Shown here one piece after another: positions 1-64,000 of a stretch of DNA of 64,000 bases. Origin of the DNA: Caecitellus pseudoparvulus (taxonomy: Eukaryota > Protista > Bigyra: Bicosoecida). The stretch covers positions 1 through 64,000 of the forward strand of contig CBFFRQ010000094.1 of the NCBI GenBank assembly GCA_965644315.1, written 5' to 3'. The translations under genes and the position numbers were made by a program. How positions within the stretch are numbered: the first letter of the stretch is position 1; every line of letters starts with the position of its first letter. Below the pieces are notes generated by a model. The model was given only the letters and a program-made list of their open reading frames with translations. It had not been told where the DNA came from and made no database searches.

Positions 1-3000
1 GGTGCCCGAGAACGGCACGCTGCTGGGCCGGTACGTCACCTCAGGCACATCGCCATCGTCACGTGCCGGCAGCTCGTGCGCCTTGTACTGTGCCGCATGC
101 TCGCTGGTGCCCGAGAACGGCACGCTGCTGGGCCGGTACGTCACCTCAGGCACATCGCCATCGTCACGTGCCGGCAGCTCGTGCGCCTTGTACTGTGCCG
201 CATGCTCGCTGGTGCCCGAGAACGGCACGCTGCTGGGCCGGTACGTCACCTCAGGCACATCGCCATCGTCACGTGCCGGCAGCTCGTGCGCCTTGTACTG
301 TGCCGCATGCTCGCTGGTGCCCGAGAACGGCACGCTGCTGGGCCGGTACGTCACCTCAGGCACATCGCCATCGTCACGTGCCGGCAGCTCGTGCGCCTTG
401 TACTGTGCCGCATGCTCGCTGGTGCCCGAGAACGGCACGCTGCTGGGCCGGTACGTCACCTCAGGCACATCGCCATCGTCACGTGCCGGCAGCTCGTGCG
501 CCTTGTACTGTGCCGCATGCTCACTGGTGCCCGAGAACGGCACGCTGCTGGGCCGGTACGTCACCTCAGGCACATCGCCATCGTCACGTGCCGGCAGCTC
601 GTGCGCCTTGTACTGTGCCGCATGCTCGCTGGTGCCCGAGAACGGCACGCTGCTGGGCCGGTACGTCACCTCAGGCACATCGCCATCGTCACGTGCCGGC
701 AGCTCGTGCGCCTTGTACTGTGCCGCATGCTCGCTGGTGCCCGAGAACGGCACGCTGCTGGGCCGGTACGTCACCTCAGGCACATCGCCATCGTCACGTG
801 CCGGCAGCTCGTGCGCCTTGTACTGTGCCGCATGCTCGCTGGTGCCCGAGAACGGCACGCTGCTGGGCCGGTACGTCACCTCAGGCACATCGCCATCGTC
901 ACGTGCCGGCAGCTCGTGCGCCTTGTACTGTGCCGCATGCTCACTGGTGCCCGAGAACGGCACGCTGCTGGGCCGGTACGTCACCTCAGGCACATCGCCA
1001 TCGTCACGTGCCGGCAGCTCGTGCGCCTTGTACTGTGCCGCATGCTCGCTGGTGCCCGAGAACGGCACGCTGCTGGGCCGGTACGTCACCTCAGGCACAT
1101 CGCCATCGTCACGTGCCGGCAGCTCGTGCGCCTTGTACTGTGCCGCATGCTCGCTGGTGCCCGAGAACGGCACGCTGCTGGGCCGGTACGTCACCTCAGG
1201 CACATCGCCATCGTCACGTGCCGGCAGCTCGTGCGCCTTGTACTGTGCCGCATGCTCGCTGGTGCCCGAGAACGGCACGCTGCTGGGCCGGTACGTCACC
1301 TCAGGCACATCGCCATCGTCACGTGCCGGCAGCTCGTGCGCCTTGTACTGTGCCGCATGCTCGCTGGTGCCCGAGAACGGCACGCTGCTGGGCCGGTACG
1401 TCACCTCAGGCACATCGCCATCGTCACGTGCCGGCAGCTCGTGCGCCTTGTACTGTGCCGCATGCTCGCTGGTGCCCGAGAACGGCACGCTGCTGGGCCG
1501 GTACGTCACCTCAGGCACATCGCCATCGTCACGTGCCGGCAGCTCGTGCGCCTTGTACTGTGCCGCATGCTCGCTGGTGCCCGAGAACGGCACGCTGCTG
1601 GGCCGGTACGTCACCTCAGGCACATCGCCATCGTCACGTGCCGGCAGCTCGTGCGCCTTGTACTGTGCCGCATGCTCGCTGGTGCCCGAGAACGGCACGC
1701 TGCTGGGCCGGTACGTCACCTCAGGCACATCGCCATCGTCACGTGCCGGCAGCTCGTGCGCCTTGTACTGTGCCGCATGCTCGCTGGTGCCCGAGAACGG
1801 CACGCTGCTGGGCCGGTACGTCACCTCAGGCACATCGCCATCGTCACGTGCCGGCAGCTCGTGCGCCTTGTACTGTGCCGCATGCTCACTGGTGCCCGAG
1901 AACGGCACGCTGCTGGGCCGGTACGTCACCTCAGGCACATCGCCATCGTCACGTGCCGGCAGCTCGTGCGCCTTGTACTGTGCCGCATGCTCACTGGTGC
2001 CCGAGAACGGCACGCTGCTGGGCCGGTACGTCACCTCAGGCACATCGCCATCGTCACGTGCCGGCAGCTCGTGCGCCTTGTACTGTGCCGCATGCTCACT
2101 GGTGCCCGAGAACGGCACGCTGCTGGGCCGGTACGTCACCTCAGGCACATCGCCATCGTCACGTGCCGGCAGCTCGTGCGCCTTGTACTGTGCCGCATGC
2201 TCGCTGGTGCCCGAGAACGGCACGCTGCTGGGCCGGTACGTCACCTCAGGCACATCGCCATCGTCACGTGCCGGCAGCTCGTGCGCCTTGTACTGTGCCG
2301 CATGCTCGCTGGTGCCCGAGAACGGCACGCTGCTGGGCCGGTACGTCACCTCAGGCACATCGCCATCGTCACGTGCCGGCAGCTCGTGCGCCTTGTACTG
2401 TGCCGCATGCTCGCTGGTGCCCGAGAACGGCACGCTGCTGGGCCGGTACGTCACCTCAGGCACATCGCCATCGTCACGTGCCGGCAGCTCGTGCGCCTTG
2501 TACTGTGCCGCATGCTCGCTGGTGCCCGAGAACGGCACGCTGCTGGGCCGGTACGTCACCTCAGGCACATCGCCATCGTCACGTGCCGGCAGCTCGTGCG
2601 CCTTGTACTGTGCCGCATGCTCGCTGGTGCCCGAGAACGGCACGCTGCTGGGCCGGTACGTCACCTCAGGCACATCGCCATCGTCACGTGCCGGCAGCTC
2701 GTGCGCCTTGTACTGTGCCGCATGCTCGCTGGTGCCCGAGAACGGCACGCTGCTGGGCCGGTACGTCACCTCAGGCACATCGCCATCGTCACGTGCCGGC
2801 AGCTCGTGCGCCTTGTACTGTGCCGCATGCTCGCTGGTGCCCGAGAACGGCACGCTGCTGGGCCGGTACGTCACCTCAGGCACATCGCCATCGTCACGTG
2901 CCGGCAGCTCGTGCGCCTTGTACTGTGCCGCATGCTCACTGGTGCCCGAGAACGGCACGCTGCTGGGCCGGTACGTCACCTCAGGCACATCGCCATCGTC

Positions 3001-6000
3001 ACGTGCCGGCAGCTCGTGCGCCTTGTACTGTGCCGCATGCTCGCTGGTGCCCGAGAACGGCACGCTGCTGGGCCGGTACGTCACCTCAGGCACATCGCCA
3101 TCGTCACGTGCCGGCAGCTCGTGCGCCTTGTACTGTGCCGCATGCTCGCTGGTGCCCGAGAACGGCACGCTGCTGGGCCGGTACGTCACCTCAGGCACAT
3201 CGCCATCGTCACGTGCCGGCAGCTCGTGCGCCTTGTACTGTGCCGCATGCTCGCTGGTGCCCGAGAACGGCACGCTGCTGGGCCGGTACGTCACCTCAGG
3301 CACATCGCCATCGTCACGTGCCGGCAGCTCGTGCGCCTTGTACTGTGCCGCATGCTCGCTGGTGCCCGAGAACGGCACGCTGCTGGGCCGGTACGTCACC
3401 TCAGGCACATCGCCATCGTCACGTGCCGGCAGCTCGTGCGCCTTGTACTGTGCCGCATGCTCGCTGGTGCCCGAGAACGGCACGCTGCTGGGCCGGTACG
3501 TCACCTCAGGCACATCGCCATCGTCACGTGCCGGCAGCTCGTGCGCCTTGTACTGTGCCGCATGCTCGCTGGTGCCCGAGAACGGCACGCTGCTGGGCCG
3601 GTACGTCACCTCAGGCACATCGCCATCGTCACGTGCCGGCAGCTCGTGCGCCTTGTACTGTGCCGCATGCTCGCTGGTGCCCGAGAACGGCACGCTGCTG
3701 GGCCGGTACGTCACCTCAGGCACATCGCCATCGTCACGTGCCGGCAGCTCGTGCGCCTTGTACTGTGCCGCATGCTCACTGGTGCCCGAGAACGGCACGC
3801 TGCTGGGCCGGTACGTCACCTCAGGCACATCGCCATCGTCACGTGCCGGCAGCTCGTGCGCCTTGTACTGTGCCGCATGCTCGCTGGTGCCCGAGAACGG
3901 CACGCTGCTGGGCCGGTACGTCACCTCAGGCACATCGCCATCGTCACGTGCCGGCAGCTCGTGCGCCTTGTACTGTGCCGCATGCTCGCTGGTGCCCGAG
4001 AACGGCACGCTGCTGGGCCGGTACGTCACCTCAGGCACATCGCCATCGTCACGTGCCGGCAGCTCGTGCGCCTTGTACTGTGCCGCATGCTCGCTGGTGC
4101 CCGAGAACGGCACGCTGCTGGGCCGGTACGTCACCTCAGGCACATCGCCATCGTCACGTGCCGGCAGCTCGTGCGCCTTGTACTGTGCCGCATGCTCGCT
4201 GGTGCCCGAGAACGGCACGCTGCTGGGCCGGTACGTCACCTCAGGCACATCGCCATCGTCACGTGCCGGCAGCTCGTGCGCCTTGTACTGTGCCGCATGC
4301 TCGCTGGTGCCCGAGAACGGCACGCTGCTGGGCCGGTACGTCACCTCAGGCACATCGCCATCGTCACGTGCCGGCAGCTCGTGCGCCTTGTACTGTGCCG
4401 CATGCTCGCTGGTGCCCGAGAACGGCACGCTGCTGGGCCGGTACGTCACCTCAGGCACATCGCCATCGTCACGTGCCGGCAGCTCGTGCGCCTTGTACTG
4501 TGCCGCATGCTCGCTGGTGCCCGAGAACGGCACGCTGCTGGGCCGGTACGTCACCTCAGGCACATCGCCATCGTCACGTGCCGGCAGCTCGTGCGCCTTG
4601 TACTGTGCCGCATGCTCACTGGTGCCCGAGAACGGCACGCTGCTGGGCCGGTACGTCACCTCAGGCACATCGCCATCGTCACGTGCCGGCAGCTCGTGCG
4701 CCTTGTACTGTGCCGCATGCTCGCTGGTGCCCGAGAACGGCACGCTGCTGGGCCGGTACGTCACCTCAGGCACATCGCCATCGTCACGTGCCGGCAGCTC
4801 GTGCGCCTTGTACTGTGCCGCATGCTCGCTGGTGCCCGAGAACGGCACGCTGCTGGGCCGGTACGTCACCTCAGGCACATCGCCATCGTCACGTGCCGGC
4901 AGCTCGTGCGCCTTGTACTGTGCCGCATGCTCGCTGGTGCCCGAGAACGGCACGCTGCTGGGCCGGTACGTCACCTCAGGCACATCGCCATCGTCACGTG
5001 CCGGCAGCTCGTGCGCCTTGTACTGTGCCGCATGCTCGCTGGTGCCCGAGAACGGCACGCTGCTGGGCCGGTACGTCACCTCAGGCACATCGCCATCGTC
5101 ACGTGCCGGCAGCTCGTGCGCCTTGTACTGTGCCGCATGCTCGCTGGTGCCCGAGAACGGCACGCTGCTGGGCCGGTACGTCACCTCAGGCACATCGCCA
5201 TCGTCACGTGCCGGCAGCTCGTGCGCCTTGTACTGTGCCGCATGCTCGCTGGTGCCCGAGAACGGCACGCTGCTGGGCCGGTACGTCACCTCAGGCACAT
5301 CGCCATCGTCACGTGCCGGCAGCTCGTGCGCCTTGTACTGTGCCGCATGCTCGCTGGTGCCCGAGAACGGCACGCTGCTGGGCCGGTACGTCACCTCAGG
5401 CACATCGCCATCGTCACGTGCCGGCAGCTCGTGCGCCTTGTACTGTGCCGCATGCTCACTGGTGCCCGAGAACGGCACGCTGCTGGGCCGGTACGTCACC
5501 TCAGGCACATCGCCATCGTCACGTGCCGGCAGCTCGTGCGCCTTGTACTGTGCCGCATGCTCGCTGGTGCCCGAGAACGGCACGCTGCTGGGCCGGTACG
5601 TCACCTCAGGCACATCGCCATCGTCACGTGCCGGCAGCTCGTGCGCCTTGTACTGTGCCGCATGCTCGCTGGTGCCCGAGAACGGCACGCTGCTGGGCCG
5701 GTACGTCACCTCAGGCACATCGCCATCGTCACGTGCCGGCAGCTCGTGCGCCTTGTACTGTGCCGCATGCTCGCTGGTGCCCGAGAACGGCACGCTGCTG
5801 GGCCGGTACGTCACCTCAGGCACATCGCCATCGTCACGTGCCGGCAGCTCGTGCGCCTTGTACTGTGCCGCATGCTCGCTGGTGCCCGAGAACGGCACGC
5901 TGCTGGGCCGGTACGTCACCTCAGGCACATCGCCATCGTCACGTGCCGGCAGCTCGTGCGCCTTGTACTGTGCCGCATGCTCGCTGGTGCCCGAGAACGG

Positions 6001-6102
6001 CACGCTGCTGGGCCGGTACGTCACCTCAGGCACATCGCCATCGTCACGTGCCGGCAGCTCGTGCGCCTTGTACTGTGCCGCATGCTCGCTGGTGCCCGAG
6101 AA
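1..6102. repeat. Tandem array of a 105-bp unit, 58 full copies visible, continuing past the left edge; coding (35 aa per unit on the minus strand)
   Basis: Unit ggtgcccgag...catgctcgct repeats every 105 bp from 1 to 6090, with a partial copy to 6102. The only variant seen is G>A at unit position 103, in units 5, 9, 18, 19, 20, 28, 36, 44 and 52. Confidence 0.99.
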
Positions 6103-7236
6103 TGGAGCGGAAGGTCGAAGCTGAGATTTGTTTGAGTGTGGCATTCGGCTTCGTGGCAGCTCATGTCTGATGTAGTCATTTTGTGAAGTAGTTTTGCCCT
6201 TGAATGGAAGTGGCTTTGGTCGCGTGATAGGGCTCGGAACAATCGCTTGCCTTTCGGGCAATGTATGCCTGATGAAGTCCGCCTTGGTTGTTGTGGTGCC
6301 TTCTAGCTTTAAGTGCGAAGGCACCCAGGCTTTGTGCTCGACTGGGGTTCGAGCAAGCTCGACGTACTTCCGCGTGTACTCAGCTGTGTGCTCCGAGACT
6401 CCCTGAAATGGCTGACTGGCCCTGGAAGGGGCCGATGGGAGTTGAGTTTGTTGATCTTGTGTTGGCAGCTCGTGTCGCACGAATGCAGCAGCAGAAGTGG
6501 ACGTAGCTTCGAACTTCAATGCCGGGCGTGGCTTCACTTCCGCTTGTCTGACAGCCGCGTCCCCTGACCGGCTAGGGATTGCATGCTTCGTGAATGCAGC
6601 ACGGCTCTCGGTGATGCCGTCAAGTTTTGGTCGAGACGATGCACGTGTGGAGGACGGGACAGGAGGGGGCATAGCACGCTGCAAATCCACCCACTTCTTG
6701 TAGTACTCAGACCTGTACTCGGTGTCAGTTTGGAGGGGAGGGCGGGGCTTGCCTGAGCCTGCTCCGGTTGACACACTGCCCTTTACTGCACTGCCTGGGT
6801 CTGAGGGCAGTGCATGCTTCACAAACGCTGCCTGTGAAGTGGTAACCCCTTCGAACTTGGGGCGGCTTGGTAGGGAGCCGCGTTCAGAGTCTCGCTGGCC
6901 ATGCGAGGAGCTTGCACGTCCCTGTAGAGCGCCGTGCCCAAGGGATTTTCTGGATTCCAGGGGCCAGGGCACGTACTCTCGCTTGTACTCTGTTCGATAG
7001 GAAGGCCTGCGCCTGGCCGTGGACGGAGAGACGCGCCCAACAGAGCTAGACCTGCTGGAAACCCCAGATGGCGCAGGTGCAAGAGGTGCTGGTTGCGGTC
7101 TAAGGCGAGGGGTGGGGGTCTTGCTCCTTGTCTGAGAAGTCAGTGGGGCCGTCGGCGGAGCTGCACGGGCCACCGCCTGTTCGAAGGTCATGACACGTTT
7201 GGGAGCTGGTTCGTGCAGCGGATAGTGCGACGCCAT
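1..7236 (-). CDS. Giant SAXO/FAM154/MAP6(STOP)-like Mn-motif microtubule-stabilising protein, >2412 aa, 3' end outside the window
   Basis: Hand translation from ATG 7236 (MASHYPLHEP...) is open to base 1. The unique part has 8 diverged motifs (RTEYKREYVPW, KFEGVTTSQAAFVKH, TDTEYRSEYYKK, KLDGITESRAAFTKH, KFEATSTSAAAFVRH, PFQGVSEHTAEYTRK, KLEGTTTTKADFIRH, PFKGKTTSQNDYIRH), followed by (SEHAAQYKAHELPARDDGDVPEVTYRPSSVPFSGT)58. This fits the F-x-G-x-T/S-x-x-x-x-x-F/Y Mn-motif pattern, and the only SNP is synonymous (AGC/AGT). Confidence 0.9.
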   Translation of the reverse strand, partial: MASHYPLHEPAPKRVMTFEQAVARAAPPTAPLTSQTRSKTPTPRLRPQPAPLAPAPSGVSSRSSSVGRVSPSTARRRPSYRTEYKREYVPWPLESRKSLGHGALQGRASSSHGQRDSERGSLPSRPKFEGVTTSQAAFVKHALPSDPGSAVKGSVSTGAGSGKPRPPLQTDTEYRSEYYKKWVDLQRAMPPPVPSSTRASSRPKLDGITESRAAFTKHAIPSRSGDAAVRQAEVKPRPALKFEATSTSAAAFVRHELPTQDQQTQLPSAPSRASQPFQGVSEHTAEYTRKYVELARTPVEHKAWVPSHLKLEGTTTTKADFIRHTLPERQAIVPSPITRPKPLPFKGKTTSQNDYIRHELPRSRMPHSNKSQLRPSAPFSGTSEHAAQYKAHELPARDDGDVPEVTYRPSSVPFSGTSEHAAQYKAHELPARDDGDVPEVTYRPSSVPFSGTSEHAAQYKAHELPARDDGDVPEVTYRPSSVPFSGTSEHAAQYKAHELPARDDGDVPEVTYRPSSVPFSGTSEHAAQYKAHELPARDDGDVPEVTYRPSSVPFSGTSEHAAQYKAHELPARDDGDVPEVTYRPSSVPFSGTSEHAAQYKAHELPARDDGDVPEVTYRPSSVPFSGTSEHAAQYKAHELPARDDGDVPEVTYRPSSVPFSGTSEHAAQYKAHELPARDDGDVPEVTYRPSSVPFSGTSEHAAQYKAHELPARDDGDVPEVTYRPSSVPFSGTSEHAAQYKAHELPARDDGDVPEVTYRPSSVPFSGTSEHAAQYKAHELPARDDGDVPEVTYRPSSVPFSGTSEHAAQYKAHELPARDDGDVPEVTYRPSSVPFSGTSEHAAQYKAHELPARDDGDVPEVTYRPSSVPFSGTSEHAAQYKAHELPARDDGDVPEVTYRPSSVPFSGTSEHAAQYKAHELPARDDGDVPEVTYRPSSVPFSGTSEHAAQYKAHELPARDDGDVPEVTYRPSSVPFSGTSEHAAQYKAHELPARDDGDVPEVTYRPSSVPFSGTSEHAAQYKAHELPARDDGDVPEVTYRPSSVPFSGTSEHAAQYKAHELPARDDGDVPEVTYRPSSVPFSGTSEHAAQYKAHELPARDDGDVPEVTYRPSSVPFSGTSEHAAQYKAHELPARDDGDVPEVTYRPSSVPFSGTSEHAAQYKAHELPARDDGDVPEVTYRPSSVPFSGTSEHAAQYKAHELPARDDGDVPEVTYRPSSVPFSGTSEHAAQYKAHELPARDDGDVPEVTYRPSSVPFSGTSEHAAQYKAHELPARDDGDVPEVTYRPSSVPFSGTSEHAAQYKAHELPARDDGDVPEVTYRPSSVPFSGTSEHAAQYKAHELPARDDGDVPEVTYRPSSVPFSGTSEHAAQYKAHELPARDDGDVPEVTYRPSSVPFSGTSEHAAQYKAHELPARDDGDVPEVTYRPSSVPFSGTSEHAAQYKAHELPARDDGDVPEVTYRPSSVPFSGTSEHAAQYKAHELPARDDGDVPEVTYRPSSVPFSGTSEHAAQYKAHELPARDDGDVPEVTYRPSSVPFSGTSEHAAQYKAHELPARDDGDVPEVTYRPSSVPFSGTSEHAAQYKAHELPARDDGDVPEVTYRPSSVPFSGTSEHAAQYKAHELPARDDGDVPEVTYRPSSVPFSGTSEHAAQYKAHELPARDDGDVPEVTYRPSSVPFSGTSEHAAQYKAHELPARDDGDVPEVTYRPSSVPFSGTSEHAAQYKAHELPARDDGDVPEVTYRPSSVPFSGTSEHAAQYKAHELPARDDGDVPEVTYRPSSVPFSGTSEHAAQYKAHELPARDDGDVPEVTYRPSSVPFSGTSEHAAQYKAHELPARDDGDVPEVTYRPSSVPFSGTSEHAAQYKAHELPARDDGDVPEVTYRPSSVPFSGTSEHAAQYKAHELPARDDGDVPEVTYRPSSVPFSGTSEHAAQYKAHELPARDDGDVPEVTYRPSSVPFSGTSEHAAQYKAHELPARDDGDVPEVTYRPSSVPFSGTSEHAAQYKAHELPARDDGDVPEVTYRPSSVPFSGTSEHAAQYKAHELPARDDGDVPEVTYRPSSVPFSGTSEHAAQYKAHELPARDDGDVPEVTYRPSSVPFSGTSEHAAQYKAHELPARDDGDVPEVTYRPSSVPFSGTSEHAAQYKAHELPARDDGDVPEVTYRPSSVPFSGTSEHAAQYKAHELPARDDGDVPEVTYRPSSVPFSGTSEHAAQYKAHELPARDDGDVPEVTYRPSSVPFSGTSEHAAQYKAHELPARDDGDVPEVTYRPSSVPFSGTSEHAAQYKAHELPARDDGDVPEVTYRPSSVPFSGTSEHAAQYKAHELPARDDGDVPEVTYRPSSVPFSGTSEHAAQYKAHELPARDDGDVPEVTYRPSSVPFSGTSEHAAQYKAHELPARDDGDVPEVTYRPSSVPFSGT

Positions 7237-7780
7237 GATGCTATTCGAGTATCTGCGAACGCAGAGCAAGGAGGAATGGTGCAGTATTTAGAGTTACAGG
7301 GTGGTGTGACATGCAGTCGCCTTTCGAGGCGTGGGACAGCCCCTGGCGACTGCCAGCTGTGCGGAGGCGACGCTGGTCCCAGTTGCTCCTACTGCACTGC
7401 CTCAGCCTGGAGTTGCACATGCTGGATCTCAGCGCTCTCAGCTCTGAGCAGAACAAAGCTACGACGTACGAGGGTAAGGACTCTGTCGAATATTGCTTGT
7501 GATTCTAGTGGACGAAGTAGGGACCAGGAGGCCTGGTTTTTCTCAGGCTTCACCTGCAGAAGGTGGTGGCAATTTCCGCAGTGCGCCGAGCAGGCTCAAG
7601 AGCCACCCGTCGACTCGTACACGAACACCACATTCAACTTCATGAAAAAATAAAGCAAACACACTGTCGTTAGCCTTGAGGGTCGTCATTGTTTTGACTC
7701 AGCGCTCCATATTTGCGCTGGAGGGGTGTGCGCAATCTGCCGATGTGGTGGGGCTTCGTCCCTCACTCTAGTTCAGCTGC

Positions 7781-8310
7781 ATGGACACATCCGCCCCTTG
7801 CACTGCCATCGTCCGGCGCACGCCAAAGGCAAGTGGTGCAGCAGACGTGCAAGCACATTTACCTGCCCAGCACAGTCCTCTGCGTGGAAAGTCTCTGCCA
7901 GAGGCGTGTTGGAGGGAGGTGTTTCGATGGCTGGAAGGCTGGGATCGAGCGCGCGGCTTCGGGCAGACGGCCAAGGTGCGCCCTGGCGATGACTTTAGGT
8001 GACAACCACTGTAGTTGCATGCATGCATTCATCTCGCAGGTAGCGGCTTCGTTTCTGGCGAGTGACGGCCTGTGGCGCGAGGCTTGCATGAACGAGTGAG
8101 TCGTTCGAGCGCCAGAACCTTACCTGAGCTGCGACGAGTGCCAAATCGATTCGCGCACCCCTTGGCAGATTCGGCACGGACCCTTGCTGTGGCCAGGGCG
8201 GCGAAGGCGCAGCAAAGCAGCTGTACACAGTGCAGTACCGCGCTCTGCGCTTCATTGCCTCGGAGGGTGCCGCGTCGGCGCAGCAGCCTACCGCACATGC
8301 TGAAGCCTGA
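7781..8310 (+). CDS. Small F-box protein, 130 aa, 3 exons (7781-7975, 8040-8095, 8169-8310)
   Basis: GT-AG introns 7976-8039 and 8096-8168 join SLPEACWREVFRWLEGWDRARGFGQTAK|VAASFLASDGLWREACMNE|FGTDP...AKQLY. This matches the F-box pattern LP..W..VF..L......LW...C...FG...K.LY. Confidence 0.7.
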
Positions 8311-10146
8311 GCTGGGTGGGCAGCTGAGCTGGTACCTCTGCGACCGCACTAGCCCCGCTCCAGTCTTGACCCACAGCATAGGCCAAGTGGCTGCCCGAGG
8401 GGCTCCACTGCACTGCCGTCACACCACCCCCCAGAGCTGTGACTTGCTTGGCTGCTCTGCGTTGACCCAGGTCCCAAATGGTCAGCGCTCCGTCCCCACC
8501 GCCAGATGCCAGTACGTTGGCCCTGCTGCTGTGCGGGTTCCACGCCAGGCAATTCACGGGGAAGCGGATGCGGGCATCCTGCTTGTACTCCCCCTGTGGC
8601 GTGCGGCTGTGGCAGTTGAAACTGGTGACCTGGGACGTCTGCACTGCTGACCCGCCAACTGCGACGGGCTGCACGAGAATGCGCCCACCGACACTGCCGA
8701 CAGCCCACCGCGACCCGGCCGGATCAACCGCCAAGCTGCGTGTCTGGTGTGGCAGGGGGGACTGATCCACATGCACAGCGGCCTCTGGCATACGTGACGC
8801 GTCAAACGTCAGAATCTGCCGTTCCGCTGTCGCCACTTGCAGGACGCTGCCGCCTGCGGCCATGGCGTATACTCGCTCTTTCAGGACGCTGCCGGGAATG
8901 CTACCTGCCGGGGTGGCCTGACGCAAGTCCCAGAAATTCAGCACACCGTCCCAGCCCCCAGTAGCCACGAGGCCGGCTTGCTGAAGCATGAGCATACACC
9001 GAATTGTGCCGGAGTGCTGTGAAGGGGGACCGAGTTGGCGTGTATCGTGCGCTTGTAGGTGCTCCGACAGAGTGGTGACTCACCCGACCCACTTCCCTTT
9101 GCTGCCCTGTACCTGTATCCATGGCGACAATGGTCTTGGCAGCACCACCGACGAGAAGCGTCGAGCCATCCTGAGCGGGGCGGAGGTGGATGTGTGCATG
9201 CCTGGGAACTGGCGCGGAGCGCAGTGAGACACGCACTGGCGTCCAAGTGGAGCACATGATCACATCTTGGTAATCAAGTGACGCGGCAAGGCTGCCCGCC
9301 GCCGCGTCAAACAAGTGAGCCTGTGAGGGGAGAAGTCCACGCTGAGCTCCAGTCAATTTCCGCATTCGTCGGCTTGCTCACCTTTCCGTCCCAGCCTCCA
9401 ACTGCAACATGGCTCTCAGCAGGATGCCAAGAAATCGTTTGAATGGTATCTGTCCCATCTGGTAACGCTATCTGTGGGTCCGAGTTCTGCCCAGACCGGT
9501 GCGACACGGCAGTCCGTTTCGCTTGCGCAACTTGTTGATCAGACGTGGACGCCGCCGCGCCAGCATGCTGCTGCTGCTGCCCAATCATGCCCATGCCGAT
9601 GCCTCCAGTCTGGCCCATGCCGATGCCTCCAGTCTGGCCCATGCCGATGCCTCCAGTCTGGCCCATGCCGATGCCTCCAGTCTGGCCCATGCCGATGCCT
9701 CCAGTCTGGCCCATGCCGATGCCTCCAGTCTGGCCCATGCCGATGCCTCCAGTCTGGCCCATGCCGATGCCTCCAGTCTGGCCCATGCCGATGCCTCCAG
9801 TCTGGCCCATGCCGATGCCTCCAGTCTGGCCCATGCCAATGCCTCCAGTCTGGCCCATGCCGATGCCGCCTGTCTGGCCCATGCCGATGCCGCCTGTCTG
9901 GCCCATGCCGATGCCGCCTGTCTGGCCCATGCCGATGCCTCCAGTCTGGCCCATGCCGATGCCGCCTGTCTGGCCCATGCCAATGCCTCCAGTCTGGCCC
10001 ATGCCGATGCCGCCTGTCTGGCCCATGCCAATGCCTCCAGTCTGGCCCATGCCGATGCCTCCAGTCTGGCCCATGCCGATGCCTCCAGTCTGGCCCATGC
10101 CGATGCCTGCTGAGGCTCCGCGTGGAGCGCCTAGCACACCGAGCAT
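8288..10146 (-). CDS. RAE1: Rae1/Gle2-like (Rae1/Bub3 family) WD40 protein with N-terminal GIGMGQTG repeats, 4 exons
   Basis: Introns 9321-9381, 9171-9236 and 9017-9083 restore the frame. Motifs DTIQTISWHP, VGGWDGK, ATGGWDG..NFWDLRQ, ERVYAM, SPLPHQTR, FNCH, FPVN, SGGGDG and AYAVGQDWS are present. It may be a divergent paralog, and the start codon is uncertain. Confidence 0.8.
9589..10107. repeat. 24-bp coding tandem repeat, 21 full copies (GIGMGQTG on the minus strand)
   Basis: Unit gccgatgcctccagtctggcccat. Variants (gccgcctgtc, gccaat) are synonymous in the Rae1-like frame. Confidence 0.97.
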
Positions 10147-10281
10147 GGCGCCAGACACAAAAACTTGATGGTCAAAAATCAAACTCGATGCACAACAAGT
10201 AGGGTATTATGTAGATGTGTGTTTGGTTTTGTGCACGCGCTGTGACTGCAGGTGTGTCGGCACGCCGACTGCTGGCAGAGC

Positions 10282-12178
10282 ATGGCAAGCACCCCTCCTG
10301 ATGCTGGTGTATGCATCGGCCAGCGGGTTGCGGACAAGAGCTCATTCAAAGGAACTGTTAGATATGTTGGGCCGGTCGCAACGTCGAAGAACCCAGACAC
10401 AGTGTATGCAGGTAGGCGGCTGCTGCGGGCTGGGAAGATGAGGCAGTTTCCGCACCACGCTACGGTCCCTCGCAGGGATCGAGTGGGACGAGGCAGGTCG
10501 AGGCAAGAACGATGGGTCTGTCACCACAAAGGATGGGGTTGAGCATCGCTACTTCACCTGCAGCCCCGCACAAGGGTCGTTCCTGAAGGTGCCCTTGCTG
10601 GACACTGGCTCGGACCTGGTAACGGCACTGCATGAGCGATACGTAGCTGCGCCGGACGCAGACATTGACACAGGGGGGGAGGCCTCGGAGCCTGGCGTGC
10701 ACATCATCTTCGTGGGGAACGATCACATCAGGGCAAAGCAGCAGCTGAATCAGCTGTTCAACGTGTCTGTGAAGGGTGGCAATGTTTCCAGTGTCGGGGC
10801 TTCGCTGGGGGAGAAGTGCCCGCACCTGGTCAGCCTGGACATGAGAGAGAACTTGCTGTGGAACACCGGCGTGCTGGGCCAGCTGGGTGGTCAGCTCGCC
10901 AGCCTGGAGACTCTGAATTTGGGTGGCAATGCGCTGCAGCCGCTGGGAGACGCCGAGACGGCGTCCATGGCGGGCGCCCTCCCCAGCCTCGCAGTGCTGA
11001 TCCTGTCGCACACGGGGCTGAGCTGGCGGGACATTTGCAGTCTATCGCCCGTCGTCCCCGCCCTGCAGGAGCTGCATGTCTGTGACAACAGCTTGCGCAC
11101 GCTGGAGGGCAGCGACGGCGGTGCCTCTGGCGGCCCAGAGCCGTTCGCCAGCGTGCATACACTTGCACTGACTGACAACGAGCTGCCCTGGGAGGAGCTG
11201 GCTCGGTGTGGCACCTGGTCTGCTCTGCAGAAGCTGCATGCTGCAGGCAATGCGGTGACTGCCGTGTTGCCCCCTGGGCCTGGCGCGTTTCAGTCGCTGA
11301 CCCACCTGACTCTCACGGACAACCCCGTCACAGAGTGGTCAGGGCTGGACGCACTGGATGCCTTTCCCTGTCTGTCCTGGCTGCGGGCTGTGGACTTGCC
11401 CCTGTACAGCAGCGAAGGGCTGGGTCCGTCCCAGGCACGCATGCACCTGGTCGGGCGCCTAGCCTGCCTCGACAGCTTGAACGGCTCCACAGTGCGGCGG
11501 CGCGAACGGGCTGACTGCGAGAAGAGTTACTTGAAGCTGGCCGCAGAGGCGGTGGCGCGGCACTGCGCTGCCGGCACCATCAGTGAGCTGCTGCCAGCTC
11601 TCGCCCCGGAGGCGGGGGAGCTGCCACCAGAGGAGGCGGGCCCCGCCGCGGTGCGTGAAGGCGGCAACGAGGAGGCGGTGCAGTGGCTGCAGCAACACCA
11701 CCCTCGCTTCTTTGAGCTCAGCGCGCGGTACCGTGACTCTGTCCCCACCGCCGTGACTGCGGGAGGGGGTGCCTCGCTCGCTGGCAACACGGTCAACGTC
11801 ACCCTGCGCAGTATGGCCGGCGCCTCCAGCTTCATGAAGCCTGTGCAGCGGGCCCTGCCGCTGTCTCTGCCCGTGTCTCAGCTGGCCACCGTGGCGGCTG
11901 CCGTCTTCCGCATGGAGGATGCGGCGCTGCTGCGTCTGTCCTTCCGGGATAGTCGGGGCGCCTTCCCCACGCTCATGGAGGACCCCATGAAGCCGCTGTC
12001 CTACTACGGAGTGGCGGACGGCGGCGAAGTGCTGGTGGAAGAAGTGGAGCAGGCTGAGGCGGAGCGCCTGGCGGCTGTCGCGGCAGAGGCGGCCGCTTCC
12101 AGTGGCAGCAGGAAGGGGTGGCGTGGCAGCACCCCCCTGCCGGGGGCAGCGGGGGGGGGCGGCGGCGCCGCGCAGTGA
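10282..12178 (+). CDS. TBCE: Tubulin-specific chaperone E (CAP-Gly + LRR + ubiquitin-like), intron 10412-10475
   Basis: Splicing gives GTVRYVGPV...YAGIEWDEAGRGKNDGSV...RYFTC (CAP-Gly, GKNDG). LRRs follow (LVSLDMREN, LETLNLGGN, LQELHVCDN), then LNGSTVRRRERADCEKSYL and a UBL domain ending LSYYGVADG. Confidence 0.93.
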
Positions 12179-12228
12179 GTGGGACGCGGCAGCAATGTAT
12201 TGCAAACAGTCTGGTGTGAATGGCAGGC

Positions 12229-13103
12229 TCAGGGCTTGGGCCGCTCCTCCTTGTCCGGCGGTGGCGCCTTGACCACTGCCCCACCCTTGCTGTTGCCGCC
12301 GGGCTGGGTGGCGGAGGGCAGGGAGCCGGGTTTGCCGAAGCGGCCGTCGTAGATGCGGAAGCCGAAGACTGTGGGGGAGTAGGTGTCTGGGGAGGGGAGG
12401 TCCGCCAGGGAGGGGTACGTGAGGTAGAACAGGTGGGGGAAGGTGGGGCCGATGAAGGCGCTGTCCACCTCGCAGGCCACAGTGCGGGAGGAGCCGGCGG
12501 AAGGCGTGCCGGGCCGGTACACGTTCTTGCAGCGGGGGCAGTAGACGTGGGCCAGGCTCGAGCCAGGTTCGCTGTGCAGGCCCACAGGCAGCACGGGCCG
12601 CCCGTGGCAGCCGAGCAGGGGGCACTCGCCGAACTCCCGTTGCTGCAGCTTACACAGCATTGCCGTCATGCCGCGGGCGGTGAGGATGTACCGGGCGTGG
12701 ATGAGCCCGTACAGGTCTTTGCAGTGGGCGTACATGGGCCCTGTCCACTCCTCGGGCTCACTCTCATCTGCTGTGGCTTCGTCCAGGATCATTTGCAGGC
12801 ATGCGCGGAATTTGGGCACCACAGATCGAAGGCCATACAGGTTGAACTGGTCCTCAATGAAGCTAGCCTCCACCTCGCACAGGAACTGGTGGCCCCGTTG
12901 TCTACAGAACCACTCGATCCATGACTCGCTTGTGAACTGCGCGGACACGGGGGGCAGGAACAGTGGCATGCACCACGCAGCAACATGGCTTGTGCTTGCT
13001 GCACAGGGGGTGGGAACAGCACTCCGGGCGCCGGCTGCCCCGCTCCGGCGCCAGCCGTGAGCACCACACCTTCACGCACATCGCTCTCATTGTCCGCTGC
13101 CAT
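12229..13103 (-). CDS. CSNK2B: Casein kinase II regulatory beta subunit (5' exon structure uncertain)
   Basis: SWIEWFC..RGHQFLCEV..SFIEDQFNLYGL, LYGLIHARYILT.RG, zinc ribbon CP..GC...YCPRC..VY, and DSAFIGPTFPHLF. Probable first exon MAADNESD starts at 13103. Confidence 0.93.
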
Positions 13104-13407
13104 GGTGAAAGCTCGGCACTGTGGTGGGGGTCCAGCAGGCACGCGGGAGAAGCCCAGCAGCTGTCCTGGAAGCAGGCCGGTCAGCCAACTTCCGCAACTC
13201 CCCTTGCAGGCTTCAGGTGTGTGGATTCGGAGCGCCTGCCCTGGTGAGCTGCTGCCACAAGGCATCGACAGATACATGAACACACTTATGTGTGGGGAAA
13301 GTGATTGTGTCACACTCGCCCCTCAGCCCGCCGCAGCCCTGTGCGTGATGGGGCAGAGCTGTGACACGGCTGTGCAGTTTGAAAGGAAGTGAGTGGGCCT
13401 CGCCTGC

Positions 13408-15192
13408 CTACCCTCTGGAGCGCCGCCCACCCCCTCCGCGAGGCGCACTGCTGCGAATGGCCGCTGCCGCACTGCTGCTGCGCTCTGCAGCCTCGTCCAT
13501 GAGCAGCTCAAACTCTGGCATGCGAGACGGGCGCCAGGTAGGTGCGCCCTCACCGCCACCCCACACTGCCGCAGCACCAGAGCCCGCGACAGCCTCTGGT
13601 GCGCCGACTGCTGGCGCCATGGGGCGCGTGTGTGGCATAACAATGTCCAGCGTGTCCCCTACCAGCCGGGTCTTGCGGCGTTTGTCCGCTGCCGTGGTGG
13701 CCGTCAAGCTGGGGCTCGCATTCACCTCGATCAACCACGGCTTCAGCTCGGCGTCCAGCATGACGTCGTACCCGTACAGCTCGAAGCAGCCCAGGCCAGA
13801 GGCCATGCTGGGCTGCACGGCCAGGAGGGAGTGCCGGATGAGGGCCCGGATGGCGCCGAAGCAGCGCGCAGTGGCCTGCTCGCCCTGGCTGGCCTTCAGG
13901 TGGGCCCGGAGGCACTCCAGTGGCCACTTGCCGCCGTGTGTGACCGAGTACTCAGCACCGTGCTTCTGGATGGAGACGTTGGTGAGGTGCATGTACAGGT
14001 TGTCCAGGTCGCGCTGGGCGCCCCGTGTGGAGGACAGGGCGGTGTACGGCACAGCACAGAAGCGCGCAAAGCCACTGCGGTGGATGTAGGCTTGGAGGGG
14101 TTGCCAGGACCTGGTGAGGGAGGGGGGATGGGGGGGGTTCCAGGCCGGCTGAGCAGGGCAGCGGCGTGGCGGTGGCACTCACGTCACCAGCACATACAGG
14201 CGCAGGTCGAACTTCTTGCCGCCAACCAGCAGGGGGTTGTCGATGTACCGGCTAACGATGTACATGGAATCTAGTTTGCTGCCCCCCGATGCGAAGACGG
14301 CTGCAGCGCTGCCTTGCTTGGGCGCCACTGCGATGCCTGCTGCGCCGGTGCTCTTGCCGGAGTACGGGTGCCGGGAGCTGGAGGTGTCAGGGGGGGGGGT
14401 GTCGGCGGCCGTGGGGGGGGTGCTCGACCCAGACGGGGGCGGCCGCGTCAGGGCTCGCAGCTTGCCTGCGCTGGCAGCGTCCACGAGGAAGATGCCCTTG
14501 CCCTGCGCCTTGCCCACAGGCTTCACGATCCACACCCACGCTGCGAAGGGCGGAATTCGGTGCTGGGGCTGGCAGGGTTGCCGGTGGAGGGCACGTGGGC
14601 CCACTCACACTTGTGCCTGCACGCTTCACTGTACCACATGCCGAAGTCCTGGGGGATGTAGTAGGTGGTCGGCAGCACGTCGGGGATGTTGCGGTTGTAC
14701 TTGGCCGCTGTGCGCATATAGCGCTTCCAGTTCTTCGCGAGAAGGTCTGCTCGTTGCGTGGGAAGTGAAATTTGGCGATGTGCGACAGGCAGCGCATTCC
14801 GGGGAGGCAGCTCACCTTTCCGAGTGAGCTCATAGTGAGTGGGGAAGTGATTGATGAGCTGATGGCGCTGAACCCCGGATCTGGCACCGCCGAAGATAGA
14901 AGCAGCTGTCGGCTGTGTCGGAAAGCAAGCACAACAAGCGCAGTTTCACCAGCGTTTCGCGTGCAACGGTTGCGACACAGAAACCCACCACTGTGCTCCA
15001 GATAATGTCCCAATCGCCATCAGGCTCGTACTCCTCCTCAAACCCACGCCCTCTGAAGTTGCTCAGAATGGCAGACTTCTCGAATTCCAAGCAGAACTTG
15101 ATGCGTGGCACTGGCGCTGGGGCTGAGGCTTGCCTCGCACCCTCCCTCGCTCTACGCCTCCGCCGCTGCAGCGCAGAAGGCGCACTTGCCAT
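13408..15192 (-). CDS. TTLL1: Tubulin polyglutamylase, TTLL1/TTLL9-like, multi-exon
   Basis: Exon pieces: DWDIIW; LINHFPTHYELTRK; DLLAKNWKRY..LPTTY; WIVKP..KAQGKGIFL; YIVSRYIDNPLLVGGKKFDLRLYVLVT; (intron 14111-14182) GFARF, HLTNVSIQKH, GGKW, CFELYGYDVMLD..LKPWLIEVNASPSL. Confidence 0.92.
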
Positions 15193-15724
15193 GGCTCCGG
15201 CAGCAAGTTCCTGCCGATTGAATACAGGCAGGTGTGGCCTTGGCCAATGTGAGCGCAGGGGTGAGAAAACGCAGCCACCGCGACTGGCGCAGGTGTGTCG
15301 AAAACGTGTCCTCTGCTTTTGCACCTCGACGTGCGTTGCTCGCAACCGCAAACCGAATGAGCTGCTGGGAACGAGGGGGGGCAGGGCTTCAATAACGTGC
15401 AGCTGCTGCTGTGTTGATGTATTGTGCGGTGCATTTTGTGCCATTTCCGAGCAACTGGTAGACATATGCCAACGACAAGCAACGGAAGTCGCAACGTATG
15501 TGCAGCGATTCCCTAGAGGAAAACAAAACTAACACGTACTATGCCTCTGTACTGCAGACAGCCCTGCCAGACAAATCCAGCCACGCACCTCTGCATGCCA
15601 CACTCTAGAGCCCTTCAAGGGGATTCCCTCCTCGGCCCTGGCGCCGGGGACCAGGTTTGAGCGGGTTTGAGGGTGGAGTGGACTTGGCCTTCGTCTGCCG
15701 TGACGCTTCCATGCTGCCGGAGCC

Positions 15725-16808
15725 ATGGCTGCGAGCGGGGGGGCAGATCGCGGTGAAGGGCAGCAGGTGCTGCAGACACTGGGGCTGGTCTTTCCCAGCT
15801 GCACTGCAGATGTGCAGGCAGCGGTGCAGGCGGCAATGACTGCGCCGCTGGCCAGCTTGCCTCCTGCGCCCGCCGCGCCAGCCGTGCCGGATTTCGCAAG
15901 TCTGGAAGGCATTGAAGACAAGCTCGTGGCTGTGCAGGGAGTCATCGATGCGTTGCAGTACAACCACACCGGGAAGGCATTTTGCAGCCCGCGCAAGGAC
16001 CGGGGCCTGAATGGCGTAGTCAGCCTCGTGCGTCCCAGCGACCTTCGCCTGGGTGACTCTCCACGCCAGCCTGTGCAACTGGGCGGCCTCGCTGCCTGCA
16101 CAGGGAAAGCACATACTTGACGCTGGTCTCCCCATACAATGTGGACAGGCGGTGTTCCTCGCAGCCTTCCTCACTCATGCACACAGCGGGCTGCCGGCGC
16201 ACGGCGAACTGCCCACCTTCCAGCAGGGCCTCTGGCGCCTGCCGCTGCGCTTCAAGAGCACTGTGCTGGGGAAGGATGGAGCATGCCACAGGCACATTGT
16301 GCTGGCTGTGCGCCTGCCCAGTGGCAAGTGGGGTGCGCTGGGCATTTCGCGCCGGGCGGCGCTGGGAGCCAAGCCCTTTGCCTTCGCGGCCTTGTCGGAC
16401 TTGCTGTGGGACTATGCGCTCGCATACCGCGACGCAGGGCACGCTCTCATAAAGGCATACGTGGGCTTGCCCCTGCCTGATGGCTTGCCCAGCCATGCTG
16501 CTCTGAACTGGCGGGGTGCCGCTGTGCGGTTTCCGCGAGACTGGCTGCCGCCCCCGCACATGCCCCTGCACACGCCCACCCTGCACCGCGGGCATTGGAG
16601 TGAGTGCGCCAAGCCCATTCTGGACAACTTCGAGGCGTGTGCAGAGGACTTGTCCACCATCTGGGCGGCACGGGGTCGCTTGAAAGGCAGCCAGGTGGCT
16701 GCATTCCGCACACGGCACTGGGAAGCGCAGGAGTACTCAGGGCAGGCCAGCGTGCCTGTGGGTGCTGGGTCATCCAGCAGTGACAAGGTCAGTGGCGAGG
16801 CGCCCTGA
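15725..16808 (+). CDS. VASH: Vasohibin (tubulin tyrosine carboxypeptidase / detyrosinase), intron 16028-16103
   Basis: VQGVIDALQYNHTG, LPIQC.AVFL, RLPLRFKS, HRHIVLAV, KWGALGISRR and LSDLLWDY are collinear with vasohibin LQYNHTG / LPIKCLEAV / FRHIVL / YGALGMSRR. The Cys, His and Ser active-site residues are present. Confidence 0.92.
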
Positions 16809-17027
16809 CTTGTGCCAGGCAGTGGGGAGTGTGCTTTCCACGCTGCGTTGGCATCGCGTTCCAGGTGCAGGATTTGGGGTACTTTCGAGAAATCCGTCGG
16901 AAGAGGCGAAGAAGATGCTTAATGTAACTCGCCTCTCATTCTTCTCACGTCAACTTACGGCTGGAGGCGCGTGAGTGCCGTGGGCTGCCGAGGCCGGCGT
17001 TGCGGAAATCGGTTTGTTGCCGCTGTC

Positions 17028-18977
17028 ATGCGTGGGCGGGCCGATGGCGGCGCCAGCGCGGCTTCTCTTGGACCCTTGGCACTTGGCGCACGATTTTGCA
17101 TTGTGGGGATGCTCTTCGCTGCATGCCTCGTGCAGGGCACTCCCAGCACCTCGCAAGAGGCAGATTCAGAGCTGCTGGACCTGGGACAGTTGTCGATCTC
17201 AGCCTGGACGTCTGCAGCGTTTGCCCGCCTGCCATGCTTCGAGCGGGCCTCCTGGCACGGCAAGGGCAGACTGGTGATGGAGGGGGGCCTTGAGGCAACG
17301 GACCACGCTGCGTTTCACCACGCTGTTGTGACGTGGGACAGTGTGGAGGATCTGCTGGTCCAGGCGGCTGCCGGCGTGACACGTGACATGGCGGCGGAGG
17401 GAGCGTGGTTTCTGGAGGAGCCGGCCCTGGCAGGCGCCACACTGGCCACAGACCACCTGGTGTCTGCTCTGGGAGACCTCGACTCCACCGCCGTGAAGCC
17501 CCCCTTCGTGCAGCGAGTGGAGGTGGGCGGGGAATCTGCCAGAGTGTACGTGTGGGGTGACTTGCACGGCAGTCTGCACAGCTTCCTGCGCCACCTGGCC
17601 CTGCTGCGCCAGCGAGGGGACCTAGGCGACGACTGGGCCTTGAAGCCCGGCGTGCGGCTGGTGTTCCTGGGGGACTACGTGGACCGGGGTCCCTATGGCG
17701 TGGAGGTCATTGCAACGGCCCTGCGTCTGCGGCTGGCCAACCCTGGGGCAGTGCACATGGCACGGGGCAACCACGAAGACGAGGGCATCAATCGGGGCAG
17801 CACTTTCTGGGGCGAGCTGGTGGGCAAGTACCCCTCCACCTCCCGCCTCCGTCTGCGCCGTGTGTTCGGGTGGTACGCAACGCTGCCGCAGGCGCTCTTC
17901 CTCGCTGCACCCGGCGGCGGCAGTGCTGCTCGGAGCACGTCTTACCTGCTGGCATGCCATGGTGGGATCGAGCTGGGGCACGACCCACAGCCGTTCCTCG
18001 CGGCTGCGCTGCCCAGTCAGGGTGGGCCGGCGTTTTCCGTGTTGCCGCATTTGCAGCGGCAGACGTGGCTGACTCTTGTGCCGCCTGCCGTGGCACAAGG
18101 CGTGCCTGCGCCGCTGCGACGGCTATTCGAAGCGCCCAGTAGCTCTCACCGCACTCTCAGCGAACCTTGGGCAGTGTGGAATGTGTCCAGTGCTGCTGTG
18201 GGAGCGCAGGGGCAAGTGCAACCTGGGGCGGCGGCGTGGCCGACACGCCCCACGCAATCCCGCATCCCACACGGCTACATGTGGGCAGACTTCTTTGTGG
18301 ACGACGCCGAGACGGTGCTGGGCTACACCCCTGGTCGTGGGCCCATTCTGGGCAAGCCCCTGACCGAATGGTGGCTGGAGCGTGCTGGGGTGACCGCCAT
18401 TCTGCGTGGGCACCAGCACAACAACAACCCCGCAGCGGGCCCCATGTTGCAGCGCCTGCAGCGTCACAGGGGCCTGTACGACAACTGGGACGGTGCGGGG
18501 CTCGTGTACACTTTCCTCTCTGCCGCCGAGACGGGCGTCCTGGGCTTCAACGCGGCCAGCGTGGGGGTGCTGCAGTGGAGCGCAGAGCAAGCTGCGTGTT
18601 CTGCGCCCCCGCCCACCCAGCAGCCCCCCAACGAGTACGCGAAGCAGGCCCTTCTCCCAGGAGCATCACTGTGGCACTGTCACGGGCATGTGCCTGTGCA
18701 GCGTGTGCAGGTGGCGGGGGGCTGGCGCCGTGCGACCCGCCCCCTGAGTGTGCCTGCGCAGGATGGCGGGCCCGCCGCAGCTCAGGACAACGCGACGCAG
18801 GTGGGGTGTTTGGGGGGCAAGCCTTGGCAAGAGGTGCGGTGGGGGCCCCTTCCCCTGGTGGAGGACGGGTGGCAGGCGGGCGTCACGCACGCCTGTGAGG
18901 TGTGGCCGTTGCCAGACACGACGGGGCCGCAGGATGCGCCTCCCCCCTCCTCGCAGTGTGATCGCATTCGGGGCTAG
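17028..18977 (+). CDS. PPP-type (calcineurin-like) metallophosphoesterase with an N-terminal hydrophobic signal/anchor; intronless
   Basis: GDLHG, GDYVDRG, RGNHE, CHGG and ILRGHQH motifs, plus N-terminal FCIVGMLFAACLVQG. The start is at 17028 or the next downstream ATG. Confidence 0.88.
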   Translation: MRGRADGGASAASLGPLALGARFCIVGMLFAACLVQGTPSTSQEADSELLDLGQLSISAWTSAAFARLPCFERASWHGKGRLVMEGGLEATDHAAFHHAVVTWDSVEDLLVQAAAGVTRDMAAEGAWFLEEPALAGATLATDHLVSALGDLDSTAVKPPFVQRVEVGGESARVYVWGDLHGSLHSFLRHLALLRQRGDLGDDWALKPGVRLVFLGDYVDRGPYGVEVIATALRLRLANPGAVHMARGNHEDEGINRGSTFWGELVGKYPSTSRLRLRRVFGWYATLPQALFLAAPGGGSAARSTSYLLACHGGIELGHDPQPFLAAALPSQGGPAFSVLPHLQRQTWLTLVPPAVAQGVPAPLRRLFEAPSSSHRTLSEPWAVWNVSSAAVGAQGQVQPGAAAWPTRPTQSRIPHGYMWADFFVDDAETVLGYTPGRGPILGKPLTEWWLERAGVTAILRGHQHNNNPAAGPMLQRLQRHRGLYDNWDGAGLVYTFLSAAETGVLGFNAASVGVLQWSAEQAACSAPPPTQQPPNEYAKQALLPGASLWHCHGHVPVQRVQVAGGWRRATRPLSVPAQDGGPAAAQDNATQVGCLGGKPWQEVRWGPLPLVEDGWQAGVTHACEVWPLPDTTGPQDAPPPSSQCDRIRG

Positions 18978-19204
18978 AGGCGGCGCTTTCGAGCTGCAAA
19001 AACTTAATGTAGGGATTGATAAACGACATTCTGCACCCTTACTCCGCTAGCTGCAGCGTGGCCGGTGTGGTGGCCTTTCAGGGCAGGCACGCTTGGTGTG
19101 CGGTTGTGGAGTGCGTCGTATCAATTTCCGCGTTCGTCCCTCTCGCGCCAAGGCGCGTTCCACGAGGACGCAGGGAACCAGCGCCGCGGTAAAAGGAGTC
19201 CATC

Positions 19205-19915
19205 ATGACTGGCGGCAGTACAGCCATCATGGGGTTCTTTCCTGATGGCAGGTTGGCTTGCGCCAGCGGCGTGCTGGTGCTGTTGCTGCTGGTCACAGTG
19301 ACGGCTGCCCTGCACCACATGCACCTGCTCTTCGCCCTGCACGTGCTGTGCATGTCCAGCGCCTTCCTCCTGGCCATGGGTCAAGGCATTGCGGCGTACA
19401 TGCAGCGGGGCGTGCCTCGGGAAGTCGCCCGCCCCGTGCACCAGCGGTGGCAGGTGCTCACCCTGGTCTTGGCAGCCGTCGGGCTGGTGACCCTCATCGC
19501 GCACAAGGCTGAGGCTGGCAAGCCTCTGCTGTCTTTTTCACTGCACGCGTCGGCTGGCTGGGTGTGCCTGCTACTGCTGGCGGGGCAGGGTCTCGTGGGG
19601 CGGGTCAAGGTGGCGTTGCTGTCGGAGGGGCTGAGGCGGTATCCCTGGCATGGCCTGGCGGGGTGGGGCGTGTTCGCGCTGGGCTCCATAGTGATTGCAT
19701 TGGGCGTGCTGGCGGCAGCCAAGGAGCCCCTGCTGCCTCTCGCGGCGCTGGCGCTGCTGTTCCTGCACTTCGCGTGGGTGGGGTTCGCCATACGGCGCTT
19801 CAAGCAGGGGGGGGGGGACACCGCCCCCTACCAGCCCGTGTCCACTGCGGACACGCCCCCCGTGGATGTCGAGATGCCTTCCACAGCTGAGCAGGCAGTG
19901 CCCACGCCACCCTAA
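19205..19915 (+). CDS. Cytochrome b561 domain membrane protein
   Basis: About 6 hydrophobic helices with four spaced heme-type His residues: LHVLCM, VHQRWQ, SLHASAG, WHGLAG. Confidence 0.82.
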   Translation: MTGGSTAIMGFFPDGRLACASGVLVLLLLVTVTAALHHMHLLFALHVLCMSSAFLLAMGQGIAAYMQRGVPREVARPVHQRWQVLTLVLAAVGLVTLIAHKAEAGKPLLSFSLHASAGWVCLLLLAGQGLVGRVKVALLSEGLRRYPWHGLAGWGVFALGSIVIALGVLAAAKEPLLPLAALALLFLHFAWVGFAIRRFKQGGGDTAPYQPVSTADTPPVDVEMPSTAEQAVPTPP

Positions 19916-19950
19916 TGCACCCCCCACGCGGCTCCGGCCGGCACAGGGCT

Positions 19951-22900
19951 TCATGAGCTCCCCCCGCCCCCACCCTCCGCAGCCGCCGCTGCCAACTGCT
20001 CTGGCGTCAGGATTGCCTCCAGCTCACCCTGCTCGAACAGGTCTCCCCCCGTGTGCCCGTGCATGGCGGCGACGTCCATGCGGGAGCGCCCCTCCACCTC
20101 CTTGCGGTACTTGTCCAGGGTGCCCCTGTACCGCGTCACGGCACCGGCACAGGGGTACCCCACCACCAGCAGGTCCGTTGCCACCTCCTTGATCAGGTGT
20201 TCGTCGTGGGACACCAGCACCACGCCGCCTGCGAAGTCCTTGATGCCCTCGATGAGCGCGTCCACAGCGTCGATGTCCAGGAAGTTGCTGGGCTCGTCCA
20301 GCAACACGATGTGAGGTCGTGCGAAGAGCATGGTGGCCAGGGACACCCGGCTCTTCTGCCCGCCGCTCAGCACCCGGATCTGCTGGGTGGCCAGGGAGCC
20401 AGACAGGCCGTACTTGCCCAACCAGCCCCGGATCTCGCTCTCCTTCATGTTGGAGGTCTCGCTGGGGTACTTGGTCATGAGCCAGGACAGCGGCGTCGCG
20501 TCGGGGTCCATGCCCTCCATGTGGTGCTGGTCGAACTTTGCGATGCGCACGTGCGAATTCCGCACCACGTCCCCCTGCCGCGGCACCAGCTCCCCCGAGA
20601 TGAGCTTCAGCAGGGTACTCTTCCCCACCCCATTGGGCCCCAGGATGGCGGTGCGGGACTGCAGATCCACACCGAAGGCAACGTCCCGGAAGAGAAGCCC
20701 CACCGTGCCCACCGCCTCGTCCTCCTCCACGCCCTGCCCCAGCTCCTTGTACCCGAAGCTGACGTCCAGGACCTGGATGATGGGGGCACCCAGCGGACCT
20801 GGGTCGGGGAAGTGCAGGCGCACAGACGTGCCGCCCAGCCCCAGGCCCGTGGTGGCTGCAGCTGCGTGTGCGGCACTGCCGGCGGCGCCTTCCCTCTGCA
20901 GGCGCTCGATGGCTTTGAGGCGTGACTGGGCCTGAGTGGCGCGTGCTGCGCTGGCCCTGAACTTGTCCACGAAGCTCTGCATGTGGTCGATCTTGGCTTG
21001 GTGTGCGGCGGCCGCCTTGGCTGCCTGCCGAGCGCGCTCCTGCCGCTGCACATCGAAGCTGTCGTAGTTGCCGTGGTAGTACTCCAGGCGGCAGCTGTTC
21101 AGGTGGATGATGTCGGTGACGAGGCCATTCAGGAAGGAGCGGTCGTGAGACACCACGATGATGGATCGCGTGGGGTTGTCGTCCCCCCCGTAGTTCGCCT
21201 CCAGGTACCCCTGCAGCCACTCCACCGCCGCGAAGTCCAGGTGCACTGTGGACTCATCGGCACACAGCAGGTCGGGCTGGGCGAACAGCCCACACGCCAG
21301 CGCCACGCGCATGCGCCAACCACCCGACAGCTGCCGGGTGGGCATGGTCATCATGCTCTGGCTGAACTGCAGCCCAGACAGGATCTCAGCGGCCCGCGCT
21401 TCGGCCGTGTCCGCGTCGATGTCCAGCAGCGCCTGCTGCACCTCCTCGTACTCCGCCTGCAGCTCACGCTCGTCCTGCGCGCGTCGCTTGGCCTTGGGCA
21501 GCTGCTTGCTGGCTTCCTGCGCCTTGATCTTGGCGTGGTGCAGGGCACCCTTGAACCGGGCGAAGCGGCCCCCCTTCACACCAGCCTCCACCGCTTCCTC
21601 ACCACCTTCACTGCCCTCTTCCTCCTCACCGCTGCCATCGGCAGGGGCAGCAGGGGCTGCCTGGGTGTCCTCAGCCTTGTCGGCTGCCTCACCCTCACCT
21701 GCTGCCGCCTCAGTCGGCGGCTTCTCACCTGCTGCAGTTTCAACAGTGCCATCACCACCAGCAGCAGCAGCAGGGGCAGGGGCAGGAGCCTGGGCACCAA
21801 CAACCGGAGCAGTGCCTGTCGCTGTCTCTGGCGCTGCCAGCCCCGCCGCCTCCTCTGAGCTCTGTTTCGCAGCTGCTGCCTTGGCCGCTGCGAGCTCTTC
21901 CAGCTCCCCCAAGATGGCGGCTTCCCGCTGCATGAGCTTGGTGCGGCGGACGTCGGAGGCAATGACGACGGCCAGAGCAGAGCGGTCCTCCCCCTCCACC
22001 TCCTGGTTCACGTGCACGATGCGTGTGTCGGGTGGCACGGACACGTGGGGCAGGGCGTGGGCGGCGATGTGCCGCAGGAGGGTGGTCTTGCCGCTGCCGT
22101 TGGAGCCCACCAAGCCATACCTGCGCCCTGGCACGATGTGCACGCGGGCGTCCACCAGGAGGTCCTTGCTGCCCATGCGCAGGCTGGTGGTGCCGACGAT
22201 GCCCAGGCCACGCCAGCCTGGGCCAGAAGTCCACGCCTCGCGCTCCAACTGCTCCTGCTGTGCACGCTCCAGGGCCTGGATGAGGGACTCCCCAGCCTCT
22301 TCTTCAGCTGCATCTTTGCGCCGCTTCGCCGCTTGGCGCCGCGCTGCCCGGTCTGCTGTCTGCGACGGCGCAGCAGGAACAGGGGTGAGGTGCGAGTAGG
22401 AAACGCCGCCGAAACGCGGGCAGCCGCACCTTTTTCACACGAGCAATGTCCTTCTCCGTCCACTCGATGGCCTTGTTCTGCGTCTTGTACTCTGTGGTGC
22501 CTGATGACATCAGGACACTCTGCAGGTCTGCCCGTGCGTGCTTCTGGTCGCCCAGGCTCAGCGGCGCTGCAAGGAGCTTGGCACCGCCTTCGCCCTTCTC
22601 TGCAGGCTCCGTGCCCGCGGGGTCCTCTGCCGACTCCGTGGCAGGGGAAGGGCGAGCGCCAATCCCTCGCTTAGCGAGCTGCCCCGCCAGTCCACTCAGG
22701 TCAGTGCCAGCTCCTCGAGGCGCCGGCACGCGTGGTGCCTTGGCTCCAGCCCGCCCACCAGCTGCCCCTCTGGGAGCAGGCGCCCGGGCTGTGCGGCGTG
22801 TGGCACGGGTGGGGGCGGGCGCAGGCACTGGTGCAGGGGCGCTTTCACCGCCTGCCCCCCACAGACGCTCGGCAATGGGCAGAGCCGCCTCCAAGTCATC

Positions 22901-23056
22901 CGCCAGCCCGGCTGCTTCCAGCATGCCACAGATGCCCTCAGCGAACTCCCGTGCAGAGTCGTAGCCACCATCGGCCAGGGCGCCCGCCACCCACTCCACG
23001 ACGTCTTCGTCCACGCCTGGGCCCAGGATCTTCGCAACGGCCGCTGCAGACGCCAT
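19951..23056 (-). CDS. ABCF3: ABC-F family ATPase (ABCF3/GCN20-like), intron 22360-22429
   Basis: Two NBDs and no TM segments: GSNGSGKTT / LSGGWRMR / VSHDR and GPNGVGKST / LSGGQKSR / LLDEPSN / VSHDE. Linker FVDKFRASAARATQAQSRLK and N-terminal VDEDVVEWV. Confidence 0.92.
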
Positions 23057-23235
23057 GGCAGGGGGGGTGTGAGGGGGGTGCGCCAATCACTGCACACGAC
23101 TGGCACGGCAGTCGGCAGTGAGTGCGGGAAGGGGGTGGGGGAAGTGGGATTTGTGCAGTGTGCATTGTGAGTGCGGGTGGGTGGCGAGGGGGTGTGCATG
23201 CCCCCCCCGCTCGACCCCCCCTTCACCCCCCCCCC

Positions 23236-25183
23236 TCACGGGAACAACCTCTTGGGGTCACGGGGGAACAGACACACCTTGCGGACGTTGGGCAGGCCCA
23301 GGAACAGCATGACGACGCGCTCCAGCCCCACACCGCCGCCGCCGTGTGGCAGGGCGCCGTGCTTGAAGCTGTCCACATACCCCTGGATGGTGGGGATGGG
23401 GATGTCGTGCTCCTTGGCTCGTGCCTCCAGCATGGCCACGTCGTGGATACGCTGGGCGCCGGACAGGATCTCCTCGCCCCGCATGAAGAAGTCGTAGGAG
23501 TTGGACAGGCGCGGGTTCTCGGGGTCGGGCATGGTGTAGAAGGGCCGGATGCTGAGGGGGTACTTGTCCATCATGAAGAAGTCAGTGCCGTACTTTTCCT
23601 TCACGATCTGCCCCAGGCGGCGCTCCTGGGCCGTGCTCAGGTCGTCCTCGTCCCCGATCTCCACGCCGTCGGCGCGCAGCAGCGCGATGCCCTCAGCGAA
23701 GGTCAGGCGCAGGGCCGGGTCGCAGAAGACGAAGTCCTCAAAGGGGTACTGCGCCCGCACCGCCTCCAGCTCCGTCGCGTAGCGCTCCTGCAGGCCCTTG
23801 AACAGGAAGGCGAACAGGTCGGAGAAGACGTCCAGCACCTCGTAGTAGTGCTCGTTGATGGTCATTTCCATGTCCAGGCCGTGGAACTCGCACAGGTGGC
23901 GGTGGGTGTTGCTGTTCTCAGCGCGGAACACGGGGCCGATCTCGAACACGCGCTCCAGGTCGGAGCAGGCAGCGGCCATCTGCTTGTACAGCTGGGGGCT
24001 CTGCGCCAGGCAGGCGTCCTGGCCGAAGTACTTCAGGGTGAACACCTCCGACCCGCCTTCAGACGCACCGCCGATGAGCTTGGGGCTCTGGATCTCCGTG
24101 AAGCCCCGCGCCAGGAGGAACTCCCGGTACAGCGCGCAGACGCCGGAGGAAATGCGCAGGATGGCGGCGTGTGCAGGCGCCCGCAGGTCGATCCAGCGGT
24201 GGTCCAGGCGTGTCTTCTGCGACACGCGCACCATCTTGCGCTCGCCCTCGCCCTCGCCCTCAGCAGCGGCAGCGGCAGCGGCAGCCTCCTCCTCCTCCTC
24301 GTCGTCGCTCTCGCCCTCGACGTGGGGACGGGCGGCGTCCTCCACGCTGAAGGGCAGGGTGGGCAGTGCCCGGGAGATGGTGTGCAGGGTGGCCACCTGC
24401 AGCTCCAGGCTCTTGATGCTGCAGGCAGCGATGGGCTCAGGCACCGCGGACACGGTGGCGGAGACGTCCACGACGGACTCCCGGGAAATGCCCGAGACGT
24501 ACTTGATCATCTCCTTGGGCGTGTCCTTGCCCTGGAAGAGCACAGCCTGCACCGTGTGCACGCCCTGCCGCAGCACCAGGAAGACTGCCTTGCCCTTGGC
24601 ACGCAGTGTGTGCACTCGGGCACGGACCAGGATGGTCTGCCCCACGTGGGCGTCGGTCACTTCGCCCAGCCTGTGGCGCATGGAGAGGGCGGGTGGTGGG
24701 CTTGGCGCAGCACGCGTGGCGTAACGGCGGGGTGTGCAGGTGAGCAGAATCCTGCCGCCGGCAGCAGCTGTGCGTCAGCATCACGCACCGAGTCCATGTG
24801 CGGCCGGAAATCTCACGAGACTGGATGACAGGTGTGTCACCGCACTTCTCTCCCAGCATGGCAGCCTGGGCCTTGGCGCGGGCCTCCGCCTGCACATGAC
24901 CCAGAAGGCGCGGTTCGTGGCAGGCGTGTCACGGGGTTCATTTTCCGCAGGCTCCTCTGTCAGAACGCACCTCCTGCTGCTTCTTCAAGATGCGCAGCTC
25001 CTTGGCCGTCAGCTCGCCGTCGCCCTTCTTGGCCTTCTTGCCCTTCTTGGACTTCTTCTCCTTCTTAGCGCCATCCACGGGCGCGGCGGCGGCGTCAGCA
25101 GCCACCGCCGGCACTTCTGGTGCCACGGCAGGCGCAGCCTCAGCGGGCGCTGCCGCTGTTGTTGCTGGCGTGGAGTCAGCCAT
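23236..25183 (-). CDS. DARS1: Cytoplasmic aspartyl-tRNA synthetase, 3 exons
   Basis: RLDHRWIDLR, SEGGSEVF, LAQSPQLYKQM, VFEIGPVFRAENSNTHRHLCEF, SNSYDFFMRGEEILSGAQRIHD, PHGGGGVGLERV and FPRDPKRL, with a Lys-rich N-terminal extension. Confidence 0.97.
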
Positions 25184-25340
25184 GTTGCTGCTGTTCGCAG
25201 GCGTGGCTTGTACGGACACTGCACGGGGCGTGCAGGCGTGGAGCAGGCGAAGCACGGGGCATGCATTGGGTGGGTGTGGAAAGTGCCGAGGGGTGACCAA
25301 CTGATCCCCCTTTGCCACTGCGCCGCCACCAGCCACCCCT

Positions 25341-26609
25341 CTACGCCGGGTCGTCCCCCACCACGGCAGCCCACTCCCTGCGGCGGGCAGCCCGCTCCGC
25401 TGCATGCTGCTGCTTCCGCTCGTCATCCCCCCGGAACATCTCCAACGCCATGCGCTGGTCGTGGGTCATGGCCAAGCCATACGCCCGGCGCCAGTGCGCG
25501 ACGCTGGCGATGTGTTCCCGGTCACACTGGTCCTTGTACGCGCGCCACATGGTGTCTACACCCTCCCGTGCCCGCTGCAACACCCTGGCCTTGGCTCGCC
25601 GCCCAGCTGCCACGTGTGTGTTTACGCCCAGCACCTCGCCCAGCAGACGCAGGCTGTCTGGCGGGCCCAGGGCAGTGACGGAGGCTGGGTCGCGCCGCAG
25701 GGTGGCCTGGAAGTGAGCCTGGGTCATGGGGGGTGGAGCGCCCCCTGACCCGCCTCGCAGTGCCGCCAGCATGCGGCTGCCGAAACGGCCAGCCTTGGCT
25801 TCCCCGCCCTCTGCCAAGCGCTTGCGCCAGTCAGAGAGATTGGCAGTGGTGGCATCATGCGAGTGTTTGCTGTCTGAGGGAGTGCTAGAAGTGCTGGGTG
25901 CGCCGTTTTTCAGCGTGCTGTGGCCTGCAGTGCTGCCGAGGCTGGCGGCTGCTTCCACAGCTTCCGCCTCGGCTTGCTGCCGGCGCTGGTCGTGTACCTG
26001 GCGCTGCACGGCCGAGGCAAATGCCTCGCCCTTGCGCATGGCTACCACTGCTTCACCGCCACCCGCTGCCACGCCGTGCCCTGGCGAGTCCCGCCCGGCA
26101 GCGCGAAACGCAGCGTTGTGCTGTGGCTTGATGCGCTGCTGCAACACGCTGTCTGTGCGCTTCAGCACGGCGCGGTCCAGGTCCAGGAGCACCTTGCGAG
26201 GCACTGCGCTGAACTTGCGCTGCAGTTCCTTTGGCGTGGGTCTGTACGGCCCAGGCGGCGCCGCGCCGCTTGCTTGCGCACCTTCGCTGACTGACGCCAC
26301 GGACAGGCGCCGTGGCACACCCGCTCGTGGCAGAAGGGAGCCCCGCCGAAACGTTGGAGAGCCTGAGGCATAGGATGCACGCCGGGGGGAGAACGACAGG
26401 GACGTGGTGTCGGATACCCACGACGCTTCGCTGATGCTGTCCAGGCAGTGCGACGGCGAGGCGGCAACTTGCTGGCCAGCTGCCGCGAGCACGCGGGTGG
26501 GAGGAGCGTGCACCACCACAGGGGCTGGTGCATCATCTGGCAGTTGGGGGAGGGACGCTGCGAATCTCCCCTTCCCGTGGACGCTCCCATGCTCTGCGTT
26601 GCCGTGCAT
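25341..26609 (-). CDS. Hypothetical protein (disordered Ser-rich N-terminus, helical C-terminus)
   Basis: Long ORF with natural-looking composition filling the gap between neighbouring genes. No family recognised. Confidence 0.6.
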   Translation of the reverse strand: MHGNAEHGSVHGKGRFAASLPQLPDDAPAPVVVHAPPTRVLAAAGQQVAASPSHCLDSISEASWVSDTTSLSFSPRRASYASGSPTFRRGSLLPRAGVPRRLSVASVSEGAQASGAAPPGPYRPTPKELQRKFSAVPRKVLLDLDRAVLKRTDSVLQQRIKPQHNAAFRAAGRDSPGHGVAAGGGEAVVAMRKGEAFASAVQRQVHDQRRQQAEAEAVEAAASLGSTAGHSTLKNGAPSTSSTPSDSKHSHDATTANLSDWRKRLAEGGEAKAGRFGSRMLAALRGGSGGAPPPMTQAHFQATLRRDPASVTALGPPDSLRLLGEVLGVNTHVAAGRRAKARVLQRAREGVDTMWRAYKDQCDREHIASVAHWRRAYGLAMTHDQRMALEMFRGDDERKQQHAAERAARRREWAAVVGDDPA

Positions 26610-26746
26610 GGAATGATGCGGAAATTGCGCTGCGCCCCACGTGCATTGACTCCGCAACACCACCCAGGCAAGCTGCACTTGCGTGCGCGGGTAGGGCCCA
26701 ACCCCAAGGAATACAGCGCACACAACACGGCATACAGGCGCCACAT

Positions 26747-28042
26747 TCATGCACGGGCGGCTTTTGCCGCCGGCTCGTCACTGGCGGTGACAGCGCGGCG
26801 CAAGTCCGCTTGCTGCGTCCACTCGGCATGCGCATCCAGCGTCGCAGCGTCCACCTCCTCCTGCAGGCGGTCCACCGCCTCCCCCAGCGCAGCCCGCGCA
26901 CCCGGAAAGCGCTGGTGGTCTGCGAGCCACTCAGCCACGTGCTCCAGACGCACTCGGTTGGGGTTGGCGCCAGCTTTGCTGCGGCCTCGCTTGACGCCGC
27001 CCAGGGCCCTGCCTGGTGCGAGGAAGGACGCCTCTGCATGCTGTGCCAGGTGCTCCTGCTCTGTCGTGGAGCTGGGCAGGACGCCAGGCCCGCTCGCAGA
27101 CCCGACGCCCAGCAGTGGCTCCGCTGCACTGGACACCAGCGGTGCCGGCGTTGTCGTGGGCAGGAGGCGGTCCACCTCGCCCTTGGCCGTCTGCAGCACG
27201 GCAGTCATGTCTGCCACCACGTTGTACTGCTTGTTGCTCTTGTACGCCGCGTGCAGTGCTTCGCGGTCGGTTTCCAGCCGCCGCCACGCCGGCACGACCT
27301 TAGCTCGGTGGTACTCCACCACCTCCACCATGCGCCGCAGTGTCACGCGGCGGAACATGTCCAGCGCACTGCCAGCAGGCGCCGAGCCGGGCATATTGTG
27401 GGCCAGCTGTGCTGCGGGGCACACCTCGGGTGAGGGGGGGGGCGGCGTCTCCGCCAACGCCACAGACAGCAGCTTGGTGTAGTTGGCGTTGACGGAGGCC
27501 AGCTGGTCCTTAGTCAGGTTCGCCCGCAGCTGCAGCGTCTGGGGGTGCACGAGGGCTCGCAGGGAGGGGTCTCGCTCCAGCGCCACCTTGCGTGAGTGCA
27601 TGATGACGTTGTGCGTGGCCAGCTTCGTGAAACGCTCCTCCATCTCCTGCGCAAACGCCACGTACCACTCCTGCACCGCCGCCCAGCAGGCGTCGTGCGT
27701 GCCCTGCAGCACGCCTGGCTGCAACGCGCCGGTGCTGAGGTTGGCGGGGGCCGCACTGCCCCCCTCGCTGCCGCCTCGCCCACTGCTTTGAGCCTGCGCC
27801 ACACCCACGGCGCCTTCCAGCACCAGGCGCAGCACGCGGTCTGTCAGGCCCCGCACATAGCCATACAGAGGTGTCGCCTCCAGCTCGGCAACACGTTGGG
27901 CTGCAGCAGCTGCCTGCTTGCTGGCTGCAGCCTTGGCCTCCGCCGACAGGCCTTGCGCGATGTGCAGCAGGGCAGCTACTTCCGTTTCGGCCATGCGCCG
28001 CAGCGAGCTACGGCTCTCCCGGCCACTGCTGCTGGAAGCCAT
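26747..28042 (-). CDS. Hypothetical alpha-helical / coiled-coil protein (~430 aa)
   Basis: ATG 28042 (MASSSSGRES) lies divergent from the next gene, and the product has amphipathic helical segments. The track's extension to 28810 is antisense to the RRM gene. Confidence 0.65.
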   Translation of the reverse strand: MASSSSGRESRSSLRRMAETEVAALLHIAQGLSAEAKAAASKQAAAAAQRVAELEATPLYGYVRGLTDRVLRLVLEGAVGVAQAQSSGRGGSEGGSAAPANLSTGALQPGVLQGTHDACWAAVQEWYVAFAQEMEERFTKLATHNVIMHSRKVALERDPSLRALVHPQTLQLRANLTKDQLASVNANYTKLLSVALAETPPPPSPEVCPAAQLAHNMPGSAPAGSALDMFRRVTLRRMVEVVEYHRAKVVPAWRRLETDREALHAAYKSNKQYNVVADMTAVLQTAKGEVDRLLPTTTPAPLVSSAAEPLLGVGSASGPGVLPSSTTEQEHLAQHAEASFLAPGRALGGVKRGRSKAGANPNRVRLEHVAEWLADHQRFPGARAALGEAVDRLQEEVDAATLDAHAEWTQQADLRRAVTASDEPAAKAARA

Positions 28043-28246
28043 GTCAGAGGGGGCGGGAGGAACACAGTGCAGCTCGCAGCGGGGTGCGCAGGGCGTCCCT
28101 CGCCGGCACACGAGTTCCTTGATCGGGTGGGAAAGTGGAGTGAGCGGGCTTTTGCGTGCGCCGTTCAAATTCCGCGCGGTGCCCCATGGTCCCGGCCAAA
28201 CATCACGGCAGTGCCCCGCGCTGAGCACCCATGCACCCTTTTCACC

Positions 28247-29336
28247 ATGTCTGCTCCTGACGCGCCAGCAGCTGCTGCAGGCTCCGGCGGCGCCACGGGG
28301 CAGCAGGCATCTCACTCTCCAACTGCAGGCGATGACGGGGAGGCCGTCCCTCCAGGGCACATCGAGCCCGGGCGCACGTTGTGGGTGGGGAACCTCCCCA
28401 CTTCGGCGTCCTCCAGCACTGTGGCTGCCATTTTCACCAAGGGCAAGGCTTTCGGCACCGTCGTGCGCGTGGCAGTGCGTACCGAAACGCGTGCGAAACG
28501 CAGACCACACCGGCGGCACCTGCAGGCCTGTTTGCCCGATTATCCAGGTGTTTCGTTCAGCTGGAGGTGTGGATCTGCCCTCTGCACACGCGCTGGTCAC
28601 CTTCTTCTCCCCTGATCTCGCCCAGCAAGCCAAGGCAGACCTAGATGGCTGCCGTGTGTCTTTGCCTGGCGCATCCTCCAGCAACCAGCTGAAGGTGCTG
28701 TGGGCCATGCGGTGGCCCATCCTCGTCCTGCGGGACCTGCCCCCGACCTTGACCGACACACAGCTGCTGGACACCATGCAGAAGTTCGGCGGTGTCTCCC
28801 GGGTCATCATGCAGGGAACAGGCCCGCAGCGACGCAGCAGTGGGCGGGCTTACATCGTGTACTCCAGCCGCCTGCAGGCAGCAGTGGTGCTGGACCTGCT
28901 CACGGAGAACATGCTGCTGCTCCCAGGCGAGACACGCCCCCTGACACCCCGCATGCTGACGTGGCCGGAGCCTGACGTACTGCTGGTGGCACCGCGTCTG
29001 AACGGACCAGGCGCCGCCACCCCACATATGGCCCAGCCCGCTACCCTTGAATGGGAGTGTGCTGTGGAGTGGCGCACACTAGCCTTCCAGCAACAAGCAC
29101 TGCTGCAGGCGCTGGAACGCAAGCACCGACTTGAGGTCGTGCAACTGCGTGCCGCCCAACAAGCCTCTGCCCTCGCAGCCCTGAGCAGGCCCGGCTCGCT
29201 GCAGCAACTCAAGGCGCTGGCATTGGCGGCGCCACTGCCAGATGCAGCGCCTGGCTTTGCGCAGTCGTACCCTGCTCGCCTGGGGGGCGAGGCTGCAGCG
29301 GATGGGGAGTCTGGGCAAGGCGCTGCTGCCTCGTGA
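28247..29336 (+). CDS. DBHS (NONO/SFPQ/PSPC1)-like RNA-binding protein: RRM-RRM-NOPS-coiled coil, intron 28475-28547
   Basis: RRM1 TLWVGNLP..HALVTF; RRM2 LVLRDLPP..SSGRAYIVY..MLLL..TRPL; NOPS-like PHMAQPATLEWECAVEWRTL (compare NONO [20 protein letters not shown]); then a Gln/Leu-rich helix. Confidence 0.8.
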
Positions 29337-29366
29337 TGGCGTGTCCCCCTGCGCTGGAGAATGCAT

Positions 29367-30520
29367 TCACTCGTCTGCCGCCTCGCCCCCCCCCTCGTCA
29401 TCGTCGAACCCCCCCTCGTCATCCCCTCCTCCTCCTCCTCACCGCCCCCCGCATCCCACCAGTACGCCATGCCCAGCCCACTCTCAGCTGTGGTGCCAGT
29501 CACCTGCATCACCGGCTCATGCGCCACCAGGCCCAGCGTGCCCTCCCCCTCCTCCACCTCCTGCCCCGCCACCGCCCCACTGCCGCCCGCCGTGTCAGTG
29601 GACAGGCACGCGAAGAGGCGTTGGATGGACTTGGCGTGCTTGGCTGCGGCGTGGGTGTGGGATAGCGCCGGCACGGTGACCAGAGTGGCGGAGCCATCCT
29701 CACTGGGCTCCACCGTCGCCTCAGACGGCGTGGCGGAGGCGTCCTCTGGGAGACCCGGCACGGGCACGGCGTTGCCCCACCGGTCCACGGCGGGCGGCTT
29801 CTTGTCTGTGGTGTGGGTGTTGAACAGCACGCCCGTCACACGCAGCTTCAACGGCGCCTCCTTGTCGTACAGAAAGGACTGCACCTCGCTGCCGTCCCCG
29901 GGGTCATACCTCCACTCCCACTCGCCCTCGCCGTCCTCTGTCTCGTTGCTGCAGGGGGAGGGGGGACGGTGCGCGTGAGTTTCACGCGCGTTTCGCCGAG
30001 AACCGGCGCACGCGACGGACGCACAACTGGGAGCCCTCCATCATCATGCTGGCGGGGATGAAGATGTCCTCGAAGAAAATCAGGGACACTTGCAAGCCCT
30101 GGTGGTTCCACGCCTTGATGGTGCCTGTCAGCACCTCGTCCTCCATGGGCCGAAAGATGACGAGCTGGAAAGTCACTGCGACGGGCCGGTGGGCGGCGGG
30201 CGCTGTGTGCACCTGTGCACGGCGCGGGGCCCCCGGCTCCCCACACGCACCCTCTGTGTATGCACAACCATCTCCCGGGATGATGATGGCGTCCCCCACC
30301 TCCGTCAGCTCGTACACGCAGATGCAGAGGCCGACCCCCGGCAAGATCTGCAGGGGCAGGGGCAGCTCGGTGCCGGCACTGCGCGGCGCATTGCAGGGCA
30401 CGCACTCACCCTGTTGCCATACCTGCTGTCCAGCTGCTCACACACCACCTCTGACGTGGGTCGGTTCTGGGAGCTGGGGTGCAGCTTCACCAGGTCCCGC
30501 AGGGTGCGCAGGAGAAACAT
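29367..30520 (-). CDS. POLR3H: RNA polymerase III subunit RPC8/RPC25, 4 exons; probable 1-bp assembly error in the acidic tail
   Basis: MFLL..LRDLVKLHP; GVGLCICVYE..IPGDG; VTFQLVIFRP..EVLTGTI; VSLIFFEDIFIP; EWEW; GLGMAYWW. Confidence 0.9.
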
Positions 30521-30674
30521 GGCGGCGGCGTGGTGGGCTGCCCCAATTTCCGCAGCACACCCGCTGCCCCACACTCACTCTGGCACGGGCCGGCAAAACC
30601 CCCAGATCTCGGCGACGTGCCACCCTGCTCCTCGCGCTGGAGCTGTGTGATTTGACTCCCGCGCACGTTGTACC

Positions 30675-33600
30675 ATGCGAGGCGGCCCGTCAGGCAGGGG
30701 CCTGCTGCCGCCCCCCCACCCGCTTCCACCCGCACCGCGCCTGGACACTGTGCAGGCCGGCGAGCCCAGTGCCAGCGACCGGTGGCGGGACGCCAAGGTG
30801 CAGGCATGCGCCTCCACGCCCGAAGGCCAGTCCCTCGTGCCCTTCGTGGCCAGTGCGCTGCAGCGCCTGCAAGTGCGTGCTGCTGCACCTGCCTCGCGGA
30901 GTTTCGCAACGTCAGCCAGCCTCGCTGCCCGACGCCGCTGCCGCAGAAATCTGGCGACGCCGCCGGCCTGCAGCAAGCCCTGGATGACTTGCACGACAGT
31001 GTGGCGGGCGCTGCGCCCCTCAGCATGAGCCGAGGGGCGTTGTCTTCCCTCCTCACAGAAGCACTTGGCAGCAGCGCTGCGCACTGGCTTCCGTGAGTGG
31101 GCGCTGGCTGCCACCCCCCCTGCGCCGCCACGCGCACCCCCCGCCCCGCTTCCGCCCCACACAGAGCTCTGGGTGTCTCGGCAAGTGCCGAAGGCAGTGT
31201 GGTCTCCCTGCTGCGTTTCGTCAGGGACGGCCTGGCGTCTGGGCATTTGCCGCATGCTGACAGTCTGTGGCGACTGATGGCGCCAGCAGCGTTGCACGTC
31301 AACGTTGCCACGCCCCTCACCATGTCCGCGACAGGGGCAGTGAAGAAGCTCCTCACCTTCGACGCGCCCGTGTCTGCGGCTGGCCTGTCCCTGGTGGCGG
31401 GGGAGTGGTTGGCAGGCGGCGCGGCGAGCACGCACCCCCTCTCCATGGAAGGACTTGCAACTGTGGCGCTCAGCGCACCCTCCACGCCGCTGCCACCCGG
31501 CAGTGTCGTGGCCAGTGGCTGCTCCAAGCACCTGCTTGTGAGCACGGACGCGGGAGGCGCCTGTGTCGTCGCTGGCGACCTGCCTCCTGCGCAGCTGCCC
31601 CAGCCGACGCCCGGCGACGCTCACCAGTGGGCAGCGGTGGACAGCGCGATGGGGGCGACAGGAGACACCTGGGCACTGCTGACACACACCGCCACGGACG
31701 GACACACTCGTCAAGCCTGCCTGGCCCTCTGGCGGGCAGGTGGCGCTGCTCCCGCCGTGCACCTGCTGCCCGAGTCAGCTTGGCGCCACCCAGCCCTGGC
31801 GCCGGGCGGCGAGGCGGCAGGGCCCACCTGCCTCCTGCCCCTCACGCCTCTGCACGCTATGCTGCTGTTGCCCCCGCCTTCGGACGAGTACTTGCCCGCC
31901 CTGCAGGTAGTGCAAGTTGGGGCGGGGCAGGCAAGTGCAGTGGGCGGCCCGCTGCCGCTGCACCCGACACTGCACCGTGCCTGTGCGGACCTCATGGGCC
32001 CATGCAGCGGGGCATGGGCCCACATGCGCCTGCTGGTCGACCCACCCACCGGCCAGCTGTCCATGCTGCTGCCGTGTGGCGAGGGGCGCGTCTGCTCCCG
32101 GTGGGGCGTCCTCACCTGCCCCTCCCACCCCTGCCTGGCGGCAGCCACCGCCCCTGCCCAGACCAGCGGGCCCCTGGCTGCCCCCCTCACAGCCCTTGCC
32201 CTCATGGCCCAGCATGCCGCCTTGACGCTGCGCTTCGGAGCCCTGCGGGGGCCGGAGCAAGTCCAGGCGGCCGACTTCGCTGTGCCACCAGCGCGCACTG
32301 GCAAGGGGCGGGAGGTGGACACCTCGAGCGCCAACAGCGCTGAGGGGGCGTCAAATCCAGGGGAGAGCCCCCCTCGTGAGGCCCCTGCAGATCCCCGCCC
32401 CGCCCTGGTGAAGTTGGAACACACGTACCAGGGTGGCTCTTCCGGCTGGTCTGCTCCAGGGTGGGTGCTGCTGGGCGCCCGCATTGCAGTGCTGTGGGCG
32501 GGGGACCGGTACTACAAAGGCACCGTGGTGAAGTTCGACGCGGCGCAGAAGCGCCACTTTGTCGTGTACGACGACGGCGACCAGCGCTGGTACTCCATGC
32601 GGGACAAGACCTTCCGCGTTCTCTCCCTGCCGCAGCTGAGCAGGGAGGAGAGTGAGCACTTGGAGGAGGTGCGGCAGGAGGCAGAGGCCATCGCCCTGAG
32701 CCTGCAGGAAGAGGAAGTGGGTCAGGCGGAGCAGGAGGAGGCCTCCACGGCGCCCAGCGAGGCCCGAGTTCAGCTGTTGCCAGCGTGGGACGCGGGGGGG
32801 GCCGGCACCCCCCCCGCATCCCCCACCCACTCCGGCCAGCCACACTTGCCACCTCATGTATCTGCATGGCTGTCTCAGAGCGTGGGCGACGTGGAGCAGC
32901 CCTTCAACCCCGATCTTAGATCGTGGGAACCCTTCTGCCTAGACCTGGACTGCCGGGGGGAAGTGGCGGCACTGGCATCCGACTTGCTGTCGGGCCTTGT
33001 GGCTACGGGGAGCCCCGACGCCAGCGTGACCCTGCTGGGGACACTCGACCAGCCGCTTGCCAAGCCCTTGGTGCACCTGGACCCAGCAGTCGCCTCGCAC
33101 GCTGCCGGGCAGGTGCTGGCGCTGGTGTCCCTGTTCGACACCGCATGGCGAGCCAGCGGCGCCAGCAGCGACTTCTTGCAGCCTGGCCAGCGCATGGACG
33201 CCGGCAAGGCTGTCGGCAGTGCGGCAGCGGAGAGTGACCCGGGCGAGCCCCGCCTCATCACGGACGCCGAGGCGGGGGAGAGCAAGGCCTCGCCACGCAG
33301 CTCCCCCACCGCCGTGCCTGCCGCGTTCTTGGAGGCCCTGCCCCAGGCCATGAGCGTACGGCAGGCGTCTGACCAGTTCAACAAGGCTGTCAAGATGCTG
33401 GAGGCCGGCAAGCTGGCAGAGGGTGCCGTGGCCTACTTGCACTTGCTCGCCGCCCACGCGCCCAGCGTCGAGAGCGCGTTCAACCTGGCCTGTGCCTTTT
33501 CCCTCCTGTCAGCGCGGCCTGCTTCTCCGTGGCCCGCGGACACTCTCCAGCAGCTCGCGCTGCGGTGGCTGCGCCTGTCAGAGTCCCTGGGCATGTCTGG

Positions 33601-36600
33601 CCCTTCTCTCGTCACGGGCGACGCAGACTTGCGACCCTTGCACGGCCACCCCGCCTTTGACGAGCTGACGGGTTTCTCCTCCGCCATGCAGCACGTGAGG
33701 GGTGCCATGCTGCAGGCAGGCGCAGCGGGACCCCACACGATGCTCCCATCTCCCTGGTGCCCACCTGTGCGTCCGCCGCTGCTGCTGGGCCAGCACAGCT
33801 TGGACGTCGAGCCCTGGCGCGGGTGGCAGGTCGAGCTGCACCACGTCTGGGCGCTGTCAGCTGCCCTCCTGGCACCACAGCACCTCGGTGCTGCGGCCAA
33901 CGCCGAGGCTTTGGTGGAGCTGGTGCCAGGCGCGGGCGCCCCGCCGCCGGCAGGCGCATCATCGCCGGGTGTCACAGACCAGTCGGCCTGTCCCCCCCAC
34001 CTCCCGTGGCTGTGGCAGTGCCTCACAGACATCGCCCTGATGCCAGGCGTGGACCCCGCTCTGCAAGCTGCGGCCATCTCCGCCCTGGCGGCCGTCGTAC
34101 CAGGCGGCCTCCGCTCCACGGGCCTGACTGCCATCTCCACACTCACCAGTCACATCCTCAGCCAGACCTCACCCTCCGTGCCGCTGCTGCTGCGCAAACT
34201 GCTGCAGGTGCCTGTGTTCCAAGAAACCACTGGACGCACGGTGCCCCTGTCCGCAGTGCTGGCGGCCTCTGCCCACGGTCCCTCCATGCTGCGTGCCCTG
34301 TGGGAGGGGTGTGTGACGCCGCCCCCTTCGCAGTTGACGGTGGGGGCACAGGGCACGGGGACCGCACCGCCCCTGCCATCCTCCGCCGTGGACAGCGGCA
34401 GCGTCGCCCTCATCGCACAGTTGCAAGGGGAGGTGTTGGCAGACCCCTCCGCACTGAGCGGGGAGGGTGGCTCCCCCCCTCCTCAGCCAGGCAAACCAGC
34501 CCCCCCCCCGACAGCCCCCCCCTTGGCACGCGCCAGGCAGTACCTGCACCTTGTCCTCACCTGCACTGGGCAGGGCGCAGGCCCGCGCTTGACGCTGGAA
34601 GACTCTGGCCTGGCTCGGCTGCTGCGACACGCCGTGCACTTCCTCGCGACACACGCGCGGCGCCTCGTCGCGGCTCGAAGCGCAGACGAGCCGCCCCTCG
34701 TGGCCTGCACAAGCCACCTGCTGCAGACCCTCACTGCCCGGGCCAGTGCCCTGTCGCCTGCCGGTCAACGGCGGCTACTGGGCGTCGTGCCAGCGCTGGC
34801 CCTTGCCTGCCGCCGCCTGGCAGAGTCCCCCGACCCACGCCTGCGCCCCAGCCCGCTGGAGACCCGTCTGAACTGCTTCTCGGCGTGCTGGGGCGCCGTG
34901 CACCTGCTCGGGGATGTCACCAGCGCCGATGCGGATAGCCTGCCTGCCGCGTGTGCTGCTCTGCTGCAGGTGGAGGAGGCGGCCGCGCCTGACACGCTCA
35001 AGGCTCTGCTGGCGCCACTGGCGAGGAAGGGCGTGCGCCCACCGCTGTTGCCGCCGTCGCTCCGCTCCCTGCACGCGTCAGCCACCTTGGCTGCGTTGGC
35101 GGCGTTGGCAGCACGTTGCACACCGGCTGAAGCACGCCCGGAAGGCATGCGCTGGCTGGCAACCCCAGCTCAACTGGACTCTGACAGTCCCGGGCTAGAC
35201 GCCTTTGCGTCCCTGGCCCGAACCAGCCTGCAGGTGGGCCAGTGGTGTATGCGCAGAGCACAGGCGGCCCGCGCCCTGCCTCTCATGGCAGCCTGGGCTG
35301 GGCGGGACCAGGGGGGCAGCTTCCTGGAACACTGTCAGGTACTGGCCCGCTGGTTGCAAGGGGATGCGTCGGTGCAGGGCCAGCTGCCGGAGGAGGTGAA
35401 GGAGGCCGTGCAGAGCGGCGGGGGTGGCGGCAGGGTGCTGGAAGCGGTGTGCCTCACGCCGCCCGTTCTGGCGGCGCTGAAGGGTGGCAGTCGCTCCGCA
35501 GGCATCTTGCACGCGCTGGAGACCTCCTGTGCCACCGCCACAGCGCCGTACCTCCCCAGCTCCCTGGCGGATGCAGACGTAGGCAAGGAGAGCGCCGCCT
35601 CGGCCCTGTGCCGTGTGTTGGTGCAGGTTGACGTGGACTTCGCAGGGGCGCCGCTGGCGGCTGTGCGGGAGCGAGCTCGCCTGCTGTGTGCCTGCAGTGG
35701 CGGGGCAGTCCTGGCGTCACGGGATGGCGTGGAGCGTTTCCTGTCGTCCCCCTGCATCCCTACCCTGGTCCCAGCGCTGGCCGTGGAGCCGACGCCGTCG
35801 TCACACCCCCACTTGATGCCGGACATCTGCCGCCGCCACAGCGCCCGGGTGGCCCACGCGAAGGAACGGCACAGCGCCATTGCTGCCTGCCTGCCCCAGC
35901 TGCTGGCAGCGTGGCAGGGGGGGGATGCCACCGCCTCTGCCGCCGGGCTGGCTGCCCTGCCCACCATGCTGGCCGCGTTGGCAGGCAGCACGGAGCTCGC
36001 CCGGCAGCCTGACGTGGGGCTGGTGTTCAGTGGGGATGTGGTGGACCAGGAAGTCCCCGCGCCCGAAGCCATGCCGGGCAGCATGTCCCTGGACGGCTTT
36101 GCGCCTCGGCAAACGGCACACCTGCAGCAGGACAACGCAGCACACTGCCTGGATCTCCTGCAGGCCTGCAGCACTCAGCTGCAGCGCCGTGGGCCAGTCC
36201 CACCCGCAGTGCTCCTTGCAGCGCTGCAGGCCTTGCCTGCAGCCACAGCCCAGTTGGCAGACAGCCCAGACTCCCCACGTAGTGTGCCAGTGCTAGTGTC
36301 GCTTCGAGACGCCTTGCTGCTCGGCTTCGCGAGGGGGACTGCAGGGTCACCGCTCGTTGGTGCGTTTCAGCAGGTGCTTGTGTGCCTGGATGCCGCCCTC
36401 TCCGCCGCAGCCAGTGTTGACGCACCCAGCACTGTCGTGCAAGCAGCTCTGCAGGCGTGCAGCGCCGCAGCGGGGGCGAGGCTGGCCTTGCTGGAGCCCG
36501 CGGCACAGGCCGCGCGCACGACCAGCGCCGGCGCCACGGCTGCCGACGCAGACAGAAAGGAGGAGGAGGTCGAGCTGGGCGAGACGGAGTCCAAGGACGC

Positions 36601-39600
36601 TGGGCAGGGGCCTGGTCCGGGACGGGGCCCCGTTCTCACCGCGTCGGACCACGCTGCGTGGCTGGCAGCAGAGAGCTGCCTGTGGCTGGACTTGGCGTTT
36701 GCAGTGGGCCGGGCGCGGGAAGGCGCTCAAGTTTCCGAGAGCTTGCTGCAAGGGCTGCTGCAGGCGCTGACGTCGCCGGCGCTGCACTCCCCCACCGGCC
36801 CGCCTGGGGATGTCCCCGCCCACCACAGTGGCAGTGCCAGCAAGGCCCACCCCCTGCTGAGTCCACGAGTGCGCCTGCTGGGACTGCGCTTGCTGGAGCT
36901 GTGTCTGCCGCACGTGCCGCCCAGCGCCGTGGGCGACGCAGTGCCGGGCTTGCTGGGCCTCGCCCGAAGCGTGTCTGAGCTGTGCCTGACCCAGGCCGGC
37001 GCCTGGCCCTGCTATGAAGTGCGTGGCAGCGGGGGCTCCTCCACCGCCTGGCTGTGGCGTGCAGTGCAGGGCGCCCTGCAGGGCCTGGTCGCGACCTGTG
37101 GTCGCTCGTGGGCCATGACAGCGCCCCAGCACATGCTCACGGCAGTGCCTGCCACGGCTCCTCCCGTGCAGCCCTTCCCGGCAGTGCCCCCACCGACGCC
37201 CATGCCAGCCTCTGGCATCGCCAGTGGCTCCGCCAGCAACAGTGTCGCCATCGCCCTCAGCTCACACGCCGGCATCACTGCTGCGCAGAACATCCTGGAG
37301 GCGCTGGCCAAGGCCAGCCCTGTCTCCGGATCTGGCGGCGGCAGTGGCAGCGGTGGCAGTGCTCGGGAAGCCTTGTTGCGCCGCCTGCCGTTCGGCTCCG
37401 GAGCAGACGGCATGCTGGGCGACCTGCTCCGGCGAGTGATTGGGCGGGAAGGAGGCTCCTCGCCCACCGGCGCTCGAGAGGAGAGTGCCCAGGCGGGGGG
37501 CATGCTGGGGCTGCGGGAGTCCCTCGCGTATTACGCCACATCCTGGGGCATCCCGTCCGATGCCCCCCTCAACCTCCCCCTCTTCACAGAGCATGTGCCT
37601 GGCGGCAGTGTCAGCTGCGCCCTCACCCTGGTGCTGCGGCTGACGGCCGGGGAGGGAGGGGCGCCTCCCGTCCCGTGCATTTGCCCAGCAGTTGTCTGGA
37701 CTGCACAGTCGTCCACCATGACGCCCCTCCTGGTGTCCTTGCAACACAAGCTGGGCGTCACACACACCCCGGCAGTGCACTCGTTGCTGACCACTGCCGA
37801 GCCAGTGGCACCCCTAGCCGCCGTGGTGCTGGATGCACAGCAGGCGGGCAGACGCGTTCACAGGCTGCATGTGCCTGGCGCACGCACCAGCAGCCAGCCA
37901 GCTGCCATCCTTCGCTGTGACGCCCTCCCAGTGGCCCGTGCCCTGCTGGGCATGGATGGCGCGGCTGAGATGCCCTTGCGGACAGTGTGGCAAGTGCGTG
38001 AGGTGGGCCAGCTGGCAGGGGGCTTCAGCGCGCTCAAGACGCTCCTGCCGACCCCCCTTCCCTCCGGCACGTACTTGGCTTCCCCCACTGGCACCCAAGG
38101 CGGAAAGTCAGCGGCACAGGGCGGCAGGGGTGGTGGCAGTGCCCGGGCCAGACCCAGTGCCCGCCCAGCCCACGACCGCGTCGCCGCTGCAACGCAGACA
38201 GAGCTTCGCCGCATTCTCATCGCCCGCCTGGCTCGTGAGTACCCAGATGTGGCGGGCAGTGGGGGGGACGAGGGCGGCGCTGGGCACAGCGCACCCCCCG
38301 AGGCAACCCAGCTCAACCCCCAAGCTGCCATGCTCGCTCGCATGCTGGGCATCCCGCCCGCCCTGGCCAGCCGCCTGCAGCCTGCTGCAGGGGGTGCCCG
38401 TGGCAGCGGCTTCCCCGGCTCTTCCTTGCTGGGCGCACTGCATGGGCCCGAGTCCCGGCTCCTGGCAGCCATGACGGGGGCGCCACCCCCTGCGCAGCCA
38501 CAAGGCGCCCCCCACAGCACGCCAGGGAGCACCTCCGGCGGCACAGTCGACTTGGACCGCGCGGACGCCCTGGCAGAGCTGGCTCAGGACGAGTTCACCC
38601 TGGACGGTGGCACGGCGTCCCCCTCCCGTAGCACGCACAGCGGTGGCAGCGAGGAGCCGAGCAGCCGGTCGCTGCTGCCCGGCAGTCGCCCCAACGCCCC
38701 ACACTCCGTCATCCTGCGCATCCCCATGACAGGCAGCCGGCGCCACCAGCTGGACGCGCTGGCAGCCCTCGCGACACGGGCCCTGAAGAGCTCAGACTTC
38801 CCCAGCACTGCCCTGGACACCCTGCGCGTGTCTCTTGGGCGGCAGCTGCAGGCATCTGTGGATGCCGGCAAGGACGTCGCGACTGCGGTGGTGGCCAGCG
38901 GGCCACTCGCCCTCTGCCACAGCATTGCCGTGGAGCTGGCCCGCACGGGGCTGCTGGCAGACCTGCAGCCCATGGCCTCCGTCGCCCCGCCGTCAGCCGC
39001 CCTGGCCCTCAACGAGCCGGGCGCAGATGCCGCCGCAGCTGTGCGCTTGGTGCCGTGGGGCGACGGGGGGCATGCGCTGGAGGAGCTGGGGGCGGTGGCA
39101 GACATCCTAGCTGCCCTGTCTCACGCCACAGCGTGGGAAGAGCAGGGCATCTCCGACGTGGTGCTGGGGCAGGCCGAGGCGGGCGTGCCCAGCGCCTTGG
39201 CATGCCTTGGCGGACACCCCAGTGTCCTGGGCGCCTTGCGGGCAAACCAGGTCGTGCGCCTGCTGCCCACCACCATGACCCTGGACCCAGACACGGCGCA
39301 CGCCATGCCTGCAGGTGGTCGGGTGGAGCCCGAGGTGTGGCTGGACAACCCCCGCAATATGCGTGTGTGGAGGAGGGGGGTGGACGCCGGCGAGGACAGC
39401 CTGGGGCTGACGCATGCGCTCGGTGGAGCTCTGGTGCGCCTGGTGCGTCGGCTGCCTTCCGGGGGCATCTTGGTGGCAGTGGAGCGCAGCACTGCCCCCG
39501 CCACACACGGTGTCGTACTGGAGGTGGCGCAGCGGCACCTGGCCCCAGTGCCCAGCCCCGCTGCACGGCACATGCAGGGGTTGTCCGTGAGCGGGGTGGG

Positions 39601-42600
39601 AAGCGTGCCCAGCCCCACACTGCAGCACATGTCGTGTGTACGCCTGGGCAGCGCAGGTCGCGTCTCTTCAGCTCTGCACACAGCCATCGCGGCCGTGGAG
39701 AGCGGGCGGCCTGCACGGCTGCTGCCTGGCGCATTCGCCCTTGCCACCCTCCTCGTAGGGGGTGCCGTGCAACCAGCACACCTGACAGAGGCCATGGCAG
39801 GCGCACCTGCTCTGCACAGTGCGCTGCGGGCTCTCGCAACACTGCCTGCGCCGTCGTGGGCCAGCGCGCTGCCGCCCACGTCAGGCCAAGCCTCGGCCGC
39901 ACTCGCAGCGGCAGCGTCCTGGCAAGCCTTGCAGGTGTGGCGTGACGGGGGCGGTGAGGGAGGCACCTCGCCCAGTCTGCAGCCTCTCACACCCAGTGCA
40001 GAGGCTGCCGCAACGGCTGCCTTGACCGACCTGCCCCTGGCACTGGACCCCACTTGCCTGTGCCACTCTGTGCAGTTGCTGCCACCCGAGGCAGCAACTG
40101 CATCGAGCGGACTGCCAACGTGGCCGCCAAGCACCCCCCGCACTTCCCCTGCTGTGCGCTTTTGCGGGTTCCAACCCGTGAAGGTCGACCCACGGCGGGG
40201 CGAGCGTGCGCCTCACAGGGTGAGCGACGACTTCGTGTTCCGCACTGCCAAGCCGTGGCCCATGTCTGGCCCTGTATGGGGGCACCGCCGCTTCCTGTAC
40301 TTCGAAGTTGGCGTGACCCACGCTGAGCGGGGCACTGAGGCCCCCGCACCCCAGGTCATGGCAGGCCTGTGGGTGAACACGCCCGGCGGGGTAGGTGCGG
40401 GGGACACTGGGTGCACCTGGGGCCCTGGGTGCATTGCGTACAGCGGCAGTGATGGGCGCTTGGCCCGGTGGCGTGCCGTGGTGCCAGACAGCCTCCTGAC
40501 CCCCACCGCCGAGGCTGGGCCCAGTGTCACCCACACGACGTCTCCATGCCTTGGCCCCGCCGCTGCCCCAGGCGCACCCACCACTGACTCCACGCCCTCT
40601 GCCATACCAGAGCAGACTGCGCCACCCACAACCGTGGGAGGCATCGCCTTCGAAGTGGGTGCGATGGTGGATGTGAAGGACTTGCACTCCGAGCCCACCT
40701 GGCGCCCCGGCATCATCCAGGCCGTGCAGGGCGACGACGTGAAGGTGCACTACCTGGGCTGGGACGCGTCGTGGGACGAGACGCTGCCACGTTCCTCAGA
40801 GCGCCTGGCGCCCCCGGGCTCCCACTCCCGTGGTGCGACGCCCACGGGATACATGCAGCGCCTGCCGTACGGCTCCGTGTGGGGGCAGCGGGGGGACACA
40901 GTGGGCGTCCTTCTGGACCGCGCCACTGCCACGCTGGCCTTCACCCTGAATGGCGTGTACCAAGGCGTGGCTGCGCGGGGCGTGCGGGGCCGCTTCCACC
41001 CCGCCTTCTCCACCACAAACCCCTCCGCCACGCTGTGCCTCAACACGGGCGGGCTGCCATTTGTGTGGCCAGACGCCCCGCCACCGCTGGGAGAGCAGCC
41101 CACCCCCTCAGCGCACGCGGAAGCCCTGGCTGCACTGCCGCAGCCCGAGCCCGAGGATGAAGCATTTGAGGCTGCAGAAGCGGCCGCTCACGCTGCTTTG
41201 CTGGCGTCAGCTGAGGAGGCAGAAGCTCAGGCCCAAGCAGCGGCCCAGGCTGCCCGTTCCCGCCCTGTCGCATACCCACACGCTGAGCGCCGTAATACGG
41301 CCATGGAGCTGAAGGAGATGATGCCGCCTGAGCTGCGCGTGGAGCTCGTCATGCGGGTCCTGGCGTCCGCCCACGATTCACGGGAGCAGGCCGCAGAGTT
41401 CCTGCTCATGCGGGGAGGCAGCATGCTGGGGGCGACAGCACAGGCCGACGCCCTGGCTGACGAAGAGGCGCAGCGCTACAAGAACTGCACCTTCCTGGAG
41501 GCCAGCTACACCAACAGCGCCCGCACAAGCCACCTGCTGCCACACACACTGTCAGGGTTCGGCGGCGTGCCTCCCCCGGCACCCGGCATGGCCCTGCCAG
41601 TGGTGGCTGCCGAGCCGCTGCAGGCCGACGAGCCGCTCGTGAACGCGGAGGAGGTGGCCGGCAAGTGGGCACTGGTGCACCGTGGGGCGTGCACGTTTGT
41701 GACGAAGATGCGGCACGCCCAGGCTGCCGGCGCAGCGGGCGTGATCCTGGTGAACTCTGAGGGCTCAGAGCCCTTCATCGCCAACGCGGGGACGGAGAAC
41801 GTGGCAAACCTCACCATCCCTATGTTGCTCGTCAGCCACGCCAAGGGCACTGCCCTGCAGGCGGATGCAGAGGGCGACTCGGGGTTGGTGGTCACGGCCC
41901 GAGTCGGCCTGCGGCCGCCCCCCCCCGGCGCCACCAGCTCGGTCCGTGCAGAGCCTGTGGCCGACACAGGCGCAGCGGCGCCAGGCAGTGCTGAGGACAG
42001 TCCCAGTGGGACTGCCGAGTCAGCGTCGCCGCCGCCCAGCAAGGCCGCGCCGCTGGCCCTGGAAGAGTGCATTCACCACACCGGCTACGGCTGTGGTCCT
42101 GAAGGGCCCCTGGTGCTGGGCAGTGTGGCATCCCGGGAGGCGGCAGACGCCTGCCTTGGGCGGGAACCGGGGCAAGTCGGCCCGCACTGGACGCCATCTG
42201 CAGACGCAGTGGTGCACCCACAGGCGCCAGTGGGTGCTCTCTCCCGCTACGCTGCCTCCTTGTTAGATGCAGATGCAGTGTTGGCGGGCCAGGGAGCAGG
42301 TGTGCCTGCAGCAGACGGGGGCACCGCTGGCTTGCAAGTGGGTGACGCAGGCACAGCGGCAGGGCCAGGGCGCGCCGGTGCTGCCTCTGAGCAGTCTGCC
42401 GTGGACGCCTGGTTGGCGAATGTGCAGAACCAGATGGCCAGGCGGCGTGTGCCAGGGGGCATGGTGACGATGGTCACGGGCATGCTGCGCGAGGGAGGCG
42501 AGAACCAGATGGCCATGGCACGCAGCATGCTGGCAGACATCGGCATCACGCTGCCGCCCCGCCCTGAGACAGAGACTGCCCAGGCAGCCGGTGCCGGGCG

Positions 42601-45600
42601 GTCTCCCCGCCTGGGGCCGTCACCCCTGGCAGGCCCCGCCCTCCTGCCCTCCCTCTCTCGCATTCCCTCTGTGGACTCCCCAGTCATGTCCCCACGCATG
42701 ACACCCCAACTGGCTGGGCGCACCAGCTCACAGGGCGCAGAAGCCCCGGAGCTCACCCGTGGGCAGTCCCACGACGCCAGCGGCGGGGATGGCATGGCAG
42801 GCGGCCTGGACTCGGTGGTGTACGGGCGCACTTCCTCCGCCAACCCCAGTGCTGGCCTGGACATAAGCAAAGCCTTCCCCGGGCAAGCTGTCATGCTCAG
42901 CGTGTGCAGTGATGCTGCTGCACTGGGGCGACTGGCAGCCCACCTGAGGCGACTGCTGGCTCAGGAGCGCTTCCCGCAGGCCCAGGCCCGCGACAAGCCT
43001 GACGCTCTGGCAGAAGGCATGCGTGTGCGGGCACGGTGGTTCGGGGGTGGCTGGTACGACGGCGTCATCGCCAGTGTCGTGCCGGCGACGCCCGCCTCCA
43101 CTCCAGCCGGCGCAGATGCAGCTCACGGTTTCCTGTACGACGTGGACTTTGACGACGGCGACGCAGAGGCGAACATTCCCATCGACCGCATTCGCATTCG
43201 CCCTGCCGGCACGCAGGCCTGGCTCCCCGCAGCATCAGCTGTGAAGGCCAGCAAACAAGGTGCCACGGGCGTGGTGGTGGCACCGCTGGATCCGGTGAAG
43301 GCTCTGGCGGCTGCGGCACCCAGCCACTCCTTGACAGCTCAACTGCAGGCTCTTGAACCAGGACACATGCCCAGCTGGAGTGTGGGCCTGCAGCGATTTG
43401 TGGGCACGTCTGGGACGGTGCTTGAGACGAAACAGAGCCATGCCGCCGTGCGGGTGCTGTTCACAGACCCTGGCGGCGAGGCGGTGGCCATGTGGGTCCC
43501 TGCCACCCTCTTAACTGCCCTCCCTCAGCCACACGTCGTGAACGCGCTGGGCAACGCGCACAAAGCCAGCCCCCGCTTCGCTCTGGAGGCCGCTGCAGCC
43601 GGCGCGGCAAGCGCGGTGGGGCGCATGCTCCTCCTCTCCCTCCCAGCGCCCACCCACCAGGAGACCCAAGACTCTGCCACTTCTGTGGCTGCCGCAGCGT
43701 TCTCAGGGGTGGGGTGGCACGGCGCCGTCCACCGCAGGGTGGCAGGGGGAATTCTACAGCAGGTGCTGCCCAGTGTGGTGCGCGCCGCTGCAGCTGACCC
43801 GGCCTGGCTCCCCGCCATGCTCCGCGACTGCACAGACGAAATGGTGGCAGGCACACAGCAGCACTGCATCTCTGCACCCAAGGGTGACAGCTCTGCCGGC
43901 GCCCTGCGGTGTGGACCTGCCTCCTCGCCACTTGCCGGCTGGTTCGTGCACTTCGGAGTGCGTGGCGTGACGGGGAGCTCCACCGACGTCCCCACTGCCC
44001 TGGCGGCATTGCTGCCGGAAGGGGCCGCGATTGTGATCGAGAGCGATGACACCGTGCATCACGCTGGTGGCCGGGTGGCAGATGTCCTGCCCCACCTCGC
44101 GTCGGCCCAAGGGTGGGTCCCAGACGGACAGGCCGGCAGCCAAGCCCTGCGGTCCATGGGGCTGCGCGGGGGAGGCACGGCGGGGCCGGGTGCACGCGAC
44201 GCCACGCACGCTGGTGTTTTGGACACCTGTGCTAGCATCGTGCTGCGTGGGCGGGTCGTGACAGTGCAGGTGCGGCTGGCTGACGGCAGCCCCGCTGACG
44301 ACGCTTCAGGAGGTGACGCCAAGGGCAGCTTGATCGCTGCGGCCGTGCCAATTCCCACAGCGCTGCCGTTTGTGCTGGCGGCTGTGCACAGGCTGGCAGC
44401 TGACACGCACGGGGTAGACTGCGCGCAAGCCGCCTTGAACCTGGCCGTGGAGCTGCTCGCATCGGCAGCCAAGCCTGGCATGCCTGGTGACATCGCTGCG
44501 GACTTTGTAGATGGTGCAGCTGCTTTGCTGCACGCAGCTGCACCTGTAGCCGCCCTGGAGGCCCCAGGCTTAGCACACGCCGTGCACGGGCTGTTCCCCA
44601 TGGCTGCCAGTGCCATGCAGGCACATGGCACACAAGTGGCGCTGCCCCTGAAGCTGACCTCCGATAGCGCAGAGCTCACCAGCTCGCTGGACGACCTGCA
44701 CGCACACGTGCGCATCCTGAAGAATGCCGCCTGGCTGACGACTGTCCCGCGTTTCGCCCAGGCGGTGTTCCGCAGCGTGCAGGCTCTGGAACCTGTGCTG
44801 GCGCAGCCACATCCAAGTGCTGTGCATGGGTTGCTGGCCACAACCCAGGCCCTCGTGCGGGGGGCTGGGCAGGTGCTAGGCTGGTTGGGGGGGAGCAGCG
44901 GTGTCGGGGAGGCCCCTGCTTGGCTGCTGCGCACTGCTTGGACGTCCGCCCACGACACATGGCACCGAGTTGTGACGGCGATGGGCCCTGAAGCGGCCGC
45001 GAAACTGTCCCGTCCGACACCGTCTGCAGCGGCAGATGTCGAGGTTGGTGATGCAGCCCCAGGCAGGGGAGTGCGCGAGGTTGGCACCCCAACTGTGCAG
45101 GCTGGCCAACCCCAGCCGTCGCCCTCCTCTGACAACTTGCAGGCAGCTGCCAAGGCCCTGTTCAGTGACTGGCCTGCAGAGGCAGATGCAGCCCTGCTTC
45201 AGTGGGCTGCTTCCCGGAGTGCCAGCAAGCGCACTGCCAGTGCTGGAGGCTCAGCGGCAAGTGGCGACGGCGCAGCAACATCGCCGGGTACGGACGAACT
45301 GCCAGGCTTGGTCCTGCCGTTCAGCGTGTTCACAGGCCTGGCCGAGGCGCCAGCCGGCCTTCCTACGGCCTCTGCGGCGGTCCTACATGCAAGGTACGCC
45401 CTGCTGTCCACTGCTACTGCTGTTGTCTTCGCAACTGTGCCGCTGGTGGTGCCGGACAAAAATTGCGCCTGGTGGACACCCGCCAAGCAGTTGACCTCCG
45501 CCCTTGCTCGCCTGGTGCCAGGCACACTCAGTGTGTGGCTCCAGAAGGCACTTCGCGACACAGCTTGTTCCACAGGAAGCGTGCGCCCCCGTGTGACCCT

Positions 45601-46870
45601 GAACCGTTTCAAGACGTCAAGTGGCGACGGCAGTGCAGGGGACATCTGGCAGCAGCTTGTGACAGGCCTGCTGAAGTGTGCACCCTCACCAGCCCAGCTC
45701 CGGCAGGTGCGTGAGGCACCTCATCTGGGCTTCGAGGTGAAGCTCACCAGTGAGCGCGTCGTGGGGGACTTGGGCCCATACCGCGAGATTCTGGACGATG
45801 TAGGGCGGGAAGTGGGGCCAGCTTCTGCTGGCGGCACGGGCGCCAGCGGGTGGTTCATGCCCACACCCAACGCCTCCGGTGCATACGGTGAGTTCAGGGA
45901 CTGCGTCATGCCTGGGCCTGGCTGCATTTTGGCTGGGCGCCTGCCTGAAGTGTGGGCTTCCAAGGCGCCCAGCGACGCCACCGGAGCGGCACTTCTCGCA
46001 GGCCTTGGAAGCCTCCTAGGAGTGGCTGTGCGCACAGGCTGCCAGGTTCCTATCCCGCTTCCCCCTGCCATCTGGCAGGTGCTTAGCGGCGGCTCCTTCT
46101 CTGGCATGCACTCCCTGTCGGGCATGCATGCGTACTTGGTGGACTCTGTCCTGCACCCACTCAGCGAAGCCGCCCCAGCTGGGCTCGATGCCGCAGGCAG
46201 TGCATCTGACGCCTTTGCGGCAACGTTTGGGGACGATCTTCCCCTGGAAGTCGACATATTCGGCACTGGACTGAGCGCGCGCTTCCTTTCTCGAGACGTT
46301 GCTGCCCCCGAAGTCCTTTCAGCTGAGCTGGCAGGCCCGTATGCGTTCTGGGTGCAGGGCGTGCATTTTGCCGCACTGCATGCTGGAACGCAGGCACTGA
46401 GGGCCGGCTTGCACTCCATCCTTCCGAAGGGTGTCACAGTGTGGAGCGCAGCCTCAGGGTTGTCCGTGGCTGTGGCAGGCAGTCCTGACGTGGACGTGGA
46501 CATGCTGGCGAGGCACACCCAGTATGCTGGGGGGGCGACTGCAACATCTCCCCACATCAAAGCTTTCTGGCGCGTGTTGAGGGAGGATTTCACCCCCGAG
46601 CAGCGCCGGCGGTTTGTTAAGTTTGCGTGGGGGCAGAGCCGGCTGCCGCCCAGCGATGCTGCGTGGGAGGCTGGCGGCTTGCGACTGCTGATCAAGTCGC
46701 CAGCGTCAGCTTCAAGGGCCAGGGGGCGCAACATTGATGGGCGCCTGCCACGCGCGGACACATGCTTTTTCAACGTGGAGCTGCCCCCGTACTCCAGCTA
46801 CGAAGTCATGCGGCGCCAGCTGAACGTTGTGGTCAGCTTGGATGCCGGACTCGATGGTGACGTCGTGTGA
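30675..46870 (+). CDS. Giant HECT E3 ubiquitin ligase (~5400 aa) with three Tudor-like, TPR-like, SPRY, PA and Mib-SH3-like domains; two probable short 5' introns
   Basis: C-terminal HECT domain: GDLGPYRE, IKAFWRVL..FT.EQRRRFVKFAWGQSRLP, and LPRADTCFFNVELPPYSS with the catalytic Cys. A 15.7-kb ORF begins at 31097, with upstream exons inferred from GT-AG pairs near 30873-30946 and 31093-31164. Confidence 0.92.
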
Positions 46871-46921
46871 GCGCCTCCCGAGGCTTGAACATGGGTAGCG
46901 TGGGGAAGCCAGGGTGGCACC

Positions 46922-48985
46922 CTACCATGTCTCGTATGATGGCGTGGGTGGGGACCTGGTGAGTTGGATCAACTTTCTCATGTAGGGGTTGGTGACCAGC
47001 ACCTGGAAGCGAGGCGGGGGGGGAAGCATAAAGGCTTGCAATGGTGCAGGGTCGAAGGCGAATTGCGCTGCAGCCCCTTTCCACGCCAGGCGCTGGACGA
47101 TTTCCATGGCACGCCGCCGAGATGCGAGGAACGGCTTGAGTCTTGAGGTGTTGGCTGCGTGTGCCCGCCGCATGTCCACACCTTCCCGGCGCCGGTACAT
47201 GATGTCCCGCCTGCCAATGCACTTGACAAGGCTGACTGGGCATGGCACTGCGTACCGGTGCATGATTTTGGCTGGGACGGTGCCATGCATGGCTGCTGCG
47301 GAGGTAGGAGAGAGAACAAGGAGCTTGCGCATGAGGCCGGACCTGTGCTCTTCCTCGGGGCGTGCCAGCCCCTTTGCCACGCGACTCAGCAGCTGAGATT
47401 CCTCCCTCTGCCACAAGAGGGTCATGAGCTCCACCTCTGCTTCCACACGAGAGCAGGCATTTCTCCAGAACGTCGAAATGCGCCGGACAGCGCCGACGTA
47501 CACTGTGAAACGCCGCGCGAGCAGCGTGCAGGGGCTAATTCGGCGCACAACATGAAGGAACGCCTGCATGATCAACGCAGCCTTGCGCCGTTTGCGGTCT
47601 CGTCGGCTGCGAACCCATTGTGCCACGCTCGTGTAGACAAGCAGGTGGGCACGTGCCCTGCGTGTTGACCGCATCGCCGCGAATCTGCTTCGCAGCCAGC
47701 GCCCGATGCGCCGGCTGGCTCTCTGCCGCTTCACAAGTTCTACAGCAGCCTTCCGCCCCGCGAGCAACGCATGTTCCCAATGCTGCGCGAGGGAGAGCAT
47801 GTACAAGCACCGCGCCCATGCGAGCTGTCGGTCATGCAGCTCACGAGCTCGCACACGACGCGCATGCTTGGCCAGGCTTGCAAGTGCCCGCTGCCGGTGC
47901 TCAAGCTCTTTAGCCTGCCTGCGCTGTGCAGCATGCTTCGCTCGCTGTGATCGTCGCTTCTTTAGTGCGATCAGTCTGGAAGCCCGTCTTTTGAGAAGGT
48001 CGCTCTCAATTCCTCTTCCCGGCCGCGTTGCAGTGCCGTGCGCCGCGACATGCCGTCCGCCGAGGCCCCCACCCAACGTCCGACCGGCGAGCGCCCCACG
48101 TTGACTTTTCGATGCCGATTTGACTTCGCAGCCTTGCTCCCCTAGCGTGCTATCGGTAGCCGAGTGCACCTCGCGCGGAACGCGCAGGGACCCGTTGGCA
48201 CGCCTCTCAACAGTGGCTTTCCCCATGGCTCTCTGATCTGCATGCCGCTTCTGCAGTCGAACAAGGTCTGCCCCCGTTTGCCTTCGCTGTGCTTTGGCCC
48301 TTGCCTCCTCAAGGAGCAGGGCTGCTTGGGTTGTTGCTGGAAGGCTTCGGCGCGAGTGCCGTGGCAGGGGCAGTCCACCTGTGACTTGATATGTAGCTGA
48401 ATCAAGTCGCGGTGCAGCTCCACTATCACTACTACTTGCAAGGTTCATGGCTATCTGCGCGAAGTTGTGCCGCCCCAGGCCTATATGCCCAAGATCCACT
48501 GTGCCGTCTGGTTCGCGCCGTGGAGGCCCCAGACTGTTGCCGAGCTCTGAAATGACGCCGTACTTTTGCAAGGCGCTGTCCCGGAGCAGAGATGCGCGCT
48601 TCATTTGCAGGGCATCGTCCCAGTAGGTTTCAATGGGAGGCGCCTTGCTTTGTGAACGCCCCCCTGCTTGCGGAGATGGGTTGGTAGTCTTCCGTGGAAG
48701 ACTGAATGCACTTCTTGCAGAGCCGGAGCGCTGGAAGTGGCTGCTCCTGCCGGTAGTTCCGCCACCTGACTTTCCATGGTGGACTGCTGGGGGTCTGGGA
48801 ATACGCACTGCAGGACGTGCTTCTGGGCTTGAACTGGAGAGCAGGGTGAGGTTTGCTGCCAAACTGCTGCTGGGCTCTGTGACAGTCTTGCCACGACTGG
48901 CTGACAGGACTGCCTTCCACAAAGGAGAAGATACTACTTCAGGTGAAATGCACTTTGCCGTGCGCTCAGCGTGGCGCGGTGGCAT
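46922..48985 (-). CDS. Hypothetical basic coiled-coil protein with degenerate IQ-like motifs
   Basis: A 2-kb ORF with Arg/Lys-rich helices: ASRRIGRWLR, AALIMQAFL, AVRRISTFWR. Confidence 0.65.
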   Translation of the reverse strand: MPPRHAERTAKCISPEVVSSPLWKAVLSASRGKTVTEPSSSLAANLTLLSSSSPEARPAVRIPRPPAVHHGKSGGGTTGRSSHFQRSGSARSAFSLPRKTTNPSPQAGGRSQSKAPPIETYWDDALQMKRASLLRDSALQKYGVISELGNSLGPPRREPDGTVDLGHIGLGRHNFAQIAMNLASSSDSGAAPRLDSATYQVTGGLPLPRHSRRSLPATTQAALLLEEARAKAQRRQTGADLVRLQKRHADQRAMGKATVERRANGSLRVPREVHSATDSTLGEQGCEVKSASKSQRGALAGRTLGGGLGGRHVAAHGTATRPGRGIESDLLKRRASRLIALKKRRSQRAKHAAQRRQAKELEHRQRALASLAKHARRVRARELHDRQLAWARCLYMLSLAQHWEHALLAGRKAAVELVKRQRASRRIGRWLRSRFAAMRSTRRARAHLLVYTSVAQWVRSRRDRKRRKAALIMQAFLHVVRRISPCTLLARRFTVYVGAVRRISTFWRNACSRVEAEVELMTLLWQREESQLLSRVAKGLARPEEEHRSGLMRKLLVLSPTSAAAMHGTVPAKIMHRYAVPCPVSLVKCIGRRDIMYRRREGVDMRRAHAANTSRLKPFLASRRRAMEIVQRLAWKGAAAQFAFDPAPLQAFMLPPPPRFQVLVTNPYMRKLIQLTRSPPTPSYETW

Positions 48986-49309
48986 TCGCAGCTCGGGCAC
49001 CGCCAGCAGAGCGTAGGCATGTGCATGAAACGCCGAGTCAGCCCAATGCGAGGTCGTGTGCATTCACCAGAATGAGGTGGTCATCACAGGCTGCGAGGCC
49101 TGAAAATAAAAAATAGCCACAATTGAAGTGCTGAGAGTCTGCTGTTGACAGGCAGGTGGGCCAAAGTAGCACGACACGCATCTTGCCCCCACCCAATGAG
49201 GCCTGGCTCTCCTTCCTGTCCCTCAAGTAGGCCTCTGCCAGGCACCAGGCATTGCCACCTGCCAGAATGACGGTGCATCACCGCCACAACGGCGCGAAAC
49301 CAACCACCA

Positions 49310-52300
49310 CTATTCCACAGGCGGGACCGGATGCGTACGAAGCGTGGATGGCACGCGCTGGCTCGATGCACTTGGGGTACCGTGGGGGGTAGTCTCTGGT
49401 GGAGCGCGTGGTGATGGCAACGACCCATGCAGGTTGAACCTGCACGTGGGGCACACATCACTCTGCTGAAGCCACTTCTTGATGCACTCTGGGTGGTACA
49501 GGTGGTTGCAAGGCAGCTGCACGACGCTTTGCCCGACTTCCAAATCCACCAAGCAAACAGCACACGAGACACCCTCCTCGGCTGCCTGGTCATCAGGCGC
49601 CGCGGCACCAGCTGGGAGCACAGCTGAGGCACTGGCTGCACTGGTAGGCCGCGAGGTCTCCACAGCGGAACCTTTGAAGGTGATGACAGGCAAGGCTTCC
49701 AGCTGGCGCTGGGATAGGCCAGGCTGTTGCTCGTGCTGAGCAGGCGCAAACTCTTGGGCTCCATCAGGGCCCCCCAGCAGGTCTGGCCGCGCCCTGAAAA
49801 CAACAACCGCTGAGAAAATGCACAAAAGAACAAGGAATGCGACGACGATGCCCACAATGGCCCCTGTGACATCCAAACCACTCCCCTCGTCAGGCGACGA
49901 GGTGGGTCCAGGCGTGGGCCCAGTGCTGGTGGAGCAAGTGGCGTTCCCAAAGCACTGGCCCAGACAATCCACATCAGCATCAGGCTCCACTCCCGTAGTT
50001 CCACCTGCACACACCTCGCAGGTGTCTCGGAATGCAGAACCAAGGCACACCCCCGCACAATCCTCCAGCAGCTCTGCGGCGGGTGAGCTCGCCAGGACAG
50101 CTCGAGCGTCGGCGTCAATGCACAGACCGCACGCAGAGCACGAGTCTGCGGCTGCCCCGATGTTGCCTGAGCAGCCACAGTCGTCAGGCACGCCATCTAC
50201 CCCCCCCGTGGAATTTGACACAAACGTGAACGTCAGGGTTTCCAGAACGAGCCCCCTGCGAAGCGCCGAGCGCCCTTTACGAGCCTGGTCTTGCACCGGA
50301 ATGTTTGGGACAACGTCGTCCCCAATGCTGAATGCAGGGCCTGCACCGCTGCCCAATGTGCCGAGTGGAAGAGCTCCTGCCTGCACTTTCCTCGCGACAT
50401 CAGGAGAATACCGTAAGCCCGACACCGTTGGCAAAACCACAGCCGCAGGGACACCTGGGATCTCCGCTTCCAAGACAAGCTCGACTGTTCTGCGTTCCGA
50501 TCCAGGTGCTGCATGCTCCTGAACAACCTGACCAAGCACCTCATCCAGCGTGGGCGTCGTGCATGTCAAGTTTGGCAAAGTGCCGGGAGCACTCCCTGCG
50601 GCGTCGCTCGGCCAGGTCAGCGCAGAAGCCCGCACTCGAGCTTGCCCAAACCGGCACCAGTAGGTCACACCAGCGTCGTGATACTGGCGCCCACCTCCAA
50701 GCGCCCAAGCAGGTCCGCCTTGGACGTCGATGCCACAGCCCATTCCAGACCAAGCGATGGTTACGCGAGTGCCACCGCCAGACGACCCACATCGCGGTGA
50801 AGCACATGCGACGCTTCCAGAGCTGCAAAACGTTGCCGTGGCGCCTTCTCTCACTGCGTCCTCGGCAAGGAGGGTTTGGAATGGAGTTGCCACGGCCAGT
50901 TCACCGACCGACGCGTTGCTCCACTCCGCCGCAGCTTTGAGAACTGATGATGCCCCTCGTGAGGTCGCCTCGACAATACCAGTCGCCGCAAAAGGGCTGC
51001 CCGGCACAGTGCCATCTCCGAGTGGCACTTGCTGCGTTCGCACGCCAGACATCCAACTGCCGATGACGGATGCGTTTGGTGGCGCGCCGTCCAAGCCCAG
51101 GCCTGCCCAACGTAATTGGACGGAGCCATCTGCTGCGATGCAGGCAAGGGTCGTGTAGTTGTCAGCATTGGATCTTCCAAACAAGGGAACCTTGGTCCAC
51201 TGCGCGCAAGCCCAATGTGGACCTTGCCGTGTGTACACCTTGGACCCTGCAGAGCTGGCAGGGTTGAAGTCTGCCACGATGGGGGCAATGAGCCCCGTGT
51301 ACGAATTGTGCAGCGTGCACTGTGGTGTGGTGATGTGGGCTTCAAACCCTGATAGGCAAGGTGCAGAGCCTGATACCGCCAAGTAGCCATTTGGAGACAC
51401 GAACAAGGTGGATACCTGCGCGCCTCCCGCGGGAAACGTGAAACCGAATGGCGCCAAGTCGAGCCGCGAAGCAGGTGCGTCATCCACGAAACTTGCTGCC
51501 GAGATGTTATCCCCAGGACTTCCGAGAGCTGCACCAGGCCCAACGGGTAGATTTGGGTTGTTGGCAGCGGGCAAAGGCAACCACGCTGAAAGGGGGGGCA
51601 GGGCTCCAGACGCAGCGCTGCCTGAGCTGGAGGCACACCGGGGAGCATCCCTCGGCGCAAACACGCAGCAACCAGCGACGCAGGAGCCTTGCAAGCACAT
51701 GTCGTACGCGACGCAGTCGGAGTCCGCAGAACAGGCTGCTTCGGCATCCTCCACATCCACCATGGCGCCCCGCGAACTCGAGACGAGACCGCCTGAGTCG
51801 CCGTCCACACGGGTGACGAGCACAGGGGAGTTTAACCCAGCTGCAGCACACCCACCCCCTGAGCCTGGGGAAACGGTGCCGCTGCCATCGGGCTGCTGCC
51901 ATGCCCCCACGATCTGCCCCGGCGCCGCAACGGAGGTGAGGGTGCAGGTCAGTCGCTGTGAAGCGCCGGCAGTGCTGGGCCCCGGCGCAAAAGGTGCCGC
52001 ACAAGGCGAGTTGCCTGCTCCGATAGAGTACTCTGGGCTCGTGCAGAGTGCTGTAACTGCGCCGCTGATCAGCGTGGAAAAGGTCGTACAGACGCCTCCG
52101 CAGGGGCACGTCTCCGAAGCCCCTGCCTGCCCGATCTGAGTTCCGTTCCGAAGCCTGCAGGCCGACAAGCAAAAGCCTTCTGGAGCTGTATCTCGAAACT
52201 GTACGCAGCGCTGCCCGACGCCACATTGAGATGTGGATGTGCACGTGGAGCAGGCCTTGTCGCATTGGTATGGCGCAGCGCACACCCGGCCGCCGACCGT

Positions 52301-53028
52301 CACTACTGTTGACGCTCCAGGAGATCCAAAGCCATTTCCATCCACAGTCAACCGGTCACCAACTCGAAGAGACTCTGGGAGAACTCCAAGCACCTCTGGA
52401 AAGACGGTGCTGGGCGCCACCAGCGCTCCCCGCACAGACCGAAGCAAGCGTGATGGAACCGGCGGCAGGCACGCAAACACTGGCCTGAGGTGTGGCTGCC
52501 CCGCCAACCACCCCTGATTTGCGAATCGAACTGCATGTGGCGTGCGCACGAAGCAGGGTGTGGAGGCATTCACAGCTCCACTGGAGGCGTGAGTGCTGCA
52601 CCACATGCCAGCTCCACAACAGCCGTCGAGCGTCACGTTGCCAGCGCCCAGGAACTCAGCCACCTGGCCTGCACCTGCAAGGTCCCAAGCCGTAGTGTTA
52701 CCAAGATCTACAGGCGAACTCGCTGCTACCAGGCCTAGTCGACCACAGGCTGCGTGCAAGAGGAGTGAGCCGCGGTGAAGGGCACACGCAGCAAGGTTGC
52801 GTTTCATGAAACTCTGGCGTGCCACTCGCAAGGTCGGCGCAAGTCTGCAGGCCACAAGAACTTACCCTCTGCAGCCGATTCACCTTCAGGTACAACATCC
52901 AAGGACTTCGCCAATACCCAGCGGTGGCCCAAGACTGCCCCCGCGGCTCGCGCTGATGCCAGTGTCGCTGCCACCAACCCAACCCACAGGCCAGTGATCA
53001 AGCTCTTGTGCTCAAGCCTGAAGCCCAT
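49310..53028 (-). CDS. Type I membrane RING-H2 E3 ligase with a ~1000-aa ectodomain (IPT/TIG, Cys-rich, NIDO-like, DCxGxC repeats)
   Basis: Signal-peptide exon (LITGLWVGLVAATLASARA) with a GTAAG donor near 52865. TM segment AIVGIVVAFLVLLCIFSAVVVF, GLS..QLEALP, and RING-H2 CAVCL..LPCNHLYHPECIKKWL..CPTCR. Confidence 0.9.
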
Positions 53029-53472
53029 GGCGACTATGCGGCCTCCGGCAGCTGCTCAAGGCAAAGTGTGAGACGCAGCTCCCACTCTCCTCGCCTTCAA
53101 AACCAAAACTTTCCTGGCCGCCTGCAACGCGAGTACCAATCACTTCTGCAAGGAGTGGCAGGTGGGAGCAGAGGACAGAGTTGTCTGGTTCATGCACTCG
53201 AGTCCAAAGCGCACCCCACAGCGTGCTCAGTTTTGACAGAATGATGCATTGTGCAGCCAGGCACAGACTTTGTCGCCCAAAGCTTTTGTGCAGGCTGGCA
53301 GAGTTGAGGCTGGCGGAGCAGCCGTGATTCAGGCACTTGAGCATCACAGTGACAGTTTGACAGAGACAGAGGGAGAAAATGCAGTCTGTTTCCTCAACAG
53401 AGTGAGGGGCAACGCTAGATGCCACCTCGGTGATCTCCACGTACGGAGAGTCACTCTTCGTTTGGGCCGTGC

Positions 53473-56400
53473 TCAGTACACGGGCGCCCATGCCTTCTTG
53501 GCCAATGCTTGGTTCTCGTACCAGACCTTGTCAGCCATCTGCTTCCGAACCCACCCCGAAGCCAAGGTTCGGCCACTGGGATCAGTGCTGCCGAGGGTCA
53601 TGATGCCCATGTCCTGCTCGCGCTGCCGGCGTGCTTGTGACGACTCGGCCGCATCAGCGGCCTCGCGTCGAGCTTTACGGCGCAGGGAAATGGCACGCGA
53701 ACTCGCCTTGTAGAGGTCTTGGGCAACCGAAGCAGGCCCGTGGGGAGGTGTGACAGATGATGGGCTAAAGCTAGTCTTGGTGGTTAGCCGGGGGCTGCGC
53801 GGGGTCGCTGCGCCCACGACGGAAACAGACTCAGAGCGCTGTGCAGCTGCCTTGAGCTGGGCAATTTCGTTCTGCTGAGCCTGGAACTGGCGGACAAAGG
53901 CTGACCACTCAGTCTTTGTGGGAACAGCGTCGCTGGCTGCCAATGCCTCGACGTTGACCGGCGTCGCTGCCGCTTGCTGCTCGTCGGGCGAGAACATGGG
54001 GTTGCGGTTGGTGGGCGCGGTGACTGCAGCCTCTGCCTTCTTGGACAGCTTGCTCTTTGGTTCGTGCTTGCTGGCACAGCAGATGCCCTTCGCTCCAAGC
54101 TCCACGCTCACTTCGTACACAACAACAACCACAAAGTATGCAATGGACGCAACCAGGATGGCCAGCACTGCAAAGGTGACGAAGTCTTTGCTCTCACGTG
54201 CTGATGCTGAGCCTGTGTCCAGGTACCCAGACTCGAACATGATGCCTGACAGGCACACAAAGACAGAGCACGCGAGCAGCACACTCTCGACAGTGTTGTA
54301 GTCAAAGAAGAAATTCTTTGTGGCAGTTCGGGCGTCCAGGCGCCAGCGCGGAGTGCGTCGGTTCTTGGCCAGTGTCTGGTACACAGTGACACGGTCAAGG
54401 TTTGCGTTGATTGCCATGCGCAGCGGATGGCCACTCGCCACGAGCCTTCTGTGCTCCTCCATTTCAGCGTCATAGTCCTTGGGGGACATGTAGGGCTGGA
54501 AGCGCACTTGAGCTGCGTAGGCAACGAACATGACCAGCAGGGCCATGGCCAGCTGGAAGGCAGGGTTCTTGCGGAACATCAGCCCCGTGAATGCGATGAG
54601 GAACTTGCGGCCGATGATGACCAGGATCCAGAACCAGAACATGGGCTTGTACTGGTAGTACAGTTTGTGGAACATCTGGCGGAAAGCGAAGGCATTGGGG
54701 TTAGTAGATGCCTTGTCTCCCAGCCCACTTGCGCGCAGGATTTGGTCCTCCATGGCCACAGTGCGGTTCTTCACCAAGATGAACATGATGAGGAGGGGGT
54801 ACCCCAGCACGTACAAGATGGCAGCAACGATGGCTGGCATCATGAGAGTCTCTTGGATGCCCCCTGGCTTTCCGCACTCTTCGAACACAACCTCAAGGTA
54901 CTCCTTCCCGTCGCTTGGCTCAGTGGGGGAGCAGTTGAACACGTCAAGTACTGTGCGAGTCAGGTACAGGTACAGGTAGTACATCATCATGACCAGCGTG
55001 CCCACATACGACGCGCCGAACTCAGCACGCTTCACCGCGCGGCCCTTCAGCCACATGACCGCCGCACTGAGCGCATGCATGATGCTGAGCACCGTCAGGG
55101 CCATAAGCGGCAGGGTCATTACAAAAGCCCACTTGGTAGTGTAGCTGAGCTCAGGCAGAGCACACTCGGGAGCCGTGATTTCCAAGTTCACGTTGAAGAT
55201 GGAGAGCACATGCAGGATGTCCTTGACAAGGGCTGGCCAGGCGACCTTCGTGCGCGCAAACATTGCGAGGACCTGGAAGTAGTCGACACCAATGGTCATG
55301 AATGCCAAGTTGATCTTGTACTTGGTCAGGGCGTAGCCAAGGGCGCAGGCGCCAACCGCTGCCACAGCGAAGGCAGCCACCAAGATAGCCACATTGTTGG
55401 GGCACTTCACACACTCTCCTGCGCGACGGAAGAACTTGCCGGTGACACAAGATGAGCACCGCTCCCCGGTGTATCCGTATGCGCAGCGGTTGTCTCCCAA
55501 GCAGGACTCGGCTGGCTCACACGGAAGCATGAAGGAGCACTCGGTAGCTTCTGTTTCGGCAGCTTCACTTTGCCGCACTGCTGGGCAGTTCACATCAGCA
55601 ATGGGAGGACTGATGTCGAAGTAGCCTGCCAGGGCAGTGGGAGGGCTCTGTCCTCCAGGGCAGGATGCCCCCACAGGGCATGGCAGGCATGCCTCTCCGT
55701 GGTTGCCGTAAAACCCTGGCTTGCAAGTCAGAACAAAACGGCCATCGGCTGGCAAGACGATAGTGTGTCCTGCAATTTCCACAGTCACCTCCTTGGGACC
55801 AGCCTTGTCTGCGACAGCCGTGCACACCAGGTACGGCTCCGTCTCTGAGGATTCTCGGCGCCACTCAACATCTTCGCAGGCTTTGGAGCCAATGGTCACC
55901 TGCAGCGCAGGGCCCATTTCAGCATTCTCCCCAAAGTTTTTCCCGAAGATGCGGATGGCGCCACCGTTTGCATCTGGGGTGGAGGGGGACATGCCGCTCA
56001 CGACAGGTGGGTCAAAGCTGATGGCCATGTCCTCACCCGCCTCGACAGCCTGCTCACCGACCACAAGCATGACCACGAGCCCTGATCCGAACACATCGGG
56101 ACTTGCCGGCGGCACGTAGCAGTTGATTTCGTTGTGGGAGTAGACGGGGCTTGCCGTGAGGTTGTACACTGGCGTGTCACCGCCGTTGTCAATGCGCTCA
56201 ACGTTGGCTGGGCACTCGACCTTTGCAGACTCAGTGAGCAGTCGACCACTTGCGCTCTTGCGAACAAGGAACACACGCGTGTAGTCCAGTCCTAAGGCAG
56301 TGCTGAGCTCTGGCCGGCCAAGGTTGCTGCCGCGCACTGTGACGACACAGTCAGAGCCAATGCAGGTCTCAGCCCCCTTAGGCCACGTGCCTCCCGTCGG

Positions 56401-59400
56401 AATGGAGGCCGGCACAACCACTTCGCTGACAGCGGGGGGCGCGTAAGCCATTTCCATGAGGATTGGTTCGTTCGTCTGCAGGTCTTTTGCGGGGTTCCCG
56501 TTCACCTCCAGGGACGCCTCCCAACCTGCACCCAGGCCTTCCGGCATCGCAAACTCGACGCTGTCACCAGCCTGCCGGCTTGGCAGGGCAGGAATGCGCC
56601 GCACAAGCTTGGATGACCTGTGCTTAATCACCAGCATGGCTCCCTCACTCCCCAGATCCTTACCTTCCAGCCTGAGCGTGGCGTTGCCTTCTGTGGCAAG
56701 GGGTACGCTTGCCAGGCTGCTTGTTGCCGCGCCGCCCACAGACAGACTTGACATGTTCAATCGGGGAGGGAGGAATGTGAACAGTGTCGATGCGCCCCCT
56801 CGTTGATGCATGTTGTCCAGGAAGTTGCTGCCTTGTCCTGCACGCAGCCGGAGGAAGAATCGCCCTTGGGCCTTGGGCACAGTGCATGCGACACGATCGT
56901 GTGTCCACGTCTGGTGGCTGCAGCGCGGATGCTCAGTCTCCTCTTCACTGCCACTGGCCACGAACTCGAGGGTGCCAGTCGAGCCACTGCCTGAGCCGAA
57001 GTTCGCACCTTGGACAGTGAGCAAGTACCCGCCAGCTGGGTCTGCCTCCACATCTTCCGGAAGGCTCCATGAGTCGATGTGGGGGCGCAAGTACGACAAG
57101 CTCTTGGACTCAACCGACTTCTGCTCCCCAGCAGACACCACAACAGGGTAGTCACTTCCTGTGCCGGCACCGACCTGCACAGTGATCTGAGTATGGTTCC
57201 ACTCCATGACAGTGACTGGCAACCCACCCAGGGATACTTCCGAGGCGGAGGCAGTGAAGGCAGTACTGAGCCCACCTGTTGGTGGCCCAAAGTTCTTGCC
57301 GAGAATAGTAACGATGCCACCCTCGGTTGGGAGTGCCGTTGGGGACACTCGAAGAACAGAGGGAGCATTGTACTGGTATGGGATGGGGGAGGAGCGCTTG
57401 CCGCCTTGCTCAATGTAGATGAAGCCGGAGCCGGCACCTTCTGGCACAGTGCAGCGAACTTGCCACAGGTCTGAGGTGGAATCCACTTGCGCAGGGTACC
57501 CATCCACCATGCGGCACTGCTCCGTCATCACATACACCTTGACGTCCTTGGTCCATGCCTGCCCGAACAGCTCCAGTTGATCGGTGCCATCTGTGTTAAA
57601 TCGGTACACTCTCTGCGTTGAGGTGCTGCCGGGATCCTGCACCTTTGGTGCATCGATGTGGAAAGCCATGTGGTTGCTGGCAAGCAGCCCGTCTGACGTT
57701 CGGGTCACAAACCAGAGGTTCGCTGCCACCGGGGGCACGTCACGGCATGTCACAGCCTCCTGCATGCCATCCCACTCAACGCCAGAGCACTTCGTCAGTT
57801 GCTTGCCCTGCTCCACGGAGGTGTCAGCGGTCAGCATGCACTCCGTCTGGGGACAAGCCCTGACCATAGGGCTGTCACCCAAGTTTCGCCCGATGAGGGT
57901 GAGAGTGTAGGTGGAGTTTGTCTTGACGCTGCGCACGCCGGCAAGCGTCGGCCTGGCGTACGAAATCTCGATGCGGTTGGACTCAAACTCGGACAGCGCT
58001 CCCTTCTCGCCCTCAAGCCGCACGACAACGGAGACTTTGGCTGTACCTGTGCCCGCTGGCATGGTAAACTTCACCCAGAATCCACTTGAATGGGCGCCAT
58101 CCGCTGGCACCTCCTCGCCATTCACCTTCACAAATGTCGTCTCGGCGCTGAAGCCCAGGCCAGATCCGCGAAGCTCTACGCTGGTGCCTCCCATTGTAAG
58201 CAGGTTGCTAGCAGGGGAAGCGGTGTCGATGGTGGGTGGCTCGTAGGAGAATGATGAAGCTTCTGAAGCAGCTGACCACTGCTCCGCAATCTTCACGTAC
58301 AGTGGAAGGTTAGACCCAACACCAGGGGGGACATAGGGGCACTCAATGTTGGCATCATCGACGAGGAAGCAGCCATCCAGGTCAACCATAGGCGAGCTGA
58401 AGGCCACCCGTTCCAAAAACGATTCGTCCCCGGCTGGGGAAGAGAAGTACTTGCCGATAATTCGAAGCTTGTCCCCTCCAGCAGGCTTGGCACGTGGCCG
58501 CTCGGCACCCGTAGCGTCCATGATGACGACGCTGTTGACCACTGGCTCATGGTAGCGAGTAGAGGGCGTACGCGAAGCAAGCCCAGCAACACGAACGGAC
58601 CATTGCAGGTTCTTTCCAGCACCAGGTGCGGTGACGCACTCCAGCTCGGTGTGTGGCACTGACACTCGGCATGAAGTAGCTTGGAAAGCGTACCTGCCCT
58701 CACCGTCCACCTCATCAGCTGGCCCATACTGCACATCAATGGCGGCACCGGACGAGGATGGTCCAAAGTTGTCGCCAGAGATAACGACAGTTTGTCCGCC
58801 GGCTGTGTCTTTCGAAGTCGACTCGGAGCGACCCTTGACCGCGACGGCGTTCACAACAGGGGGGGCGTACCCCACCTTCACAGGGACGGCAGCGCTCTCT
58901 TGGTTTGACACAATGACTTGCAAGGAGAAGTCTGAACCCGTGCCCTGCGGAAGGGTGCAGGTCAGTCGCTTGTCGGCTGTCGTGACTGAGCAGGAAACGG
59001 CCACCATGCCTGATGTGTCAGCCGAAGGCGACATGGCCAGCAAGCTGGAAGAGCTGCCCAGATCTCTTCCGAGCACAACCACAGCCCCGCTGCCCTCAGC
59101 TCCGAACGAGGACCCAGACACAATGAAGGAGCAGCCACCTGCTGTGCCACACTCTTCGCCGCCCTCCACCTTCTCCACAACTGGCGCAGCGTACGAGAAC
59201 ACCTCGCCCAAAGTGCCAATGCGGCCATCGAAGGAGATGGTCACGTCGAGATCGCGCCCAACACCGGCCGGAGTGGTGCACTTAATGATTGACAGTCGGT
59301 GGTCCGGCGCGCCCAGGCTCGGGTGCTCGCTTTCGTCGGCGTACGCACAGAACTCCATGGCGGTCGGAGACCCGCCGCCCTCTGCGTTGGAAATGAAAAT

Positions 59401-62400
59401 GTGGCCAGGGAAAGCACTTCCGGAATCCTGCCGTCCAAATTCGGACCCAACGACGAGAACGGGCTCACCTCCCCCTGTGCTAAAAGTCCTGGGCGAGGCA
59501 GCCACCAAGCTGACCACCTCCATGATCGACGGGAGCTCGAACGTGGGGCGCTCACCAACTGACGCAATCAAGTTCGACCGCACGCTCGAGTCAGTCACAG
59601 ATTGCAAGCTGAACTGCGTGAAGTCATCTGAAACCATGTTTGCTGGAGTCTCGCACTCAGCTGCGGAAGCCGTCACAGTGCAGAACAAATCTGCCGTCTG
59701 GCGGAGCGCGGGTCCGCGGAGCAGGCTCCAAACAGTGCCCACTGGTCCGAAGTTGGAGCCTGTGAGTGTAATGATATCGCCACCCATGGACGATAGCGCT
59801 TTTGTTGCGCTGAGGGTGAGAGTTGCAATCCTGGGGAAGGCATACGACACTCGCAGGGCGGCTGACTCTGCAGTCGTGGGACCGACTGACACACGGAAAA
59901 TGAAAGTGCTAGACATTGCGAACCCATCTTGCGTGCCAGAGCATACGACCTCTTTGTTTGAGGTGATGCGCACAAAGCACTCCAGTGCCCTGAACTCTGT
60001 GCCAGTTGGGCCAAACGTCACAGTCGCAGGCGTTGGGCGTGCGCCTTCCGCAGGGGAAAGGACAGGCCCGAAGTTCGCCCCGCTGATCAACAAAACTGTG
60101 TCATCACCCGCAGTTGGCATGGCTGTAAGCGAGGCGCTGTACTGGGTGACATCCACGGCCGTTACTACCATGTCGTCAACGTCTTCTACGTTCACAGTCA
60201 AGCTGTGAGAGGACTGCTCGCCGTGAATGTCAGTTACAAGGACTGTAATTGTGTGCTTCGATGAGGCTTCAAAGTCTAGGGGGACGGCCAGTGACACTTC
60301 GCCTGACAAGGCTCCGATGCGGAAGAAGCTAGCATCGGCACTGCCGAGCAAAGAGAACTCAACAGCATCACCATCTCTGTCAGCGGCCGCCAGCGTGAAC
60401 AGGGTGCTGCCAACAGAAAGATCTTCGCGGACTACGATTGGGGAAGATGGCGCGTCAATGAACTCGGGTGCGTCATTCTCATCCACCACCATAATGGTGC
60501 AGGCCGCTGTCGTGGTCGCGCCTGTCTTGTCCGTCGCATGCAGCTCCCCAGACACCTCCGACTCTGACAGGTAGTCCAGTTCAACTCCTGAGGCCACCTC
60601 AATGGAAATCTTGCCCCGAGAGTCTTTGGACAGCACAAAGGAGTCTAACCCTGTGGCTGTGAGCGAAACCTCATCGTCTTTGTCTTGGTCAAACACGGAC
60701 ATCTCTGGCAGTTCACTCAGCATCGCGTCACGCGAGACACGAGTGCCAGCTGTGGCAGCCTCGCCGATGTACACCGTGTACCGTGGAGTGTTGAAGCGAG
60801 GCTCGTCGTTTGCATCTTCGATGTTCACGTACAGTGTTCGAGTGGCCGAGGTGAGCACGTCGTCACTGTCTCTCAGCACGTCCTTGCACTGCACCTGGAG
60901 CACCTGCCTGCTGCGCTGCTCGTAGTCCAGCAGGGCTGGATCGCGCACGAGGACGTCCACCCTTGAGGTGGTCCCGTCACGGATAGGAGACGCAAGCTTA
61001 AAGGCAGAGGCGCTTTCGTCCATGAGCACACACTGCACGTCGTCGCCGTTCGAGTCTTCCACTGTGAAGTGCCCTGCCTTGGCGTGAGCGGCAGAGTTCT
61101 CCACAACTGAAAGGTCGGCTTCAAGTGCAATGACTGGCCGCCTGTTCGTTGCAGCCAGCACGACAGTAACATCTGCTTCTGCAGAGAGCCCTCCCGAGTC
61201 TGTCACCTCAACACGCATGCTGTATGACGGAACCGAGCCATCGGCAAAGGAATCGCGGTCCGGGTCAGTCACCACCAGCATGTCTTTGCTGACCGCGAAC
61301 AAGCCGTCAGCATCTCCGCTGATCAATTTGAAGGTGAATGCATCCTTGCATGCTGAGGGGCTGGGACAGTCATCGTCCTTGACAAAGCCCATGAGCTCAG
61401 CACGCATCGCTTCACCCGCCACCGTGACGATGCGCACAGGCTCAACGAACGATGGCGGCTCGTTGACATCTAGCACAGTTACGAGCACAGTTCCTGAGAC
61501 TGACAAGGATCCAGCATCTTCCACTGTCACCGCCAGGGACAGTGCTGGTGTGGCCTCAAAGTCGACTTCGCCTGCGTCGATGTGCAGCGTGGCAAGGCGC
61601 GAATCCGCCTCATTTGGCACGATGCTCAGCTCAGATGAAGCAACTGTCCAGGTGAAGGAGTCGCCAGCATCAGCATCGGTGACAGCCAAGTGGCAGGAAG
61701 TTGGCCCAGGCAGGGCACTCTCGCTCACACTGCAATGACTCGTTTCCAGGACCGGCGCCTCGTTGACGTCTGTCACAGAGATTGTTGCTGTGACCTCTGC
61801 AGAGAGGCCCTTCGCATCAATGGCTCGCACTTGCAGGGAGTGGATGTTCGAGACGGATGCAGATTCATAGTCCAAGGTGGCGAGGCGCAGCTGAACGACC
61901 CCGTCTGCGGAGATGGCGAACAGCGGACTTGGCCTGGCGAGGACAAAGCGGAGAGCGTCCCCTGCATCAACATCTGTCACCAGGGGAGCCATGTCGATCA
62001 CTTCACTTCCAATCGTTGCTGTTTCCGGCACGGTTGCTTTGATGGGCTCTGCTGTCCAAACAGGCACCTCGTTGACATCCACCAGCTCCACCGTCACCAC
62101 TCCCGACCTTGGCTCAGAGTCCATGCCAACGTCAACCACGCGCACCTCCACGTCAAAGGCAGCACCCAAGGCAGAGATTGCTTCACTTTCATAGTCGAGC
62201 ATGCGGCACGCTTCAGTGGCAAGGCGCAGCACGCCAGTGGACTCGTCCACAGTCAAGTACTCCGAGAACGGAGACGGCGCAAGAGAGAAGGTGTACCTCA
62301 TGAAGGCTGCAGGCTGCGTGGGGAACGTTGTGTCCTCGTCGGACACAGCAACAGAGCCAATGGTGAGCGCTCGTGGCGCACCCGTCGGCGACAAGCACTC

Positions 62401-64000
62401 GGGCACAGCAAACACCTGCCCGTCAACGATGCTCACAGGGTCGTTGGCGTCTGTGAGCCTCACCTGCACAGTCCCAAGACCTTCCTTCCCTGACGCATCG
62501 TTGATACGAATGGGGATGGAAATAGGACCAGTGGAGGCTTCAAAGTTCAACACAGCGGCCTGGGCAGCGCGGGCAGCGTCGGTGCTTGCATCTGCGATGG
62601 ACAACTCCCCGGTGGCTGGGTGAATAGACCAGACCAGAGCGGCTGAGGATGATGCGATGGAGAACACCAGGGTCGCAGGGTCTGAGTCTGGATCGGCAGC
62701 AGAGAGGAAAGCAACATGTGTCCCTGGTTCTGGGGACTCAGACACCTCCAACACTTTACCATCCTCTACGAGTACTGGCGCCTCTGGAACATCCTCCACG
62801 GCCACACGGATGGTGCTGACTGCGCACAGAGCACCAGGGTCGCATGCACGAATACGCAAGTTAAACTCCGGTTTCGTTTCAAAGTCCAACTCTTTGTCTC
62901 CAATCACGGCAAGGTTGCCGCACGAGATCGTCCACACGCTGGACTCGTCCAGCAAAGCCCACGAGAGGTCGGCGCCCTCGGGATCCGAGGCAAGGGAGGT
63001 CAGATCCATGGGTTTGACCGGCCCTTCCTTGACGTAAATGTCACTCCTCTCAAAGGTTGGTGGCTCGTTCACATTGGTGACGGAAATGCGTGCCGCACCC
63101 TCCACAACGTGGTCGCCGTCTGTTACTGACACGACCATGGGGTGCACATTGTGCACCAACTCTTCGAAGTCAAGCTCAACGCCCTCCATGAGCGTGAAGA
63201 CTCCTGCTGGGCTGAGGTGGAAGAAAGATGAACTAGAAACCATGGAGAAGCGGAGCGTAGTTCCCAAGTCCTCGTCAGTCGCAACAAGCACGCCATCCAC
63301 CGCGTCACCTGCAGACGCTGTCTCAGGAATCGTCAGCTTGAACTCGGCGGATGCGAGTTTGGGTGCCTCGGGCACATCACCCACATTCACCTGCAGTGTG
63401 GTCTCGGACACAACATCCAAGTTGCAGGCATCGGACACCGACAGTGCCAACTTGAGCTCTCGCTTCTCTTCAAAGTTCAGGGAGGCCCCGCTTGACACCG
63501 TCACCAAGCCCCTTGTGCCATCTAGAGTGATCCAAGGATTATCTTCCAGTGTGAAGAGCAGCAGACCACACTCGCCCACATCTGGATCGCGTGCATGGAG
63601 GTCAAGTCTGAACTGCTCTCCAGCTTCGGAGTTCTCCGGAATCGTCACCGACGGCGTGGCGTGGAACGCTGGTGGCTCGTTCACATCCAGCACCTGGATC
63701 AGAACTGCCGCCGAATCGGAGGAACCTGCTGAGTCCGTGGCTGTGATGGCTACGCCAATTGTGGGCGTGTACTCATGATTCAGGCTCACGCCCTCCACCA
63801 GGGACAGCACGCCGGTGCTTGATTCAATGGTCAGGGAGCTGCGCACGACCGTGGCCAGAGCGGCATTGGGACCGCAGAGGCTCTTCACAATGGACCCTGG
63901 CGAACGCACTTGAAGCTTCGTGAACAGGGATGGCGACACAACACCAACAGGAGGGCTGGTGAACAGGTCGGATGCCCCGTCAGCGGACCTGGAGGAGCCA
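53473..64000 (-). CDS. Giant cadherin + IPT/TIG + Cys-rich + ~9-TM receptor with C-terminal WW-like domain (>3500 aa, 5' end outside the window)
   Basis: About 12 cadherin linkers (DVNEPP, DVPEAP, DANDEP, DENDAP) with LDFE/LDYE and DxD motifs. More than 10 IPT repeats (GG..ITLTGSNFG), CLPCPVGASC, CAYGYTGERCSSC, and 9-10 hydrophobic helices. The frame is open to the window edge. Confidence 0.95.
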   Translation of the reverse strand, partial: GSSRSADGASDLFTSPPVGVVSPSLFTKLQVRSPGSIVKSLCGPNAALATVVRSSLTIESSTGVLSLVEGVSLNHEYTPTIGVAITATDSAGSSDSAAVLIQVLDVNEPPAFHATPSVTIPENSEAGEQFRLDLHARDPDVGECGLLLFTLEDNPWITLDGTRGLVTVSSGASLNFEEKRELKLALSVSDACNLDVVSETTLQVNVGDVPEAPKLASAEFKLTIPETASAGDAVDGVLVATDEDLGTTLRFSMVSSSSFFHLSPAGVFTLMEGVELDFEELVHNVHPMVVSVTDGDHVVEGAARISVTNVNEPPTFERSDIYVKEGPVKPMDLTSLASDPEGADLSWALLDESSVWTISCGNLAVIGDKELDFETKPEFNLRIRACDPGALCAVSTIRVAVEDVPEAPVLVEDGKVLEVSESPEPGTHVAFLSAADPDSDPATLVFSIASSSAALVWSIHPATGELSIADASTDAARAAQAAVLNFEASTGPISIPIRINDASGKEGLGTVQVRLTDANDPVSIVDGQVFAVPECLSPTGAPRALTIGSVAVSDEDTTFPTQPAAFMRYTFSLAPSPFSEYLTVDESTGVLRLATEACRMLDYESEAISALGAAFDVEVRVVDVGMDSEPRSGVVTVELVDVNEVPVWTAEPIKATVPETATIGSEVIDMAPLVTDVDAGDALRFVLARPSPLFAISADGVVQLRLATLDYESASVSNIHSLQVRAIDAKGLSAEVTATISVTDVNEAPVLETSHCSVSESALPGPTSCHLAVTDADAGDSFTWTVASSELSIVPNEADSRLATLHIDAGEVDFEATPALSLAVTVEDAGSLSVSGTVLVTVLDVNEPPSFVEPVRIVTVAGEAMRAELMGFVKDDDCPSPSACKDAFTFKLISGDADGLFAVSKDMLVVTDPDRDSFADGSVPSYSMRVEVTDSGGLSAEADVTVVLAATNRRPVIALEADLSVVENSAAHAKAGHFTVEDSNGDDVQCVLMDESASAFKLASPIRDGTTSRVDVLVRDPALLDYEQRSRQVLQVQCKDVLRDSDDVLTSATRTLYVNIEDANDEPRFNTPRYTVYIGEAATAGTRVSRDAMLSELPEMSVFDQDKDDEVSLTATGLDSFVLSKDSRGKISIEVASGVELDYLSESEVSGELHATDKTGATTTAACTIMVVDENDAPEFIDAPSSPIVVREDLSVGSTLFTLAAADRDGDAVEFSLLGSADASFFRIGALSGEVSLAVPLDFEASSKHTITVLVTDIHGEQSSHSLTVNVEDVDDMVVTAVDVTQYSASLTAMPTAGDDTVLLISGANFGPVLSPAEGARPTPATVTFGPTGTEFRALECFVRITSNKEVVCSGTQDGFAMSSTFIFRVSVGPTTAESAALRVSYAFPRIATLTLSATKALSSMGGDIITLTGSNFGPVGTVWSLLRGPALRQTADLFCTVTASAAECETPANMVSDDFTQFSLQSVTDSSVRSNLIASVGERPTFELPSIMEVVSLVAASPRTFSTGGGEPVLVVGSEFGRQDSGSAFPGHIFISNAEGGGSPTAMEFCAYADESEHPSLGAPDHRLSIIKCTTPAGVGRDLDVTISFDGRIGTLGEVFSYAAPVVEKVEGGEECGTAGGCSFIVSGSSFGAEGSGAVVVLGRDLGSSSSLLAMSPSADTSGMVAVSCSVTTADKRLTCTLPQGTGSDFSLQVIVSNQESAAVPVKVGYAPPVVNAVAVKGRSESTSKDTAGGQTVVISGDNFGPSSSGAAIDVQYGPADEVDGEGRYAFQATSCRVSVPHTELECVTAPGAGKNLQWSVRVAGLASRTPSTRYHEPVVNSVVIMDATGAERPRAKPAGGDKLRIIGKYFSSPAGDESFLERVAFSSPMVDLDGCFLVDDANIECPYVPPGVGSNLPLYVKIAEQWSAASEASSFSYEPPTIDTASPASNLLTMGGTSVELRGSGLGFSAETTFVKVNGEEVPADGAHSSGFWVKFTMPAGTGTAKVSVVVRLEGEKGALSEFESNRIEISYARPTLAGVRSVKTNSTYTLTLIGRNLGDSPMVRACPQTECMLTADTSVEQGKQLTKCSGVEWDGMQEAVTCRDVPPVAANLWFVTRTSDGLLASNHMAFHIDAPKVQDPGSTSTQRVYRFNTDGTDQLELFGQAWTKDVKVYVMTEQCRMVDGYPAQVDSTSDLWQVRCTVPEGAGSGFIYIEQGGKRSSPIPYQYNAPSVLRVSPTALPTEGGIVTILGKNFGPPTGGLSTAFTASASEVSLGGLPVTVMEWNHTQITVQVGAGTGSDYPVVVSAGEQKSVESKSLSYLRPHIDSWSLPEDVEADPAGGYLLTVQGANFGSGSGSTGTLEFVASGSEEETEHPRCSHQTWTHDRVACTVPKAQGRFFLRLRAGQGSNFLDNMHQRGGASTLFTFLPPRLNMSSLSVGGAATSSLASVPLATEGNATLRLEGKDLGSEGAMLVIKHRSSKLVRRIPALPSRQAGDSVEFAMPEGLGAGWEASLEVNGNPAKDLQTNEPILMEMAYAPPAVSEVVVPASIPTGGTWPKGAETCIGSDCVVTVRGSNLGRPELSTALGLDYTRVFLVRKSASGRLLTESAKVECPANVERIDNGGDTPVYNLTASPVYSHNEINCYVPPASPDVFGSGLVVMLVVGEQAVEAGEDMAISFDPPVVSGMSPSTPDANGGAIRIFGKNFGENAEMGPALQVTIGSKACEDVEWRRESSETEPYLVCTAVADKAGPKEVTVEIAGHTIVLPADGRFVLTCKPGFYGNHGEACLPCPVGASCPGGQSPPTALAGYFDISPPIADVNCPAVRQSEAAETEATECSFMLPCEPAESCLGDNRCAYGYTGERCSSCVTGKFFRRAGECVKCPNNVAILVAAFAVAAVGACALGYALTKYKINLAFMTIGVDYFQVLAMFARTKVAWPALVKDILHVLSIFNVNLEITAPECALPELSYTTKWAFVMTLPLMALTVLSIMHALSAAVMWLKGRAVKRAEFGASYVGTLVMMMYYLYLYLTRTVLDVFNCSPTEPSDGKEYLEVVFEECGKPGGIQETLMMPAIVAAILYVLGYPLLIMFILVKNRTVAMEDQILRASGLGDKASTNPNAFAFRQMFHKLYYQYKPMFWFWILVIIGRKFLIAFTGLMFRKNPAFQLAMALLVMFVAYAAQVRFQPYMSPKDYDAEMEEHRRLVASGHPLRMAINANLDRVTVYQTLAKNRRTPRWRLDARTATKNFFFDYNTVESVLLACSVFVCLSGIMFESGYLDTGSASARESKDFVTFAVLAILVASIAYFVVVVVYEVSVELGAKGICCASKHEPKSKLSKKAEAAVTAPTNRNPMFSPDEQQAAATPVNVEALAASDAVPTKTEWSAFVRQFQAQQNEIAQLKAAAQRSESVSVVGAATPRSPRLTTKTSFSPSSVTPPHGPASVAQDLYKASSRAISLRRKARREAADAAESSQARRQREQDMGIMTLGSTDPSGRTLASGWVRKQMADKVWYENQALAKKAWAPVY

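What the first reader, a model, noticed from the sequence alone, without database searches (positions are those of the whole stretch)
1..7236. Apparent satellite is a hidden giant Mn-motif (SAXO/STOP-like) microtubule protein with at least 58 identical repeats
Seen: the track shows only three plus-strand ORFs, but one minus-strand frame is open from ATG 7236 to the window edge. The 35-aa repeat is homologous to 8 diverged motifs in the unique N-terminal part, which identifies the true frame. Known: Mn motifs of SAXO/FAM154, MAP6 and apicomplexan SPM1 bind the microtubule lumen about once per 8-nm tubulin dimer, usually with roughly a dozen or fewer diverged motifs. Inference: at least 66 motifs would span more than 0.5 micrometre of protofilament, suggesting a filament-like stabiliser or ruler for flagellar or root microtubules, reminiscent of trypanosome MARP repeats.
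Basis: partly seen in the sequence, partly recalled or inferred. Interest (0 to 1): 0.85.

Follow-up and report, generated by a model that had tools for sequence, protein, structure and literature searches.

The report
Giant Mn-motif microtubule protein gene
What looks like a 6-kb satellite at the end of this contig is the middle of a very large gene, split across two contigs, for a protein made of at least 78 almost identical copies of the short motif that SAXO, MAP6 and SPM1 proteins use to line the inside of microtubules; it has more such motifs than any relative I found, but its expression, true copy number and location in the cell are untested.

Summary
Window 1-6102 is a 105-bp tandem array of 58 units. 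One minus-strand frame is open from ATG 7236 to base 1, which is also the contig end.

The gene continues on contig C37 with 20 more units, a 155-aa tail and a stop. The minimum is 78 units, 3,267 aa and about 355 kDa.

The Mn-motif reading is supported:
- A profile built only from this protein's own 11 motif segments finds seven solved chains. All are luminal Mn-motif microtubule proteins: FAP363, SPM1, STOP-family proteins and a Chlamydomonas flagellar protein.
- phmmer of the N-terminal 479 aa finds only bovine SAXO1 in the PDB.
- 71 of 85 database relatives carry Pfam SAXO1-2.
- Motif spacing (35 aa) matches the family (33-35).

It is not a canonical SAXO. Pfam SAXO1-2 scores 22.3 bits against a cut-off of 26.5. 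There is no N-terminal cysteine motif and no cysteine at all. The array is acidic, whereas most relatives are basic.

Relatives with 30-55 motifs exist (molluscs, sea spider, ichthyosporean) but appear uncharacterised. About 87 motifs with identical units is the extreme.

Binding inside microtubules at 8-nm steps (0.7 µm or more) is inferred. The scan had noted the C37 half separately.

The parts
1..6102 (-). Coding tandem array: 58 units of 105 bp (35 aa each, one Mn motif per unit, sequence PFSGTSEHAAQYKAHELP plus an acidic linker). It runs off the contig end and continues on contig C37:1-2103 with 20 more units.
   Evidence: TRF. Unit census: 49 identical plus 9 with one synonymous change. 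The open frame has no stop. Codon-usage log-likelihood is highest for this frame of the six (0.373 against 0.148 or less), and GC1/2/3 of .71/.52/.80 resembles neighbouring genes. C37 continuation.
6103..7236 (-). Unique 5' coding part (aa 1-378). It has a basic Pro/Ser-rich head (aa 1-120) followed by 7 diverged Mn motifs (aa 125-375) spaced 34-40 aa apart.
   Evidence: Translation. Motif scan and shuffle test. Homology to the array at E 1e-11. Best own-genome match of a canonical SAXO (P0012, E 1e-17). SAXO1 alignment.
6121..6873 (-). The seven diverged Mn-motif segments used, with two array units and two C-terminal segments, to build profile A2.
   Evidence: The alignment A2 has the consensus RP..PF.G.SE..A.Y..H.LP. 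The A2 profile hits only Mn-motif microtubule inner proteins in the PDB.
7234..7236 (-). First ATG of the open frame, taken as the provisional start codon.
   Evidence: An in-frame stop lies 18 codons upstream, at 7288-7290, with no ATG between.
7554..7633 (-). Hypothetical upstream exon encoding MWCSCTSRRVALEPARRTAEIATTFC (26 codons plus 2 nt). A GT follows at 7553-7552 and an AG lies at 7254-7253. Splicing there would be in frame with the main ORF and would supply the protein's only cysteines. Low confidence.
   Evidence: Sequence and translation. The phase was worked out by hand from the coordinates. There is no RNA evidence and no match to the SAXO N-terminal cysteine consensus. No search was run with the joined model.

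Best explanation
This is one large protein-coding gene on the minus strand. The assembly breaks it inside its own repeat: the 5' part is on C94 (this window) and the 3' part is on C37.

The product has at least 3,267 aa. It consists of a basic, proline-rich head, 7 diverged Mn motifs, at least 78 practically identical 35-aa units each carrying one Mn motif, and a 155-aa tail with two more degenerate motifs.

It belongs to the Mn-motif superfamily (MAP6/STOP, SAXO, SPM1, FAP363). Shown here: the gene is coding, the repeat is an Mn motif, and the protein is homologous to that family.

Inferred from solved relatives: each motif forms a short helix, from the conserved Ser to the Tyr six residues later, that docks at the alpha/beta intradimer interface on the luminal face of a protofilament. 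The roughly 20-residue linker then reaches the next tubulin dimer 8 nm away. On that basis a single molecule would run along one protofilament for about 0.7 µm or more (about 87 motifs x 8 nm), as a continuous stabilising thread.

Because the units are identical, it would give a plain 8-nm decoration, as SPM1 does on Toxoplasma cortical singlets, and not the 48-nm pattern of doublet proteins. Stable singlet microtubules (flagellar roots, cortical or tip singlets) are therefore somewhat more likely targets than doublets.

The near-identity of the units and an 8-unit (840-bp) pattern of one synonymous variant point to recent expansion or ongoing homogenisation by unequal exchange.
For: Coding:
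- The frame is open for 2,412 codons on C94, then 855 codons and a stop on C37 in the same unit register.
- The unit length is 3 x 35.
- The only common variant is synonymous. There is one Ala>Ser change in 78 units.
- This frame has the best codon-usage fit of the six.

Internal homology between unique part and array: E 1e-11; 7 motifs against 0.11 expected.

Family:
- The A2 profile against the PDB gives 7 hits at E 2e-4 or better, all Mn-motif luminal proteins. They are 8glv_zj (4e-13), 9e78 DMIP1/STOP family (2e-12), SPM1 7miz and 7tnq (1e-10), FAP363 in 6u42 and the near-identical chain 8glv_5F (1e-6), and 9e2g STOP axonemal protein (2e-4). The next hit is at E 1.3.
- The sole PDB phmmer hit is SAXO1, chain 8ou0_D, at 5.7e-6, aligned motif on motif.
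- 154 relatives were found among 1.84 billion representatives. 71 of 85 scanned carry PF05217.
- PF05217, a canonical SAXO (P0012) and a mollusc giant (P0001) each hit only this locus in the genome.
- The unit fits the published MnL expression [PK]SLPFE[GA]E[TS][NT]YRS[ED][FY]GPKPLP at S, P, F, G, [TS], [FY], L and P, with T/S and F/Y six residues apart (PMC3280300; PMC8144581).
- The spacing of 35 aa lies within the relatives' 33-35.
- Proline is 11.3%, as in SAXO proteins (PMC3280300).

Mechanism by analogy: one SPM1 repeat binds per tubulin dimer, with its helix at the intradimer interface and an 8-nm period (PMC8144581).
Against:
- Pfam SAXO1-2 is below its gathering score (22.3 against 26.5) and is absent from direct hmmscan.
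- There is no N-terminal Cys motif, no CP motif and no Cys at all.
- The array is acidic (unit pI 4.9, net -3 per unit). Relatives have a median pI of 9.1 and 86% are basic. Binding properties may therefore differ.
- The unique 5' part lacks the GC3 bias of neighbouring genes.
- Both contigs end inside the array. Copy number is only a minimum, and linking the two halves is an inference.
- Unit identity may be exaggerated by consensus polishing.
- The AF2 single-sequence model is uninformative (pLDDT 49).
- No close orthologue was found, so there is no cross-species test of constraint.
Confidence: 0.72

Rival explanations
1. The array is a non-coding satellite that happens to be open in several frames, and the upstream ORF merely runs into it.
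For: Four of the six frames are open through the array. The units are near-identical, as in young satellites. The array sits at a contig end. There are no RNA data.
Against: The unit translated in the minus frame is itself an Mn motif homologous to the 7 diverged motifs upstream and to solved Mn proteins. The same frame exits the array on C37 into a unique tail with further degenerate motifs before stopping. The unit length is a multiple of 3. Codon usage is best in that frame. The plus-strand ORFs end within 68 bp of the array edge.
Confidence: 0.04
2. The gene is real, but its giant size and perfect identity are partly products of assembly. The repeats may be mis-counted or over-polished, or C94 and C37 may carry two different genes or alleles, so the true protein has far fewer or more varied units.
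For: Both contigs break inside the array. Consensus polishing tends to homogenise repeats. No read-level check was possible.
Against: Only two contig ends in the genome carry the array, one with the 5' end of the gene and one with the 3' end. A unit-specific variant pattern is preserved: every 8th unit on C94 and irregular on C37, with no overlap between the two ends. An assembler usually breaks where an array exceeds read length, so 78 is more likely an undercount.
Confidence: 0.12
3. The product is a repetitive microtubule-associated protein of the outer surface or cortex, like the trypanosome MARPs, or a non-microtubule scaffold. On this reading it kept the Mn-like sequence but not luminal binding.
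For: The array is acidic, unlike most Mn proteins. A molecule of 355 kDa or more would have to be built into the lumen during polymerisation. MARP-1 shows that long arrays of 38-aa units can bind microtubules through other tubulin surfaces (PMC2289396).
Against: Every solved protein that the motif profile matches is luminal. The two residues that define the motif, and the 33-35-aa pitch that fits one tubulin dimer, are kept in all units. No homology to MARP was tested or seen.
Confidence: 0.12

Closest known systems
SPM1 (Toxoplasma gondii subpellicular microtubule protein 1; PDB 7miz, 7tnq)
   Same: It is a tandem array of near-identical Mn-motif repeats flanked by unique N- and C-terminal domains. 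It forms a filamentous luminal protein with one repeat per tubulin dimer at 8 nm, and it lacks the SAXO cysteine motif as a defining feature. The profile match is E 1.4e-10. The mechanism is described in PMC8144581.
   Different: SPM1 has 6 repeats of 32 aa (5-13 in other apicomplexans) and is proposed to cover the microtubule by head-to-tail association of many molecules. The protein here has at least 78 identical 35-aa units in one polypeptide. No homology of the terminal domains was detected.
SAXO1/SAXO2 (FAM154; Pfam PF05217) and TbSAXO
   Same: They carry repeated Mn-like motifs with T/S and F/Y six residues apart and have a high proline content. SAXO1 (8ou0_D) is the only phmmer hit in the PDB (5.7e-6). 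71 of 85 relatives are PF05217.
   Different: PF05217 scores below its cut-off. The protein has no N-terminal CxCxxCxCGxHxC motif, no terminal CP motif, an acidic rather than basic pI, and about 87 motifs rather than 6-12 (PMC3280300).
FAP363 and a second Chlamydomonas flagellar-associated protein (PDB 6u42, 8glv)
   Same: They are Mn-repeat-only luminal proteins of doublet microtubules. The profile matches are 1.3e-6 and 4.2e-13.
   Different: They are short proteins (286-391 aa) with diverged motifs that fit the 48-nm doublet pattern.
Uncharacterised giant Mn-array proteins: Haliotis rubra XP_046553997.1 (1,582 aa), Patella vulgata and P. caerulea (1,681 and 2,236 aa), Nymphon striatum KAG1663059.1 (named 'SAXO2', 2,266 aa), Chromosphaera perkinsii (1,299 aa)
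   Same: They hold tens of Mn motifs (29-55) at a pitch of about 34 aa in one polypeptide, and they are the best database hits (E 7e-84 to 2e-24).
   Different: Identity is only 24-27%. Their repeats are organised as diverged super-repeats (201-202 aa, or 6 motifs, in the molluscs; 69 aa in Nymphon). Most are basic. None reaches 87 motifs or has single-motif identical units. I found no paper on them.
MARP-1/MARP-2 of Trypanosoma brucei
   Same: This is an analogy only. They are very large microtubule-binding proteins made mostly of tandem, highly similar units of about 38 aa (PMC2289396).
   Different: MARP repeats are described as a distinct motif on the subpellicular corset.

Membership tests
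Mn-motif superfamily (MAP6/STOP, SAXO, SPM1, FAP363) | A repeated motif of about 15 aa with conserved T/S and F/Y six residues apart (positions 6 and 12), usually preceded by P-F-x-G | tested here: met
   All 78 units (PFSGTSEHAAQY) and 7 diverged N-terminal motifs fit. Chance expectation is 0.11 motifs. Definitions are taken from PMC3280300 and PMC8144581.
Mn-motif superfamily (MAP6/STOP, SAXO, SPM1, FAP363) | Significant sequence similarity to proven members | tested here: met
   The A2 profile gives 7 PDB hits, all Mn-motif luminal proteins, at E 4e-13 to 2e-4. phmmer hits SAXO1 at 5.7e-6. 71 of 85 relatives carry PF05217.
Mn-motif superfamily (MAP6/STOP, SAXO, SPM1, FAP363) | Motif pitch compatible with one motif per 8-nm tubulin dimer (about 32-35 aa) | tested here: met
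   The pitch is 35 aa in the array and 34-40 aa in the unique part. Relatives have a median of 34 and a 10-90% range of 33-35.
Mn-motif superfamily (MAP6/STOP, SAXO, SPM1, FAP363) | Binds the luminal face of microtubules and stabilises them | not testable with these tools
   This needs localisation, binding assays or cryo-EM. The AF2 monomer model is uninformative.
SAXO family proper (Pfam PF05217 SAXO1-2; Dacheux et al. 2012) | Scores above the Pfam gathering threshold | tested here: not met
   The score is 22.3 bits against a cut-off of 26.5, at E 4.9e-4, and this is the only hit in the genome. hmmscan of the translated protein does not list it.
SAXO family proper (Pfam PF05217 SAXO1-2; Dacheux et al. 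2012) | N-terminal cysteine cluster (motif 1, CxCxxCxCGxHxC) | tested here: not met
   There is no Cys in 3,267 aa. About 30 of 150 relatives have the motif. A hypothetical upstream exon has only CSC. The one pattern hit in the genome, on C27, has no Mn motifs nearby.
SAXO family proper (Pfam PF05217 SAXO1-2; Dacheux et al. 2012) | Last Mn-like motif carries a Cys-Pro motif | tested here: not met
   The C-terminal tail on C37 has degenerate motifs but no Cys.
SAXO family proper (Pfam PF05217 SAXO1-2; Dacheux et al. 2012) | Proline-rich and basic | tested here: inconclusive
   Pro is 11.3%, which meets the criterion. The head has pI 10.7, but the unit has pI 4.9 and the whole protein pI 5.25.
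SPM1-type filamentous luminal proteins | [quoted passage not shown] | tested here: inconclusive
   The architecture matches and the repeats match at 1.4e-10. The matched stretch covers only the motif, so no similarity of the terminal domains was found.

The most novel reading that the evidence does not exclude
A single polypeptide of at least 355 kDa threads one protofilament of a stable microtubule for 0.7 µm or more (possibly much more, since the array is unspanned), with a perfectly uniform 8-nm register. It would replace the head-to-tail chains of small Mn proteins seen elsewhere. Its repeat number would then set or limit the length of a defined microtubule structure, such as a flagellar root or a tip singlet, making it a true molecular ruler for microtubules comparable to nebulin or titin for actin and myosin filaments.
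Probability: 0.2. Interest if true: 0.8.

Novelty: new variant of a known kind. Interest (0 to 1): 0.58.

Why it matters
Mn-motif proteins are the commonest way in which cells line microtubules from the inside. All characterised members are small (6-12 motifs), and it is unclear how they achieve continuous coverage or register.

A natural protein with about 87 or more motifs, 78 of them identical, would be a simple and extreme test case. It offers one epitope, two diagnostic tryptic peptides and a predictable 8-nm density. It also allows a direct test of whether repeat number sets the length or stability of a microtubule structure.

The finding further shows that large Mn arrays (30-55 motifs, some with 6-motif super-repeats equal to 48 nm) exist unnoticed in animals. 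A practical lesson follows: repeat-collapsed or repeat-masked annotation hides such genes. Here the gene is split across two contigs and reads as a satellite.

Tried and rejected
- Direct Pfam hmmscan of four translated pieces gave no SAXO hit. It gave only PUD1_2 and NADHdh_A3, which match the same 30-45 profile positions once per unit, so the scores are sums over repeats. I take these as spurious.
- AF2 on the last two unique motifs plus four units gave pLDDT 49 and low-confidence strands. It is uninformative.
There is no test of strand, expression or array length.
- Two metagenome scans found nothing: one with the protein and one with an exact 41-mer of the unit.
- No close orthologue was found. 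The best database identity is 27-39%. The nearest protist-like hit, P0003, has different neighbours.
- Searching the genome for a partner found no SPACA9 (PF15120), but the control genomes were also silent, so this says nothing.
- I searched the genome for a canonical SAXO. PF05217, P0012 and P0001 hit only this locus. One exact hit to a back-translated CxCGxHxCP pattern lies on C27, but no Mn motifs lie within 6 kb, so I take it as chance. Other SAXO-like genes noted by first-stage readers elsewhere in the genome were not recovered by these searches.
- The plus-strand ORFs were rejected as genes. They are confined to the array, give Arg/Cys-rich translations, and fit local codon usage worse.
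- No search was run with the hypothetical exon 1 joined to exon 2, or with the C94 and C37 halves joined. Each piece was handled by reference. Only length, mass and charge were summed, in a script.
Full report
OBSERVATION

Tandem Repeats Finder reports a 105-bp unit x 58.1 copies at window 1-6102, with 99% matches and no indels. Cut in register, the 58 units fall into two DNA types. There are 49 copies of one type and 9 copies that differ by a single C>T on the gene strand (AGC>AGT, Ser). All 58 therefore encode the same 35 residues.

The minus-strand frame that starts at ATG 7236 runs to base 1, for 2,412 codons without a stop. The other two minus frames have 58 and 125 stops. All three plus frames are also open through the array, so an open frame alone proves nothing. 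ATG 7236 is the first ATG after an in-frame stop at 7288-7290.

WHICH FRAME IS REAL

Four lines of evidence pick the minus frame.
- It alone continues into unique sequence, for 1,134 nt. The plus-strand ORFs stop 22-68 bp past the array.
- The unique part contains 7 matches to [FLIVM]x[GAT]x[ST]x5[FY], spaced 34-40 aa apart. Shuffles of the same residues give 0.11 on average and at most 3 in 20,000. Used alone as a query, the unique part (aa 123-373) matches the array at E about 1e-11 and 35-38% identity over about four units.
- Codon usage scored against six neighbouring genes is clearly best in this frame of the array (0.373 per codon against 0.148 or less). Its GC1/2/3 of .71/.52/.80 matches those genes.
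- The only frequent variant among units is synonymous in this frame.

THE GENE IS LARGER THAN THE WINDOW

The window is G000:C94:1-64000, so base 1 is a contig end. The same unit occurs at only one other place in the 30.6-Mb assembly, the first 2.1 kb of contig C37, in the opposite orientation.

Read on the plus strand of C37, the same frame gives 20 more units. Eight are the common type, eleven carry the synonymous T, and one has GCA>TCA (Ala>Ser). A truncated unit follows, then a unique 155-aa tail with one more degenerate motif (FRGISEYQASYIRHD), and then a stop at C37:2566.

The patterns of variant units at the two contig ends cannot be overlaid. The two pieces therefore add up to at least 78 full units and at least 8.2 kb of array. 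The minimum product is 2,412 + 855 = 3,267 aa, about 355 kDa. That the two halves belong to one gene is an inference: they are the only two array-bearing ends, one with a 5' end and one with a 3' end, in the same register.

On C94 the T variant recurs every 8th unit for five periods (840 bp). This fits growth by duplication of 8-unit blocks.

WHAT FAMILY

Direct hmmscan against Pfam lists no SAXO hit. It lists PUD1_2 and NADHdh_A3, but these match one short stretch of each profile once per unit, and their scores grow with the number of units. I regard them as artefacts of repeat summation.

A six-frame search of the whole genome with PF05217 (SAXO1-2) finds exactly one place, C94:5524-6279 on the minus strand. 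It scores 22.3 bits at E 4.9e-4, below the 26.5-bit cut-off.

Stronger evidence comes from three other tests.
- phmmer of aa 1-479 against 177,635 distinct PDB sequences gives a single hit. It is bovine SAXO1 (8ou0_D, the tubulin-SAXO1-SPACA9 model) at E 5.7e-6, aligned motif on motif (identity of 8OU0 from bioRxiv 10.64898/2026.08.28.747525).
- A 37-position profile was built only from this protein's own eleven motif segments (A2). It finds seven PDB sequences at E 2e-4 or better, and all are Mn-motif luminal microtubule proteins. They are a Chlamydomonas flagellar-associated protein (8glv_zj, 4e-13), DMIP1/STOP-family protein (9e78, 2e-12), Toxoplasma SPM1 (7miz and 7tnq, 1e-10), FAP363 (6u42 and the near-identical 8glv_5F, 1e-6) and a STOP axonemal protein (9e2g, 2e-4). 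The next hit is at E 1.3.
- An exhaustive phmmer scan of 1.84 billion representative proteins gives 154 hits at E 1e-3 or better. Of 85 that I scanned, 71 carry PF05217, the best at 7e-136.

Conversely, a canonical SAXO from that set (P0012, with the CxCGxHxCP head) and a mollusc giant (P0001) each hit only this locus and its C37 end in the genome.

The unit also fits the published MnL expression [PK]SLPFE[GA]E[TS][NT]YRS[ED][FY]GPKPLP at S, P, F, G, [TS], [FY], L and P (PMC3280300). It keeps the T/S and F/Y pair that marks the ends of the short tubulin-binding helix (PMC8144581).

WHERE IT DEPARTS FROM KNOWN MEMBERS

- It lacks the N-terminal cysteine cluster and the terminal Cys-Pro motif that define SAXO proteins proper (PMC3280300). 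There is no cysteine in 3,267 residues, whereas about 30 of 150 relatives show the cluster.
- The head is basic (pI 10.7), but the unit is acidic (pI 4.9, net -3 per unit). Relatives have a median pI of 9.1 and 86% are basic.
- Motif pitch (35 aa) is within the family's 33-35.
- Motif number is not within the family's range. TbSAXO has 6 motifs and SAXO1 has 12. SPM1 homologues have 5-13.
- The largest relatives in the scan have 29-55 motifs. They are Patella caerulea (2,236 aa), Haliotis rubra (1,582 aa), Patella vulgata (1,681 aa), Nymphon striatum (2,266 aa, named SAXO2), Chromosphaera perkinsii (1,299 aa) and Strigamia maritima (1,209 aa).
- Those giants are built of diverged super-repeats: 201-202 aa, equal to 6 motifs, in the molluscs, and 69 aa in Nymphon. 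Here the period is a single motif at essentially 100% identity.
- A full-text search found no paper on giant or tandem-identical Mn arrays. The library is limited, so this is not proof of absence.

MECHANISM (INFERRED)

In SPM1 and FAP363 each Mn motif forms a short helix at the alpha/beta intradimer interface on the luminal wall. Successive motifs bind successive dimers along one protofilament, 8 nm apart. Loss of SPM1 destabilises the microtubules (PMC8144581).

By analogy, about 87 motifs (7 + 78 + 2) would cover about 0.7 µm of one protofilament, and more if the assembly gap hides further units.

Identical units imply a plain 8-nm pattern without a longer register. This is the situation of SPM1 on cortical singlets and of SAXO-SPACA9 on sperm and ciliary singlets, and not that of the 48-nm doublet pattern. 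I therefore lean towards stable singlet microtubules (roots, cortex, tips) as the target. This is a weak inference.

The acidic linker is the main reason for doubt about luminal binding.

CAVEATS

- Unit identity could be partly an effect of polishing.
- The unique 5' part lacks the GC3 bias of neighbouring genes, which I cannot explain.
- The AF2 monomer model is uninformative.
- No close orthologue exists in the databases searched, so purifying selection cannot be measured across species.

POSSIBLE UPSTREAM EXON

On the minus strand, 7633-7554 encodes MWCSCTSRRVALEPARRTAEIATTFC. It is followed by GTGAAG. A pyrimidine-rich tract ending in CAG lies at 7253. Joining 7554 to 7252 keeps the main frame (coordinates).

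This exon would supply the protein's only cysteines, at the N-terminus where SAXO proteins have theirs. It does not match the SAXO consensus and there is no RNA support. I treat it as a hypothesis. I did not search with the joined sequence and examined the exons separately by reference.

SURROUNDINGS

The gene lies head-to-head with a small plus-strand ORF region (7713-8650, no Pfam hit). The ORFs that follow are:
- a WD40 ORF (8288-8995, minus strand);
- an LRR ORF (10589-12178, plus strand);
- CK2-beta (12229-12969, minus strand);
- a TTL-family ORF (13408-14178, minus strand, 142 bits);
- vasohibin (16053-16808, plus strand, 75 bits);
- a metallophosphatase (16971-18977, plus strand).

Two tubulin-modifying enzymes lie within 10 kb of a microtubule-lining protein. 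This is suggestive, but unrelated genes sit between them, and I did not test whether the arrangement exceeds chance.

VERDICT

The Mn-motif interpretation is supported by several independent tests. Membership of SAXO proper is not met on three defining features.

The protein is best described as a new, extreme variant of the Mn-motif microtubule inner protein kind, closest in architecture to SPM1. Function and size beyond the stated minimum remain to be shown.

Noticed in passing
P0001, P0002, P0151 (relatives): The mollusc giant Mn proteins (Haliotis rubra, Patella vulgata, Patella caerulea) are built of a 201-202-aa super-repeat of exactly six Mn motifs. At 8 nm per motif this equals the 48-nm axonemal period. 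The Nymphon protein has a 69-aa repeat of two motifs. All appear to be uncharacterised.
   Followed up: partly
window 13408-14178 (-) and 16053-16808 (+): A TTL-family ORF (Pfam TTL, 142 bits) and a vasohibin ORF (75 bits) lie 6-9 kb from the Mn gene. CK2-beta, LRR and WD40 ORFs lie between them. I did not test whether this arrangement exceeds chance.
   Followed up: partly
window 421-5460: The synonymous T variant recurs every 8th unit (840 bp) for five periods on C94, but irregularly on C37 (11 of 20 units). This points to block duplication and a gradient of variant frequency along the array.
   Followed up: yes
window 6118-7236 (-): The unique 5' coding part has flat GC1/2/3 of .60/.58/.57. 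The array and six neighbouring genes show GC3 of .71-.85. This is unexplained.
   Followed up: no
window 9589-10108: A second tandem repeat, 24 bp x 21.7 copies at 96% match, lies inside or next to the WD40 gene region.
   Followed up: no
relatives P0030, P0038, P0039, P0054, P0066, P0101, P0123-P0127, P0136, P0139, P0140: A subgroup of Mn-motif relatives shares an N-terminal domain (GD..RVTV.LP....L......F...H.G) ahead of the motifs. In addition, 11 of 85 relatives hit Pfam HSP70. These may be unrecognised domain fusions in the family.
   Followed up: no
G000:C27:14982-15007 (-), L040/L041: This is the only genome match to a back-translated SAXO cysteine motif (it encodes CTCGVHACP). No Mn motifs lie within 6 kb downstream, so I take it as chance.
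   Followed up: yes
L009 (C37) 3209-6397 (+) and 6915-9035 (+): Downstream of the gene's 3' end on C37 lie a 1,062-aa ORF without a Pfam hit and a CAF1-family ribonuclease ORF.
   Followed up: no

Follow-up and report, generated by a model that had tools for sequence, protein, structure and literature searches.

The window analysed here, a stretch of 64,000 nucleotides, opens with 17 kb in which four genes predicted to act on tubulin lie close together. An earlier note on this DNA proposed that these genes could form a co-regulated module for building stable flagellar or root microtubules, and named chance co-location in a compact genome as the alternative. Which of these views do the identities of the genes, their arrangement in related genomes and their upstream regions favour? 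The features considered are as follows.

1–7236, minus strand: giant SAXO/Mn-repeat (MAP6-related) gene; start codon at 7236; extends past the start of contig C94
8288–10182, minus strand: Rae1/Gle2-like WD40 gene, in two ORF pieces
10321–12178 (ends approximate), plus strand: TBCE, with CAP-Gly, LRRs and a C-terminal tail
12229–13103, minus strand: casein kinase 2 beta subunit (CK2-beta); Pfam CK_II_beta, 198 bits
13408–15192 (15192 approximate), minus strand: divergent tubulin ligase, TTLL1-like and of glutamylase type; Pfam TTL
15193–15724, no strand: TTLL/VASH intergenic region, 532 bp between divergent start codons
15725–16808, plus strand: vasohibin (VASH; tubulinyl-Tyr carboxypeptidase); Pfam Vasohibin
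16971–18977, plus strand: divergent PPP-family phosphatase with a hydrophobic, signal-peptide-like N-terminus

Identities of the genes

Positions 1–16808 hold four tubulin-acting genes (SAXO-like, TBCE, TTLL1-like and vasohibin), as the earlier note had claimed. All four identities were checked and are supported by Pfam or PDB matches. Exons were searched singly, and uninterrupted ORFs from relatives served as full-length stand-ins for TTLL.

The SAXO-like gene encodes a unique N-terminal region of 378 amino acids (6103–7236) followed by an array (1–6102) of at least 58 copies of a 105-bp (35-amino-acid) unit that are 99% identical. Four repeats in the unique region match exactly the published syntax of the Mn unit, [TS][TS]x4[YF] (PMC10973386), while the array unit TSEHAAQY lies one residue away from this syntax, and 64 units fit the looser pattern F-x-G-x-[ST]. 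The sole PDB match is to 'Stabilizer of axonemal microtubules 1' (8ou0_D, E 5.7e-6). The Pfam SAXO1-2 match (PF05217; 22.3 bits) falls under the cut-off of 26.5, yet it is the only one in the genome. The F-x-G-x-T-T-x3-[DA]-[FY]-x2-H unit and its spacing of ~35 amino acids resemble those of the SAXO/MAP6 stabilisers SAXO1, TbSAXO, SPM1 and FAP363 (PMC10973386, PMC3280300). However, SAXO1 has about 10–12 units, whereas the gene in the window carries its near-identical units in tandem over more than 2,400 amino acids. The exact Mn units and the PDB match uphold the proposed identity as an Mn-motif stabiliser gene.

TBCE consists of a short first exon (~10321–10461) and a main exon (10466–12178), with the CAP-Gly domain split across both. 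Pfam detects a partial CAP-Gly domain (34.8 bits) and LRRs, in the order seen in known TBCE proteins, and the top PDB hit is to a solved tubulin-specific chaperone E (9m1k_E, E 6.5e-30), which supports the assignment. Pfam found no ubiquitin-like domain in the window TBCE, although two homologues (P0244 and P0247) carry one.

The TTLL gene has short introns at ~14109–14182 and ~14541–14608 and at least one more towards its 5' end. Exons 4 and 3 match the TTL family (PF03133) at 142 and 58.8 bits, respectively. Like the TTLL1/TTLL9 polyglutamylases, the product has an ATP-grasp core of the TTL kind whose motifs are conserved, and TTLL1 makes up most of its named homologues, including the best matches. 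The glutamylases TTLL6/7/11 resemble the sequence more closely than TTL does, and the syntenic orthologue matches TTLL6 with an E of 5e-27 versus 6e-15 for TTL. These findings agree with the earlier designation as a TTLL1-like glutamylase. A quick maximum-likelihood tree nevertheless sets the window exon, together with its relatives, on a long branch outside the TTLL1 and TTLL9 clades (SH-aLRT 96). Assignment as a tubulin tyrosine ligase, which would oppose vasohibin in a tyrosination cycle, was also considered and is ruled out by the glutamylase-like character of the protein. The nearest named homologues of both TTLL and VASH are stramenopile but distant.

The vasohibin gene, the only copy in the 30.6-Mb genome, comprises exons 15725–16027 and 16104–16808 separated by an intron (16028–16103, GT..AG). 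Its Vasohibin (PF14822) matches score 75.3 and 33.7 bits (cut-off 24) and bear out its identification, as does conservation of the catalytic Cys and His. The motifs LPIQC and HRHIVL align with the catalytic residues of VASH1/2, and the GISRR motif is likewise shared with VASH1/2 and trypanosomatid VASH. In contrast to other vasohibins, in which C[VIL]E is near-invariant from the catalytic Cys onwards, the window protein reads CGQ.

The alpha-tubulin tails encoded by the genome are Glu-rich and end in ...GDEY and ...GDEF, and the organism is predicted to have motile flagella, given that a radial spoke protein is encoded. Judging from family membership, the SAXO-like protein would probably line and stabilise microtubules through its Mn repeats, and TBCE would probably assist in assembling the alpha/beta-tubulin dimer. 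TTLL probably glutamylates acidic tubulin tails, and vasohibin is likely to strip the C-terminal Tyr or Phe borne by the alpha-tubulins of this genome.

Two housekeeping genes are interleaved among these four. The Rae1-like WD40 gene is not tubulin-specific; it includes 21 copies of a GIGMGQTG repeat (9589–10108), and its homologue in a relative (L025, 17407–18306) maps onto 8303–9025 of the window. CK2-beta has a short exon 1 that ends at 13080, an intron (12937–13079, GT..AG) and exon 2 (12229–12936). This splice joint is present in RNA contig X10, and the introns of CK2-beta, TTLL and VASH are all borne out by metatranscriptome contigs. A seventh gene had been counted in this interval, but the F-box ORF concerned (7781–8310) finds no support in Pfam. 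The phosphatase that follows vasohibin appears to be secretory, and nothing evident connects it with tubulin.

Arrangement in related genomes

Gene order was compared among this genome and three related metagenomic genomes, a set with no outgroup. A TTL gene and a vasohibin gene, followed by a Metallophos gene, occur in this order in the relatives' loci L003, L004/L005 and L006. This series (TTLL, VASH and the PPP-like phosphatase) is the only part of the locus that stays adjacent in all three relatives, and both of its flanks differ. The divergent orientation of TTLL and VASH and a spacer of 390–530 bp are kept across all four genomes of the clade, which points to an adjacency dating to their common ancestor. 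Beyond TTLL, the relatives carry a gene for a protein of 1607–1616 amino acids whose homologue here is on contig C13.

The remainder of the set is arranged otherwise. The sister lineage carries TBCE, Rae1 and CK2-beta on one contig and TTLL/VASH on another, and within-contig positions place TBCE and TTLL at least 33.6 kb apart in a relative versus 1.2 kb here. In the same samples, TBCE is found on separate contigs (L025 and L027) beside an aminoacyl-tRNA synthetase (aaRS) gene and a giant gene. The latter was considered as a possible SAXO homologue and rejected, as it encodes a cadherin-like membrane protein with a homologue at 54–59 kb of the window. No SAXO-like gene was found in ~80 kb of the relatives' loci around these genes. 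Thus, the linkage in relatives anticipated by the earlier note exists for TTLL and VASH, together with the phosphatase, but not for the four-gene set, for which no linkage beyond background synteny was found.

The relatives' genes map to 8–28 kb, 47 kb and 54–59 kb of the window in scrambled order. The two lineages share about 5 of 12 gene adjacencies, among them aaRS-X-Y, Z-ABCF and VASH-phosphatase. Because adjacencies persist at this rate anyway, retention of the TTLL-VASH pair is no evidence of selection. Vasohibin loci from outside the clade (~16 informative ones) all lack a TTL-family match in their flanks, and vasohibin is likewise missing beside the nearest named TTLL, that of Cafeteria. 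Nor did a search of the literature turn up any relevant report of VASH and TTLL genes forming a cluster.

Chance expectation and upstream regions

The chance of finding at least four loci of one class within 16.8 kb was estimated by simulation for a range of class sizes. The resulting P stays below 0.001 up to a class size of 60 loci and rises to 0.007 at 130, 0.03 at 200 and 0.17 at 300. When the class is narrowed to TTL, VASH, CAP-Gly and SAXO (about 24–30 loci), none of 20,000 simulations placed four in 16.8 kb. Since P shifts with class size, the rarity of the cluster depends on a class boundary picked after the cluster had been seen.

A narrower question concerns the pair. By chance, one of 13 TTLL genes would lie directly next to the lone VASH gene with a probability of about 0.2%. 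On contig C68, a second TTLL gene, which is TTLL9-like, lies 9 bp from a divergent tubulin gene, and this hints that tubulin genes may pair up in this genome more than expected. TTLL and CAP-Gly matches 3.7 kb apart on contig C39 were also considered, as adjacent genes or as one gene, and were set aside, as a gene for a PALP enzyme lies between them.

The TTLL-VASH spacer is short. RNA contigs reach positions 15410 and 15603, leaving an uncovered gap of at most ~190 bp. The pair resembles eukaryotic bidirectional pairs of functionally related genes: its start codons, on opposite strands, are separated by 532 bp, its two products are predicted to act on the same tubulin C-terminal tails, and the clade retains the arrangement throughout. 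It departs from them in its spacer, which lacks any conserved element, in a retention that does not exceed the local background, and in an arrangement not known beyond this small clade. The TTLL-VASH spacers of the four genomes could not be aligned, no conserved element emerged among the three close relatives either, and the only k-mer common to the spacers is the low-complexity CTGCTGC. The shared upstream motifs that the module proposal envisaged were likewise absent: k-mer sharing among the regions upstream of SAXO, TBCE and TTLL/VASH does not rise above that of shuffles at k>=8. An E-box-like 7-mer seen in this comparison, CACCTGC, is too weak to count.

Interpretation of the 17-kb grouping

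We favour, at a probability of roughly 0.55, the interpretation that the grouping is no dedicated tubulin-code module and that two inherited synteny blocks were juxtaposed by local rearrangement. One block would consist of TBCE, the Rae1-like gene and CK2-beta, beside which the SAXO-like gene is found only here. The other would comprise the TTLL1-like and vasohibin genes head to head, followed by the PPP-like phosphatase. The linkage of TTLL and VASH would then be neutral in origin, and retention at the background rate explains the survival of this pair as well as selection does.

A co-regulated module spanning the whole 17 kb, in which the SAXO-like, TBCE, TTLL and VASH genes form one chromatin domain serving flagellar or root microtubules, is very improbable. 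The coincidence of four such genes in 16.8 kb, so unlikely for a narrow class, speaks for it, as do the predicted motile flagella and the Glu-rich tubulin tails ending in Tyr or Phe. These points are offset by the sister lineage, which splits the set over at least two contigs and at least 33.6 kb, by the absence of the SAXO-like gene from the relatives' neighbourhoods, by the interleaved housekeeping genes and by the lack of an upstream motif in common. Moreover, P is ~0.17 per genome if 300 microtubule and axoneme genes are counted, the class having been chosen post hoc. What survives of the module proposal is one conserved linkage, that of TTLL and VASH, and chance co-location in a compact genome suits the four-gene set better.

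An artefact of annotation or assembly, in which genes are misidentified or the contig end at the repeat array is chimeric, is scarcely credible. The array at the start of C94 does consist of 99%-identical repeats that are hard to assemble, the Pfam SAXO1-2 match is under its cut-off, and the F-box ORF is unsupported. However, the unique part of the SAXO-like gene (6103–7236) continues without a break into the rest of the window, independent public runs contain 64–86% of sampled words of 12200–17000, spliced RNA contigs back three of the genes, and an independent assembly encodes near-identical VASH and TTLL proteins (P0001 and P0124).

The alternative that the TTLL1-like/vasohibin pair by itself is functional, with the rest of the 17 kb due to chance, is possible but doubtful. 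Selection would have kept a short candidate bidirectional promoter that switches glutamylation and detyrosination together. This idea draws on the head-to-head pair in 4 of 4 clade genomes amid rearranged flanks, on the small uncovered gap, on the ~0.2% chance of adjacency for the TTLL class and on the second TTLL adjacency, with a tubulin gene, on C68. In T. brucei, detyrosination and polyglutamylation reinforce each other in a positive feedback (PMC12714142), and such mutual reinforcement would make co-regulation of TTLL and VASH biologically sensible. Against these points, ~40% of local adjacencies are kept regardless, including that of VASH with an apparently secretory phosphatase, and the two deep lineages amount to one ancestral event. 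No TTL gene lies near VASH in the loci outside the clade, and the spacer has no conserved motif, even among close relatives. We would tentatively name this pair as the only candidate for co-regulation within the 17 kb.

The favoured interpretation, juxtaposition of two inherited blocks, suggests that compact genomes with retained macro-synteny can yield convincing-looking but false functional groupings. A true four-gene module, if real, would rank among the uncommon eukaryotic clusters of non-homologous genes, built around the tubulin code, and the evidence does not favour it. It is possible, though doubtful, that in this marine, GC-rich flagellate clade a selected TTLL1-like/VASH pair sharing one candidate bidirectional promoter hard-wires the feedback between polyglutamylation and detyrosination; together with the TTLL9-like/tubulin pair on C68, this would place tubulin-code genes in co-regulated pairs. 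The old head-to-head pairing of a glutamylase-type gene with a detyrosinase gene gives a simple, testable entry point for studying the coordination of these modifications.

Genes of the tubulin-related region

The window covers the opening 64 kb of its contig, in a GC-rich C. pseudoparvulus assembly of 30.6 Mb in 215 contigs. The earlier note had described seven genes at window positions 1–16808, four of them acting on tubulin. PDB, Pfam and motif matches, obtained by searching each exon by itself, by reference, confirm the identities of these four (SAXO-like, TBCE, TTLL and vasohibin (VASH)). The remaining genes of the region are Rae1-like WD40, CK2-beta and a PPP-like phosphatase.

7236 to contig start, minus strand: SAXO-like gene, at least 2,412 codons in one open frame
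~10321–12178, plus strand: TBCE, CAP-Gly and LRRs, matching solved TBCE at E 6.5e-30
13408–15192, minus strand: TTLL, TTL core
15725–16027 and 16104–16808, plus strand: vasohibin, the only one in the genome
16971–18977: PPP-family phosphatase, divergent, 670–780 aa in this genome and on the relatives' contigs L003 (10934–13273), L004 (10880–13030) and L006 (5322–7400)

The SAXO-like protein begins with a unique region of 378 aa, after which a 35-aa unit recurs at least 58 times. The encoding array (window 1–6102; 58 units, 99% identical in DNA) runs off the contig start, and the assembly break probably lies inside it. The sole PDB match of this gene is SAXO1 (8ou0_D, E 5.7e-6), the Pfam SAXO1-2 score is 22.3 bits, under the cut-off, with no other match genome-wide, and repeats in the unique region fit the published syntax of the Mn unit, [TS][TS]x4[YF] (PMC10973386). 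The proposed seventh gene, an F-box ORF (window 7781–8310), is left without family support: a Pfam search up to E 0.1 gives no match, and 7781–8311 contains three stops when read in one frame. In the N-terminal part of the Rae1-like gene, a 24-bp unit repeated 21.7 times (window 9589–10108) encodes GIGMGQTG repeats.

The syntenic orthologue of the window TTLL (L004, 7599–8804), an ORF without interruption, is far nearer the glutamylases TTLL6/7/11 than TTL, and its named matches are mostly TTLL1. A quick ML tree places the window TTLL and its relatives in a long-branched group outside the TTLL1 and TTLL9 clades, while genes on contigs C68 and C69 of the same genome group with TTLL9. 'TTLL1-like' is thus a fair label, though one that does not imply orthology.

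The window vasohibin retains the catalytic Cys, the catalytic His and the GISRR motif. The C-termini encoded by the two alpha-tubulin genes are ...GDEY and ...GDEF, and substrates for a detyrosinase therefore exist. Two of the three beta-tubulin genes are likewise Tyr-ended (...DYDVGY), a situation known from trypanosomatids, in which alpha and beta chains are both targets of VASH. The tubulin loci concerned are at C54:268042, C78:268127, and C80:83508 and 86053 (L056, L057, L060 and L061). Around the catalytic Cys, the window protein reads LPIQCGQAV (16128–16160), where all 17 other aligned vasohibins covering the motif, three close relatives included, have C[VIL]EAV; among aligned vasohibins, this near-invariant Glu is replaced by Gln in C. 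pseudoparvulus only.

Metatranscriptome contigs show removal of introns with GT..AG ends from CK2-beta (12937–13079), VASH (16028–16103) and TTLL (two of ~70 nt). In one RNA contig, CK2-beta exon 2 is joined to a segment that extends to 13634 (window 13080–13634) and enters the TTLL coding region by 226 nt from its 3' end (stop 13408). This overlap reflects either a long CK2-beta 5' UTR or read-through transcription.

A radial spoke protein is encoded in the genome, which indicates an organism with motile flagella, and its sequences are found in marine metagenomes. Among named sequences, the nearest homologues are distant ones from stramenopiles (Cafeteria, Chrysophaeum, Tribonema). Two proteins filed under Symbiodinium sp. 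KB8, P0001 (99% identity to the window VASH exon) and P0124 (near-identical to the window TTLL), are probably contaminants of that assembly, derived from the present organism or from a strain very close to it, because a genome of 30 Mb rules out that dinoflagellate.

Gene order in relatives and the expectation by chance

The closest vasohibins (~45% identity) lie on three contigs of metagenomic or contaminant origin (L003, L004 (identical to L005 and L028) and L006). In all three, a minus-strand TTL gene stands head to head with a plus-strand vasohibin, which is followed by the phosphatase, and 390–530 bp separate the divergent starts. Both flanks differ from those of the window: past TTLL lies a gene for a 1607–1616 aa protein, with a homologue on contig C13 of this genome, and the phosphatase is followed by an unknown protein of ~1,000 aa and CAF1. 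The closest TBCE homologues (55–57%) originate in the same two samples, on other contigs (L025 and L027), where TBCE has a cadherin-like giant and an aminoacyl-tRNA synthetase as neighbours. Rae1-like and CK2-beta are found there 6–8 kb beyond TBCE, ahead of an ABC-F gene.

Linkage is thus conserved for TTLL, VASH and the phosphatase, but the four-gene set is split, and ~80 kb of the relatives' loci hold no SAXO-like sequence. Within-contig positions place TBCE and TTLL at least 33.6 kb apart in a relative, compared with 1.2 kb here. This separation, on different contigs, argues against a four-gene co-regulated module, as does the finding that the upstream regions of SAXO, TBCE and TTLL/VASH have nothing in common above shuffles. 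Genes of L025 and L004 map in scrambled order at window 8–28 kb, 47 kb and 54–59 kb, with ABC-F, the aminoacyl-tRNA synthetase, two unknown genes, a 763-aa protein and the cadherin-like giant at 22–28 kb, 47 kb and 54–59 kb. About 5 of 12 adjacencies, VASH-phosphatase among them, are retained between lineages. Macro-synteny is kept across the neighbourhood, with many local inversions.

Whether the grouping exceeds chance depends on how broadly the gene class is drawn. The genome has ~13 TTLL, 8 CAP-Gly, 1 VASH and 1 SAXO-like loci, and the simulated P for at least four loci in 16.8 kb is <0.001 for a class of up to 60, 0.007 for 130 and 0.03 for 200, but 0.17 for 300 and 0.70 for 500. Because the class was set after the cluster was seen and the scan spans very many windows, the narrow-class values exaggerate the surprise. 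We favour, at a probability of roughly 0.55, a 17-kb grouping made of two inherited blocks set side by side by rearrangement.

The TTLL-vasohibin pair

The head-to-head pair itself is old, and its upstream region, of which at most ~190 bp are without RNA contig cover, is physically common to both genes. The chance of the lone VASH directly adjoining a TTLL is ~0.2%. That the pair is a selected, co-regulated unit is nonetheless doubtful. The spacers of the four genomes are not alignable and have no common k-mer of 8 or more, no TTL-family match lies near vasohibin in any of ~16 loci outside the clade with usable flanks, and no vasohibin lies near the closest named TTLL (Cafeteria). The phosphatase, always 115–280 bp 3' of vasohibin in the clade, has a hydrophobic N-terminus resembling a signal peptide and no evident tubulin link. 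In two algal loci outside the clade, L007 (7646–11074) and L008 (10001–13037), from Chrysophaeum taylorii and an alga with a chlorophyll a/b-binding protein gene, vasohibin adjoins an FMO-like monooxygenase gene.

The odds for the pair are raised slightly by a second tubulin-related adjacency, on C68 (73601–76376; L065 2102–4876), where 9 bp separate a TTLL9-like gene (393 aa, Pfam TTL 278 bits) from the divergent tubulin-family gene (527 aa, Pfam Tubulin 78 bits) that follows it on the same strand. The pairing is also biologically sensible, because detyrosination and polyglutamylation are in positive feedback in T. brucei (PMC12714142).
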